Shown here piece by piece: positions 1 through 64,000 of a stretch of 64,000 nucleotides of DNA. The stretch comes from Sphyrna mokarran (lineage: Eukaryota). The stretch's first letter is position 1, and the number at the start of each line of letters is the position of its first letter. A program made the position numbers and the translations under genes. A model generated the notes under the pieces. It did not search any database. It saw nothing but the letters and a program-made list of their open reading frames with translations, and was not told the DNA's origin. The stretch covers positions 102,734,001-102,798,000 of the forward strand of contig JAGIQG010000009.1 in the NCBI GenBank assembly GCA_024679065.1, in the 5' to 3' direction.

Positions 1-672
1 GCAGCCCTGAGATCGCCACCCTGGAGGCCCTGCTCTTCAGCCTACCCCCCAACTCCCTGAACTGCCTTCGTATATCCTCCCTGCACTTCCTTCCTACATC
101 CTTCTCTCCTACGTGAATAATCACATCCGCCTGGGTCCCCTCACCCTTCAAAATGCCCTCTACCCTGTCAGACACATCTTGCACCCCTGTTCCAGGGAGG
201 CAAACTACCATCCTGGAGTCCCGCCTTGGACCACAGAAGCGCCTATCTATTCCTTTAACCCTCCCAACCCCCACCACTATCTCCCTTCTAGCCCCTTTCC
301 TCCCCTTTGAGGTACTCTGGCCCTCCCGCCTTACCTTTTTTACACCTCCGCCCTCGATATTTTGGGGGGGGGCTGCCACCGGGGAAGTCTTTGGACTGTC
401 TCCCCTCTCTTTTTTCCGCTTCCTCACAGTAATCTACCTGTAAGGGTCAAGTTCCCCCCACTTAGGCTCTGGGTCCGCCACCTTACTCTGCCTCCCTTCC
501 ATGAATGCCTCCTTCTCCCGGACTAAAAATGCATCTTCCAATCGCCGTTCTAGTTGCTTGACCCGAACCCTCAGATGCTGCAGCTCCAAACACTTGACAC
601 ATACGTGGTCTTTTGGGAGAGGTCTTGCCTCCAGGAACTCCCACATATGACACTGTACACAGGTGAGGCATC
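1..672 (-). mobile_element. CR1 LINE ORF1 fragment (zinc finger/leucine zipper + SGNH esterase-like domain)
   Basis: Minus-strand reading gives CLTCVQCHMWEFL...HVCVKCLELQHLRVRVKQLERRL, then GIDRRFCGPRRDSRMVVCLPGTGVQDV...IIHVGEKDVGRK...RVAISGL, the CR1 ORF1 layout. Runs off the left edge. Confidence 0.85.
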
Positions 673-849
673 TAAAGGGGAAGTTTCATGGCATTTCTCT
701 ATTAATGCTTGTGACTTATGCCAAGTATAGTTTAAAAAAAGATCAAACAGGCCAGTCCAATAAACAAGGTGAGGTGGAGCGAGGGAGAAGAGATTTGACT
801 AATTGATTCGTAATTCCACCTGCCTTTCAAAGGGAATTAGATTATTTTT

Positions 850-1185
850 AAAAAATTCTTCATGGGGCATGGCCATCGCTGGCTGGCTAGCATTTATTGC
901 CCATCCTCGTTGCCCTTAGAGGGCATTTGAAAGTCAACCACACTGATTTGGCTCTGGAGTAACAGGTAGGTCAGACCAGATGAGAATGGAAGATTTTCTT
1001 CCCTAAAGGACATTAGTGAACCAAATGGGTTTTTCGATAATCAGCAATGCTTTCATGATCGTCAGTAATTCCAAATATTTTTATTGAATTCAAATTCCAC
1101 CATCTGCTGAGGCAGGATTTGAACGCAAGTTCCCAGGATATTAAGTGAGTTTTTGGCGAAAATATTACTGAGCCATTGCCTACCC
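850..1185 (-). mobile_element. tRNA-derived Deu-domain-type SINE (SacSINE1-like)
   Basis: Shares the cactaatgtcctttagggaag...cctacctg...ctccagagcc block with copies at about 52255-52585 (+), 54310-54620 (-), 58440-58745 (-) and 61730-62020 (+). Family name from recognition, not a search. Confidence 0.6.
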
Positions 1186-1255
1186 ATTAACCAAAGGGAG
1201 AGAATTTTCAGGGGTTATGGGTGGATGGCATTGGGCATTGCTCTGGCAGAGAGAA

Positions 1256-2397
1256 CCATTCCCTATGGACAAGCCCTCCATATACATAGAATTTGCTCAG
1301 ATGAGGAGGATCGTGACAGAAACCTCCAGACACTGAAGGATGCCCTCGTGAGAACAGGATATGGCGCTCGACTCATCGATCGACAGTTCCGATGTGCCAC
1401 AGCGATAAACCGCACTGACCTCCTCAGAAGACGAACACAGGACACGGTGGACAGAGTACCCTTTGTTGTCCAGTACTTCCCCGGAGCGGAGAAGCTACGA
1501 CATCTTCTCCGGAGTCTTCAACATGTCATTGATGACGATGAACATCTCGCTAGGGCCATCCCCACCCCCCCACTTCTTGCTTTCAGACAACCGCACAACC
1601 TCAAACAGATCATTGTTCGCAGCAAACTACCCAACCTTCAGGAGAACAGTGACCACAATACCACACAACCCTGCCACAGCAACATCTGCAAGACATGCCG
1701 GATCATAGACATGGACGACATCATCAAATGTGAGGATAACATTTACCAGGTACACGGTACATACTCTTGCAACTCGGCCAATGTTGTCTACCTAATATGT
1801 TGCAAGAAAGGATGTCCCGAAGCATGGTACATTGGGGAGACCATGCAGACACTACGACAGCGGATGAATGAGCATCGCTCAACAATCACCAGGCAAAACA
1901 GTTCCCTTCCTGTGGGCGAACACTTCAGCAGTCATGGGCATTCGGCCTCTGACCTGCGGGTAAATGTTCTTCAAGGGGGCCTTCGTGACACACGACAGCG
2001 CAGAGTTGCTGAGCAGAGACTGATAGCCAAGTTCCGCACACATGAGGACGGTCTTAATAGGGATCTTGGCTTCATGACACACTATCTGTAACCCCCGTAA
2101 CTTGCCTGGGTTAGCAAAAAACCTCACTTACTGTGCTGTCTGGAGAAAATACACAATTCTCTAACCAATGCTCAGGATTCCCTTCACACACATTGTTAGC
2201 CACTTTAACACTTGAATAGCAGGTTAGATGTAAGGATTCGCATTCTAATCAGCAATCTGTGACTGTCTGTGTTGATATGTGTGCTATTGCAGACCAGAAC
2301 ACTGCATTTGCCTGACGAAGACAGAGTGTCGAAAGCTCGCAAATTTACTATCAAATAAATCGGTTGGATTTAAAATTGGTGTTGCTAGATTCTTACT
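1256..2397 (+). mobile_element. Penelope-like retroelement, 5'-truncated (RT thumb + GIY-YIG endonuclease + pLTR/3' end)
   Basis: IPYGQALHIHRICS thumb motif, CxxC linker, VVYLICC...WYIGET...RQRMNEH...GLN GIY-YIG domain, open to the stop at 2091; followed by a hammerhead-bearing terminus. Confidence 0.92.
2306..2344 (+). ncRNA. Minimal type I hammerhead ribozyme (Penelope-associated, dimer type)
   Basis: ATTTGC-CTGACGA-A-GACA(GAG)TGTC-GAAA-GC-TC-GCAAAT: 6-bp stem I, complete CUGANGA and GAAA core, 4-bp stem II, palindromic AGCU in place of stem III, predicted cleavage after 2338. Confidence 0.8.
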
Positions 2398-2634
2398 GAG
2401 AGAACCAGCCCAGAGACGATGGGCGGAATGGCCTACTTCTGCGCTGTGACTATTCTGTGATGTAATTTTCTCTCTGACCTTCAGTTATTGATTTAATATA
2501 AAATATTGAAGGTCATCCTAATTCAATTCTGGTCAGCTTGTTTTTTAGTTCCAGCTCCGATGAAGGACCAGCATCCCGAAAGAAGACCATTCTGTACCTC
2601 TCCGCATTTCCAGTCCCTCCTGCTGAACTCTGTC

Positions 2635-3280
2635 TCCACCCCCGGCCCCGCCTCCGACCCCGCCCACTACTCCAACCTCGAGCGAAAATCATTGCTTAAA
2701 CTGCCAGCCCCGCCCCTCCATGCTGACGGATATCTGCCTGCACCAATCGGTTCGCCTGTCAGTCCCGCGCGATGACCCACCCTCTCTCTGTATCTCAGCC
2801 AATCGGTGACGCAGTTGCGACCGTTCGCCCGGCCCGTGACAAGACTCTCCTGTGACTGACGGCCCTGCCGACCTATCAGATATCATGACGGGCTGTCACT
2901 CCCGCGCGACATCCCGTCCACTCTCTGCATGTCAGCCAATCCGGCGGCGCACACCCGCCGTGTCCTTCTGATCTGTTCTTCTGCCCCGCCCCCTCATTGT
3001 AACTGACACCCCTGTTCGCCTATCAGATACCTCGATCGTCTGTCGGTCCGCTCACGCCCGGCCAATCCGGCGGCGCAACCGTGTGCCATCTTCCTCACGC
3101 TCTGTCCCTCTGATCCAGCTCACACGTCACGCCCTCGTCTTGATTGACGACTTTTTTAGCCTATCAGCTATCGACATGGACTGGGCGGTATCCCGCTGAT
3201 GAGCCACGCGTTCCATTTCTCTGATTCGCTCCCAGTTCGTGCCTGTCGCCCTGACTCTGAAAGCTGTGTTTGCAGAGGCA
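2635..3280. promoter_or_regulatory. CpG island with reiterated CCAAT and GC boxes (about 135-bp unit x4)
   Basis: CpG-dense in a CpG-depleted background; CCAAT at 2743, 2799, 2936, 3062; CCTATCAG at 2872, 3019, 3160; several CCCGCC boxes. Confidence 0.65.
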
Positions 3281-3817
3281 GCGCTTGCCTTTGATGACCT
3301 AGTTTTGGACAATTCCTCCAGAAATTTGAGAATAAATTAATTGCTCAGGGATCTGCTGAAGCAGCATAGCGTAGGAGCCGTTACAGTGTATCTTCCCTAA
3401 AGAGGTGCTAAAACAAATACTACGGACAATCTGCCTGAGTTTTACCGAAGGATCCTGGAACAAACTCAAAATGAAAAAGCATTGCTTTATTTTGTCATGT
3501 GACCTATCTATTTTTATATATTTAAATATGAAAGATTCAATGATACGTGAGAGTGGTTCCTTTATTGTACACAGTGATTGAAAGTTGAATGCTATAACCT
3601 TCAAGGCAGCTGTAGATATGAGCGATTTTCCTAATGCCGCCCTTATCCTGATGGCCACGTGTGCGGCTACATCAAGTTGTGCGTAGATCCTCGGTACACA
3701 AACAGCAAGTGCCACTACTTTTTGATGTTCTACTTGTCTCAAGTGTTGCGAAGGATAGGTCTGGCCACACTGCCACAACGCTCCAGGTAGTTGCATTTTA
3801 CCGCTGCACTGTCCTTC

Positions 3818-4725
3818 ATGGGGACATTTTCCACAAACACGTGGTGATTAAGCAGTGGTCAGTGCTTAACGTCCTTGGGGCCCTGAGAGAAAAGGAGATG
3901 GTGGATCCTGTCAGACGGTTCCCTGAGCAGACTGTCAGTGTCATCTGGCAGAATGCCTCATCACCAGAACTCACAAACTGGCACCAAGACCTGGCTTGGC
4001 TGGTGGTGAGAAGGGCACTCCCCATCAAATCCTTTATATACACTCAAGGTCTCAATATCACCGCACACTGCCTTTGAAGTGGCTGCAGGGGTGATGAGAT
4101 GGTTGAACACCTCAATGCAATGTGCCTTTGCAAAGAAGGTCTGGAGTGAGATATAATGGTATTTGTCGAAGTTCATCCTGAGCAGCTCGGTGACACAGAA
4201 CTCTGTGCTCTTTGGACTGTTTTTGGGGACTCATACTGAGACAAATATCAACTGCTGCTGGAAGATCATCAACTCGCTGAAGGAGACACTTTGGTCTGCC
4301 CGAAACTTGCTGTCTTCCAGTTGAAAGAACTGTTTTCGACCGAGTGTTGCAGACTGGCACATTCCAAGGTCCAGGATTACATACTGAGGGACACGTTCAA
4401 GCTTGGTGCAGCCACCATAAAGGGACAATGGGGAAAGGCCACAATGTAAAGCCTTTCAACTGAGGCAGACCGAGGGCCCAGGAATGCAGAATACCCTCGG
4501 GCTGCATAACTGTGTGTCAATCTGAAAAATAACAGCACACAATAAAATCTGCGGCATGTATATATTTTTAAGTTTTGAAATGTAATGACTGTAATTTTGT
4601 ATAAATAGGATTGTGTAGGACTGTAAAAATGACTTTTTCTTCACTGTTTGAAATTTTTAGATATGTCGATTTGCAATGGTTTAATTGGGATTTTTTATGA
4701 ATAAAATATTTTTTTAATTTCAAAA
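3818..4725 (+). mobile_element. Tx1/L1-clade LINE 3' fragment
   Basis: IWQNASSPELTNWHQDLAWLVVRRALPIKSF followed by a degenerate C-terminal zinc-binding region (E..EH...CAFAKKVW) and an AT-rich tail with AATAAA. Confidence 0.75.
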
Positions 4726-5489
4726 ATACATCTGATCTCAACACTATACACAGTTAACAGTCAAATGTATCTCTCAAGGCAGTTGTAGTTAATAGAGAAT
4801 ATCACTTACCTCCCTCTGAAATGTACCTTTTTAAAGCAGGTCTGGCTGAAAAGAAATATAGTGAGATTCAGGAGATCCATGGCAGGGTTATTTTTATGAG
4901 CCTAGAGAGGATGTACTTTGTCACTGTTACATCAGTGCAACTATTTAACCTTGAACTTCGTGAGTTACATGCAAAGATTGACATGAAATGTATATTCTAA
5001 ATGTAACCTGTATTGGGAAGTGTACTGAGCAAACTTGGGCACTGTATTGAAAGAAACTGATCTGTATTACACTTGATTGAGATTGCTTTCAACAATTTTG
5101 TGAATAATTTTTTTTAGTTAAGTAACTTCATCAAATGTTGTATGTTAACCTCAGGTCTATCAGTTAGAGTAGGATTTCCCAAAATTTTCCTGCTACAGAA
5201 CCCTTTCGAGCGTGCAAGCATAATGACACAATTTTTGGGAAACATTTTCATTATGTTGAAGAGTTAAACCAAAAAAAAATTGTTTTTGCATATTGATTAC
5301 AAACATACAAAAACACGTTGATATAAGTCTTTTCTTACAGTATACATTTATTTATTTGCCTTAATCAACAAAGCATTTAAGCTTTAACTAACTTCTGTAA
5401 TTTTTAATGGGAGGCGTAATGCTGCTGCTTTAGCTCAAGAATTTGTTTAGTAATAGGAATACTACTGGAAAGCTGGATTCACATACAAG

Positions 5490-5521
<32 letters not shown>
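5490..5521 (+). repeat. (TG)n microsatellite
   Basis: About 16 TG units; produces the spurious CVCVCV ORFs. Confidence 0.95.
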
Positions 5522-5524
<3 letters not shown>

Positions 5525-5557
5525 CACACAGATGCCCATACATGTGCACTTACCCAC

Positions 5558-5820
5558 AGTGGCACAGCAGTTAGCACTGCTACCTCAACTGGCTTGGATC
5601 ACGGTATGTGTGAAATCTTCATGTTTTTCTGTGTCTATGTGGGTTTTCTTTGGGTGCTCTGGCTTTCTCCCACAGTCCAAATCACATGCTGATTAGATAC
5701 ATTAGCTTTGCTAAATTCTCCCTCAATGTATCTGAACAGGTGCTGGAGTGTGGCAACTAGGGGATTTTTCATATTGCAGTTAATGCAAGACTATTTGTCA
5801 CACTAATAAACTTTAAACTT
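5558..5820 (+). mobile_element. tRNA-derived V-domain SINE
   Basis: ggcacag..gttagcactgct head, gggtttt..gggtgctctggctttctcccacagtccaaa V domain, tail ending cactaataaacttt. Similar copies at about 9232, 20510 (-), 22030, 25260, 36691, 51075 and 53290. Confidence 0.8.
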
Positions 5821-6689
5821 GAACACACTCACTCTCACCTGTTTTCCTCTCACACACAATCACACTCTCACCTATCTCTCATTTCTCCTGAGCTGGTGGT
5901 TCTGTCAAAGACTGGCACGTTTGAACCACAAGAGTTAATGTTATTTGTAATGTTATGTAACTAAATGAAGAATCAATGTTTCAAGTCAAGGTATGATTCA
6001 ATTCATAAAGGTGCAGCCTTGGTTGAATAAACCCAGCTGTTTCTCCAATCTATTCAACCTTAAGTTCCTCAGCTTTGGAACCATTCTTAATCTTTTACGC
6101 ACCTTCTCTGAATCATTAGCATGACTGGCATGCTTCTGTCTGTGAGAAGATGACCATGCAACAAATCCATTGGAATTGAGGTGAGTGAAACTGGGAAGAT
6201 GCTATGCAACCATTCCCATATCAAAATTCAAGAATCTAACAACTTCTGGGAAGACCGAGCATGCGTACACAAAGGGAAGAATTTTTGATATGCTGTGACA
6301 ATATTGTGCTTTGAAGAAATGTTTTTAATTGTGGTTCTCTGTAGAATGTTTTAGCAGTTCTTGGGATTTTATTAGAGCTGTGTTGTCTGCAGCTGGTGTC
6401 CTTTAATGTTACTGAAGCAATATAATTGACATGTTTGTGTTAAACTGAACTAATGCAGTGTTCTGTGGTGGTGCTACACTCTCAATGGAAGGTAACACAA
6501 TGCAACCGCAATTGCTATATGTATTTCCAGTCCACTGAATATATACTCTTATGCTGATAAAATTAATGCCCAACACTGAATCCTTGTTGATAAGAAAAGT
6601 GGAAAATCTTGTCTCCTCAAAAAGACCCAAAGTTGGTCTATGGTCCTTTACAATGGCCAACTGCCTTCAATACACAAACAGGTGGAACT

Positions 6690-8260
6690 TTACTCCATAC
6701 AGCGAACCCTTCTTTTTCAAATTGAGAATAGCTTTTGGGTGGAATCTGGACACATATAGGTTTTTAGAACCATCATCCATTTTATGAGATAGGTTTGCAT
6801 TTATACCATAAGAAGAGGTGTTATAAGTTAACACTGATTCTCTGGGTGGTGGAAGTAGACAAATGTAATAGCTGTTTTATATTGTTTCTGAGATGTACTT
6901 CTTCTTTAATATAGGTCTGTGTTATCAGTGTCAACAAATTCAGCAGAAAACAGCCATAATAATGCACCATTTCTAAGAAAGACTTAAGCTTTGACATGCT
7001 TTTGAAGGCCAGTGCCACTTTTTATTACTCTAACCCTATCTTCCATGGCATGCAACTCTTGTCCATCTACCTAGTAACTCACTTCATTGACCTGCAAAGT
7101 ATATCTCTCTTTCTTATGGCAAACTCTGGCCTCTTGAAATCTTCTTCTATCTTCCAGGTTAGCTAGGTGCTTGCCTTCTGTTGAATCCATTATCAAGATG
7201 TCATCTAGGTATTACATGTAGAAATCTTGCAACAAACCTTCCATCATTCTCTGGAATATGGCACAAGCTGATGACACTCCAAGGCGAAGTTAGATAAATT
7301 GAAACAAACGTGTGTGTTAATTGTACAGAACTTCAGGAAGCATCATCCAGCTCTAACAGCTGATGAGAAAGCTTATGTTTACATTTTCATAAGATTGGCC
7401 TCTGGCCAGCTTTGAGTACAAATTTTTGGAATGGGATACTGGTCTAGCTTGGCAGCCAGGTTCATTATCAACTCACAACCTCACACGTGCGGACTGGTCA
7501 GATGATTCTTAGTTCTTCTAACCTTTTCAATTCTGTCTCTACCTTTTTCTAAGAAGGCATAGGTCTGGCCCTGAAAAACCATGGGGCTGTTTCTGGATCT
7601 GCATCAAGTTTTGCTTACAGGCCCTTAAGTTTCTCTAGCTCATCACAAACCACATCTTTGTACTTTTTTATTAATTCTAGCAGGCCTCCTTCTTTTATGA
7701 GAAATATTTCTGTCCAACTTGATTTCTTTGAGCCAGTCGAGACCCAGTAGACTTGGTTCTCAAACTGATACAGTAGTGGAAGGTGGGCAGATTGCTGCCG
7801 ATATCTCACTATTATAACTACTACCCATGATCTTGATAGCTTCTCCCATACAGGTTGCCAATTTTATCGATGTATTTCTTAAATCCAAAGACTGAACTCC
7901 GTCTCGCAAATACCTGTAAGAGTATTCCCCTAATATAGTAGCGTATGTTTCTACTTCCATGTCTATAGGTTTACCATTAACCAAAAGCACCGCAATGATG
8001 AGAGACGGGGGGGTGGGGAGAGCCACCTTACCCACTTTTGTGTTGTTTAGCGAATGAATACTCATCATTTGGAGTGAAATCTTCCACATTGTGCACTTGT
8101 GATGTTGTTCTATTATCCTTAGCACTGAGCAGGCTTGGGCTTGCTTTTATACCGGTGCTCCTTCCGGAATAGCATTCGGCTTCCTTAAACTTCCAAGTTT
8201 CTTGGAAGTGATTACCTTGCATCGGTAACACTCTCTGCTTCAAACTTTGGCGTTGCGATC
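6690..8260 (-). mobile_element. Degenerate Ty3/Gypsy LTR retrotransposon internal fragment (gag knuckle-protease-RT)
   Basis: Minus strand: CYRCKGNH zinc knuckle (about 8225), LLVNGKPIDMEVET protease remnant (about 7960), YLDDILI RT motif (about 7190-7212); many stops and frameshifts. Confidence 0.8.
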
Positions 8261-8830
8261 TGTCTCCTAAAGCTTCCTGCTACATTTGACGTTTGAAGCG
8301 AGCAAGCCAGAAGGCGGGTTTGAGTCCGCCTTGCCTGCTCAAGCACGTTGACGCTGTAGCTTTAAGGAAGATAAGTCCTACCCTTCTGTTGCTGTACTAT
8401 AATCGCTGAGTAGAAATGTCTACGGTAATCGAATTGGGAGAGGAAATGGGGAGTGGGAGGGGATTGCTCGGTTATTGCTTCACATTCCCGAATGAACCGG
8501 GAGAGGAGAAGGGCGAGGGGGAGGTTTGGAGATGGCAGCGGCTGTTATTTTGGATCAATTTCAAACCTCTCTCTCCGCTTTCACCGCCGCGAAGGTCTAT
8601 CCGGCCGAGATGTTTTACCTCATCCTCCTGCTGGGAATCAGCTTAATCCACACTGAAGGTAAAGAACTGAATTTGGAGAAAGTGTGTATGTTATTTTTAG
8701 TGACGGAGAGCGGTGGATTCCGGGCGGTGACCGTTGTTTTAACGAAAAAAGAAGGGTTTGAAAATGTGAACAAAATGGCGGTTGGCCGGCCGCCAACGGT
8801 TTTGTAGCGTGCCTTTCTTGTTTCATTTCT
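8250..8830 (+). promoter_or_regulatory. CpG-rich promoter region around leader exon 1
   Basis: Local CpG enrichment; YY1-type AAAATGGCGG at about 8772, just inside the intron. Confidence 0.55.
8610..8658 (+). CDS. Signal-peptide (leader) exon L1 of the IgSF receptor: MFYLILLLGISLIHTE-g
   Basis: gccgagATG Kozak context, hydrophobic 16-codon leader, phase-1 donor AAG|GTAAAG compatible with the V exon at 24701. Confidence 0.65.
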
Positions 8831-9504
8831 AAATCGTACTTCATACATACATCCGTGAAATCATTGGAGACGTTTTTTTTCCCCTGTGTGATGGCCCTTT
8901 TGCAATGATATTCAGGTCCTTTTAACATTCGTCAAGCGACCGTAAAATATAGAAGTAGTTTTAGGCCATTCTCCCCATCGAGTCTATTCTGATCATGGCT
9001 GCTAAGTTCCTTAACCTGCATTCTCCCCGTAACCTTTTATCCCATTGCCAATCAACAACCCTCTGTCTTAACTATAGGTAAAACTCCCGCCCACCTGACT
9101 AAAGGACAGGATGTCCCGAAAGCTTGAAGCGTTTGCTACAAATAAACCTCTTTGGAGTTTAAACTGGTGTGGTGGGACTTTGTGTTTTACCTCAGTCCAA
9201 CGCCAGCATCTCCATGCCTTTAACTGTAAGGGGCATGGCGGTTAGCGCTGCTGCCTTATAGCGCCAAGGATCTGGGTTTAATCCCGACCTTGGGTCATTG
9301 TTTGTGTGGGATCTGCACATTCTCCCCGTGTCTGTGTGGGTTTCCTCCCACTATCCAAAAGATGTACTGGTTAGGGTGCATTGACCATACTAAATTCTCC
9401 CCCAGTATACCTAAACAGGTGCCAGAGTGTGTCAACTAGGGGATTTTCACAGTAATTTTGTTGCAGTGTTAATATAAGCTGACATGTGACACTAATAAAT
9501 ATAC

Positions 9505-11090
9505 TTTTAAATCAAGGAACCATAAGATGTAGGAGCAAAATTAAGTCATTCGCTCTATTGAGTTTGCTCCACCATTCAGTCATGGCTGATATCTTTCTCA
9601 TCTCCATTCTCCTGCCTTTTTCCCCATAACTCCTGATTCCTCCTATTAATCAGGAACCTATTTATCTTTGTCTTAAAGACAATCAATGACCTGCCTCCAT
9701 AGCCTCCTGCAACAAAGAGTTCCATAAATTCACCACTCTCTGAACAAATAACAAAACAGCACGGGAAACAGGCCTTTTGGCCCAACGAGCCTGCGCCGCC
9801 ACCCCAATGTTCCCACCTCTACCCGCGATCCCTGTCCATGTTTATAGATCTATGGATTAAAAACCAACTTTACTTGGCAGTGCATTCCATACCCCCACCA
9901 CCCTCTGTGTGAAAAAACTCCCTATAGCATCCAAATTATACCTTACCCCTCTCACCCTAAGCCCGTGACCCCTCGTGCTATTCGAGTCCATCCTAGGAAA
10001 AAGCTTAACCCTGTTTACTCTATCTATACCCCTCATAATCTTGTACACCTCTATTAGATCTCCTCTAAGTCTACGTCTTTTTAAGGAAAACAGTCCCAAT
10101 TTGCCTAACCTCTCCTCGTAACTCAGACCTTCCATACCAGGCAGCATCCTGGTAAACCTCCTCTGCACTCTCTCCAGAGTCTCCACGTCCTTCCGGTAGT
10201 AGGGCGACCAGAACTGGAAGCAGTATTCCAAATGAGGTCTAACCAACGTTTTATACAACTGCAACATTAAAGGCCAGCTCTTGTACTCTATACCCCTTCC
10301 TATAAAGGCTAACATACTATATGCTTTCTTCACAACCTTCGCCACTTGCTCTGCCACCTTCAAGAGACTTGTTCACCTGCACCCCCAGGTCCCTCTGCGT
10401 TTCTATACTCTTAATAGGTCTACCCTTTATCATATACTTCCCCACTACATTCTTTCTCCCGAAATGCATCACCTCACATTTATCAAGATTGAATTCCATC
10501 TGCCATCTGTCTGCCCAAGCTACCAGTCTATCTATGTCCTGCTGCATCGCCTGACAGTGCTCCTCACTATCTGCAAGTCCAGCCATCTTTGTATCGTCTG
10601 CAGAAATTCCTTCTCATCTATGTTTTAAAGGATTGTCCCTTTTAACCTGAGGTTGTGCCCTAGTTCTAATTTTTTCTACTAGTGGAAACATCCTCTCCAT
10701 GTCCACTGTATCCAGGCCTTGCAGTATTCAGTAAGTTTCAATAAGATTCCCCCTCGTCCTTCTAATTCTGCGTACAGATCCAGAGTCCTCAACTGTTCCT
10801 CATATAAGCTGTCCATTCCATGGATGAACCTCCTCTGGACCATTTCCAAGGCCAGCATATCCTTTCTTAGATACAGGGCCCAAAACTGCTCATAGTACTC
10901 CAAAAGGGGTCTGACCAGAGCCTCATACAGCCTCAAAAGTCCATCCCTATTCTTGTATTCTAGCTCTCTCAACATGAATGCTAACATTGCATTTGCCTTC
11001 TGAATTGCTGATTGAACCTGTACCTTAACCTTCAGAGAAGACTCCTAAATCCCTTTGTGCTTCTGATTTCCTAAGCATTTTTCTATTTAG
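9505..11090 (-). mobile_element. Old CR1 3' fragment with a younger CR1 (about 9742-10603) nested inside
   Basis: Two overlapping sets of RT C-terminal ORFs (LVRPHLEYC...ERVQRRFTRM; WQMEFNLDKCEVMHFG); the young copy's tail interrupts the older element. Confidence 0.85.
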
Positions 11091-11096
11091 TCTACG

Positions 11097-11612
11097 TGTG
11101 CAGTTCTGGTCGCTTCACTATAGGAAGGATGTGGAAGCTATTGAAAGAGTGCAGAGGAGATTTACAAGGATGTTGCCTGGATTGGGAGGCATGCCTTATG
11201 AAGTTAGGTTGAGGGAGCTGGGACTCTTCTTCCTGGAGAGACAAAGGTTGAGAGGCTACCTGATAGAGGTTTATAAAATGTTAAGAGGAGTAGATAGGGT
11301 GGATTCTCAGAGGCTATTTCCCTGGGCTGAAATGGTCGCTACGAGAGGACACAGATTTAAGGTGCAGGGAAGCAAATACAGAGAAGATGTTAGGCGTTAA
11401 GTTTTTCACTCAGAGGGTGGTGCGTGAGTGGAATCGACTGCCGTTGGTGGTGGTAGAGGCAAACTCGCTGGGGTCTTTTAAAAGACTTCTGGATGAGTAT
11501 ATGGGATCTAATGGGATTGGGGGTTATAGATAGGTCTATGGCTTGGTAGGTATAGATGTGATCGGTGCAACTTATGGGCCAAAGGGCCTGTTTGTGCTGT
11601 AGTGTTCTATGC
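11097..11612 (+). mobile_element. CR1 LINE 3' fragment
   Basis: QFWSLHYRKDVEAIERVQRRFTRMLPG...TRGH, followed by the gggccaaagggcctgtttgtgctgt tail. Confidence 0.9.
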
Positions 11613-12894
11613 ATTCGATTTATTATTGATGCATGTATTAAGATACAGCAAAAAGTATTGTTTCTTGCAAGCTGTTACATACAACATACTGGTCATAGAG
11701 TACATAGGGGAGAAAGAAAGGAAAGGGTGCAGAATGTAGTGTTGCAGTTACGAATAAGCTGATCTTTCTCTTCAGTTCAATGTGTGATAGGATCATTCAA
11801 GTCTGATGACAGCAGGGAAGAAACAGTTCCCGAGTCGGTTATGTGTCTTCAGACTTCTGTATCTTTTCTTGACGGAAGGTGGAAGAGAGTATGTCCGGAG
11901 TGCATGGGGTCCTTGATTATACCAGTTGCTTCCCTGAGGCATTGGGAAGTGTATATATTAGCAGAAGTGCATATTGGCACGTAATCCTAGACTTTGGAAT
12001 GTATCAGTCTACAACATTTGGTTAAGGACAACTCCTGATGACTGTTTGCCTTGACTTTCAAGTTTAACTGATTTAAATTTTGACTTTTTTCTCCCAATTT
12101 TATTGTCATCTTCGTAGGTCCTTCTGCTGCTGCACCCCTTTAAGAATTGTAGCCTTTATATTGACAATTCATGTTCTTCCTTCCAAAATTAATCACCTCA
12201 AACTTTTCTGCATTTTATTTGCCACTAATCTGTCCCCTTGCTTATGCTTTTTTGAAGTTCTACACTGCCCTCTTCACAATTTACAATGCATCCAAATTTT
12301 GTATCATCTTTGAAATTGTTCTCTGCATACCAAGATCTAGTTCATGAATCATTTGAATTTAAATCAATGGTTATTGCATAGGAGCCAAGTGTTTGACTTC
12401 ATTTTTTCAAAAATAACTTAAGTGCAAAGACAACAAAATGTCTCTTTTGGATATTGGAAGAATAAGTTGCTTCAGGTGTCGATTTAGCTCAGTTGGCTAT
12501 CCAGCTGATTAGTGGTGCAGATTAATGCTGGCAGCATGGGTTTAATTTGCTTACTGGTTATTCATGAAGGCTTGCCTTTTCAACCTTGTCCTTCGTCTAA
12601 GGTATGGTGACTGTCACGTTAGATCATCACCAGTCACCTCTCCCCCTCAAAGGGGAGAGCAACTTATTGTCGTGTGGGACATTGGCGACTTTACATTTTT
12701 AAAAAATCCTTCCCTGAGTTTGCACATGCGCTTGAACTCCTGCCAACGCAAACATGGACTTGCAGTGTGAGTGCACACATGCGGAAATCCACCCTTGTAA
12801 ATAGTGATAGTTTATTCAATTGCCCAGGCAGTCACAGAATGGCAATAAATTAGAGGTTTTTTTATTAATTAATTAATTATTACTATTATTATTA

Positions 12895-13795
12895 AGCAAC
12901 ACAGCACGGGAAACAGGCCCTTCGGCCCAACGAGCCCGCGCCGCCGTCATACCAAATAGTAGCAAATACATTATCCTATTTTAATATTCCTATATAATAA
13001 TATATATATTATTCCTAATATGGAAAATTTTCACCAGAGGGACAATTTGTTACCCAATCAGCCTAAGAGCGAATTTTTGGGTTGTGGGAGGAAACCGGAG
13101 TGCCCGGAGAAAACCCACGCAACCACGGGGAGAACACGCAAACTCCCGCAAACACCGGCCCAATTCCAAGTGTCTGCACAGCCACATCGATAGTCTCTGA
13201 GCTGTCATGGTGCCCTTCAGATGGTCCACATAAAGCACCCATTTACGACATGAGGTACCAGGCAACCTGTGAATCAACATCCAAGAGCTGTACCCGCACC
13301 ACCTGCCGAATGCGTGCTCAAATTATGGACCGAATTACCTGTGGAAAAAAGCCGTATTTAAACAGTCCTAATATATCCCTCTATCTGCATACTGCTCATG
13401 TGGCTGTCCAAGAGACCCTTAAACAGCCCCAGCGTGCCTGCTCCCACCACCTTACTCGGCAGTGCATTCCACACCCCCACTACCCTTTGTGTGAAAAACT
13501 GCCCTCTAATATTCGTCCTATACAATAGCCCCCCTCACCCTATGGCCATGACCTCTCGTCCTATCCATTTCTAAAGGTGGAAAAAGTTTACCTCCATTTA
13601 CTCTATCTATACCCCTTATAATCTTATACACCTCTATGATATCCCCTCTAAGCCGACGTCTTTCAAGGGAAAACAACCCCAGTCTATCTAATCGTTCCTC
13701 ATAGGACAGTCCTTCCATACCAGGCAGCATCCTGGTAAACCTCCTCTGCACTCTCTCCAAGGACTCCACATCCTTCCGATAGTACGGAGACCAGT
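12895..13795 (-). mobile_element. Young CR1 3' fragment with V-SINE-containing 3' UTR
   Basis: WSPYYRKDVESLERVQRRFTRM...; near-identical to 56690-57580 in the opposite orientation. Confidence 0.9.
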
Positions 13796-16079
13796 TGTAG
13801 GAATAGGATGGGAGAGAGGGTCTGGATAAGATACACTCATCAGAGTTTGTGCATACTCGATGGGCCAAATGGCCTCTTTTGCATTGTCAGATTCTGTGAT
13901 TCTATTGAGTTAGGGGTCGTGGCCCCTCTTCCTCCTAAAGAAATATCCTAACGTAGACTTACACTAACATTGCAATGGAATTACTGTGAAAATTCCCTAG
14001 TCGTCACACGTGTGCCTTATCGGATACACGAGAGAATTTAGCACGGCCAATGTGTGTAACTCAAATGTCTTACAGACAGTGATGCAAGCTGGGAATTGAA
14101 CCCAGGTCCTCGGTGCTGTGCTAACCACTGAAGGCACAATACTGCAAATGTTGCAATCTGAAACTAAAGGAGAAAATGCTGGAGAAACTCAGCAGGTCTG
14201 ACAGACCGACTGGGTTTCTCCAACTATATCTGCTTCTGCCATGACCTCTTCGTTTGCTCTGGGTTTGTACTTTACCAATATGAAACTATTGGAACCAGCC
14301 ACTTCCATTTTTTGTAATGTGGAGGAAATTTCTAATGTTGTCAGAGCAAGGACTGCTTCTTCCAGTGTTGTCAGACTAAGGGCCGTTCTGTGAATGGCAC
14401 TGACTCAATCTGCAGAACGCAGCTGGGCAAATAACATTTTTGATTCAATTTATTATTGTCACATGTACCAAAATACAGTGAGAAGTATTATTATGCATGC
14501 CAGCCGTGCAAATTATACGATACATAGCTCGCAAAGAGTTAGCACACGCTGGCGCTGTCTTGAAAATGGACTGTGATCCACAGTGAGATAGACAGATATG
14601 GGGAGAAAGCAAAAGAAAGAGAAATGCTGGTGAGAGATAGATATGGGGATGTGTGACACCAGCCTGGAGTGCATTGGAGTTGTCAAGTTCAGATGTAACA
14701 TAGACACAAATGAGGGTCTCCGCCTTCTATTTATTCATATGCTCAGAAGGGGCGACCCATGACCATGATGCAGTTTCACACACATGGTTTGATTTGATTT
14801 ATTATTGTCACATTATTAGTATACAGTGAAAAGTATTGTTTCTTGAGTGCCATACAGACAAAGCATATTGTTCATGGAGAAGGTACAGATAGTAGCATTA
14901 GTTATAGCAAGCGGGTAAAGAAAGAAACCATATTTCATGAACTAGAAGATAAAATATGGAGGTTCATTAAAAGTCTGATGGCAGCAGGAAAGAAGCTGTT
15001 CTTGAGTCAATTGGTGTGACTTCAGACTTTTGTATCTTTTTCTGAGCAGAAGAAAGTATGTCTGGGGTGTGGGGGGTCCTCGATTATGCTGGCTGCTTTT
15101 CTGAGGCAGTGTGTAGTGCTGATAGAGTCTGTAGATAGGCGGCTGATGGACTGGGCCGTGTTCATTAGGTTTCATCTTGAGGTGCTTCAATGCAATAAAT
15201 TAGTTAATTTTACTACTTGTGGTGTTTGAATCCGTATTTTGGTGTCATGATTGGGGAATTTTGCAATCCCCATAATTGTTTGAATCACTCCTCCCAATTA
15301 CTCTGCAATACAATTAAAGAAACACTAGATATTTCAAAATGGATATTGCAAATGGTGCTGGTTTAAGTTTTTTGTGTAAATCATATTACACTTGGGTTAC
15401 TTACAGGTAATTGTGACGTGTAATATTCATTGCATGTGTCCAATGTGAGTCATGCAGCCAGAGCAGGTTTATACCATTCTGCTCCTCGACCATTCCTGGC
15501 TGCCTCCATTGCACTTCTGCAGAAGCTGCTCAAACTTCAGTGTGTCCTTCAGCTAAGACCTGCTCTTTGGAATGTGAAAGTCTGCAACATTTGGTCAGGG
15601 ACAACTCCTGATAACCTGTTTATCTTGACTTTCATATTTAGCAGATTAGAGTGCTTTTTTCCCTCGTGGATTTGCTATCACGTATTTACTCAGCACGTCA
15701 ACTAGGCTGATCACATAGGAGATATCTCAGTGGGAGGAGGGATGGGCTGATAAATGCAAAATTGGAAATATTTAAATGATTTCAAAGTACTATGACCAGA
15801 GTTCAACCTTTGACTAACCCACAGCAGCTGTGCATCTTTATTTTTCTTAATGAATGGGATTGCCTTGATTGGTTCATCTTTTAAGTGTCATTTTGTTATT
15901 AGGCTCTGATTGTCCAATTGGGCACTGCAGTGATGTGTACATGCCAAGGTTTAGAGCACTGGGCTTTTGCTTTGGCTTTGGCTTGTGTTGGAGCTGATTT
16001 GAAGGAGGAAATGGACAGATCAAGTTGTAAAACCTTCTGCAACTATTCTGCCATCTTCAATGATTTACACATATATAAA

Positions 16080-16985
16080 GATGCTGCCGTTGGACTGGGG
16101 TAAACACAGTAAGAAGTCTCTTAACACCAGGTAAAGTCCAACAGGTTTATTTGATAGCAAAATCCACTCGCTTTCAGAATGCTGCTCCTTTGTCAGGTAA
16201 TTGGGAGTTCTGTTCATGAATATAAAATACAAACTCAATTTACAAAATAATGGTTGGAATGTGAGTCTTTATAGGTAATTAAGTCTCAAAGGTACAGACA
16301 ATGTGAGTAGAGAGGGCGTTAAGCACAGGTTAAAGAACATATATTGTCTCCAGACAGGACAGTTAAATGAGATTTTGCAAGCCCAGGCAATTCATGGGGG
16401 TAACAGGTAATGTGACATGAACCCAAGATCCCTATTTAGGCTGTCCTTATCTGCAGAACTTGGCTGTCAGTTTTTGCTCAGCGACTCTGCGCTGTCATGT
16501 TGTGAAGCCACCTTGGAGAACGCTTACCCGAAGATCAGAGGCCCATGACTACTGAAGTGTTCCCCAACAGGAGGAGAATGCACTTGCCTGGTGATTATAA
16601 AGTAATGTTCATTCATTTGTCATAGCGCCTGCATGGTCTCCCAATGTACCATGTCTCAGAACATCCTTTCCTGCAGTGTACCAGGTAAACAATATTGGCT
16701 AAGTTGCAAGAATATGTACCATGTACCTGGTGATGGTGTTCTTGTGTATGATGATGGCATCCATTTCAATGATCTGGCACATCTTGCAGAGGTTGCTTGG
16801 CAGGGTCATGTGGTGTCATGGCCACTGTTCTCCTAAAAGCTGGGTAGTTTGCTGCGGCCAATAGTCTGTTTAAGATTGTGCGGTTGTTTGAAGGCAGGAA
16901 GTGGGGGGTTGTGGGGATAGCCTTGGCGAGATAATTCATCTTCATCAGTGACGTGATGAAGGTTCTGGAGAAGATGTCATAGCTT
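16080..16985 (-). mobile_element. Penelope-like fragment
   Basis: Reverse complement of a degenerate GIY-YIG region and pLTR end, homologous to 1256-2397. Confidence 0.8.
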
Positions 16986-17479
16986 CTCTATTTAATTGAG
17001 ATTAAATTAATTGAGAAAAATCCAGATTTTTATGGATCTGTTCTTATTGAAATGAAATAACTAATATACAACTGTGAAATGTTTTATTCTGACTTGTTTG
17101 CAATTTATTGACATGTAGACTGGCAATATTTTGAGTTTTTTTAGTGAATAAAGTATATTTTTGGGAAAAAATGCTGGAGAAATTCAGCAGATCTGACAGA
17201 CTGACTGGGTTTTCCTACATTTCTGTTTTTGGCATGACCTCTTCATTTGCTGTGGGTTTGTTCTTTAGTAATATGAAGCTGTTGGAACCAGTTTTGTTTT
17301 GTAGCAGGACGGCCGTTGTATTTCTAATGTCAGTAAGAGTCTGGCAAACTGAGTTTACCCCAGTCCAACGCCGGCGTCTCTACGTCATTATTTCTCATAG
17401 TCAGAGCAAGGACGGCCTTGTAGGTAGTACTTAAACCTTTCAAGATTTGACTAGCTGCCGACGACAAGCGTCTGTATTG

Positions 17480-17700
17480 CTGATCGGATTGGCACCAGGA
17501 GCTGATAACTCGCTCGCTTTTGTGTTTTAGCGGCTGAGATTCTCATTCCTTCTAAAAGAGAGGCGGAGGGGCGATTTTGGTTTTTAAGGATTGGCTGGAG
17601 GATTTTAAGGAGGCACGCTGCCTCAGAAACGTCACCTAATGTGACGTCACTCCCACAGTCTTATATATATGGGCATTTGGGTTCAAACTCAGGAATGTTC
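17480..17700 (+). promoter_or_regulatory. Promoter of leader exon L2: inverted CCAAT boxes, GC box, full CRE, TATA
   Basis: ATTGG at about 17488 and 17590, GAGGCGGAGGGG at about 17560, TGACGTCA at 17642-17649, TATATATA at about 17662, 130 bp upstream of the ATG. Confidence 0.65.
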
Positions 17701-17799
17701 TTGATTGACTCGCTCAGTGTGTGTCGAAGCCCAGTGAGAGGTTGCTCTGTCGGCAGTGCTGCAGCTCGGCGGTTGGACTGACATCGGGAGTCGGCTGAG

Positions 17800-17857
17800 A
17801 TGGCTTTTACCGTGATGTTGCTGCTCAGCCTTTCTGCTGGGCTCATCGGAGGAGAAG
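17800..17857 (+). CDS. Signal-peptide (leader) exon L2: MAFTVMLLLSLSAGLIGGE-g
   Basis: Strong Kozak gctgagATGG, hydrophobic leader, phase-1 donor AAG|GTAAGG; joins in frame to 24701. Confidence 0.8.
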
Positions 17858-18732
17858 GTAAGGGATTGAGTGAGGTGGGGGGAGAGGGGATTTTTTTAAA
17901 AAAATGGCAGAGCAGTGTAAGTGAAAAGTCAACTGCCCTGACCTGAGGTTCACTCTGGCCGCAGTCCCTCCATTACTTCTTATGAATGGGCCGGGCCGGG
18001 CCTGAGCCCGCGCTGATTGCGTTCATGTTTACCTCAGATACCGATTGTCCAGCCGGACTGTGTGGAGGCCGCCACTTCGCCCAGGTTTCATTTCAGATTC
18101 ACAGCTGAGATATTAACCTTTTTGTTGATTTCACATAAAGTTTGGATGCGCGAGACCTGGCTCTCTTTCCGTCGCTCGCTTTTGGCGGCGCCGCTCTCCT
18201 GGGCAGCCATTCTTCTCGCTTTTTATAAATGTCCCAACGTTGGGTCAAATTAACACTGCAATGGAGTTACTGTGACAATCCTCTAGTCGCCATACTACGG
18301 CCCCCATTCGACAAAATCTGAGGGAGAATTTAGCATCAAACTCTCACGTCTTTTGGACTGTGGGTGGAAACTGGAGCACTTGGAAGAAATCCACTCAAGC
18401 GCGCACGAGAGAGAATGTGCAAACTCCTTAGAGTGTGCCGCAAGCCGGAAAGCCTAGCTGTTCAGCTTTGAGGGAGGTGCAATGCCTACTCCAAGCAGCT
18501 TGGATCATGCAGATCAACCCCACGACAGGAGGTGAGAGTCCTGTCTTGAACCTGGAATGCCTAACTTGCTGAGACTTTGAATTGGATTTTGATTCGAATA
18601 TTTTTTTTTTAAAAAAGGAGCTTGGCTCTTTGTCGGTCTGCAGCGAGTCTGAGGGTCGCTGCGATCGAATCGGGAGTGGGGTATTGTCTGTATCAGGGCT
18701 GCAGAATTACGAATAGACCGCTATTCACCGTC

Positions 18733-18791
18733 ATGTTGTTCCTCGGCTGCTTTTCCCTCAGTCTCTCCTTTTATATTGATCGGTGTGGGAG
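18733..18791 (+). pseudogene. Leader exon L3 with a 1-nt frameshift (MLFLGCFSLSLSF/ILIGVG-g)
   Basis: Paralogous to L2 (ttcaccgtcATGttg vs tttaccgtgATGttg), donor GAG|GTAAGG; T4 at 18769-18772 versus T3 in L4 makes it 59 nt (phase 2). Confidence 0.65.
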
Positions 18792-21700
18792 GTAAGGATG
18801 TCAATTAGTGAAATGATTTCCTTTTAAATTCTTGGGAAACTGTCGGAGGAAATGTTTAAATGTGGTGGAAACTCATTCAGTTTGTTTTGAGCGAGTGAGT
18901 GTGTGTTGTCGCAGCGGAGTTAGCCCTGCTCCCGGTTTTCCTTTCTCCAGTAAGTCGCATCCCAGTGTTTCCCAAACTGTGGGTCAAACAAGGGACGAGG
19001 TTTTGAGTCTCTCTCTCCTCCCTCCACCCCGGGGCTGGGGTCCAGCCTTTCCCTGCTGTAGCAGAGAGAGCTCGATAGGAGGTTTTGTAAACATCGTGTG
19101 TAAAGTCCCGCTTTGTACTGAATTGTCGAAGGTTAATTTCCACCGGCTTTATGGCTCCACTTTTCTGTGTAGTAGCTGCATGATTTCCTCATTGTTTCTT
19201 GGCCTTTTGGTTATACTGTTTTATGACGAGGACTATGTCTATGACTGTAATTTGAGTGTCGCTAGAAGTCATGTTTGTAAGGGCGAAGTACAATGCACAG
19301 TCGCTGGGGGAGCGCTGCGGTCGAGTGTCACTCATCACATCATATTTGAGAAAGAACAAGTTACAAAACCCAGCAACCATACCAGGCAACATCCTGGTAA
19401 ACCTTCTCTGCACTCTCTTCAAAGCTTCCATGTCCTTCTGTAGTGTGGCAACCAGAACTGGATGCAGCACTCCAAATGTGGTCTAACCAACGTTTTATAC
19501 AGCTGTAACATCAGATGCCAATTTTTATACTCTATATGCCGTAGCTCTTTAACCTGTGCTTAATTCTCTTTCCGTTCACGTTGTCTTATCTTCAAACTGG
19601 ATGATCAAACCCATCATCACAATTACCAACTGGTGTTCTATCTGGATTTTGACAAAACACATCATTTTGCTCGCTGATCTTCCAATTGGACCATAATACA
19701 GTGCAAATGCTTCCAGCTCACTCAATGGAATTTGATTACAAGGAACAATTATGGAGCCTTACTCTGAAGAATTTGGTCAGAACTTTTTTTCCTAAAAGTT
19801 GGATGAAGACATGCCCTGTGCAGCCAAATAAAAGCATGAGCCAGCGCCTCATTATACAATTCTCTGTTTAGAAACTTGTGTTTACAAGGGCAGCAGAGTG
19901 GCACACAGGTTGGCACGGTTGTCTCACAGCAGTTCGATTCTTGGCTTGGGTCACTGTCTGTGTGGAGTCTGCATATTCTTGCTTATCGATAAAGACTCCC
20001 ATTCCAACCATTATCTTGTAAATTGAATTTGTCTTTATATGCCCTGTTTGTGAACAGAACTCCCATTTACCTGACAAAGGGGCAGCCCTTCAAAAGCTAG
20101 TGGTTTTTGTTACAAGTAAACCTGTTGGACTTTAATCTGGTGTTGAGACTTCTCACTGTGTTTATCGTAGTTCAATACCACATCATTGGCTAAAATGGGG
20201 AGCAGAGAACTCACCAAATGATGTGGAGAACTCAGCTGAAATATAACATCAATCTTTTTCTCAAAGTATTTTAATACACAGATTTTCATACACTATCTTA
20301 TGCAAACTTTAATACCTATTTTCAGGATCTTGCAAAGTTGCCTTTTTGTGTTGGGGGTCCTATTAACTTTTTAATTTGAAATTATTGAACAGAAGGAGAC
20401 CATTCAGCATGGCGTATATGCACTGACTCACTGATAGAACATTTTGCTTAGGCCCTATCCCCGTAACCCCACATATTTACTCCGTAATTCCCCTAACCTG
20501 CACATCTTGTTAAAGTTTATTTATCAAAGTCACAAGTAGGTTTACACTAACATTGCAATGAAGTTACTGTGAAAACCCCCTGGTCGCCATACTCTGGCAC
20601 CTGTTCAGGTACACTGAGGGAGAGTTTAGCATGGCCAGTGCACCTAACTAGCACATCCTTCAGAATGTGGAAGGAAACCGGAGCACCCAGAGGAAACCCA
20701 TGTGACGTAGGGAAAATGTATAAACTCCACACAAACAGTGGTCCGAAGCCAGAATTGAACCCTGGTGCTGTGAGGCAACAGTGTTAATCACTGTGCCACT
20801 GTGCTCTCGGAGTAATTTAGAACATGAGGTTACTGTATGAGGTCACAGATATAGGTTGATAGATTTAACTGAAATAAGGAGATACTACTACTCAGAGGGT
20901 GATGAATCTGTGGAACCTGCTGCCCCATAGTATAGTGGAATCTGATTTGTTGAATGGTTTCATGAAGGAGATGGATATATTTCTAATTTTAAAAAGGGGA
21001 AGAGGGATTTGGGAGATGGATTTGAGATCAGCCTTGAACATTATAGTTTGAGGTATAGCTGGGCTATGTTTCTGTGCAGTGATGGGAGAGTGTGTGGATA
21101 CGACCCAGCTCAGAGAAAACTAGCATGCAAATAGAGCAGATAATAGAGAAAGTGAATGGAATGTTGGCATTTATAGCTAATAGAATAAAATATAGCAGTA
21201 AGTAAGTATTGTTGTAACTATATAAGGTATTAGTGAGGCTGCATCTGAAGTATTGTGCAGAGTTTTGGCCCCCTTATTTGAGGAAAATGCATTGAAGGCA
21301 ATTCAGTGGTGGTTCAATAGAGATTTTCTAGAGATGGGGGGGTTTATCATTTGAAGAGTTTGGGTGCAGGGTCTGTATGGCTGAACGTCCCTCACAAACA
21401 GCATCTTTGTAAGGGCGAATTACATCAGGCACAACAACTATCTTGATGTGGATAGTGTATTATGCATGCATGGCAGTCTCTAAACCAGGCACAATGAATG
21501 ACATGAAATCTTTCTTTCAAATTCATTTAAGGTACAGACTTTTATACATTTGCTATACTATGCAAACTTTGATATTTATGCTCAGGATCTTGTAATGCTG
21601 CTTTATTTGCTGCCAAAGCAGTATGCTGGCACAGTGGGTTGCACTACTACCTCTTAGCATCAGGGACTTGGGTTCAATTCTAGCCCCGGATCATGGTCTG

Positions 21701-22006
21701 CCTGGAATTTGCACATTCTCTCTATGTCCATGTGGGTTTCCTCCAGGTATTTGGTTTCTCCCCATGCTCCAAATATGTCTGGGCAGGTGGATTGGCCATA
21801 CTAAATAGCCCTTAGTGTCAGGAGGCCCAGCAAGGTGAATGTGGGATTGTGAGGATAGAGAGTGGATTAGGTTGTTGTAGTCATCCAGCTTGATGGCTGA
21901 ACGGCTTCCTTCTACCGTATAGCGATTCTATTACTGTTGAATCAGAGCTTGGGGGTGGGGGGGTTGGTGGTGGCGAGGGATTTGTGATAAACCAGAAATC
22001 ATTGTA

Positions 22007-22315
22007 ATGTTGTTTCTCAATTGCTTTTTGGGCAGCGCTGTGGTGAGCACTGCTGCTTCACCACACCAAGGACCCGGGTTCGATTCCAGCCTTGGGTGAC
22101 TCTGTCTGGAGTTTGTTACGTTTTTCTCATAACTCCATGGGTTCCCTCCCATAGTCCAAAAGACGTGCTGGTTAGGTGTATTGGCTATGCCAAATTTTCC
22201 CTCAGTGTACCTGAACAGGGGATTTTCACACTAACTTCATAGCTAAGTCTACTTGTGGCACTAATAAACAAACTTTTAAACTTCAGCCTCACCTTTATAC
22301 TGATTGGTGTGGGAG
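22007..22315 (+). pseudogene. Leader exon L4 split by a SINE (MLFLNCF..[SINE about 22030-22281]..FSLTFILIGVG-g)
   Basis: Both halves align to L3; donor GAG|GTAAGG and about 120 bp of following intron match 18792-18920. Confidence 0.75.
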
Positions 22316-22637
22316 GTAAGGATGTCAATTGGAGGAAAGGTTTTTTCCTAGGAAACTGTCGTAGGAAATGTTTAAATGTGGCTGGAACTCATTGAGTTTG
22401 TTTTGAGTGAGTGAGTTGTCACAGCAGAGTTATAAATCCTACAGAGTACTAGGAGACTCTGGCCAATTTAGTCTGCACTGAATCTCTGATAGAACATCTC
22501 CTGCAAGCCCTATTCCCTCAACTCCACATATTTACCCTGCTAATCCCCCTAACCTATGCATCTTGGGACACTTGAGGGGTAATTTAGTATGGGCAATCCA
22601 CCTAACCTGCACATCATTGAACTGTGGGAGAGAACCC

Positions 22638-23110
22638 TGTAAGAAGTCTCAACGCCAAGTTAAAAGTCCAACAGATTTATTTGGTAGCAAAAACCACTAG
22701 CTTTCAGAGTGCTGTTCCTTCATCAGGCGAGTGAGATTTCAGTTCACAAACAGAGCATACGAAGACACAAACTCAATTTACAAAATAACAGCTGGAATAT
22801 GAGTCCCCACAGGCAATGTGTGGAGAGATGGTTAAGCACAGGTTAAAGAGATGTATTGTCTCTAGCCAGGACAGTTAGTGAGTTTTTGCAAGCCCAGGCA
22901 CGTTGTGGGGGTTACAGAAGTGTGACATGAACCCAAGATCCCAGTTGAAGCTGTCTTCATGTGTGTGGAACTTGGCTATCAGTCTCTGCTCAGCTACTCC
23001 TCTGTTGTTGTGTGTCATGAAGTCTGTCTTGGATAATGCTTACCCACTAAAGATCAGAGGCCAAATACCCATGACTGCTGAAGTGTTCCCCGACAGGAAG
23101 AGAACACTCC
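22638..23110 (-). mobile_element. Penelope-like 3' fragment with hammerhead remnant
   Basis: Reverse complement reads cctgatgaaggaacagcactctgaaagctagtg and a GIY-YIG C-terminal remnant. A similar copy lies at about 23842-24275 (-). Confidence 0.8.
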
Positions 23111-24700
23111 TGAAAACTCTTGCAGACACAGAACTTGCAAATGCTACACGGATAATCATCCTAGGTTGAATTGAACCCTGGCCCTGGCACTGAGGCAGTG
23201 GTGCTAATCCCTGTGCTACCTTGCTGCCTTCTGACAGAAAGTTAAAGAAACAGTTTTAATTATTAGGTGTTCATGTTTGATCAGATTACAATTTGTACAT
23301 GCCTTGGGGATGGGTTCTCTGTACTTAGGTCCTGACTTCATTCCAGAACATGTTGTGCAAAAAGGGAAAACTAAGTCTGAGGAAGCAGAGAAGCTGCAGT
23401 CAGAGGCACCAAGATGGTGGGTTCAGGGGAAAGTCAATGGTCAGAATTATTTTTATCCATTGGCAAAGAGCAGTCACAGTTAAGAGGAATTCAGAAATTG
23501 TAATGGCTCAGAAACCCAGCCCACCTTTGTGTGACTCTGTTTGGAATAGTAAACTTGGCATGCATTAAAAATTAGCAAGGGTAAATCAAACAACTTTCAG
23601 ATTGCAGTAGATTCTGTTCTGGTTTTACTAGCTGAGCACATCTGACAGCGTCAGTTGAGAGACAACGTATGAGCAGCATGGTGGTTAGCACTGCTTCCTT
23701 GTAGTGCTAGGGAGCTGGGTTTGATTGCCAGCTTTTGGATCGCTGTCCATAGAGTCTGCAGTTCTCCCCTTCTATGTGGATTTCTTTCAGGCACTCTGAT
23801 TTCCTCCTGCAGTCCAGAAAATGTTCTGGTTAAGGTGCATTGTAAGAAGTCTCACAACAGGTTAAAGTCTAACAGGTTTATTTGGTAGTACAAGCTTTCA
23901 GGGTGCTGCTCTTTCATCAGGTGATTCAGAGTTCTGTTCACAAACTGGACGTATAAAGACAAACTCAATTTACAAAATAATGATTGGAATGTGAGTCTTT
24001 ATAGGTAATCAAGTCTTAAAGGTACAGATAATGTGAGTGGAGGGAAGTTAAGCACATGTTAAAGCAATGTGTATTTTCTCCAGCCAGGACAGTTAGTGAA
24101 GTTTGGCAAGCCGTGGGGGTTACAGATAATGTAACATGAACCCAAAGTCCTGCATGAGGCTGTCCTTGTGTGCGGAACTTGGCTATCAGTTTCTGCTTAG
24201 TGATTGTGCGTTGTTGTGAAGGCCACTTTGGAGAACACTTACCAAAGGTCAGAGGCTGAATGCCAGTGACCGCTGAATTGTGCTGAAATCTACAATTAAT
24301 AAATGTGATTGAAGCAGCGTGGGGAATAGTTAATACAGAAAAGAACTGCAAGTAAGTGCAGAAAATTAATAAAATTATAGAATGGTAAAATTACTAAAGT
24401 TTAAATGTGAAGTAGTTCAGGTTTGGAGGGGGGTGGGAGTCACTTAATACCTGGAAGATGTCAGTTTAGATAGAGTGGAGGAACACTGGCACCTTGCTGT
24501 GCAAGTATAGCATTCATTAAGATTTGTGCCATGTGTTAGTGAAGCTTGAAACAGTAGGCTTTATTTTCAGAATTACAGATTGTTGAATCTCTGTGGAACC
24601 TCTACCCTCAGATATCCAGATTCTGAGCTCTGTAAGTCAATTATTTGTTTTATTTGACATTTCATTGCTAGTGTTTAATTTGCTTTCTTTTGCCAATTAG

Positions 24701-25006
24701 TTGGGCAGGAAGAAGTACTTACTGCTGTTGGTTCATCACCTTCACTGCACCTTGAAATTGATGAAGATCTGAATAGCATTGAAGTATTGTGGGAGTTCAC
24801 AGGCAATAATGGCAATCTTGTTACTATTTTGGATTATGTACCAAATTTGCCCAAAGAGGAGCCGAATGAACAGTTCAAATTTCGTTTACGTTATAATGTT
24901 TCCACTGGCACTCTGATGATAATGAATGTAACATCTAGAGACGAAGGAATTTATAAAGTCACAGTAGGAAGAGAATTGAAGGAAAAGAGAATTCTGAAAG
25001 TTATTG
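24701..25006 (+). CDS. IgSF gene 1, V-set domain exon (CD2/SLAM/CD58-like, no canonical cysteines)
   Basis: Acceptor tttcttttgccaattag|, donor G|GTAAGT, phase 1-1, open. VGQEEVLTAVGSSPSLHLE...EVLWEF...RLRYNVSTGTLMIMNVTSRDEGIYKVTV: C-strand W and DxGxY present, no Cys. Confidence 0.9.
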
Positions 25007-26457
25007 GTAAGTAGTTTCATTACATTGTCATTTGGAAATGTTGCCACTCATGAATTATTCAGTACCAAACTTAAGGTGACGCAGAATTTGTGGTGGTTGT
25101 TTTTGCTGAAGACAAAACTATATAAATGCCTTATCCCCAAGGCAAAAGAATCGAAATGCAAGATGTATAAACCAGACGCTGCAAATATCCCAGAGGGGGT
25201 GCAAAAGACCTATTTGAAGCTTATTGCTCCTGAGCCGAGCTACATCAGTGTAGTGATGAGGGGCAGCACAGTGGTTAGCACTGCTTCAACACAGTGCCAA
25301 AGTTCAATTCCTGGCTTGGGTCACTGTCTATATGGACTTTGCACATTCTCCCCATGGCAGCATGAGTTTCCTCCATGTGCTTTGGTTTCCTCCCACAGCC
25401 CAAAGGTGAGCAGGTTAGGTGGATTGGCCATGCTAAATTCTCCCTAATGTATCCAAACAGGTGTTGGACTATGGCAGCTAGGGGATTTTCACAGTAACTT
25501 CGTTCCGGTGTTAATGTAAACCTACTTGACTCAAACTTTAAGAGGAAAGAAAGATAATTTTAATGTGGCGTCATCAAGCGTGCACTGGTGACCTCCTGTA
25601 TGGAAGCAGGAGTAGGCCATTTAGCCTGCTTCGGTATTCACTGTGATCCTCTACCTCGGTGCCATACTATTGCTCTCTCTCCATAGTTCTTAATTCCTTT
25701 ACTGTCTAGAGATCTATTTTTAAGTTGCATTTAGAGCTCTGGCCTCCACAGCCTTCTGTAAAGAAAATTCATTCAGTCTTCAGTCCTAAATGGCCTACTC
25801 TATGTCCTGACATTGTGATCCCTTCTTCCAGGCTCATTCTTCCCTACACCAGAGATTACAGTATTCCTCTGTCTAGACTGTACAGCCCATTCAGCCTATT
25901 TATTTCCTTCTTACCACTCATTTCCATCCAGATGTTTCCTTGGTTAAAATTGCAGAATTATTCCAAAAAGATAATTAGTCATAGACTACTAAATAACCTC
26001 TTAGAAGAATTCACCACTTTCATGAGAAATTATCCAAACAAGCTAATCCAAAAAAAGCCGTAATCATACTCAGGAACTGATTTCACTATTATTGCTAATG
26101 TAGTTTGCACAGTCCGTGTGTAGATTAAAGTCACCCAGTTGTCAGTTGAGCGTAAATGTTGGACAAATTGAGCAATTGTGTATAAAGAAGCAGTGAATAT
26201 ATTTCAGGCCAGTGAGCTTTTGGAATGTAAAATGTTTGCTATTTCAGTTTCTGTAAGTGCTGCCTGATTTGAGTTTTGAGCATTTTGTTTCCGATGTCTA
26301 GCAACTACAAGATTTAGTTTAATTGACAGTGGAATCAAGTTTTGAGTTAATTTATTAGTATCACATATAGGCTTATATTAACACTACTGTGAAAGACCCT
26401 AGTCACCACACTGATACCTGTTCAGGTACACTGAAGGAGAATCCAGGGTTTCAGATA

Positions 26458-29400
26458 AACTGGGAGGACACACAAGATGTGGGAGGTGGTGTAGCTCTGA
26501 TGTTTAAGCATGACATCAGGGTGACAATGAGAGATGATATTGGTTCTATGGAGAAAAGCGTTATATCCATTTGGGTGGAAATAATAAGAAAAAGTCACTA
26601 AGTCTAGTCTATAGGCTGCCAAATAATATCACAGTGGGGCAAACAATAAACAAGGAAATATCTGACGCATGTAAAAATGGTGCAGCAGTTATCATGGGGG
26701 ACTTCAGTTGATTGGTCGAGGCAGCCATGAGGAGGAATTCATAGAATGTATCCACAATTGTTTCCTTGAACAAGATCAAATAAACCAATGAGGGAGCAAG
26801 CTACCCTAGATCTGATCCTGTCTGATGAGACAGGAATAATTGACAATCTCACAGTTAGAGATCCTCTCGGAAGGAGCGGTCACAGTATGATTGAATTTAA
26901 AATACAGATGAAGTGTGAAAAGGTAAAATCCAAATCAATCTCTTGTACTTAAACAAAGGAGACTACAACTGAACTAGGGGGGGCTGCTGGCTAACATAGA
27001 TTGGGAGCAAAACTTTATGGTGGGACAATTGAGGAACAGCAGAGGACTTTCAAAGCAATTTTTCAGTGCTCGGCAAAAGTATGTACCAGTGGTAAGAAAG
27101 GACTGTAGAAAATGAGATAATCAGTCATGGATATCCAAGGAAATAAAGGAGGGTATCAAATTAAAAGAATATATATATAAAGTAGCAAAGAATAGTGGGA
27201 AACTAAAGGATTGGGAAATTTTTAAAGGTCAACAGAGAGCCACAAAAATGCTATAAAGTAAGATAGATTGAGAATAAACTAGCTCAGAATATTAACAGGT
27301 AGAAAAGGTTTCTGTAAATATAGAAGAAAGTGGCTAAGCAAAACATTGGTCTTTCAGAGGATGAGAAGGGGGAATTTAATAATGGGAAATGAGAAAATGC
27401 AGAGACATTAAGCAGATATTTTGTGTTGGTCTTCACAGTGGAAGACAAATAATATGAAATTGGTGACAAGAAGGCTGTGGCGGATAAGGACCTAGAAATT
27501 ATCATTGTCACTAAGTAAGCAGTGTTGGGCAAGTTAATGGGGCTAAAGGTAGACAAATCTCCTGGACCCAATGGAATGCATTCTAGGTACTAAAAGTACA
27601 TAGAACACTACAGTACAAACAGGCCTTTTGACCCACAAATTGTGCTGATCATACCCATATTTACTAGGCCATAGAACTATCTGTAACTCCCAATCCCATT
27701 TAATCCCATGTGCTCATCCAGAAGTCGTTTAAAAAACCCCAGCGAGTTCACCTCACCACCACTGGCAGTAGATTCCATTCACTTACCACCCTCTTGGTGA
27801 AAAACGTACCCCCTAACATCTCCTCTGTACTTGGTGCCCAGCACCTTAAACCTGTGTCCTCTCAGTGACCATTTCAGCTCTGGGAAATAGCCTCCAAGAA
27901 TCCATCCTATCTACTCCTCTCAACATTTTATAAACGTTTATCAGGTCACCTCTCAACCTTCGTCTCTCCAAGACACCTAGCTCCCTCAACCTACCTTCAT
28001 AGGGCATGCCTCCCAATCGAGTCAACGTCCTTGTAAATCTCCTCTGTACCCTCTCTATAGCTTCCAAATCCTTCCTATAGTGAGGCGACCAGAACTGCAC
28101 AGTACTCTAAGTGGGGTCTGACAAGGTCTTATAAAGTTGCAGCATTATCTCCCAACTCCTAAACTCAATCCCTCAATTAATGAAGGCCAATACACCATAT
28201 GCCTTCTTGACCACATCCTCCACCTGCGGAGCTGATTTAAGAGTCCTACGGACTCAGACTCCCAGATCGTTCTGCTCCTCGGTACTGCTAAGACTCCTAC
28301 CCTTGATATTGTACTCCTTCATCCCATTGTTCCTGCCAAAATGGACCACTACACATTTATCTGCGGTGAAGAATGTCTGCACTTCTCCACCCATTCTTGC
28401 ATCTTATCTATGTCCTGCAGCAACTTCTGACATCCCTCCAAACTATCCATAACACCACCAACCTTCGTATCGTCGACGAACTTACTAACCCATCCTTGCA
28501 CTTCCTCATCCAGGTCATTCATGAAAATAACAAATAGCGAGGATCCTAGAACAAATCCCTGGGGCATTCCACTGGTGACCGAGCTCCATGCAGAAAAAGA
28601 CCTATTCACGGCCATTCTCTGCCTTCTACAAGCAAGCCAGTTCCAGATCCACAAGGCCAAAGCCCCTTGGATTCCATGCCCTTTCACCTTCTCAAGAAGT
28701 CTCATGTGGGGGATCTTATCAAACGCCTTGCTGAAATCCACATAAACCACTCTCTTCCTTCGTCAATGTGTTCAGTCACATTTTGAAAGAACTTGAAAGA
28801 AGCACGACTTTCCCTTGACAAAGCCATATTGAATATTTCTGATCAAGCTAAACTTCTCTAAATGCTCATAAATCCTGTCCCTCGGGATCCTCTCAATCAA
28901 CTTACTAACCATTGAGGTCAGACTCACTGGTTGGTAATTTCCCAGGCTATCTCTGTTCCCTTTCTTGAAAATAGGAACTACATCCGCAGTCCTCCGGAAC
29001 CTCTCCTGTCTCCATTGATGGCAGAAGGATCATTGCCAGGGGCTCTGCAATCTCTTCCCTCACCTCCCACAGTAACCTGGGGTACATCCCATCCGGTCCC
29101 GGCGACTTATTGATAGAATTTAAAAGTTCCAACACATCCTCTTTCTTAACATCCACGTACTCAATCTATGTACTCATTGGAATTCAGGAAAAACCTTATA
29201 GCTTTTTACACTTTTATACAATGTGTTATACTCATTGGAATTTAGAAAAATGATGGGGGGAATCTTATAAAAACATATATAAAATTATGAGAGTAGATAA
29301 GGTAGAAACCAGGAGGTTGTTTCTGCTGGCCTGAAAATAAGGGGGAATAGATTTAGGGCTCAGTTGAGGCCCTAAATCACAACTTTTTCTTCACAAGGTT

Positions 29401-29605
29401 GTGAATCTGCAGAATTCCCTGCCCAGTGAAGCCGTTGAGGTTACCTCATTGAATGCTTTTAAGGTAAAGAAAGATTTTTGAACAGTGAAGGAATTAAGGA
29501 TTATGGTGAGCGGGTGGATAAGTGGAGCTGAGTCTGTGAAAAGATCAGCCATGATCTTGTTGAATGGCGAAGCAGGCTTGAGGGGCGAAATCCTGCTCCT
29601 AGTTA
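26458..29605. mobile_element. Nested CR1s: old + strand element (about 26458-27595 and 29165-29605) interrupted by a - strand CR1 (about 27596-29165)
   Basis: + strand endonuclease remnants (GGGVAL, YRLPN, IMGDF, DKSPGP); - strand RT (VYVDFSKAFDKIPH, FVDDTK, KSPGPDG). Confidence 0.85.
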
Positions 29606-29954
29606 TGTTAATTTTGTATGGCCAATGCACCTAACCAGCACACCTTTCGGATTGTGAGAGGAAACTTGTGCAGACACAAGGTGAACATGTAGATTTCAGT
29701 GACCCAAGCCAAGAGTCAAACCCAGGTCTCTGACGCTGTGAGGCCGTAGTGCTAACCGTCATACCACCATAGTGCCCTTAGTCAACTAATCTGCTGTTGC
29801 CTTTATGTTAGAGAATTATGGCATCAGAAGTTCAGTTCAGAACTGATGTAGCAAGGTACCTGCTAAGGACAGAGTTCTAAGACTATACAAACTTAAGGTG
29901 AAGGAGTGAAGTTCTCATTGTTAGCCAGTTTTACCTTTTTCTTCTCTCTTGCAG

Positions 29955-30233
29955 AGCCACTTTCTGAAGCTTCAATCAATGATACCTGTGTGAATAATAC
30001 CATTAAACTGACCTGTCAAGTGGCAGTGGGGAAAGTAAGCTCCATTCTGTGGTGGAAGGATAGCAGAATAATAACAAGCGGTCAACACTATCAGTTGGTG
30101 CGAAACAACAGCATGTTGATTATTTTTGAAGCCAACAAATTAGGCTTTGGGATCTACACTTGCACCATGGAGAACCCTGTTAGTAAGAAGAACTGTTCAT
30201 TGTCTGTTAATTGGAACACTCTTTCTGTTTGCG
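29955..30233 (+). CDS. IgSF gene 1, C2-set domain exon
   Basis: Acceptor cttctctcttgcag|, donor G|GTGAGT, phase 1-1. IKLTCQV...ILWWKD...NNSMLII...GIYTCTMENPVS with the canonical Cys-Trp-Cys and the family-typical NPVS motif. Confidence 0.92.
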
Positions 30234-31995
30234 GTGAGTCAAGCCCATTCCATTTAGTAGTTAAGTTCAGTATTTTGTTTTTGTGCATTAAAATCAGTCT
30301 TGCAAAAGGTATAAAATCATATGATCCATTCAGTCTGCACCAACATGGAGAAACACCTGACCCCCCCCACCTAATCTCATCTACCAGGGCTTTAAACTGT
30401 CTGTGCTGTCTACCAGCACATGCAGACAGCTGTCTACAGCTGTCATGTGCTGTCTACCAGCACATGCCATGTGCTCATGCAGGTACTTTTTAAAGAATAT
30501 GAGGCAATCAGTCTCTATCATCCTTTGGGCAGCACATTCCAGACCGTCACCACCCTCTGAGTAAATTTTTTCCTCACATTTCTTTCTTTCCATCCCCCCT
30601 CCCTCTGCCATGTTCCCTCGTGACTGACTCTTCAACACATGGGAACAGCTGCTCCTTCTCCACTCTGCATGTGCCCCTCACAGTGGGTTATCTTTGTCTG
30701 ACAAGAAAAGAGCAAGATGGAAATTTACAGGTGGTGCATACTTCAGCGCCCAAATAAAAAAATCTGTCTGTTTACTTCAGAGTGTGGAAAGCTTTTCAGT
30801 GTGGGGCAATGGAATATTGATGAAGAATCATCCAGCCTTCTGCTTGTGGAATCCTGATAAATTGCTTGGGCGAATGGAGATTAGTTTACTTGTAAGGACA
30901 GAAAGAAGGGGTTCAGGGATATGCGGTTAAGTCCACAAAAGTTGTCAGTATTCTCACCCTCTTGAATTGCTTGGGGATCCTATAGCCATCAGTGTAGGGA
31001 AGTATGATCGATCTAACTAATTGAAAGTAATTCAAATTTTTGACAGGGTAGTCTGAGTACTGCTGAGATCCGCATAAGGAAGGACCTACTTTTTGCTGTT
31101 AAATTGTGAATGTTTGGTAGAAGCCTTAAGCACATTTTATAAAGCACCAGGCATAACTGTTGATGACACCAGTCTTAAAATTTCACAAAAATTCTTGTAT
31201 CTTAGTGAGCTTCTTGAGGGATGTGTCTTTTGATAATGACCTGTGCATGTATCCAGAAATAAAATTCTCCCCATAGCTAATTCCACAATCTTGTTTGCAA
31301 GCAGAACGGCATTAAACTGAAGGCTAAAATCAAAGTCTATCAAGTCATAATCCTCACTACTCTGTTGTATGGTACAGAATCCTGCACTCATGTAGGCAGC
31401 ACAGCAAAGTTCTGAAAGATTAGGTACATTCAGTTTGTTGTGCCTTCCATACAGTCTGTTTTAACCATTATATAATGGACAAAGGATTGCAAGTAGACTT
31501 CTTGGTAGTACAACAACATTTACTTAAACACATAATTAATAGTCACCCAGAAATACTAAAGTTCAAGCCCAGTACTAGACCTTGACTTAACTTTTGTGTG
31601 ACTGGCAAGGACCTAGGCAGTTATTGGCCTTCATCCACATGTTGGTCTCTGTCGTGCTCTGTGTATCTGGTCCTTTCGCCTGGTCTGACACTCTGGCCTT
31701 TTCTACTTCTTGAGTGTGGTGGCTCTCCTTTTGCTGGTGATAGTCACCATTGTTGTTGCTCATTCATGGAGTCAGGGAGAAAGCTTCTTCTGTTGTGCAG
31801 CACCTTTTGTCCCTCCTCGGTTTTGTGTCCTTTTGGGCAGTCTCTTGACTCTTGTCAATCAATTGATCAGGGCTTAATCATCCTGATCGATGAGTTCAAT
31901 CAGGTGCTGCCACACAATCTCTGGGTGTGTATCCAATGGTGATGCTTGTAGGTGCTGGAGGCATGTAAGTTACATACTTCCCAAATAAGGACATT

Positions 31996-32610
31996 AAGTA
32001 GTCTCACAACACCGGATCAAAGTCCAACAGGTTTATTTGGTAGCACGGGCTTTCAGAGCATTGCCAGGTGAATGAAGAATTCAGTTCACAAACAGGGCAT
32101 CTATAGACACAAACTCAATTACAAGATAATGGTTGGAATGCGAGTCTTTATAGGTAATCAAATCTTTACAGATGCAAACAATGTGAGCAGAGAGAGGGTT
32201 AAGTACAGGTTAAAGTGATGTGAATTGTCTCCAGCTAGGATAGTTCATGAGATTTTGCAAGCCTCAACCCAGATCTTGGGTTCGTGTCACACTATCTGTA
32301 ACCCCCGCAACTTGCTTGGGTTTGCAAAATCTCACTAACTATCTTGGCTGGAGACAATTCACACTTTAACCTGTGCTTAACCTTCTCTGCATTCACGTTG
32401 TCTCCATCTGTAAAGACCTGATTACCTGTAAAGACTTACATTCCAACATTTCCTTGCATTGAGTTTGTGTCTATATATGCCCTGTTTGTGAACTGAATTC
32501 TTCATTCACCTGATGAAGGGGCAACGCTCCAAAAACTTGGGCTACGAAATAAACCTGTTGGACTCTAACCTGGTGTTGTGAGACTACTTACTTGCATCTC
32601 CACATCATTC
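31996..32610. mobile_element. Penelope pLTR inverted-repeat (palindromic) element
   Basis: Begins taagtagtctcacaacacc and ends ggtgttgtgagactactta; roughly 260-bp arms around a short asymmetric centre. Confidence 0.8.
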
Positions 32611-33094
32611 CAGATAAGGAGTTAAAGCTCCCCTTTGTCTGGTAAACAAATATGTTTGAGCACAGTGTCTATTGTATTTGGGATAGCCTATTTTTTCAAT
32701 GTTCAGTCATCTGAGCTGCAGCCTATTTATCTTGGTCTACTGTTTCAATGCCTGTCCAATAAGCCCAACATACTCTGTAAATTACCATTTTAGGTGGCCT
32801 CTTTGGTCGCAAGTCCCATCAATATTAACCTTTTAGCACCAGATTAAAGTGCATATTTTGGTGCTCAGAGCTTTGGATAATTTCTGTTCATTTGAAGAAT
32901 GATAATTATCAACCTTTTGTATTATGGTTCAATTAATTTAAGTACAGATAATATATTATAATGTAAGTTGTGCACTTAAATCAAAACTGTTTGTGTTGTA
33001 AGTGTTTCAGGATCTGTTGCATTATGCTTATTGTATTATTTACTTCACGACCTGCAGTGAAAAAGCAGTGCTTCTTTCCAATCTTTCCTGTCCC

Positions 33095-34990
33095 TTCCAT
33101 CAGTGATAGGGGAAATCATTGGAGAGGATTCTTCGAGACAGGATTTATTCCCACTTGGAAATAGATGGACGTATTAGGGAGAGGCAACATAGTTTTGTGA
33201 AGGGGAGGTTGTGTCCCAAACTTGATCAAGTTTTTTTGAGTAAGTGACGAAGATGATTGAGGGTAGAGCAGTGGATGTTGTCTACATGGATTTCAGTAAG
33301 GCCTTTGACAAGGTCTGTCTAACAGGCAGACTGATGAAATCACGTGGGATCAGAAGTGAACTGGCAAGATGAATACAAAACTGACTCGGCCAAAGAACAG
33401 TAAGAAGTCTCACAATACCAGGTTAAAGTCCAACAGATTTATTTGGTAGCAAATGCCATTAGATAAGTGAGAGTTCTGCTCTCAAACAGAGCATACAAAG
33501 GCACAAACTCAATTTACAGAAGAATGATTGGAATGCAAATCTTTACAGCTAATAAAGTCTTAAAACCTCTGATCTTTGGGTAAGTGTTCTCCAAGGCAAC
33601 CTTCATGACACACAGCGCAGAGTCACCAAGCAGATATTGATAGCCAAGTTCTGCACACATGAGCACGGCCTCAACTTGGATGTTAGGTTCACGTCACACT
33701 ATTTGTAACCTCTACGACTTGCCTGGACTTGCAAAATCTCACTAACTGTTCTATCTGGAGGCAATACACATCTCTTTAACCTGTGCTTAATGCTGTCTCC
33801 ACTCATGTCTGTATCGTTAAGACTTGATTAGCTGTAAAGATTTGCATTCCAATCATTATTCTGTAAATTGAGTTTGTGTCTTTATATGCCCTGTTTGTGA
33901 ACAGAACTCCCACTTACCTGACAAAGAAGCAGCGCTCTTAAAGCTAGTGGCATTTGTTACAAATCATGTTGGTCAAAGAAGACAGAGGGTAGAAGTGGAA
34001 GGGTGCGTTTCTGAATGGAGGGACGTGAGAAGTGGCACTCCTCAGGGATTAGAACTGAGACCTTTGCTGTTTGTAATCTGTATAAATGATTTGGAGGAAA
34101 ATATAACTGGTTTGATTAATAAGTTTGTGGACGACACAAAGATTGGTGAATTTGCAGATAGCGATGAGGTCCATCGAGAATACAGCGGGATATAGGTCAG
34201 TTAGACTTGTGGGGAGAAATGCCGAATGGATCTTAATTCAGACAAATGTGAAATAATGCATTTTGGAAGCTTTAATACAGGTAGAAAATACACAATAAAT
34301 GGTAGAATATTGGCAAAGGGATCTGGGTGTACAGATACAAGGTCACTGAAAGTGGCAATGGTAGTCAAGAAGGCATATGGCATGCTTGCCTTCATCAGCT
34401 AGGGCATTGAGTTTAGAAATTGACAGCCATGTTGCACCTTTTATAGAACCTTGGGCCGCACTTCAATTCTGGTCGTCACACTACCAGAAGGATGTGGAGG
34501 CTTTGGAGAGAGTACAGAAAAGATTTACCAGGATGTTGCCTGCTATGGAGGACATTAGCTATGAGGAAAGGTTGGAGAAACTTGGTTTGTTCTCACTGGA
34601 ACGCTTCAGAAGTTGAGGGGTGACCTAATAGAAGTCTATAAGATTGAGAAGCATGGACAGAGGGATAGTCAGCAGCTTTTTCCCAGGGTGGAAGAGTCAA
34701 TTACTTGGGGGCACAGTTTTAAGATGGGAGGGGTAAGATTTAAAGGAAATGTACAAAGCAGATTTTTTACACAGTAGTGGGTCACTGGGAACCCATTGCC
34801 CGGGGAGTTAGTGAAAGCAGATATGGTGTTAACTTTTAAGGGGCGTCTTGACATCCACGAATGGGATGGCGATAGAGGGATATGGTCCCCGGAAGGGTAG
34901 GGGGTTTTTTTTTTTTTTGTTCAGTCGGGTAGCATGGTCAGTGCAGGCTTGGAAAGCCGAAGGGCCTGATCCTGTGCTGTAATTTGTTCT
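33095..34990 (+). mobile_element. Degenerate CR1 RT/3' fragment interrupted by an inverted Penelope element (about 33398-33965)
   Basis: YMDFSKAFDKV before the insert; RRQRVEVEG, KFVDDTK and ERVQKRFTRM after it. Confidence 0.85.
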
Positions 34991-35872
34991 TTCTTCTGCA
35001 CTTGCTCCTTTAAATGAGCAGATGATAGATTGCCCTGAAACTGCAAAACCAATTCTTTCAACATCAGGTCATCAGAGGACTATTGCTTATTAATCCTCTT
35101 CAAATTAATGGACAGAGAATGCATTTGACCTCTACAGTGCTGAAAGGAGGCCATTTGGACTTTTGAGTCTGACTTCAACAGAATATCTTACTTGAGCCCA
35201 ACCCTTTCCTATCCCAGTTACACCATGCACTTAACCCACTAATCCACATAACCTACCCATATTTGGACACTAAGGGGCTTTAGCATATCAGTCCATCTAA
35301 TCTGCACGTTTCTGGACTGTGGTAGAAACAGAGCAGTCGGAGGAAACACACGCAGACGTAGGAGAATGTACACACTCTGTACGGGCAGTCACCCAAGACT
35401 GGAATTGACTCCATGTCACTGAATCTGAGGCAGCAGTGCAAATCACTGTGCTACCATACCACCAGTGCATGTATATCCAGATGTGTAAACAGATGCTTCC
35501 AACAATGCAGCTTTGGTGTACCAATTGTGGTTTATAGCAGCAGCCATTGTTTCAGAAATTAGATCTCTGGTCTCCAGGCATCTATATATATATTGATTAA
35601 AGCAATTCTCTCATGGCATTGTCGAATGTAACCTGCTGTCTTACAAAGATAAATCTGCTGAGACTTATTTTCAGACAGCAAAATCTTGATATCAGATGTA
35701 TTGGAGATGGTACAGGCAGTGCAGATTGGGAACCAAAGATTTCTTGTGGTTGTGATATAATCAAGATGTCACTGCTGAATGCCTAGATACTTTCTATAGC
35801 GTGATGGTGTGTTGTAGTGAGATTTTCAGTGAATGTTTGATTAAAACTGTGTTTATGTACGATCTATTTTAG

Positions 35873-35962
35873 GTGAAGAGTGTGAGCCATCAGAATCGAC
35901 AAACAACGTTAAAATCATAGTTTTTACTGTAATGGTGCCATTCTTTGCACTGCTAATCATAT
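35873..35962 (+). CDS. IgSF gene 1, stalk + transmembrane exon
   Basis: ttttag| acceptor, T|GTAAGT donor, phase 1-1; GEECEPSESTNNVKIIVFTVMVPFFALLII. Confidence 0.82.
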
Positions 35963-36207
35963 GTAAGTATTGACGATGCAGTCAGTTTCATTTTAAAACT
36001 GTTGTTCTGGCTACAAAATAGAAATAAATTGTGATTGACTGAAACTTTTGACCTCACTCCATGACCACATCAGGAGTACGTATTGAGAGTTTTGTACCTT
36101 TAGTAGTTAGCTTTGACTATCCACTAGGTTTTACTAATTGTTAAAAACAGGAGTGGAGGTTAATTTAAGCAACACTAATGTATCCTCTCTTTACCTGTCT
36201 TCAACAG

Positions 36208-36243
36208 GGTTTTAGTTTTCTTGCACCTTTTTAAGTGGTAGTT
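36208..36243 (+). CDS. Candidate alternative micro-exon giving W-F-stop after the TM segment
   Basis: cactaat branch-like site, long pyrimidine tract, caacag| acceptor; GTT|GTAAGT donor at 36244; TAG at 36213-36215 in the incoming frame. Confidence 0.4.
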
Positions 36244-37020
36244 GTAAGTTTTTTGGGTTTCCAAGTTGTAAGTTTTTAAATTACAAACTCATAAGCTCAG
36301 AATTTCTGAAGTAAGATTTTATGTATGCAATGAAGACGATATGGAAGTTCCTCTTGTAGCCCAACCTGGCCTAAAGAAATCTATTTGTTTGCTTGGTCGA
36401 ATAAATTTTGATTAATATATAGCCAATTGTCCACCTTGCATTTTCCTTACTGCATTTCTTTCTTTGGGCTATCTTATTTCTGTTTGCTGTTCTTTTTAAA
36501 GACAACAGACCTGTGGCTGCAGAATCCATGCCATAACATTTGGAAGGGGTTAACGTTTCTGGAAATTCTTCTCTCCAGCAGGGGCAGCAAAATAAGCAGA
36601 TCAATAATATGGAAATGGGTGTTGATGCAAGTTGTTCCAGTTTGGTACGCTGCTAAAATTTGGAAGGAAATTGCAGACTGATACTCTAATAGGCAGCACA
36701 GTGACATAGTGGTTAGCACTGATGCCTCACAGTGCCAGGGACTTGGATTTGATTCCTGGCTTGGGGTTACTGACTGTGCACATTCTCCCTGTGTCTGCAT
36801 AGGGTTGCTTCAGTTTCCTTCCACCATCTAAAAGATGTGCTGGTTAGATGCCTCAGGCATGTTATAATCTCCCTCAGTGTACCGGATCAGATGCTGGAGT
36901 GTGGCTACTAAGGGATTTTCACAGTAACTTCATTACGGTATTAAATTAAGTGTATTTGTGACTAATAAACGTAAAAATGTAATCAATTCAATATGATTCA
37001 TTATATGTTGCAATCAACAG

Positions 37021-37052
37021 GTTGGATGTGCAAAAAAAAAATGGAAAACTAG
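37021..37052 (+). CDS. IgSF gene 1, TM end and short cytoplasmic tail CWMCKKKMEN* (exon runs to 37095)
   Basis: caacag| acceptor, CAT|GTAAGT donor at 37096; completes the hydrophobic helix and adds a KKK stop-transfer cluster. Confidence 0.65.
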
Positions 37053-37717
37053 ATTCAGCCATCCTGTCCTATTTGAAAACACCATAAAATGTCATGTAAG
37101 TATTTTGATCAAATGCAAATGACAAATTAGATATACATGTGTTTCTCTGAAACTTTCTATAAGTGAACATTCTTATAAGTGCAACAACTAGAACTGCTCC
37201 ACTATCTGTCAGAATGCATCCATGTCATAGTTTGTTACCAGAGATAGATAGCTAAATGGGGATTATTTTACTATTAAGTCACGTTTACTATCTAAAAATA
37301 AAATTAAATAAAACCCAATTCCCTCCATGTAGGCAGCCTAGAGGATTAAATATTCAACACTAGAAAGCTGAAACTTGTAACCAATTTGTCTTTATCAAAT
37401 TGCAATAAATGATCTTTTATGGGCCTAAACTTTACTAAGTGGGGCAATTCTGAAACTGCTGCATGTATAGAGATAAAATGCAATATTGTTGTGTAAGGGC
37501 ATTTGTTAGATGGGTTAATGACATGGTTTACAAAAATATCTTGGCCATTAGCTTTTTCTGAAGGGGGAGGGGAACCTTAAACCTAATGTACAAGGAACAA
37601 TCAAATACATATCACCAACTGTTTGGAACTGTGCTTTTCATCATTTTTGTATCCAAAAAAATTGGGTTTTTCTGCCATTTGCAGACATTTTAATCCTCTT
37701 TCTCTCCTTTTCTGTAG

Positions 37718-38110
37718 GAGCCAAAATCCAGAAGTGCTGATCGGGGAGTACAACTTAAAAGAAAAACTGTAACGGTGATTTTAACTATCTGTGAGCATGG
37801 TACTACCAAAACAGTTTTGTTTTGTGAGCAGAACGTGGGCCAAATTTTTTTAGCTTCTTTTGATCTTTGTACATTTTAATTTGCAAGTGCATATAGGTGT
37901 TGAAACAGAGTGGTATACTGGCTGGGCCGTTTTGCACAATTTTTATGGCTGGGCCGTTTTGCACAATTTTTATGGCTGGGCCGTTTTGCACAATTTTTAT
38001 GGCTGGGCCGTTTTGCACAATTTTTATGGCTGGGCCGTTTTGCACATTTATACACACTTTAACTTGTACATAAGATGTATTGTTTAATTTATAGATTCTA
38101 AATAAATCTC
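37718..38110 (+). other. Probable last exon / 3' UTR of gene 1
   Basis: Strong acceptor cctctttctctccttttctgtag| and AATAAA at about 38101; coding status depends on upstream frame. Confidence 0.5.
37920..38046 (+). repeat. Perfect 27-bp minisatellite x4.7
   Basis: GGCTGGGCCGTTTTGCACAATTTTTAT repeated head to tail with no spacers. Confidence 0.95.
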
Positions 38111-39197
38111 CCATAGTCCATTTCCAACTTGAATATTGTAGCTTTTTGGAAACGGGTGTCTTATTGGAAATGCCATCTGTCTGCTGCCACTTTTAATAAT
38201 TACTTACTTACAAATGTTCTCAGGCATTCTTTAGTTTTCTGCTCATTTCAATTTTCTCAACACTGCAATTTAAAGTGAGTGCTGACAAGCATGTGAAGAT
38301 AGAATTTGGAAAATAGTAACACTGTAGAAAGACAATATGTTAATTCTGTAGCAGCAAGCTAACTATTGGACTAGTGATCTACTTATTTCACGTGTGCTTC
38401 ACTTTGTCGCTTAAGCTAGCTTCTTTTATGTTTTATCTATGGTTTAATGAGAGTTTGGAACCCCTTGTTACAGAAACACCCTAGTTAAGTTAAAGATACA
38501 TGGCACTTTATTCAGATGTTTGATTCATGAATTGTGTTGTACAGAGCTGTGTTTTTCTATTTTAATGGATATTGCAAGTCCATACAAATATTGAAACGGA
38601 CGGATATGCTGGCTGTTCGCTATATTTGTAGCCTGACAGATCAGATGATTTGATTCCTACACTTAAAATTCAATCTTTGTTAAATTAATGTTCAATCAAA
38701 GATACGATGTTGGTAAGAAATTTATCCCAGTCCATGTAAAGATAAACTTAACAAAGTGGGAAACTAATGTATTAATAAATGTTGCAGGCTCCTGATGTAT
38801 TATTGAAGGTATTTGAATATCATATATGGGATTTCACAGAAGCATAATTAGTAGAATTCATCAGTATTCCCAAGTATCACTTCTCTGTTAAACTCCATTA
38901 TTGTGTAGCTGCAATACACAAATCATTAATTTCCCAGAACATTGAAATTTGGCAAAAGAAAGCAGTTGGCATCAGCCAGAAACAAAAGCTGATCATTTCA
39001 AATAATTGGCACACACGTTCTCAGTTCTGTATACAGAAAGCTTCTGGGTGGTGGGAAGGAAAAATTGCAATGGGTGCATCTGCTGAACATGTATGGAAAG
39101 GGGTCTTGGGAACTTCTAGTTTGTCATATGTTTAATTTTGAAAAAAATAATCTGCCTCAAATTGGGTCGTCTTACATGACTAACATTCCATTTTCAT

Positions 39198-39457
39198 AGG
39201 AGACAGTACACATCTCTTTAACCTATGCTTAACACTATTCCATTCACACTGTCTGCACCTTTAAGACTTGAATACCATATTAGCTGTAAAGTCTTGCATT
39301 CTAATCAGTATTCTGTAAACTGTGTGTGCCTTTATATGCACTGTTTGTGATCAGAACTTTCCACTCACTTGACGAAGGAACAGCTTTCCGAAAGCTTGTG
39401 AGTTTACTATCAAATAAACTTTTTTGGACTTTAATCTGGTGTTGTGAGATTTCTTAC
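39198..39457 (+). mobile_element. Penelope pLTR fragment with hammerhead (39363-39403)
   Basis: ACTCAC-TTGACGA-A-GGAA(CAGCT)TTCC-GAAA-GC-TT-GTGAGT: intact stems, C3 changed to U. Confidence 0.75.
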
Positions 39458-40174
39458 ATATACGTGAAGACAGAATTAACATTTTAGAGTTAATCTTTCA
39501 TTACCATTATATTTTTCTTTTCTATTTCTAGCATCTGCAGTATTTGTGTTTTTTATTCAACAATCCAAATCAACAACATTGATATTAGTGTTTTCTTCAC
39601 ACTTTTGCATTTACTGTTCAGGTAAGTATTTGTCCCTTTAACAGTAAAAGGGTGGTGTTGCATCAGAATATTACGTTGTTCTACACTTAATCAGGGAGAT
39701 AGTAAACAGGAAGGAAACACCTAAATTCAGCCTATTTTCAGCACATTATCCAATTTCACTACAAATTAGTGGATGCCTTATGGTCTTGCCATATGTCAAC
39801 AGCAGAGATATTCTTCAGGTGAAGAAGGAGGGTTAGATTTAAAGGGGGAGAAGTGGGAAGAGAGGAATAATTAGACCAAGTGTATGCAGAACAATAGACT
39901 CCCTATTTGAAAGTTTCACATTCTGACCTGTGTATAATCAGTATTGAATGTTATCGACACTGATTTGAAATTAACATTCAGTAGATATGTGGGGATGGGC
40001 AATAGCTCTTTTTCATTTATCACTCCTTCTACTGTGCGAAAGGACACTGCAAACACCCTTTCTCTGGTTTTTGAATATGCAAAATAAACATGTTTGTCTG
40101 TATTAATCCTCCCACAGTCTGAAAGATGTGCTGGTTAGGTGAATTAGCCATGCTAAATTCTCCCAAACAGCTAA

Positions 40175-42865
40175 CTTAAGCTTTCGGAGCGTTGCTCCTT
40201 CATCAGGTGAGTGAAGTGCTGTGTTCACAGACAAGACACAAATAGACACAAACTCAATTTACAAGGTAATGGTTGGAATGTGAGTCTTTACAGGTAATCA
40301 CAGCCTTAAAGGTACAGACAATGTGAGTGGAGCGACAATTAAGCACAGATTAAGGTGTGTATTGTCTCCAGCCAGGACAGTTAATGATTTTGCAACTTGT
40401 GGGGGTTACAGATAGTGTAACAGAAATATATTTAAGTTACGGATAGATAGGTTTCTGATAGATAAGGGAATTGAGGGTTATGGGGAGAGAGCAGGAAAGT
40501 GGAACTGATCCATTTCAGATCAGCCATGATCTTGATAAATGGCAGGGTAGGCTCGAAGGGCTAGATGGCCTACTCCTGCTCCTATTTCTTATGTTCGTAT
40601 GTAACCCAAGATCCCAGTTGAGGCCATCCTCGTGTGTGGAACTTGGGTATCTGCTCAGCATCTCTGTGTTGTGTTTTGTGAAGGCTGCCTTGGAGAATGT
40701 TTACCTGAAGATCAGAGTTGAATGTCTGTGACCGCTGAAGTGTTCCCTAACAGGAAGAGATCACTCCTGCCTGTTGATTGTCAAGTGGTGTTCGTTCATT
40801 ACTGTTGTAGATCAAGGAAGTCACATCAGCACTTCACTGTACCGCAAGCCCACTAATAACTTCATAATGCTCCACTTTTCCAGTTTCCATTCTAAATACA
40901 TTAAAAAAGCCATCCCCTACAGACAAGCCTTCTGTATACGCAGAATCTGCTCGTTATGAGGAGGATTGCAACAGGCACCTAAAAATGCTGAAAGATACCC
41001 TCATAAGAACAGGGGGATGTGGCGTTCCACTCGTTGATTGACAATTCTGACACGCCACAGCGAAAAGCCACACGACCTCCTCAGAAGATAAACACTAGAC
41101 ATGACGGACAGAATACCTTTCGTTGGAGGGTGCCTGGAGCGGAAGCCGTGATATCTCCGGAGTCTTCAATATGTTATCGATGAAGATGAACAGCTCGCCA
41201 AGGCCATCTCACTACCCCTTTCTTGCCTTGAAACAATCGCACAACCTCAGACCATTATCTGCAGCGGACTGCCTGGCCTTTAGAAGAAGTGACCACGACT
41301 GCATGAACCTGCTGCGGTAACCTCTGCATGATGTGCCGGATCATCTATACGGATGCCATCATCTCACTTGAGAACACCAATAGGTCAACGGTGCATGCTC
41401 TTGCGACTTGGCCAATGTTGTCTAACTGATATGCTGCAGGGAAAGGATGTCCCAAGGCTTCGTACATGGGGGAGACCCTGCAGGCATTACGACAATGGAA
41501 GAATGAACACCACTCGGCAATCATCAAGCAGGAGTGTTCTCTTCCTGTCAGGGAACACTTCAGCAGTCATGGGTATTCAGCCTCTGATTTTGGGTAAACG
41601 TTCTTCAAGGAGGCCTTCACAACACATGACAATGCAGAATTGCTGAGCAGAAACTGATAGCCAAGTTCTGCATTCATGAGAACAGCCTCAAACGGGATCT
41701 TGGGTTCATGTCACATTATTTGTAACCCCCACTTCTTGCCTGGGCTTGCAAAATCTCACTAACTGCTTTGGCTGGAGACAATACACATCTCTTTAACCTG
41801 TGCTTAACCCTTGTTCCACTCACATTGTTTGTATCTTTAATACTTGATTACCTGTAAAGACTCACATTCCAACCATTATCTTGTAAATTGAGTTTGTGTT
41901 CGTATATGCCCTGTTTGTGAACACAGCTCCTCACTTTCTTTATGAAGAAGCAGCGTTCCAAAAGCTTGTGCTACCAAATAAATTTTATAGAACGTTACAG
42001 CACAGAACAGGCCCTTCGGCCTTCGATGTTGCGCCGACCAATTAGGAAAAAGCAATGACCCTCTAACCTAAACCATTCCCTTTTTGTCCATAAACTTATC
42101 TACCAACCTCTTAAACGCCACCAAACTTGGCGCATCTACAACTGCAGCAGGCAGGGCATTCCATACCCTTACCACCCTCTGGGTAAAGAACCTACCTCTG
42201 ACATCCGTCCTATAACCACCACCCCTTAATTTAAAGCTATGTCCCCTCGTGCTAGCTTTCTCTATCCTAGGAAAAAGGCTATCACTGTCCACCCTATCTA
42301 AACCTCTAATCATCTTATATGTTTCAATAAGGTCTCCTCTTAGCCACTTTTTTCTGATGAAAACAACCTCAAATCCCTCAGCCTCTCTTCATAAGACCTG
42401 CCCTCCATACCAGGCAACATCCTGGTAAACCTCCTCTGTACTCTCTCCAATGCCTCCACATCTTTCTTATAATGCGGGGACCAGAACTGCACACGATATT
42501 CAAGTGCGGCCGCACTAGAGTTTTGTACAGTTGCAACATGACATTGCGGCTCCAAAATTCAATCCCCCTATCAATAAAAGCTAAGACTTGATTGCCAACT
42601 TTCAGGGATCTATTAACATATACACCAAGATCCCTCTGATTATCAACACTATTGAGAGTCCTACCATTAGCCCTATACTCTACACATTTATTATTCCTGC
42701 CAAAGTGAATTATCTCACACTTTTCCACATTAAACTCCATTTGCCACCTCTCGGCCCAGCTCTGCAACTTGTCCAAGTCTCTCTGCAAAAGAGACTTGTT
42801 AGACTTTAACCTGGTGTTGTGAGACTCCTTACTGTGCTTGCCCTAGACCAACGCCGACATCTCCC
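40175..42865. mobile_element. Penelope element with inverted 5' pLTR (- 40175-40800, + 40800-41985), its 3' end split by a CR1 (about 41986-42785, -)
   Basis: TSLYRKPT...HFSSFH...AIPYRQA RT C-terminus and GIY-YIG remnant on +; inverted terminal copy on -; CR1 ORFs 42068-42788. Confidence 0.85.
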
Positions 42866-43927
42866 CATTATACCCAAACAGCTGCCAGGGTGTCGTGACT
42901 AGGGGACTTCACAGTAACTTCATTGCAGTGTTAATATAAGCCTGCTTGTGACACTAATTAATAAATAAACTTTAATAAATTTAGTAAATAGAGGATAGAG
43001 AAAAATCACGTGCTAGTTAAATGCTATTGCAGTGAATTTCATACATTATTTCGAGGACTGAGATCACCTGAACTTGCTGGCAAACTTACTGATTAGAAAA
43101 ATATACGGTTTTCTGGGAAATTATAGATGAGATTTTGAGAAAAAATAATAGTAACAGAAGATTGAACAGTGTTCTGCATACTGATTGTATAAACACTGTA
43201 TCTATGATTTGGTGGAGAGAGTTGTACTACAATGCTCCCTGTGAGAAATTTACTGAGTTGTGCCAGAATTGAGAGCTATATTATATAAGGTTCTGCTTGA
43301 GGTTAGTTAGGCGGAATTCCATTTGCAATTGGGTTCTGTTCTCCACCACACGCACACACTATGCTTGAAATTATTCAGTTCTATAGCTATCTATATTGTG
43401 AAACTCCAAGAATGTTCCTTATCTTAAAATGCACCTGTAATGTTTATAAACCAGTCCAGCAAGTAGTTAGCACATTTAGAATCACAAAATCCCAACAATG
43501 CAGAAGGAGGCCATTCTGCCCATTGAGCCCAACAAGGCCCCATTCCTGTAACCCCACACATTTACCCTGCAAATCCCCCCCTGATATTTTTGGCAATTTA
43601 GCATAACCAATCCACCTAACGTACATGTTTTGGAGTGTGGCAGGAGACAAGAGCCCCTAGAAAAAACCTCTACAGACATAGGGAAAACATGCAAACTACA
43701 CATTCACTCTAGCCACAATTTAATCTGGATCCTTGTGCTGTGAGGCAGCAGTGCTAGCTATTGTGCTACCATACCATCCCAATCACACATGATTTAACTT
43801 TATTTAGGAAGGCTTCTTCTTGGATTCAGAATCTATGAGGTGTTCAATAAAGAAGTTTTCAGCACCAACTTGCTCCTGAGGAATACTCCATTTGTTGTTG
43901 AGTGTGTTTATGATTTAAGCTGTTTGT

Positions 43928-46900
43928 GGGGGAGTGGCGTTGTTAGTTAGGGAGAGCATCACAGCGGTGCAGAGGGAGGACAATACAGAGGAGTTAGGAG
44001 TGGAGTCTCTGTGGGTGGAGTTGAGGAATAGGAAGGGGGCCATTAATATGATACGGGTGTATTATAGGCTACCCAACAGCCCGCGGGTAGTTGAAGATGG
44101 CATATGTAAAGACATTTTGGATAGGGGCAGAAAGAACAGAGTCGTTACAGTGGGAGATTTTAATCTCCCTAGGGTGGATTGGAAGATACCTAGAGCTGGG
44201 GGTTTGGACGGGGAGGAATTTGTAAAATGTGTACTGGAAGGATCGTTGGAGCAGAATGTGGCTAGCCCGACTAGAGAAGGGGCTATATTGGATTTAGTTC
44301 TGAGTAACGAGCCAGGGCAGGTGGTTGATGTTGTAGTAGGGGAACATGTGGCTAACAGTGACCACAATTCTGTCTACTTTAGGATACAGATGGAAAAGGA
44401 TGCTTGTTGCCCTAGGGGCACAGTGCTGAATTGGGGGAAGGTTAACTACGGTTGGATTAGGCAGGAACTTATGGAAACTGATTGGGAACAGTTGTTCGAG
44501 GGTAAGTCTACGCTGGGCATGTGGGAGCCTTTCAAGGGAATACTGAAAATGTTGCAAGAAAGATATGTGCCAGCTAAGAGGAAAGATGGGAAAGGTAGGA
44601 TTAGAGAGCCATGGATTACTAGGGATATTGAAGACTTGGTTAGGAAGAAAAGAGAGGCGTATGATAGGTCAAAGCAGCTGGGAATGGAGACAGCGTTGGA
44701 GGGATACAGAGAGAGTAGGAGGGAGCTCAAACGAGGAATTAGAAGGGCAAAAAGGGGGCATGAAATGATTTTGGCGGATAGGATTAAGGAAAATCCAAAG
44801 GCTTTTTACTCCTATGTTAGGAATAAAAGGATGGTTAGAGGAAACATCGGACCTCTTAGGGACAGAGGAGGGGAACTGTGCTTAGAGCCTGAGGGAATGG
44901 AGGAGATCTTAAATGAATACTTTGCGTCAGTATTCACAAAGGAGAGGGGCTTGTTGACCGCTCCTGTCTCTGAGGGAGCTATGGACCAGTTGAGGGAACT
45001 ATCCATACCGAGGGAGGAAGTGTTAGAGCTTCTAGGTAGCATTAAAACTGATAAATCTCCGGGACCTGATGGCATTTATCCCAGGCTGCTGAGGAAGGTG
45101 CGAGGTGAAATTGCTGGGCCTTTGACGCAAATCTTTGTCTCTTCTTTGGACACAGGTGAGGTCCCAGAGAACTGGAGAATAGCTAATGTACCGTTGTTTA
45201 AAAAGGGTAGTAGGGATAACCCTGGAAATTATAGGCCGGTGAGTTTGACGTCAGTGGTAGGGAAGCTGTTGGAGGGGATTCTTTGAGATAGGATGTACAG
45301 GCACTTAGAGCGTTGCAATCTGATTAGGGATACGCAGCATGGCTTTGTTAAGGGGAGGTCGTGCCTTATGAATTTGGTAGAATTTTTTGAGGAGGTGACG
45401 AAAATGGTCGACGAAGGGCGAGCCGTTGATGTCATCTATATGGATTTTGGTGAGGCATTTGACAAAGTCCCTCACGGGAGGTTAGTTGAAAAGGTCAAAG
45501 CTCATGGGATACAAGGACAGGTAGCTAGATGGATAAGTAACTGGCTTAGTAATAGGAGACAGAGAGTAATAGTGGAAGAGTGTTTTTCTAGTGGAGGTCG
45601 GTCACTAGTGGTGTGCCACAGGGCTCGGTACTGGGACCTCTTCTATTTGTAATATATATAAATGACTTGGAAGAGGGAGTAAGTAGAGTGATCAGCAAGT
45701 TTGCAGACGATACAAAGATGGCTAGACTTGCAGATAGTGAGGTGCATTGTCAGGCGATGCAGCAGGTTATAGATAGGCTGGTAGCTTGGGCAGATAGTTG
45801 GCAGATGGAATTCAATCCTGCGAAATGTGAGGTGATGCATTTTGGGAGAAAGAATGTAGGGGGGAGGTATATGATAAAGGGTAGACCTATTAAGAGTATA
45901 GACATGCAGAGGGACCTGGGAAATGCAGAGGGACGTTAATTATACCTCATTTGGAATACTGCGTCCAGTTCTGGTCACCTTACTACCGGAAGGACGTGGA
46001 GACTCTGGAGAGAGTGCAGAGGAGGTTTGCCAGGATGCTGTCTGGTATGACAGGTCTGAGTTACGAGGAGAGGTTAGGCAAATTGGGACTGTTTTCTTTA
46101 GAAAGACGTAGACTTAGAGGAGATCTGATAGAGGTGTGCAAGATTATGAGGGGTATAGATAGAGTAAACAGGGTTAAGCTTTTTCCTAGGATGGACTTGA
46201 ACAGCACGAGGGGTCACGGGCTTAGGGTGAGGGGGGGGGGTAAGGTATAGTTTGGATGCTAGAGGGAGTTTTTTCACACAGAGGGTGTTGGGCATATGGA
46301 ATGCCATGCCAGGTAAAGTGGTGGAGGCAGGCACTGTGAAGTTATTTAAGAGATACTTTGATGGACACATGAACAGAATGGGAATGGAGGGGTATAGAAA
46401 ACTGATTTAAAATAGGGATCATGAGCCTTGGGAGTCCCTGGGAAATGTGTAAATGGATGATGGTATTGATGTACTTGTTTTTATCCTACAGGTGCTTTGG
46501 TCCACCTTGTTGTCTAACAAAGGGCATACACGTGATGGGTCATGAGAGGGCTACTCTTGGATTTTTCAAGAGTATCCTAGTGCTTCACGTTGTTAGTGTA
46601 CGCTTGACCTGGACTATTTGATGGGCAACACGACAGCTCAGTGACTATCGCTGTGCAGATACATGGATTCGGGCCTGTGTCTGTGGGAGTTTGCGCATTC
46701 TCCTCGTGATTGCGTGGGTTTTCTCCGGGTGCTCCGGTTTCCTCCCACATCCCAAAGATGTGCCGTTAGGCTAATTGGCAAAACAAATTCTCCTTAAATT
46801 GTCTCAAATTTGGTTTTTAATCCACAGATCTATAAACATAGACAGGGATCACGGGTAGAAGTGGGAACATCGAGGTGGCGCCGCGGGCTCGTTGGGCCGA

Positions 46901-46935
46901 AGGGCCTATTTCCCATGCTGTTTTGTTCTTTGTTC
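43928..46935 (+). mobile_element. CR1 LINE, near-complete ORF2 (APE + RT) with few lesions and V-SINE-containing 3' UTR
   Basis: GVALLV, YRLPN, VGDFN, ILDLVL, SDHN, KSPGPDG, NYRPVSLTSV, PQGSVLGP, FADD; stop at 45284, frameshift near 45590, internal deletion near 45920. Confidence 0.95.
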
Positions 46936-47489
46936 TGCTTCCCTCTTCTCTCACTTCTCCCAGTACAGAGCTGATCTTGCTACTAGTATACTATTTTTCT
47001 CCTTTGATGTTATCCTATCTAAACGACATCTTAGAAAATCTTGCTTTTAGCATGTAAGTGTGACATACATTCTTGTGTCTCTAATTTGAACCCATCTCTT
47101 CCATATTCAGCAGCTATAATTCTATAACCCATGGTTACTCTTTTCACTTAGATATCTGCTTCTCTGGGGCTAAGCTAATTTGTATATCAAAAAACCCTCC
47201 AGACAGTTATACTTGTATCAATTCCCATTTTATCCAATTCTTTAAACTTTTATTCAAAATGTCTTCACCAAAATAATCCTAAATCCATGACTTCTTTTTC
47301 TGGATCCTTCCACCAGTTTGCTGCCTTCTTTAACCATTGGTTTATGTAGATACACCCATTACGCTGTTAGGTAGAGAGTTCCAGGATTTTGACCCAACAC
47401 CAGTGACTTCATGTTATCCAAAACTGCTTTTGTCTTTATTTTGTTCAATTCTTAAATCTTTCTTTTACTCAAAGGCCTTGACACATGCA

Positions 47490-48400
47490 ATAATGTTACC
47501 ATTGATGGAATATTCCCCACTTGCCTGGATGAGTGCGGCTCCAATAACACTGATGAAACTTGACACCATCCAGGACAAAACAGCCCACTTGATTGGCATC
47601 CCATTCACGATCATTCAATCCCTCCACTACCAAAGCACAGTGGTACCATCTACAATGTGTACTGCAGGAATTCATCTTAGCACCTTCCAAACTCACATCC
47701 AATATCATCTAGAAGGATAAATGCAGTAGACGCATAGGAACACCATGTGTTTACTGTGTGCAGTTTTAGTGTCCTTATCTGAGGAAGGATGTCCTTGCTA
47801 AAGAGGAAGTACAGTTAAGTTTTATCAGGCTGATTCCTGGGATAGCAACTCTTGTCATATGAGGAGACAGTAAGTCATTTAGAATTATATTGGAGTTTAG
47901 AAAAGTAAGCGGGAATCTCATAGAAACTTATAAAAATTTTAACAGGGTTTGATAGTGAGATTCAGAAACAATGTTCCCAATAGGCTGGGGGGGGGGGGGC
48001 GGGTGAGGTGGGAATATAGATCTAGGGGTTCATAGTTTGAGGATAAGGGGTAAACGTTTTAGAAGTGAAGGGATGGGGGATCAGGACATTGAATTCAATG
48101 ATCAACCATGATCAAAATGAATGGTGGAGCAGGCTCGAAGGGCTGAATGGCCTTGTTCTGCCTCTGGTTTCTGTCACCTGCAAGTCCCCTTCCAAGTCAC
48201 TCCCAACCTAACTTGGAAATATATCGTCATTCCTTCACAATGGCTGGGCTAAATTCCTCCAATTTTCTTCCTAACAGCGCTGTGGGTGCACCCACACCTC
48301 AGGGACTGAGGCGTTTTACGGAGGCAGCTCACCACCACCTTCTCAAGGGCAATTTAGGGGGTAGGAAATAAGTGCTGGCTTTAGCCAGTGACACCCACTT
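47490..48400 (+). mobile_element. L2-like LINE 3' fragment with nested CR1 fragment (about 47750-48170)
   Basis: MEYSPLAWMSAAPITLMKLDTIQDKTAHLIG and tail gcagctcaccaccaccttctcaagggcaatt; clade assignment from recognition. Confidence 0.6.
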
Positions 48401-48739
48401 CCTCCCCAAATAAAATAAATTTTAAAAAGGGGGAAAAAGAAACAGTTTTCACTGTTGGAAGGACCCAATTGAGTGAAATCGGCAAAATGAGGAGCAAGAG
48501 GAGACATTTTCTCAGGCAACGACTGGTTAAGGTGTGGGATTGCCCTACCTGACAATGTGGTGGAGGCAGATTCAGTCGAAGCGGTATTGGGGGAGAACTG
48601 TATTTTTGTCTTAAAAATATACAGGGTTGGAGAGCGGTGAGGATGCATTGCTCAAAAAGGCGTAGCAATCAGTGCTGTAAATAATCATCTACATTAACAA
48701 GTCACGAGTTTGTGATATCAGTGGCTTGCAATTCTTGCA

Positions 48740-48960
48740 ACATTTTCATTTCCGTATTGGTCAATTTTAGGGCGGGCTTTAGCGAAGGTGGAGGGGGGGC
48801 AAGGTATTTCGAACAAGGTTGTAGAAGCGTTCTGCTGAAGATCCCGCTTGGTATTTGACTTCAGCGGGAATGTTGATCTTGATGGAGCATCGATTCACCC
48901 TTTGGGATCTGTCCTCCACCTCTTTTCTCCTACCTGCCCCCCTCCGCCTCTGGCTGCTCG
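48740..48960 (+). promoter_or_regulatory. Candidate promoter and degenerate leader exon of gene 2
   Basis: ATTGG and GGGCGGG boxes at about 48756-48776, local CpG enrichment; ATG 48882 reads MEHRFTLWDLSSTSFLLPAPLRLWLL-g to a weak phase-1 donor TCG|GTGAAG. Confidence 0.35.
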
Positions 48961-51880
48961 GTGAAGCGGATGACGAACTGAATACTTGGGGTTGGTAAAG
49001 GGGGAGTTAAAATTGGGGCAGTCGATAGAAGAATTCCCGCAGAGTTTGGGGAAGGGAAGAGAGCTCCGGGAGTTGATCACACACTTCCCCACTAACACTG
49101 CAAGTAGATATCAGAGCAGCAGAATTTCTCTATCATTTCAGTCTTGAAACAGTGGCTGTAACACACAGAACTTTAAAATCACCTGACATTCCCATGACCA
49201 TCGAATCCCTACAATACAAAAGACAAACATTTTTACAAAAAATGTATGAAAAAATGAACAATATATATTTGAAAATCAAAAATATTTAAAAATAAAATGT
49301 ATTTAAAAATATGTAGGACATATTTATATAAAAACTAAAAATAACAGGTGATGCAGCTTCTACAATGTTGCCGTTTTCCTTGGCTTATATCGCCGTTCAA
49401 ACACAGAAAATGCGTGGCGCAATGGTTAGCACTGCTGCCTCACAGTGCCAGGGATCCGGGTTCGATTTTCGGTTTGGGTCGCTGTATCTGTGTGAGTTCC
49501 CTCCGGGTGCTCCAGTTTCCTCCCACAGTCCAAAGATTACGAATGAGGTGAATTGGCTGTGCTAAATTGCCCCTTATTATCAAGGAGATTAACAGGGTAA
49601 ATGCGTGTGGTTATGAGGATGGGGCCTGGGTGGGATTGTTGTCGGTGCAGGTTCAGTGGGCTGACTGGCCTCTTTCTGCACAATAGGAATGCTATGAATG
49701 TATGAAAATGCTGGAAAATCTCAGCAAGTTTGACAGCATCTGTGAAAGGACAATAGAGCCATTGTTTCGAGTCAGGATGAACTGGTCAGAGCAGGTGCTG
49801 TCAGGTCTGCGAGATTTCCCAGCATTTTCTGCTTTTGTTTCAAATGTAGAGATGCCGGCGTTGGGCTGGGATAAACTCAGTAAACTTTGTTTCAAATTCC
49901 AGCATCTACAGTATTTTTTTATCCCCATTCTTTCAATAATGCCGTGTCAGAATAGAAGAATTTCTGCTTTGTTACTTAAGTCTCAGAACAGAAGCTTTTA
50001 ACACCAGGTCACTATCACTGTGGTCAATAACAACATTTAAAAAAATTAAATTAAAGGAATTTCTAAAAAATAAAGTAAATGGCAGATGATGCAATTTTAT
50101 TTTACACTATCCCTCTCCCAGCTGGAGATGATATCCTCCTTCTTGTGGATCGCCGTGATTACTGTATCGGTGATGGTCAAACATTCAGCGCTGGGCGATT
50201 GCATTAATCCTGAACTCTGGAAATACCCTTACAGCATGCTTCTGCCCCAAAAATTCACATTCCTCCTCTCAGTCATTGCTATCTGAAAAGGAAGAATGTG
50301 TGGGGCCAGGGATGGGAGTGGGAGATGATGGCATTCGGTGACTTGTTCTCTCGGACAGCCAGCACCGATGCGATGGAGGAACGGCCTCCCTTTGTACTGT
50401 AACCATTCTGTGATTTGGCAACCCAAGGTTTTAGCCTATGTATTGCTCTTTCTTTCCTGTTCCAGCGAGAGCTTTTTACTTCCTAACTCCGCTGAGAAGT
50501 ACCTTAGGATATACAATGAATTTAAGGGATTCCATCCATGCAAGTTGCTGTTGTCAATCATCCAAAACCAGGTAGACCATCAATGAGCAGATGACGAGGG
50601 TGATACGGTGGCACAGTGGTTAGCACTGCTGCCTCATGGCGCTAGGGACCAAGGTTCGATTCCAGCCTCAGATGATTGTCTGTGTGGAGTCTGCACGTTC
50701 TCCCCGTGTCTGCATGGGTTTCCTCTTACACTCCAGAGATGAACTCATAATAAGTTCATAGTATAGAAGAATGGAATTTGACCCATTGGGCCTGGTTTTA
50801 CCATTTTTTATTCTAAGTGCTGAATCTGGGCACAATTGAATTCCGACTTTGAAATCTGTTTTCAGGCACCCCCATACGCATTTTGCCTGCAAAGAAAATC
50901 ATGAATCTGAATCATGCTGTGGGTGGGTCTTAGTGCATGCACGGTGAAAATAAATTGAAAAACATTTTCACATCGTTCCCAGGCCACAAAAAGTGGATAA
51001 AGCGGCCCGCGAGCGATAGCCCCCACAGACATTGCCCCGGGGGAAATAATTTCCCTCGGTTTACGCTATCAATTGGGTAGCACAGTGATTAGCACTGCTG
51101 CCTCACAGTGCCAGAGACCCAGGTTTAATTTGCAGCTTGGGTCACTGTTTGAGCTGAGTCTACACATTCTCCCTCCGTCTGCGTGGGTTTCCTCCGGGTG
51201 CTCCAGTTTAGTTCCACAATCTGAAAGACAAGCTGGTTAGTTGTATTGGCAGTGCTAAATTCTCCCTCGATGTACCTGAATAGGTGCTGGATGTGTGGCA
51301 ACGGGGTGATTTTCACAGTAATTTCATTGCAGTGTCAATATAAGCCTACTTATGACACAAATAAATACAAATAGCAAGGAAAATTACAGCACAGGACCAG
51401 GCCCTTCATCCCTCCAAGTCTGTACTGACCAAACTGCCCGACTTATCTAAAAGCCCCTACTCTTCCAGGGACCAAATCCATCTATTCCCATCCTATTCAT
51501 ATATTTGTCAAGACGTCCCTTAAAAGTCACTATCGTATCTGCTTCCACTACCTTTCCTGGCAGTGCGTTCCAGGCATCTATCACCCACTGTGTAAAAAAA
51601 AAACTTGTACGTCTACTTTAAACCCTGCCCCGTGCACCTTAAACCTACACTTTAAGCAATTCCATTAATTATAAAGACGCTCTTTGGATCCCCCCTCTGG
51701 CCTGCGCTTACTTTCCTGAACACAAAAAAACAATATAACCTTACACAACCCACAGAATGGTTATAGCACAGAAAGAGGCCATTTGTCCTGTCACACCTGA
51801 GTTGCCTCTGGTGCCAACGCTAGTGTTTTACTGCAGCAGTTTAAAGATTATATTTGCTGTTCTATTTTTGTTTTAATCAG

Positions 51881-52168
51881 TTGGAAGGAAGGAAGCAATT
51901 GGAGTCGTTGGTTCTTCAGTTTTACTGGATCCTGAGTACGGGGCTGACCTTGGATGTTCAACGGCAGCAATGGAAATCCTGTAATTATTCTGGATTATGT
52001 GCCAAATTATCTGAGAGAGGAATCAAATGAACACTTCAGATCACGTCTATTTTTTAATACATCCAATGGGGTCCCTGATGTTGAACAATTTAAAAGCCAA
52101 GGACCAAAGGGTTTATACCATCACTATAGGCGGAGGCTGGCAATGGAGTGCAGATTTGAAAACTGTTT
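51881..52168 (+). pseudogene. IgSF gene 2, V-set exon, frameshifted
   Basis: Paralog of 24701-25006 (VVGSSVLLDPE...WMFNGSNGNPVIILDYVPNY...NEHFRSRL...KDQRVYTITI); about 19-nt deletion before the C-strand Trp and an extra G near 52070; entry frame hits TAA. Confidence 0.85.
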
Positions 52169-54944
52169 GTAAGTGTTTTCAGTAGCTCACCTTTCAGTGC
52201 ATTCACTGCTTAAGAACTAGCTCAGAAGAGGAACTTGAATATGCTAGGCCTTAGAGAAGGCGATGGCCTAGTGGTATTATCACTAGATTATTAAATCCAG
52301 AAACACAGTTAATGTTCTGGGAACCTGGGTTTGAATCCCTCCACAGCAATTGATCAAATTTGAATTCAATTAAAAGAAAATCTTGAATTAATTGACCATT
52401 GTTGATTGTTGGAAAAACCCATCTGGCTCACTAATGTTCTTTAGAGAAGGAAATCTGCCAACCTTACCTGGTCTGGCCTACATATGACTCCAGAGACAAA
52501 GCAATGTAGTTGACTCTCAACTGTCCTCAGGCAACTGGGGCAGTTGACCAGTCAGTGACAGGCACGCCTCATGAATGAATGAAAAAGAGAAGTTCTCCCT
52601 CAGTGTACCTGAATAGGCACCGGAGTGTGGCGACAAGAGAATTTTCCCAGTGATGTTGCAGTGTTAGTGTAGCCAATTTGTGGTACTAATAAATAAACTT
52701 AAAAAAAACTTATCTTACACATTCATTAGCCCCCACGTCCGTTCACCCAATAGAATGTCTGTGATCTGAGTCTTACGCATTTCAATTCAGTTGTTTTGTG
52801 TCCTGTAAAACATTTCACTGGTTTCAGATAGCTGTGTTTCACAGGCTCTGATTTTAAGACAATGTTATCTGGATGAATTGGTGATTGCTCATTTCATGCC
52901 AGATTAAACTGAATCATTGATCGCTCAGAAAATAAATGGAACCTTAAAGTTTTGAGTTCATTCCCTTCCCGTTGTTGTTGCCCTATCTGTCATCCTGGCT
53001 GGAATCCCTCAGGAAATGTGATTCAGTTATCCATTGATTTAATGTGTTCCTCAGTTTCAGTCTATTGGGAGTTTTTTGATGGGGGAAAGTCTGTGATAGG
53101 GAGAGGTGAACACTATCAGGATTGAGATTGTACATGTTTTATGCCAGTGGATGGCCTTTATTTAATGAATCTCAAAAATGTTACTAATGAACTAGATACA
53201 GCGGAGAGTGGAGGTACACTGCAGAAGTGAAAGATTCTAGTGAAGTTATTCTGTGGCAATGGATTTCATTAGAATGCTGAGGGGTTGTCAGGGTACAGTG
53301 GTTAGCACTGCTACCATGAAGCGCCAGGAACCTGTGTTTGATGCCCACCCCAGGTCACTATCTATGCAGAATTTGTACACATTCTCCCCGTGTCTGCAGA
53401 GGGGAGCATGTGTCCAGTTTCCTCTCACGGTCTAGAAGATGTGCTGGTTAGGTGCATTGGCCATGCTAAATTCTTCCTCAGTGTACCGGAGTGTGGCAAC
53501 TGGCGATTTTCACAATAACTTCAATGCCCTGTTAACCTAAGCCTGTGACACGAATAAATAAAGTCAACCGAGACTGTTGAATTCTGCCCAGAAGGAGGAG
53601 GTGTGGGAGGTTTAGTAACATGTCACTAGCATCAGGCTAACTGAGGAAAAGATGAAACTGTGCAGCGCGGGAATTCTGTTTCTTACACACAACCTGGAAT
53701 AGAATCATACACGGCAGAAGCACCCCTTTGGCCCACTGAATCTGCACCAACACATAAGAGACACTTGACCTCCCCCCTAACCCCATCTGCCAGCAATTGG
53801 CCCAGAGCCTTGAATGTTACGATGTGCCAAATGCTCATCCTGATACTCTTTAAAAGGATGTGAGCAAACCATCTCTACCACCTCCCAAACTACCTTAATG
53901 TGGAGAAGGCTCAAGGAACTGAATGGCCCTATTCTTCCTTTTTAACCATGATTACATACCAAGATCTTGAATTGCGGGGTTAGATTTAATTTTATTTGTA
54001 GAAATTATAGAAACCCTATAGTGCAGAAGGAGGTCATTCAGTCCATTGAGTCTATACCAACAACAACATCCCCACCCCAGGTCCTATTCCTACAACCCCC
54101 ACATATTTATTCTGCTAATCCCTCTAACCTACACATCCTATTTAGCATGGCCAATCAACCTAAGCCGCACATCTAAGGACTGTGGGAGGAAACTGGAGCA
54201 CTTGGAAGAATGTGCAGACACCACACAGACAGTGACTCAAGCCAGGAATCAAAGCCAGGTCCCTGGAGCTGAGGCAGCAGTGCTTGTCACTGTGCTGCAC
54301 TAGAACCCGCAACATTTATTGCCCATTTTTCGTTGTCCTTGTTCAGAGGGCACTTGAGAGTCAACTGCATCGCTGTGGCTCTGGAGTCACATATAGGACA
54401 GACCAGGTAAGAACAGCAGATTTCTTTCTCTGAAGGACATTAGGGATCCAGTTGGGCTTTTCCAACAATCGGCAATGTTTCACGGTCATCAGTAGGTTCT
54501 TAATTCCAGATATGTTTTTGTATTGAATTCACCATCTGTGTGATGGGATTTGAAAGCATGTCTTAACTGAGTTTCTGGATTAATAGTGTAGCGATAATAC
54601 CACTAGGCTGTCACCTTCTCCAGCTCTTTTCTAGCCATGACTGAACAGTTTCGTCCTCAGCTGCGTGGACAAGTGGATATGTATTTATTTTCCTATGGGA
54701 GGAAGGAGAAGCAAAGGGAGGGGAAATTTGCGAAGGAAGCTGAAAGTGTTGGAATGTGTTAAAGGAAAAGATAAAACTATGTGCTCTTCAGGAATTCTTT
54801 TTTTTTACACACGACCAGGAATCTATCAGGCAGTGCAGAGGAGACCTTTCTAGTGAGCCCCGTCACTCCCATCTAATCCCATCTGCCCATATTGGCCCAA
54901 TTGGCCCATAACCTTGAACATTATGATGTGTCAAGTGCTTATGC

Positions 54945-57600
54945 AAATAGTGATCACAACTCTGTCTGCTTTAGGATATTAATGGAAAAGGATGAGACCT
55001 ACCCAAAAGGGAAGGTATTTAACTGAGGGAGGGCTAGATACAGCCAGATTAGGCAAGATCTTAAAGATACCGACTGGGATAAGCTTTTTGAGGGCAGGTC
55101 GACGAGGTACATGTGGGAGTCTTTCAAGGGAAAACTAAACTCTCTGCAGGAAAGATACGTGCTGGCAAGGAGGAAGGATGGGAAAGGTAGGATTAGAGAA
55201 CCGTGGCTTATCAGGGATATTGAGGACTTGATCAGGAAGAAGCGAGAGGCTTACATTAGATCTAGGCAACTGGGGACTGAGACAGCACTGGAAGCTTATA
55301 GAGAATGTAGACGGGATCTTAAAAGGGGTGTTAGAAAGGCAAAAAGCGGCCACGAAGTGGCTCTGGCAGGTAGGATTAAGGAAAATCCTAAGGCATTTTA
55401 CTCCTATGTAAGGAGCAAAAGGATGGTTAGAGGCAAGATTGGACCTCTCAGGGACAGAGGAGGGGATCTATGCTTAGAGTCTGAGGGAATGAGGGAGATC
55501 CTGAATGAATACTTTGCGTCGGTATTCATGCAGGAGACTGGCCAGATGTCTGTTGCTGATTTTGACAAAGTTGAGGATCCGTTGAGGGAAATAAAGATTA
55601 CGAGGAAAGAGGTGTTGGGGCTGTTAGGCAGCTTAAAGACATATAAAGCTCCGGGGCCTGATGGCATTTACCCCAGGCTGCTAAGGGAGTTGAGGGAAGA
55701 CCTGGCTGGGCCTCTGACGCAAATCTTTGTCTCTTCCTTGGACACAGGTGAGGTCCCAGAGGACTGGAGGATAGCAAACGTAGTACCGTTGTTTAAAAAA
55801 GGTCAGAGGGATCACCCAGGGAACTATAGGCCGGTGAGCTTGACTTCAGTTATAGGTAAGCTAATGGAGAGGATCCTTAGGGACAGGATGTATGAGCATC
55901 TGGAGCGCTGCGACCTGATCAGGGATACGCAGCATGGCTTCGTCAAGGGGAAGTCTTGTCTTACAAATCTAGTGGAATTTTTTGAAGAAGTGACAAAAAC
56001 AGTTGATGAAGGACATGCTGTTGATGTCGTCTACATGGATTTCAGTAAGGCGTTTGACAAGGTTCCTCATGGTAGACTGATAGAGAAGGTGAAGGCGCAT
56101 GGGATACAGGGCCGGGTATGTAGATGGGTCGAGAACTGGCTCGGGAGGAGGAGACAGAGGGTAGTAGTGGAAGGCTCTTTTTCCGACTGGAAGCCTGTCA
56201 CTAGTGGAGTGCCACAAGGCTCAGTACTAGGTCCTCTTCTATTTGTGGTTTACATAAACGACTTGGAAGTTGGGGTAGGTGGTGAGATCAGCAAATTTGC
56301 TGATGACACTAAGATGCTTGGATTGGCGGGTACAGAAGAGCAGTGCCAGGCAATACAACAGGACATAGACAGGTTGGTAGACTGGGCAGATAGATGGCAA
56401 ATGGAATTTAATCCGGATAAATGCGAGGTGATGCATTTTGGCCGGAAAAATGTAGAAGAGAGTTATAGGATAAAAGGTAAAACTATTCGGAGTATAGAGA
56501 CGCAGAGAGACTTGGGGGTGCAGGTTCACAAGTCTCTGAAGGTGTCCTCACAGGTGGAGAAGGTGATAAAGAAAGCGTATAGTATGTTAGCTTTCATAGA
56601 AAAGGGTATAGAATACAAGAGTAGGAGTTTGATGTTGCAGTTGTATAGAACGTTGGTTAGGCCTCACTTGGAATACTGCGTCCAGTTCTGGTCGCCGTAC
56701 TATCGGAAGGATGTGGAGTCCTTGGAGAGAGTGCAGAGGAGGTTTACCAGGATGCTGCCTGGTATGGAAGGACTGTCTTATGAGGAACGATTGAATAGAC
56801 TGGGGTTGTTTTCCCTTGAAAGACGTCGGCTTAGAGGGGATCTAATAGAGGTGTATAAGATTATAAGGGGTATAGATAGAGTAAATGGTGGTAAACTTTT
56901 TCCACCTTCAGAAATGGATAGGACGAGGGGTCATGGCCTTAGGGTGAGGGGGGCTATGTATAAGACGAATATTAGAGGGCAGTTTTTCACACAAAGGGTA
57001 GTGGGGATGTGGAATGCACTGCCGAGTAAGGTGGTGGGAGCAGGCACGCTGGGGCTGTTTAAGGGTCTCTTGGACAGCCACATGAGCGGTATGCAGATAG
57101 AGGGGTATAGTAGGACTGTTTAACTATGGCTTTTTTTTTTCCACAGGTAATTCGGTCCGACTTGACCAACAAGGAGCATGCATTCGGCAGGTGGTGCGAG
57201 GACAGCTCTTGGATGTTGATTCATGGTTTGCCTGGTACTTCATGTCGTAAATGAGTGCTTTATCTGGACCATCTGAAGGGCACCATGACAGCTCAGTGAC
57301 TATCGCTGTAGCTGTGCAGACACTTGGAATTGGGCCGGTGTCTGTGGGAGTTTGCGCGTTCTCCCCGTGGTTGCATGGGTTTTCTCCGGGCGCTCCGGTT
57401 TCCTCCCACATCCCAAAAATTCGCTCTTAGGCTGATTGGGAAACAAATTGTCCCTATATTGAGATTCTTCATATTAGGAATAACCTAAAATTAGAATAGG
57501 AAAATGGAATTGTTACTATAAAGTTATGACGGCGGCGCGGGCTCGTTGGGCCGAAGGGCTTGTTTCCTGTGCTGTGTTGCTCTTCTTCTTCTTGCTCTTC
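54945..57600 (+). mobile_element. Young 5'-truncated CR1 LINE with uninterrupted 670-aa RT-containing ORF (55111-57123)
   Basis: KAPGPDG, NYRPVSLTSV, YMDFSKAFDKVPH, GVPQGSVLGP, FADD all intact; starts at the end of the endonuclease domain; (CTT)n-like tail. Confidence 0.96.
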
Positions 57601-59259
57601 TACTCTCTAAAAGATGTGAGGTAACCCGCCTCCGTCACCCTCCCAGGCAGCACATTCCAGGCCTTTGCCACCCTCTGAGAGAAAAGAGATTTTCCTCACA
57701 TTCCCCCATCCCCCCAAATCTCCTGCCCTTCAACTTGAATCTATGTCCCCTTCAACTATCGGGGAACAGCTGGTCCACATCCAGGGGTTGTCTCCCAAAT
57801 CAGGTCATTCTGAAAATACTAGTAAATTGTTGGTGAATTTATTATAAAGTGAAACATTGCTCTGTGGAATCATTGATCTTAATTTTAACCAGAGAACAGC
57901 GGAAGCTGGATGATTGAGAATCGATTTTTGACTGACAGTGGATGGATAGAAATATAGCGTTAAGATTGTGATCTGATTAACCACCTAAAGGTGGAGAAGG
58001 CTCAAGAAATTGAATGGCCCTATCCCTCTTTTTTTATGTTGTGGTTGTTTAAACATGCTTACGTACCATCGTCTTGAATTGTGAGATTAGACTTTGTTTT
58101 ATTCATAGAAATCACAGAAACACAACAGGGCAGAAGGAGGCTCTTCAGCCCATCGAGCCTACACTGACAACAACTCCACACCGAGCCCTATTCCCACAAC
58201 TTCACACATTTATCCCACTAATCCCTCTAACCCAAACATCCTGTTTAGCATGGCCAATCAACCTAACCCACATATCTTTGGAGTGTGGGAGGAAACCAGA
58301 GCAATCGGAGGAAACCCACGCAGAACGTGCAAACTCCGCACAGACAGTTACCCAAGGCAGGAATTGAACCCAAGTCCCTGGCTCTATGAGGCAGCACTGC
58401 CAACTACTGTGCCACCATACCACACTTGTGTGACTAGCGTGGCAGCATTTATTGACCATCTCTCATTGCCCTTGTTCAGAGGACAATTGAGAGTCAACCA
58501 CATTGCTGGAGCCACGTGTAGGCCAGACCAGGTAACGATGGCAGACTTCCTTCCCTAAAGACATTAGCGAACCAGTTGGGTTTTTCCAACAATAGACAAT
58601 AGTTTCATGGTCATCAGTAGGTTCTTAATTCCAGTTTTTTTTATTGAATTCACCATTTGCTATGGTGGGATTTGAACCTGGGGTCCCCAAACATTAGCTG
58701 AGTTTCTGGATTAATAGTCTAGCAATAATACCACTCAGCTGTGGCCTCCTCCAGCTCTTTTCTAGCCAGCCTAGATGTCATGACTGAATAGTTTCCTTCC
58801 TGACTGCGTGGACATGTGAGGAAGGAGCAGCAGAGGGAGGGGAAATTTGCAAAGGAAGTGAAAGTGCTAGAATATGTAAAAGACATATTGGAAATTTTGA
58901 TGGGAGGGAGTTTGACGGTGGTTTGCCAAGGTAACTTTGAAGCATTAGAGGGGATTAGAGAAAGTCGGGATGTAGTGGGATTTAATGAGAATTTTAAATT
59001 TAAGACGTTGAGGGACAGGACCCGATGCAGGTCTGTAAGGGTTGGACTTACGGGTGAGTGGAACGTAATGTCAGATAGGGGAGCCACGCTAGAGGTTAGA
59101 AAAACTGGTGGATGGAAGTTGCCTATACAGCATTGGCATAATGGAGTTTATGTGTGTGAGAGAGAGCTGATGGGTGAGGATTTCAACATCAGCTGGGCTA
59201 AAGCGGTTCCCGAGTTGGAGGGTTGACCATCTTTGCGATAGGATTTTGGCATCAGAAAA

Positions 59260-59760
59260 CTTGGCTTTAGTTATTGGAGTATTGTGTGCAGTTCTGATCA
59301 CCACACTACCAGAAGGATATCGATGCCTTGGGAGGGCGCATTGAAGGTCCACCAGGATGTTACCTGGTCTGGGGGGTTTTAGGTATGAGGATAATTTCAG
59401 ATTGTTTTCACACGAAAGACAGAAGCTGAAGGGTCTTCAAAACAACGAGACACTTAGATAGTGGGGCTAGTCAGAGGCTTTTTCCCAGGGTGAAAGGGTC
59501 TGCTGCAAGAGGGTACAGGTTTAAGGTGAGAGGTGGTAAGTTTAGGGGAGACATGTGGGGAAAATTTTTCACACAGCGAGTGGTGGGTGCGAGGAACGCA
59601 CTGCCAATGGAAGTGGTAAAAGCAGCCACGTTAGCAATGTTCAAGCTCCTGATAGATCCTGATACAATGGAAGGCGAATAGAGAGATAGAAACTGCTTAT
59701 TGCTGCAGGCTTAATGGGCTGAAGAGTTTGTTCCTGTGGTATATTGTACTTTGTTGTGTT
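59260..59760 (+). mobile_element. Old CR1 3' fragment
   Basis: LEYCVQF...RGYRFKVRGGKFRGDMWGKFFTQRVVG and CR1 tail. Confidence 0.75.
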
Positions 59761-59861
59761 CTGAACAGTTATGTAGCAGTGAATGAGCGAGCTGTTTTTG
59801 GTTAATCACTTTTGAGGTAAAGTCTCATGCTCAGACCTGTTTATTTAACTCCCTCCCACAG

Positions 59862-60116
59862 AATCACTGTTAGAACTTTTCATCAGTGAAACTAGCAAGA
59901 ATGGTACAACCAAGTTAACCTGCCAGGTGTCTGCAGCAGAAGCAAGTTCTATTCTGTGGAGGAAAGATGATAAAGTGATAACAAATGATCAACATTATCG
60001 ATTAGTGGAAAGCAACAGCACGCTGATTGTCTCTGGAGCCAACTATGGCATCTACGTTTGTACAATGGAAAATCTTGTTAGCACGGACAGCAGTTCACAT
60101 ATTCTCACATTTTACA
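59862..60116 (+). pseudogene. IgSF gene 2, C2 exon (open, but downstream of a broken V exon)
   Basis: ccctcccacag| acceptor, A|GTGAGT donor; KLTCQVSAAEASSILWRKD...GIYVCTMENLVS; 3-codon deletion relative to gene 1. Confidence 0.85.
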
Positions 60117-62364
60117 GTGAGTCAAGCCAGGGGAGTCAATTGCTTTAATATTTTTAGTAAAACAATGTTCCGCTAACTTGCCTTAAATTCAGGTTCACTA
60201 AAGAGTTCAATTTGGGAATAATATTGTATATTAAGCAGCACTGTGACACAATGATGAGCATTGCTGCCTCCCGGCACCAGGGTCCTGGGTTCGATTCCTG
60301 GTTTGGGTGGTTCTCTGTGTGGAGTTTGCACATTCGCCCCATGTCTGCGTGGTTTCTTCTGGGTGCTCAGGTTTCCTCCCACACTCTAAAGATGTGCAGG
60401 GGAGGTGAATTGGCCATGGGAAATTGCCCTTTTGTGTCAAAGGGGTTAGCAGGGTAAATACATGCAGTCACAGGAATAAGGTGAGATTGTTACTGATGTA
60501 GGTTTGATGGACCGAATGCGCCCCTCTTGCATTGTAGGGATTCTGTGACTCTGTTATATTTCAGGACAGAACGAAAGACTGGGATGGAAAATCACAAACT
60601 GCTAGTGCACGATTTCCCAATGTACACTCAGGCCGTAAGGTACAAGTGCAGAAGAAAGCCATTCAGCCCATTGGGTCTGCTACACTATTCAGTGAAATCA
60701 GGACTGACCTGATGTGATAAATCCTCAACTCCATTTTCCGCCTTATCCCCGTAACCCTCGATACCTTTACTGATTAAAAATCTGTCAATCTCAGCCTTGA
60801 ACATACTTAACAACACAGTTTGTGAATTTTACAGATTCACTACATTCTGAGAAAAGAAATTCCTCCCCAGCTCTGCCTCTGATATTATGCTCTCTGGTCC
60901 TAGACTGTCCCACAAGGGGAAGCAAGCTCTCAGCATTGTGTCTCATTTGGCAGCTAGTTTGAGCTTGAACGCTCTGGATCCAATGCCCAGAACTTGATAG
61001 CCACAGACATTGTGCAACAGATTTGGAAACCACCCTGAAAATTATTGTCATGTCTCCTGCACAATTTCCCAAGGAGAAAAAAAAACAAGTGAATTTACAG
61101 AACAAGCCAGTAATATACACATTTACTGAGAGTGGAAAGTCTCACTTTTAAGTATGTTGTTTTCTTCAGATTGCAGGCAATTTGCTCAATGTGGAAAATG
61201 AAGCACTGATAAACTCCTGATCGTGGAGCCAAAGTATATTCAGAGAATCATAGAATCCCTGCAGTGCAGAAGGAAGCCATTCAGCCCATTGAGTCAGCAC
61301 CAACTGTCCATGGTGCAGATACAGGAAGAACATGCAGACTCCACGCAGACAGGCAATAACCCGAGGCTGCAATTGAACTCGGGCTCTTGGCATTGAGACA
61401 GCAGTGCCAATCACTGTGCCATCATACATTAATAACATCAGCTCATTCCCTGCCTCCTGGTACCAGCAGTCCTGCACAACAAATGTGCTTTTGACCAACC
61501 TCGCCACATCAAACCCCTCTGGTTCATTTTTCCCCTCAGCAGGGTCGCACCGTTTCTGATGTTCAGCAAGGATGTTTATATTTCTGTACACTCTGCCAAG
61601 CTGGTCTTATGCCTTTTACTGGCAGACGCCTCATTAAATACTATCTGCTGCTTTGTTATCTCTCTACAGAGATATTCAAATTGCTAGGAAAAAGCTGGGA
61701 AAGCCGACGACCGAGACTATTAATCCCGAAGCTCAACGAATGTTCTGAGGACTGGGATTCAAATCTTGCCACGGCAGATGGTGGAATTTAAATTTAATTA
61801 AATAAAGTATGAATCGACTGATGACCATGAAATAAAGTGTCAGAAAATCCCACCTTGTTCACTAGAGTCCTTTAGAGAAGGAAATCTGCCATCCTTACCT
61901 GGCCTGGCCTGCATGTGACCCCAGAGCCACAGCAATGTGGTTGATTCTCAACTGATTCTCAATTAGTGGTGGACATTAAATGCTGGCCAGCAAGTAACGC
62001 CCACTTATCACTAATAAAGCTTTTAAAAAATCCGCTTGCACCGATCCCACAGAGAATCAGTATCTGTAACAAATCTATTGTTCCTGATTTTTGTTTATGG
62101 AAATTCATGCATCCACTGGGTCAAGGATCACTCATCTTTTTTAAGCTCCACAGTCAACTTGACTTCCCTTCCTGTGATCTGGGGAAGCAGACGGTAAGGG
62201 TAAGGCCTCATTCACTGCCAGCCCTCAAGAAGAGGTGAGTACTGCTGAGGAATCCAGGTAACAGGCTAGGATATCTGATGCGTGATGGGTGGGGGGGGGG
62301 GGGGTGGGGGGGGGGGGGTGGAGAGTGGGGAGGGGGTTGGTGTTGTTTTCTTTTCTTTATGTAG

Positions 62365-62930
62365 TGATGCCGGCGTTGGACTGGAGTAAACTCAGTAAAG
62401 TTTCACAACACCAATTTTAAATCCAACCAATTTATTTGATAGTAAATTCGCGAGCTTTCGACACTATGGCCTTCGTCAGGCAAATGCAGTGTTCTGGTCT
62501 GCAATAGCACTCATACCAACAAGACATCATAGATTGCTGATTAGAATGCGAATCCTTACATCTAACCTGCCATTCAAGTGTTAAAGTGGCTAACAATGTG
62601 TGTGAAGGGAATCCTGAGCATTGGTTAGAGAATTGTGTATTTTCCCCATTCAGCACAGTAAGTGAGGTTTTTTGCTAACCCAGGCAAGTTACGGGGGTTT
62701 CAGATAGTGTGTCATGAAGCCAAGATCCCTATTAAGACCGTCCTCGTGTGTGCGGAACTTGGCTATCAGTCTCTGCTCAACGACTCTGCGCTGTCGTGTG
62801 TCACGAAGGCCCCCTTGAAGAACATTTACCCGCAGGTTGGAGGCCGAATGCCCATGACTGCTGAAGTGTTCGCCCACAGGAAGGGAACTGTTTTGCCTGG
62901 TGATTGTTGAGTGATGCTCATTCATCCGCT
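62365..62930 (-). mobile_element. Penelope-like 3' fragment, same subfamily as 1256-2397
   Basis: MNEHHSTITRQNSSLPVGEHF...GLNRDLGFMTHYL nearly identical to the left copy. Confidence 0.9.
62446..62485 (-). ncRNA. Minimal hammerhead ribozyme, second copy
   Basis: Reverse complement ATTTGC-CTGACGA-A-GGCC(ATAG)TGTC-GAAA-GC-TC-GCGAAT; core intact, wobble changes in the stems. Confidence 0.65.
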
Positions 62931-63479
62931 GCTTTTCTTTAGCCAGTGAAGTTCTAGAGCTTTGACGATCCGGCGGCCCCTGTTATTGACTCCGAACAGT
63001 ACTTTTGCAGGGGGGAGGAGGAGCAGAGATCCAGCATCAGTTATCAGATTCCCCCAGAATGAAATTCCCCCACATTTGCAGTCACTTTTTCTAGAGGTGG
63101 GTTTGCCCAACTGGAAAGGTTTCCAGTTCTCCCTACAGACTCTGGGATAGAAATCCATCCTGAAAGCTCACGTTTCAGCTGAGCAACTTAATTTAACTTA
63201 GTAATTCTGAAACTTCCACAATTATCTCATTTATAATATATAACATATCTTACTCATTTTGGCCTCACCGCAAGTGTAAACATTTTATCACTTAATCAAA
63301 TAGTCACAGTTCTTTCTGGTAAATATAACTTTCAAATTCTGATTTAATTATTGTGAATGTTTAATGCACTTTCATGAGTGCCCCCTATCATTTTTATGAA
63401 TGCAAGAGTGAACAGTCATGTCCTGTAATCAAGTTTTGATACTAGTTTAATATAACTTCTTAGCTTTTCAATTTGATTT

Positions 63480-64000
63480 TGATTTGACTTCATTTATTAT
63501 TGTCACATATTAGTATAGAGTGAAAAGTAGTGTTTCTTCTCGCTATACAAATAAAGCACACCTTACATAGAGAAGGAAAGGAGACAGATGTTACATCATA
63601 GCTAGGATGTAGTGAAAGATCCATCCATTCAAAGTCTGATGGCAATAGGGAAGAAGCTGTTCTTGAGCCGGTTGGTACTTGAGCTCAAACTTTTTCCTGA
63701 TGGAAGAAGGTGGAAGAGAATACGTCCAGGAGGTTCTTGATTATGCTGGCTGCTTTTCGGAGGCTATGGGAAATGTAGACAGAGTCATTGGATGGAAGGC
63801 TGGTTTGCGTGGTGGACTGGGCTTCATTCGTGATCTTTTATAGTTTCTTGCGGTCTTGAAGCAGGTGCCATTCCAAGCACTGATACAACCAGAGAGAATG
63901 CTTTCTATAGTGCATTTGTGAAAATTGGTGAGAGTCATAGCTGACATGCCAAATTTCCTTAGTCTCTGAAAAAAGTAGAGGCGTTGGTGGACTTTCCTAA
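63480..64000 (-). mobile_element. Rex1/Babar-type LINE 3' fragment
   Basis: TLTNFHKCTIESILSGCISAWNG motif; related tails at about 11620-11960 and 14790-15160. Confidence 0.7.

Follow-up and report, generated by a model that had tools for sequence, protein, structure and literature searches.

Two intact signal-peptide first exons, probably used alternatively, upstream of a single V+C2 immunoglobulin receptor gene of Sphyrna mokarran

In the window, i.e. the whole stretch of 64,000 nucleotides of Sphyrna mokarran DNA that was analyzed, an immunoglobulin receptor gene (G5) is preceded by two intact signal-peptide first exons, L1 and L2, which are probably expressed from separate promoters and joined, one or the other, to a common V exon, so that the mature protein would be the same. 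The direct basis of this interpretation is the anatomy of the exons, their phases, the strong splice donors, the lack of intervening body exons and the comparison with orthologues.

The leaders, the motifs next to L1 and L2 and the G5 exons lie on the plus strand. L1 (8610-8658, 49 nt, peptide MFYLILLLGISLIHTE) and L2 (17800-17857, 58 nt, peptide MAFTVMLLLSLSAGLIGGE) end in phase 1 with the donors AAG|GTAAAG and AAG|GTAAGG, respectively, and both read open into the V exon at 24701, also of phase 1, so that either can be joined in frame to the second exon they would share. L1 is preceded by an in-frame ATG at 8532, the use of which would add 26 residues. L3 (18733-18791, 59 nt) exceeds L4 by a single T within a run of this base near 18769-18772, which puts it in phase 2 as assembled and leads to a stop 17 codons into V; the lesion is either real or an assembly slip in the base run. 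L4 (22007-22315) duplicates L3 and is dead, a SINE at about 22030-22282 having interrupted it and introduced a stop. The first-pass annotation had located these four leaders in the same places and conditions, and had counted four to five of them, all in phase 1 or restorable to it. Four are present, two of them intact, and phase 1 holds for L1, L2 and the V exon. As to a fifth, a profile of all four leaders gave four further matches in 444 kb (E 0.22–18), the best of which (15646, E 0.22) has neither ATG nor donor and was rejected. The leader exons measure 49–59 nt and encode hydrophobic leaders only. Since a plain scan for ATG, hydrophobic stretch and donor gave 15 matches in 444 kb, mostly by chance, leader-like shape alone was not accepted as proof. 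The start context CGGCYGAGATG, already noticed as common to L1 and L2 together with the AAG|GTAA donors, occurs on both strands of those 444 kb at exactly two places, which are L1 and L2.

The body of G5 spans 13 kb and consists of a V-set exon (24701-25006, no cysteines, Pfam V-set E 1.2e-7), a C2-type exon (29955-30233, five cysteines), a single transmembrane exon (35873-35962), a first cytoplasmic exon (37021-37095), in which an A10 run at 37032 leads to an early stop as assembled, and a last coding exon (37718-37879) that reads EPKSRSAD..., as in the Mustelus orthologue. The first polyA-type hexamer after the gene is at 38101, and the tail contains no tyrosine in either reading of the A10-run exon. 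The predicted product is a single-pass V+C2 receptor of the immune-type surface class. The (−3,−1) rule of thumb allows the mature start EVGQE with both leaders (IHT|EVGQE and IGG|EVGQE), this site being one of two candidate cleavage sites for L1 and one of four for L2.

Concerning other sharks, the basking shark models XP_078422845.1 (X1) and XP_078422846.1 (X2), which are predicted RefSeq isoforms, share an identical 247-aa body and differ in their leaders. L1 matches the Mustelus leader (0/1000 shuffles reach the score), and this type is carried by all three Mustelus models; L2 matches the leader of X1 (2/1000 shuffles); L3 matches the catshark and X1 leaders (0/1000 shuffles each), and the catshark models carry the L3 type. 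An L2-like leader specifically is absent from the Mustelus and catshark models. Local alignment of the X2 leader to L1 gave no match (306/1000 shuffles); the two matched only by a donor-anchored score (p 0.006), a test that a generic signal-peptide layout can pass. The V tree joins G5 to Mustelus (100/98), and this group is nested in a clade that also contains catsharks and lamniform sharks (100/97). This is a single body lineage, and yet it bears L1-type leaders in Mustelus and L3-type leaders in catsharks, which supports alternative first exons; as far as orthologue models go, the comparison with other sharks proposed at first pass came out in favor of them. A longer Mustelus isoform was sought, and only a catshark protein was found. 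Cross-gene joins do occur in such annotations, as the X1 leader recurs unchanged in another basking shark paralogue (P0040) and part of a C2 exon located upstream forms the start of one catshark model (P0007).

Promoter-like context is limited to L1 and L2. L1 sits in a CpG island, and no other leader has surroundings as rich in CpG (o/e 0.97, with the 99th percentile of the background at 0.83). L2 has an o/e of 0.68 and is preceded by a CRE palindrome with a TATA-like box (17642-17670), its candidate promoter; a CRE followed by a TATA within 30 nt is found only there in 444 kb (17642), in line with the earlier description. At L3 and L4 neither TATA nor CRE was found, and the o/e at L4 is 0.28. 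A motif that we take to be YY1-like, with a putative function, is at 8772-8781 (one of three such sites in 444 kb), so of the CpG/YY1 context earlier ascribed to L1 the CpG part stands, while the motif lies after L1, within intron 1. A CCAAT-rich CpG island at 2400-3250, considered as a fifth promoter, turned out to be truncated, to have been copied from a promoter at a distance of 8 Mb and to lack a leader, and was not counted as part of the array. The upstream flanks showed no detectable homology in any of the six leader pairs (33–129 of 300 shuffles reach the score); old flank homology could be lost. The serial duplication of promoter-leader cassettes proposed at first pass is supported as regards the leader copies, which come with no body relic, and not as regards the copying of promoters along with them, since the flanks do not align and promoter-like context is confined to L1 and L2.

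The leader copies themselves appear to derive from duplications of very different ages. L3 and L4 share 130/150 aligned bases (87%), while L1 and L2 are barely alignable at DNA level (score 40 versus a shuffle maximum of 39) and leave-one-out profiles recover neither of them. The codon-by-codon alignment of L2, L3 and L4 claimed before requires a gap of five codons between L2 and L3, L2 being five codons shorter than L3 and the X1 leader. In a hand alignment of 17 codons, made without the additional T of L3 and its five codons that have no partner, 5 are identical, 7 synonymous and 5 replaced between L2 and L3, and third positions account for 10/18 base differences (p 0.043). The family often shows duplication at the level of exons (V-C2-C2 and V-V-C2 models, an orphan transmembrane exon). 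One leader each was found in the paralogues G1, G2, G3, G6 and G7, and none in G4. It seems likely that the leaders arose by short tandem duplications at different times: the split of L1 from L2/L3 would be old, L2 and L3 would both have been coding for long, L3/L4 would be the youngest pair, and L4 would have died by the SINE insertion and L3, if its additional base is not an assembly error, by that change.

These data bear on the possibility that a single leader, most likely L1, is in use today, L2 being, like L3 and L4, a silent or near-silent in-frame leftover. The presence of the L1 type in all the models of Mustelus, the closest relatives, the shortness of L2, and the fact that two of the four copies are already broken agree with it; the ATG, open frame, hydrophobic core and strong donor retained by L2, its CpG content and unique CRE+TATA pair, and the synonymous excess relative to L3 speak against it, so we consider it unlikely.

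Another explanation would see in the extra leaders what is left of complete tandem gene copies that lost their bodies, the leaders never having acted as alternative exons of a single gene. Duplicates of the entire G5 gene are present in Mustelus, catsharks and basking shark, G5 is flanked by the decayed paralogues G4 and G6, and repeats make up 66% of the L1-L2 interval of about 9 kb and could have obliterated a relic. Nevertheless, no immunoglobulin or membrane exon was found between 8659 and 24640, and nucleotide profiles gave no V, C2 or transmembrane relic on the sense strand of that interval, while they recovered the broken paralogue G6, held out as a positive control, at E 3e-81, 8e-60 and 1.5e-17; a search with 64 relatives gave L3 as the only match at E<=0.05. 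The test rests on these two approaches because the G5 transmembrane exon itself escaped detection when protein profiles of the membrane tail were slid along the sequence. No separate gene body thus appears between the first exons, as the first-pass annotation had said, and the search for decayed V/C2 exons that it had proposed was negative; its statement that there is a single V exon is valid for the interval but not for the window, which has a broken V at about 51880-52165. The spacing of the leaders (843 bp for L2-L3, 3.2 kb for L3-L4), far under the size of the G5 body, and the occurrence of both leader types on one body lineage point in the same direction, and an origin from whole genes is judged quite improbable. 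A use of some leaders for a different body, with L1 or L2 skipping G5 towards a downstream V or L1 belonging to another gene, is very improbable, because, although phase 1 is accepted by all V exons and cross-gene models such as P0007 exist, separate leaders are present for G6 (48882) and G7 (113797), the V of G6 is broken, G4 is wholly upstream of L1, and the Mustelus G5 orthologue bears an L1-type leader.

With L1 and L2 as alternative first exons, each promoter would start its own transcript, the first donor would join the acceptor at 24701 with no role for inner leaders as internal exons, and the signal peptide would be cleaved before EVGQE in both products. Regulation would differ, being of the CpG-island type for L1 and of an inducible CRE/TATA type for L2. 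Of three sequencing runs listed by a run search, one contains the V exon and none is recorded as RNA. A bolder version, which is doubtful, is that G5 cycles promoter-leader cassettes, three of them live (the L3 break, and perhaps the A10 run, being assembly slips), with different subsets in each shark lineage, within an undescribed MHC-embedded CD2/CEACAM-like family, mostly five-pass, whose leaders are duplicated and homogenized independently of the bodies.

The first-pass annotation had cited protocadherin and UGT1 clusters as a known parallel, with the difference that exons there encode whole domains. In these large arrays, the variable exons have homologous promoters and add diversity to the protein. 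They resemble G5 in the joining of tandem first exons to shared constant exons and in the birth and death of copies, but their variable exons stay in the mature protein and each has its homologous promoter, whereas those of G5 encode just the peptide predicted to be cleaved, and none of its six flank pairs aligns above shuffles. The twin-promoter layout of IgLON genes is the closest precedent. According to the parts of PMC5288359 covered here, Lsamp, Ntm and Opcml, which like G5 code for immunoglobulin-superfamily surface proteins, have promoters 1a and 1b with alternative first exons for alternative signal peptides, the N-termini of the processed proteins are identical and the purpose is regulatory. 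IgLON proteins are neural, with three C2 domains and a GPI anchor, their genes have two promoters, and those parts make no mention of dead extra leader copies, while G5 has V, C2 and transmembrane exons, an MHC-linked setting and four leaders, two of them broken. In tandem duplicated exon substitutions, as far as covered from PMC9741552, homologous duplicated exons are used alternatively; the G5 copies differ in being first exons, the variable part of which would leave the mature protein. Twin promoters with alternative signal peptides are thus already known, G5 adds to them leaders that were born and died in series, and the surprise is moderate because the mechanism is known from IgLON genes. 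Among the papers listed by literature searches, with subscription journals outside their coverage, none described G5 or its leaders. If true, G5 would be a compact case of regulation diversified with an unchanged mature receptor, living and dead steps standing side by side. The two-leader state would likely have been kept since the lamniform-carcharhiniform split, which is well over 100 million years old.

G5 is one of seven V+C2 genes, most of its paralogues being multi-pass, located about 7 Mb from MHC class I genes on the same scaffold (C1548). CD2/SLAM receptors have an N-terminal V-set domain without the canonical disulfide, as CEACAM N domains do, and a membrane-proximal C2 domain with two disulfides; SLAM receptors carry a cytoplasmic ITSM (TxYxxV/I), which CD48 and CD58 lack. 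G5 shares the cysteine-free V plus C2 with CD48, CD58, CD2, SLAMF6 and CEACAM1, and four of its five C2 cysteines fit the two-disulfide pattern. When a model of the basking shark orthologue was compared by Foldseek, the best matches were CEACAM1b (E 8.5e-14), CD48 (1.8e-12), CD58 (2.6e-12) and CD2 (3.2e-12), at 20–24% identity and with CEACAM1b and CD48/CD58 ranking about equally. On the other hand, ITSM/ITIM patterns were found in none of five orthologue tails, most paralogues are multi-pass, and the mammalian CD2/CD58 or SLAM neighbors tested are not beside the cluster (CASQ+VANGL is on C335 and CASQ+NCSTN on C446). The CD2/SLAM-like label given before is adequate for the fold and does not extend to a tested membership in the family. 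As to a possible kinship of the multi-pass paralogues to CD47, there was no Pfam CD47 membrane match or usable Atlas match, and CD47 was absent among the Foldseek and VIA-align matches listed, which were filled by immunoglobulin domains. A search for MHC class II beta gave no match and was uninformative. Of 279 listed ORFs, 126 low in repeats were selected for Pfam analysis, which revealed no neighbor genes among them, only one extra V-set exon, the other matches being of retroelement or zinc-finger type. The setting points to an unnamed immunoglobulin receptor cluster inside the shark MHC and bears on the idea that CD2/SLAM-like genes began in a primordial immune complex; a SLAMF-labelled gene is present on the white shark MHC chromosome.

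At the 5′ end of G5, one of the seven V+C2 immunoglobulin (Ig) genes of the cluster (G1–G7), lies an array of signal-peptide first exons (leaders), given here in window coordinates, with negative values upstream of the window start. The four leaders claimed by the first-pass annotation upstream of the G5 V exon were all present: L1 (8610–8658), L2 (17800–17857), L3 (18733–18791) and L4 (22007–22315). L1 (49 nt) and L2 (58 nt) are intact, of phase 1, and both open into VGQEEV...; L3 (59 nt) is frameshifted to phase 2 and reaches a stop within V; and L4 is cut by a SINE. The possible fifth leader was not found by profile search. The break of L3, like that of the G5 tail, falls within a base run and is possibly an assembly slip.

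L3 and L4 were identical at 130 of 150 aligned bases, including the exon end and the intron start, with a local score (195) reached by none of 300 shuffles. The scores of L2/L3 (41, shuffle maximum 40) and L1/L2 (40, shuffle maximum 39) were also unreached in 300 shuffles, and L1/L3 and L1/L4 gave no local alignment on the leader. Leave-one-out leader profiles recovered neither L1 nor L2; a profile of L1 and L2 retrieved L3 at E 0.051. On these alignment and profile scores, L2, L3 and L4 are judged to be one family, and the kinship of L1 to it is likely but weak, supported by CGGCYGAGATG, whose two sites in 444 kb are those of L1 and L2. Over 17 codons, L2 and L3 show seven synonymous and five replacement differences, and 10 of 18 base changes are in third position (p 0.043), a pattern which suggests that both remained coding long after duplicating. 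The likely order of duplication would be an old split between L1 and L2/L3, then L2/L3 and then L3/L4, after which L4 would have been lost, and probably L3 too.

The claim that no Ig exon lies between the leaders was borne out: tblastn with V and C2, and then with 64 relatives, returned only L3. With G6 left out, nucleotide profiles were made for V, C2 and the last membrane exon. They recovered G6 at E 3e-81, 8e-60 and 1.5e-17, together with two TM exons, a decayed one in G4 and an orphan at -79730; their single match in the leader interval was antisense (E 3.9). Since about 60% of this interval is repeats, a fully erased gene body may have lain between L1 and L2. The gap between L2 and L3 is just 843 bp.

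Concerning the promoter claimed for each leader, L1 is CpG-rich (CpG o/e 0.97) and L2 has a CRE+TATA context unique in 444 kb, but L3 and L4 lack a clear promoter-like context: L3 (CpG o/e 0.67) is 900 bp behind L2, with TATA and CRE both absent from its flank, and L4 has a CpG o/e of 0.28. None of the six pairs of upstream flanks aligned above chance. A CCAAT-rich CpG-island promoter at 110.73 Mb of the same scaffold (C1548) has an 83–90% copy at 674–1258 and 2398–3254, which ends before the first donor of the source and faces L1 at 5.3 kb; it could be a candidate enhancer.

The leader array is real and likely functional, with two live leaders. Two promoters, differently regulated to judge from motif context, would each start their own transcript, with the first donor joined to the acceptor at 24701; cleavage of the signal peptide at IHT|E and IGG|E (rule-of-thumb sites) would give the same mature start. 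Lsamp, Ntm and Opcml, in the accessible part of PMC5288359, have twin promoters whose first exons code for alternative signal peptides and yield identical mature N-termini. G5, in the proposed reading, would resemble them and be a further case of this known layout; it would differ from arrays of the protocadherin/UGT1 type because nothing variable would stay in the protein. The literature search found no paper on G5, and the accessible part of PMC11372145 held no relevant passage.

The closest protein relative belongs to Mustelus asterias, with 76% identity in V, which points to a genome likely of a carcharhiniform shark. In a V tree of 42 rows, G5 grouped with three Mustelus paralogues (100/98), then with catsharks, and then with white and basking shark (100/97); G4 was sister, with weak support (90/85). 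The Mustelus leader matched L1, and catshark leaders matched L3 (each 0/1000 shuffles). Two basking shark proteins named as isoforms of one gene, XP_078422845.1 (X1) and XP_078422846.1 (X2), share one 247-aa body, residue for residue, and differ in their leaders: that of X1 matched L3 (0/1000 shuffles) and L2 (2/1000), and that of X2, common to basking and white shark, matched L1 only if donor-anchored (p 0.006) and not in local alignment (306/1000 shuffles). As the V tree groups the bodies while the leaders match either L1 or L2/L3, a single body lineage would bear two leader lineages across two shark orders. Against a two-leader orthologue, however, X1 and X2 are predicted models, the X1 leader is also on a second basking shark paralogue, and a cross-gene join is seen among the catshark models (P0007). 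Among 88 parsed proteins, 12 pairs had the same V and different N-termini: X1/X2, two cross-species lamniform pairs, five catshark pairs with non-leader starts and four of other paralogues.

The body of G5 comprises a V exon (24701–25006), a C2 exon (29955–30233), one TM exon (35873–35962) and two cytoplasmic exons (37021–37095 and from 37718), with phases consistent up to the tail. At an A10 run (37032–37041) the tail as assembled leaves the orthologue's frame and stops after 9 residues; that of the Mustelus orthologue runs on to EPKSRSAD, encoded in the last G5 exon, and the break may be a true truncation or an assembly slip. The description of G5 as CD2/SLAM-like stood in fold: the basking shark orthologue, as modelled by AlphaFold (mean pLDDT 80), best matched CEACAM1b, CD48, CD58 and CD2, and the G5 V domain has no cysteine. 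Membership was not established, however: ITSM and ITIM were absent from the tails of all five orthologues tested, and the tested neighbours of mammalian CD2/CD58 and SLAM genes are on scaffolds other than C1548. G5 likely functions in the manner of a CD48/CD58-type adhesion or ligand molecule.

The surrounding MHC cluster of multi-pass receptors may merit more attention than the leader array. The window, at 102734001–102798000 of C1548, and 38 neighbouring stretches (444 kb) hold the seven Ig genes, with V exons at -248406 (G1, minus strand), -116046 (G2), -50834 (G3), -8276 (G4), 24701 (G5), about 51880 (G6, broken) and 121692 (G7). The cluster is at 102.5–102.9 Mb of C1548, and MHC class I exons are at 85.8–95.8 Mb (53/53 matches). 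White shark members (LOC121291109, -659 and -660) appear unlabelled on MHC chromosome 19, between NRM and NOTCH4, in the accessible part of PMC10751288 (supplementary file 1). G1 (-262200 to -248400), G2 (-123100 to -85900), G3 (-66900 to -29800) and G7 (113800 to 137500) have 4–5 extra membrane exons, in a layout of V+C2+about five TM helices; G4, G5 and G6 retain only the last TM exon. We take this multi-TM architecture to resemble that of CD47. The membrane part had no match in Pfam or Atlas, and relatives with uninformative names were found in sharks, rays, chimaera and turtles.

G4 (-8276 to about -2300), sister to the G5 clade, has intact V and C2 and a broken TM exon; no leader was found for it, and it is likely a decaying paralogue. 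G6 (48882–60167 and 66464) has two frameshifts in V, apparently intact C2 and TM and a leader with no good donor; it is likely a pseudogene, and an intact orthologue-like protein exists (P0106). The orphan TM exon, which lies between G2 and G3 (-79730 to -79609), is a copy of the last one.

The leader exons of G1 (-243859, minus) and G2 (-123098, plus), inverted and 120 kb apart, have in common a 192-bp patch of 99.5% identity with unrelated flanks, and the same leader on different bodies is also found in Scyliorhinus torazame models and in the pair P0027/P0080; recurrent gene conversion is likely. Between G1 and G2, at -198000 to -127000, several duplications of 2.5–6.5 kb (96–99% identity, mostly inverted) reflect either recent rearrangement or an assembly artefact, and an unrelated V-set exon lies at about -212300 (L036:7520–7915, minus strand; Pfam E 2.8e-9). 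Near the end of the scaffold lies a distant V+C2 gene (C1548:113089224–113092853, stretch L042), which by its position may be the one that carries the SLAMF label on chromosome 19 of white shark in the accessible part of PMC10751288.
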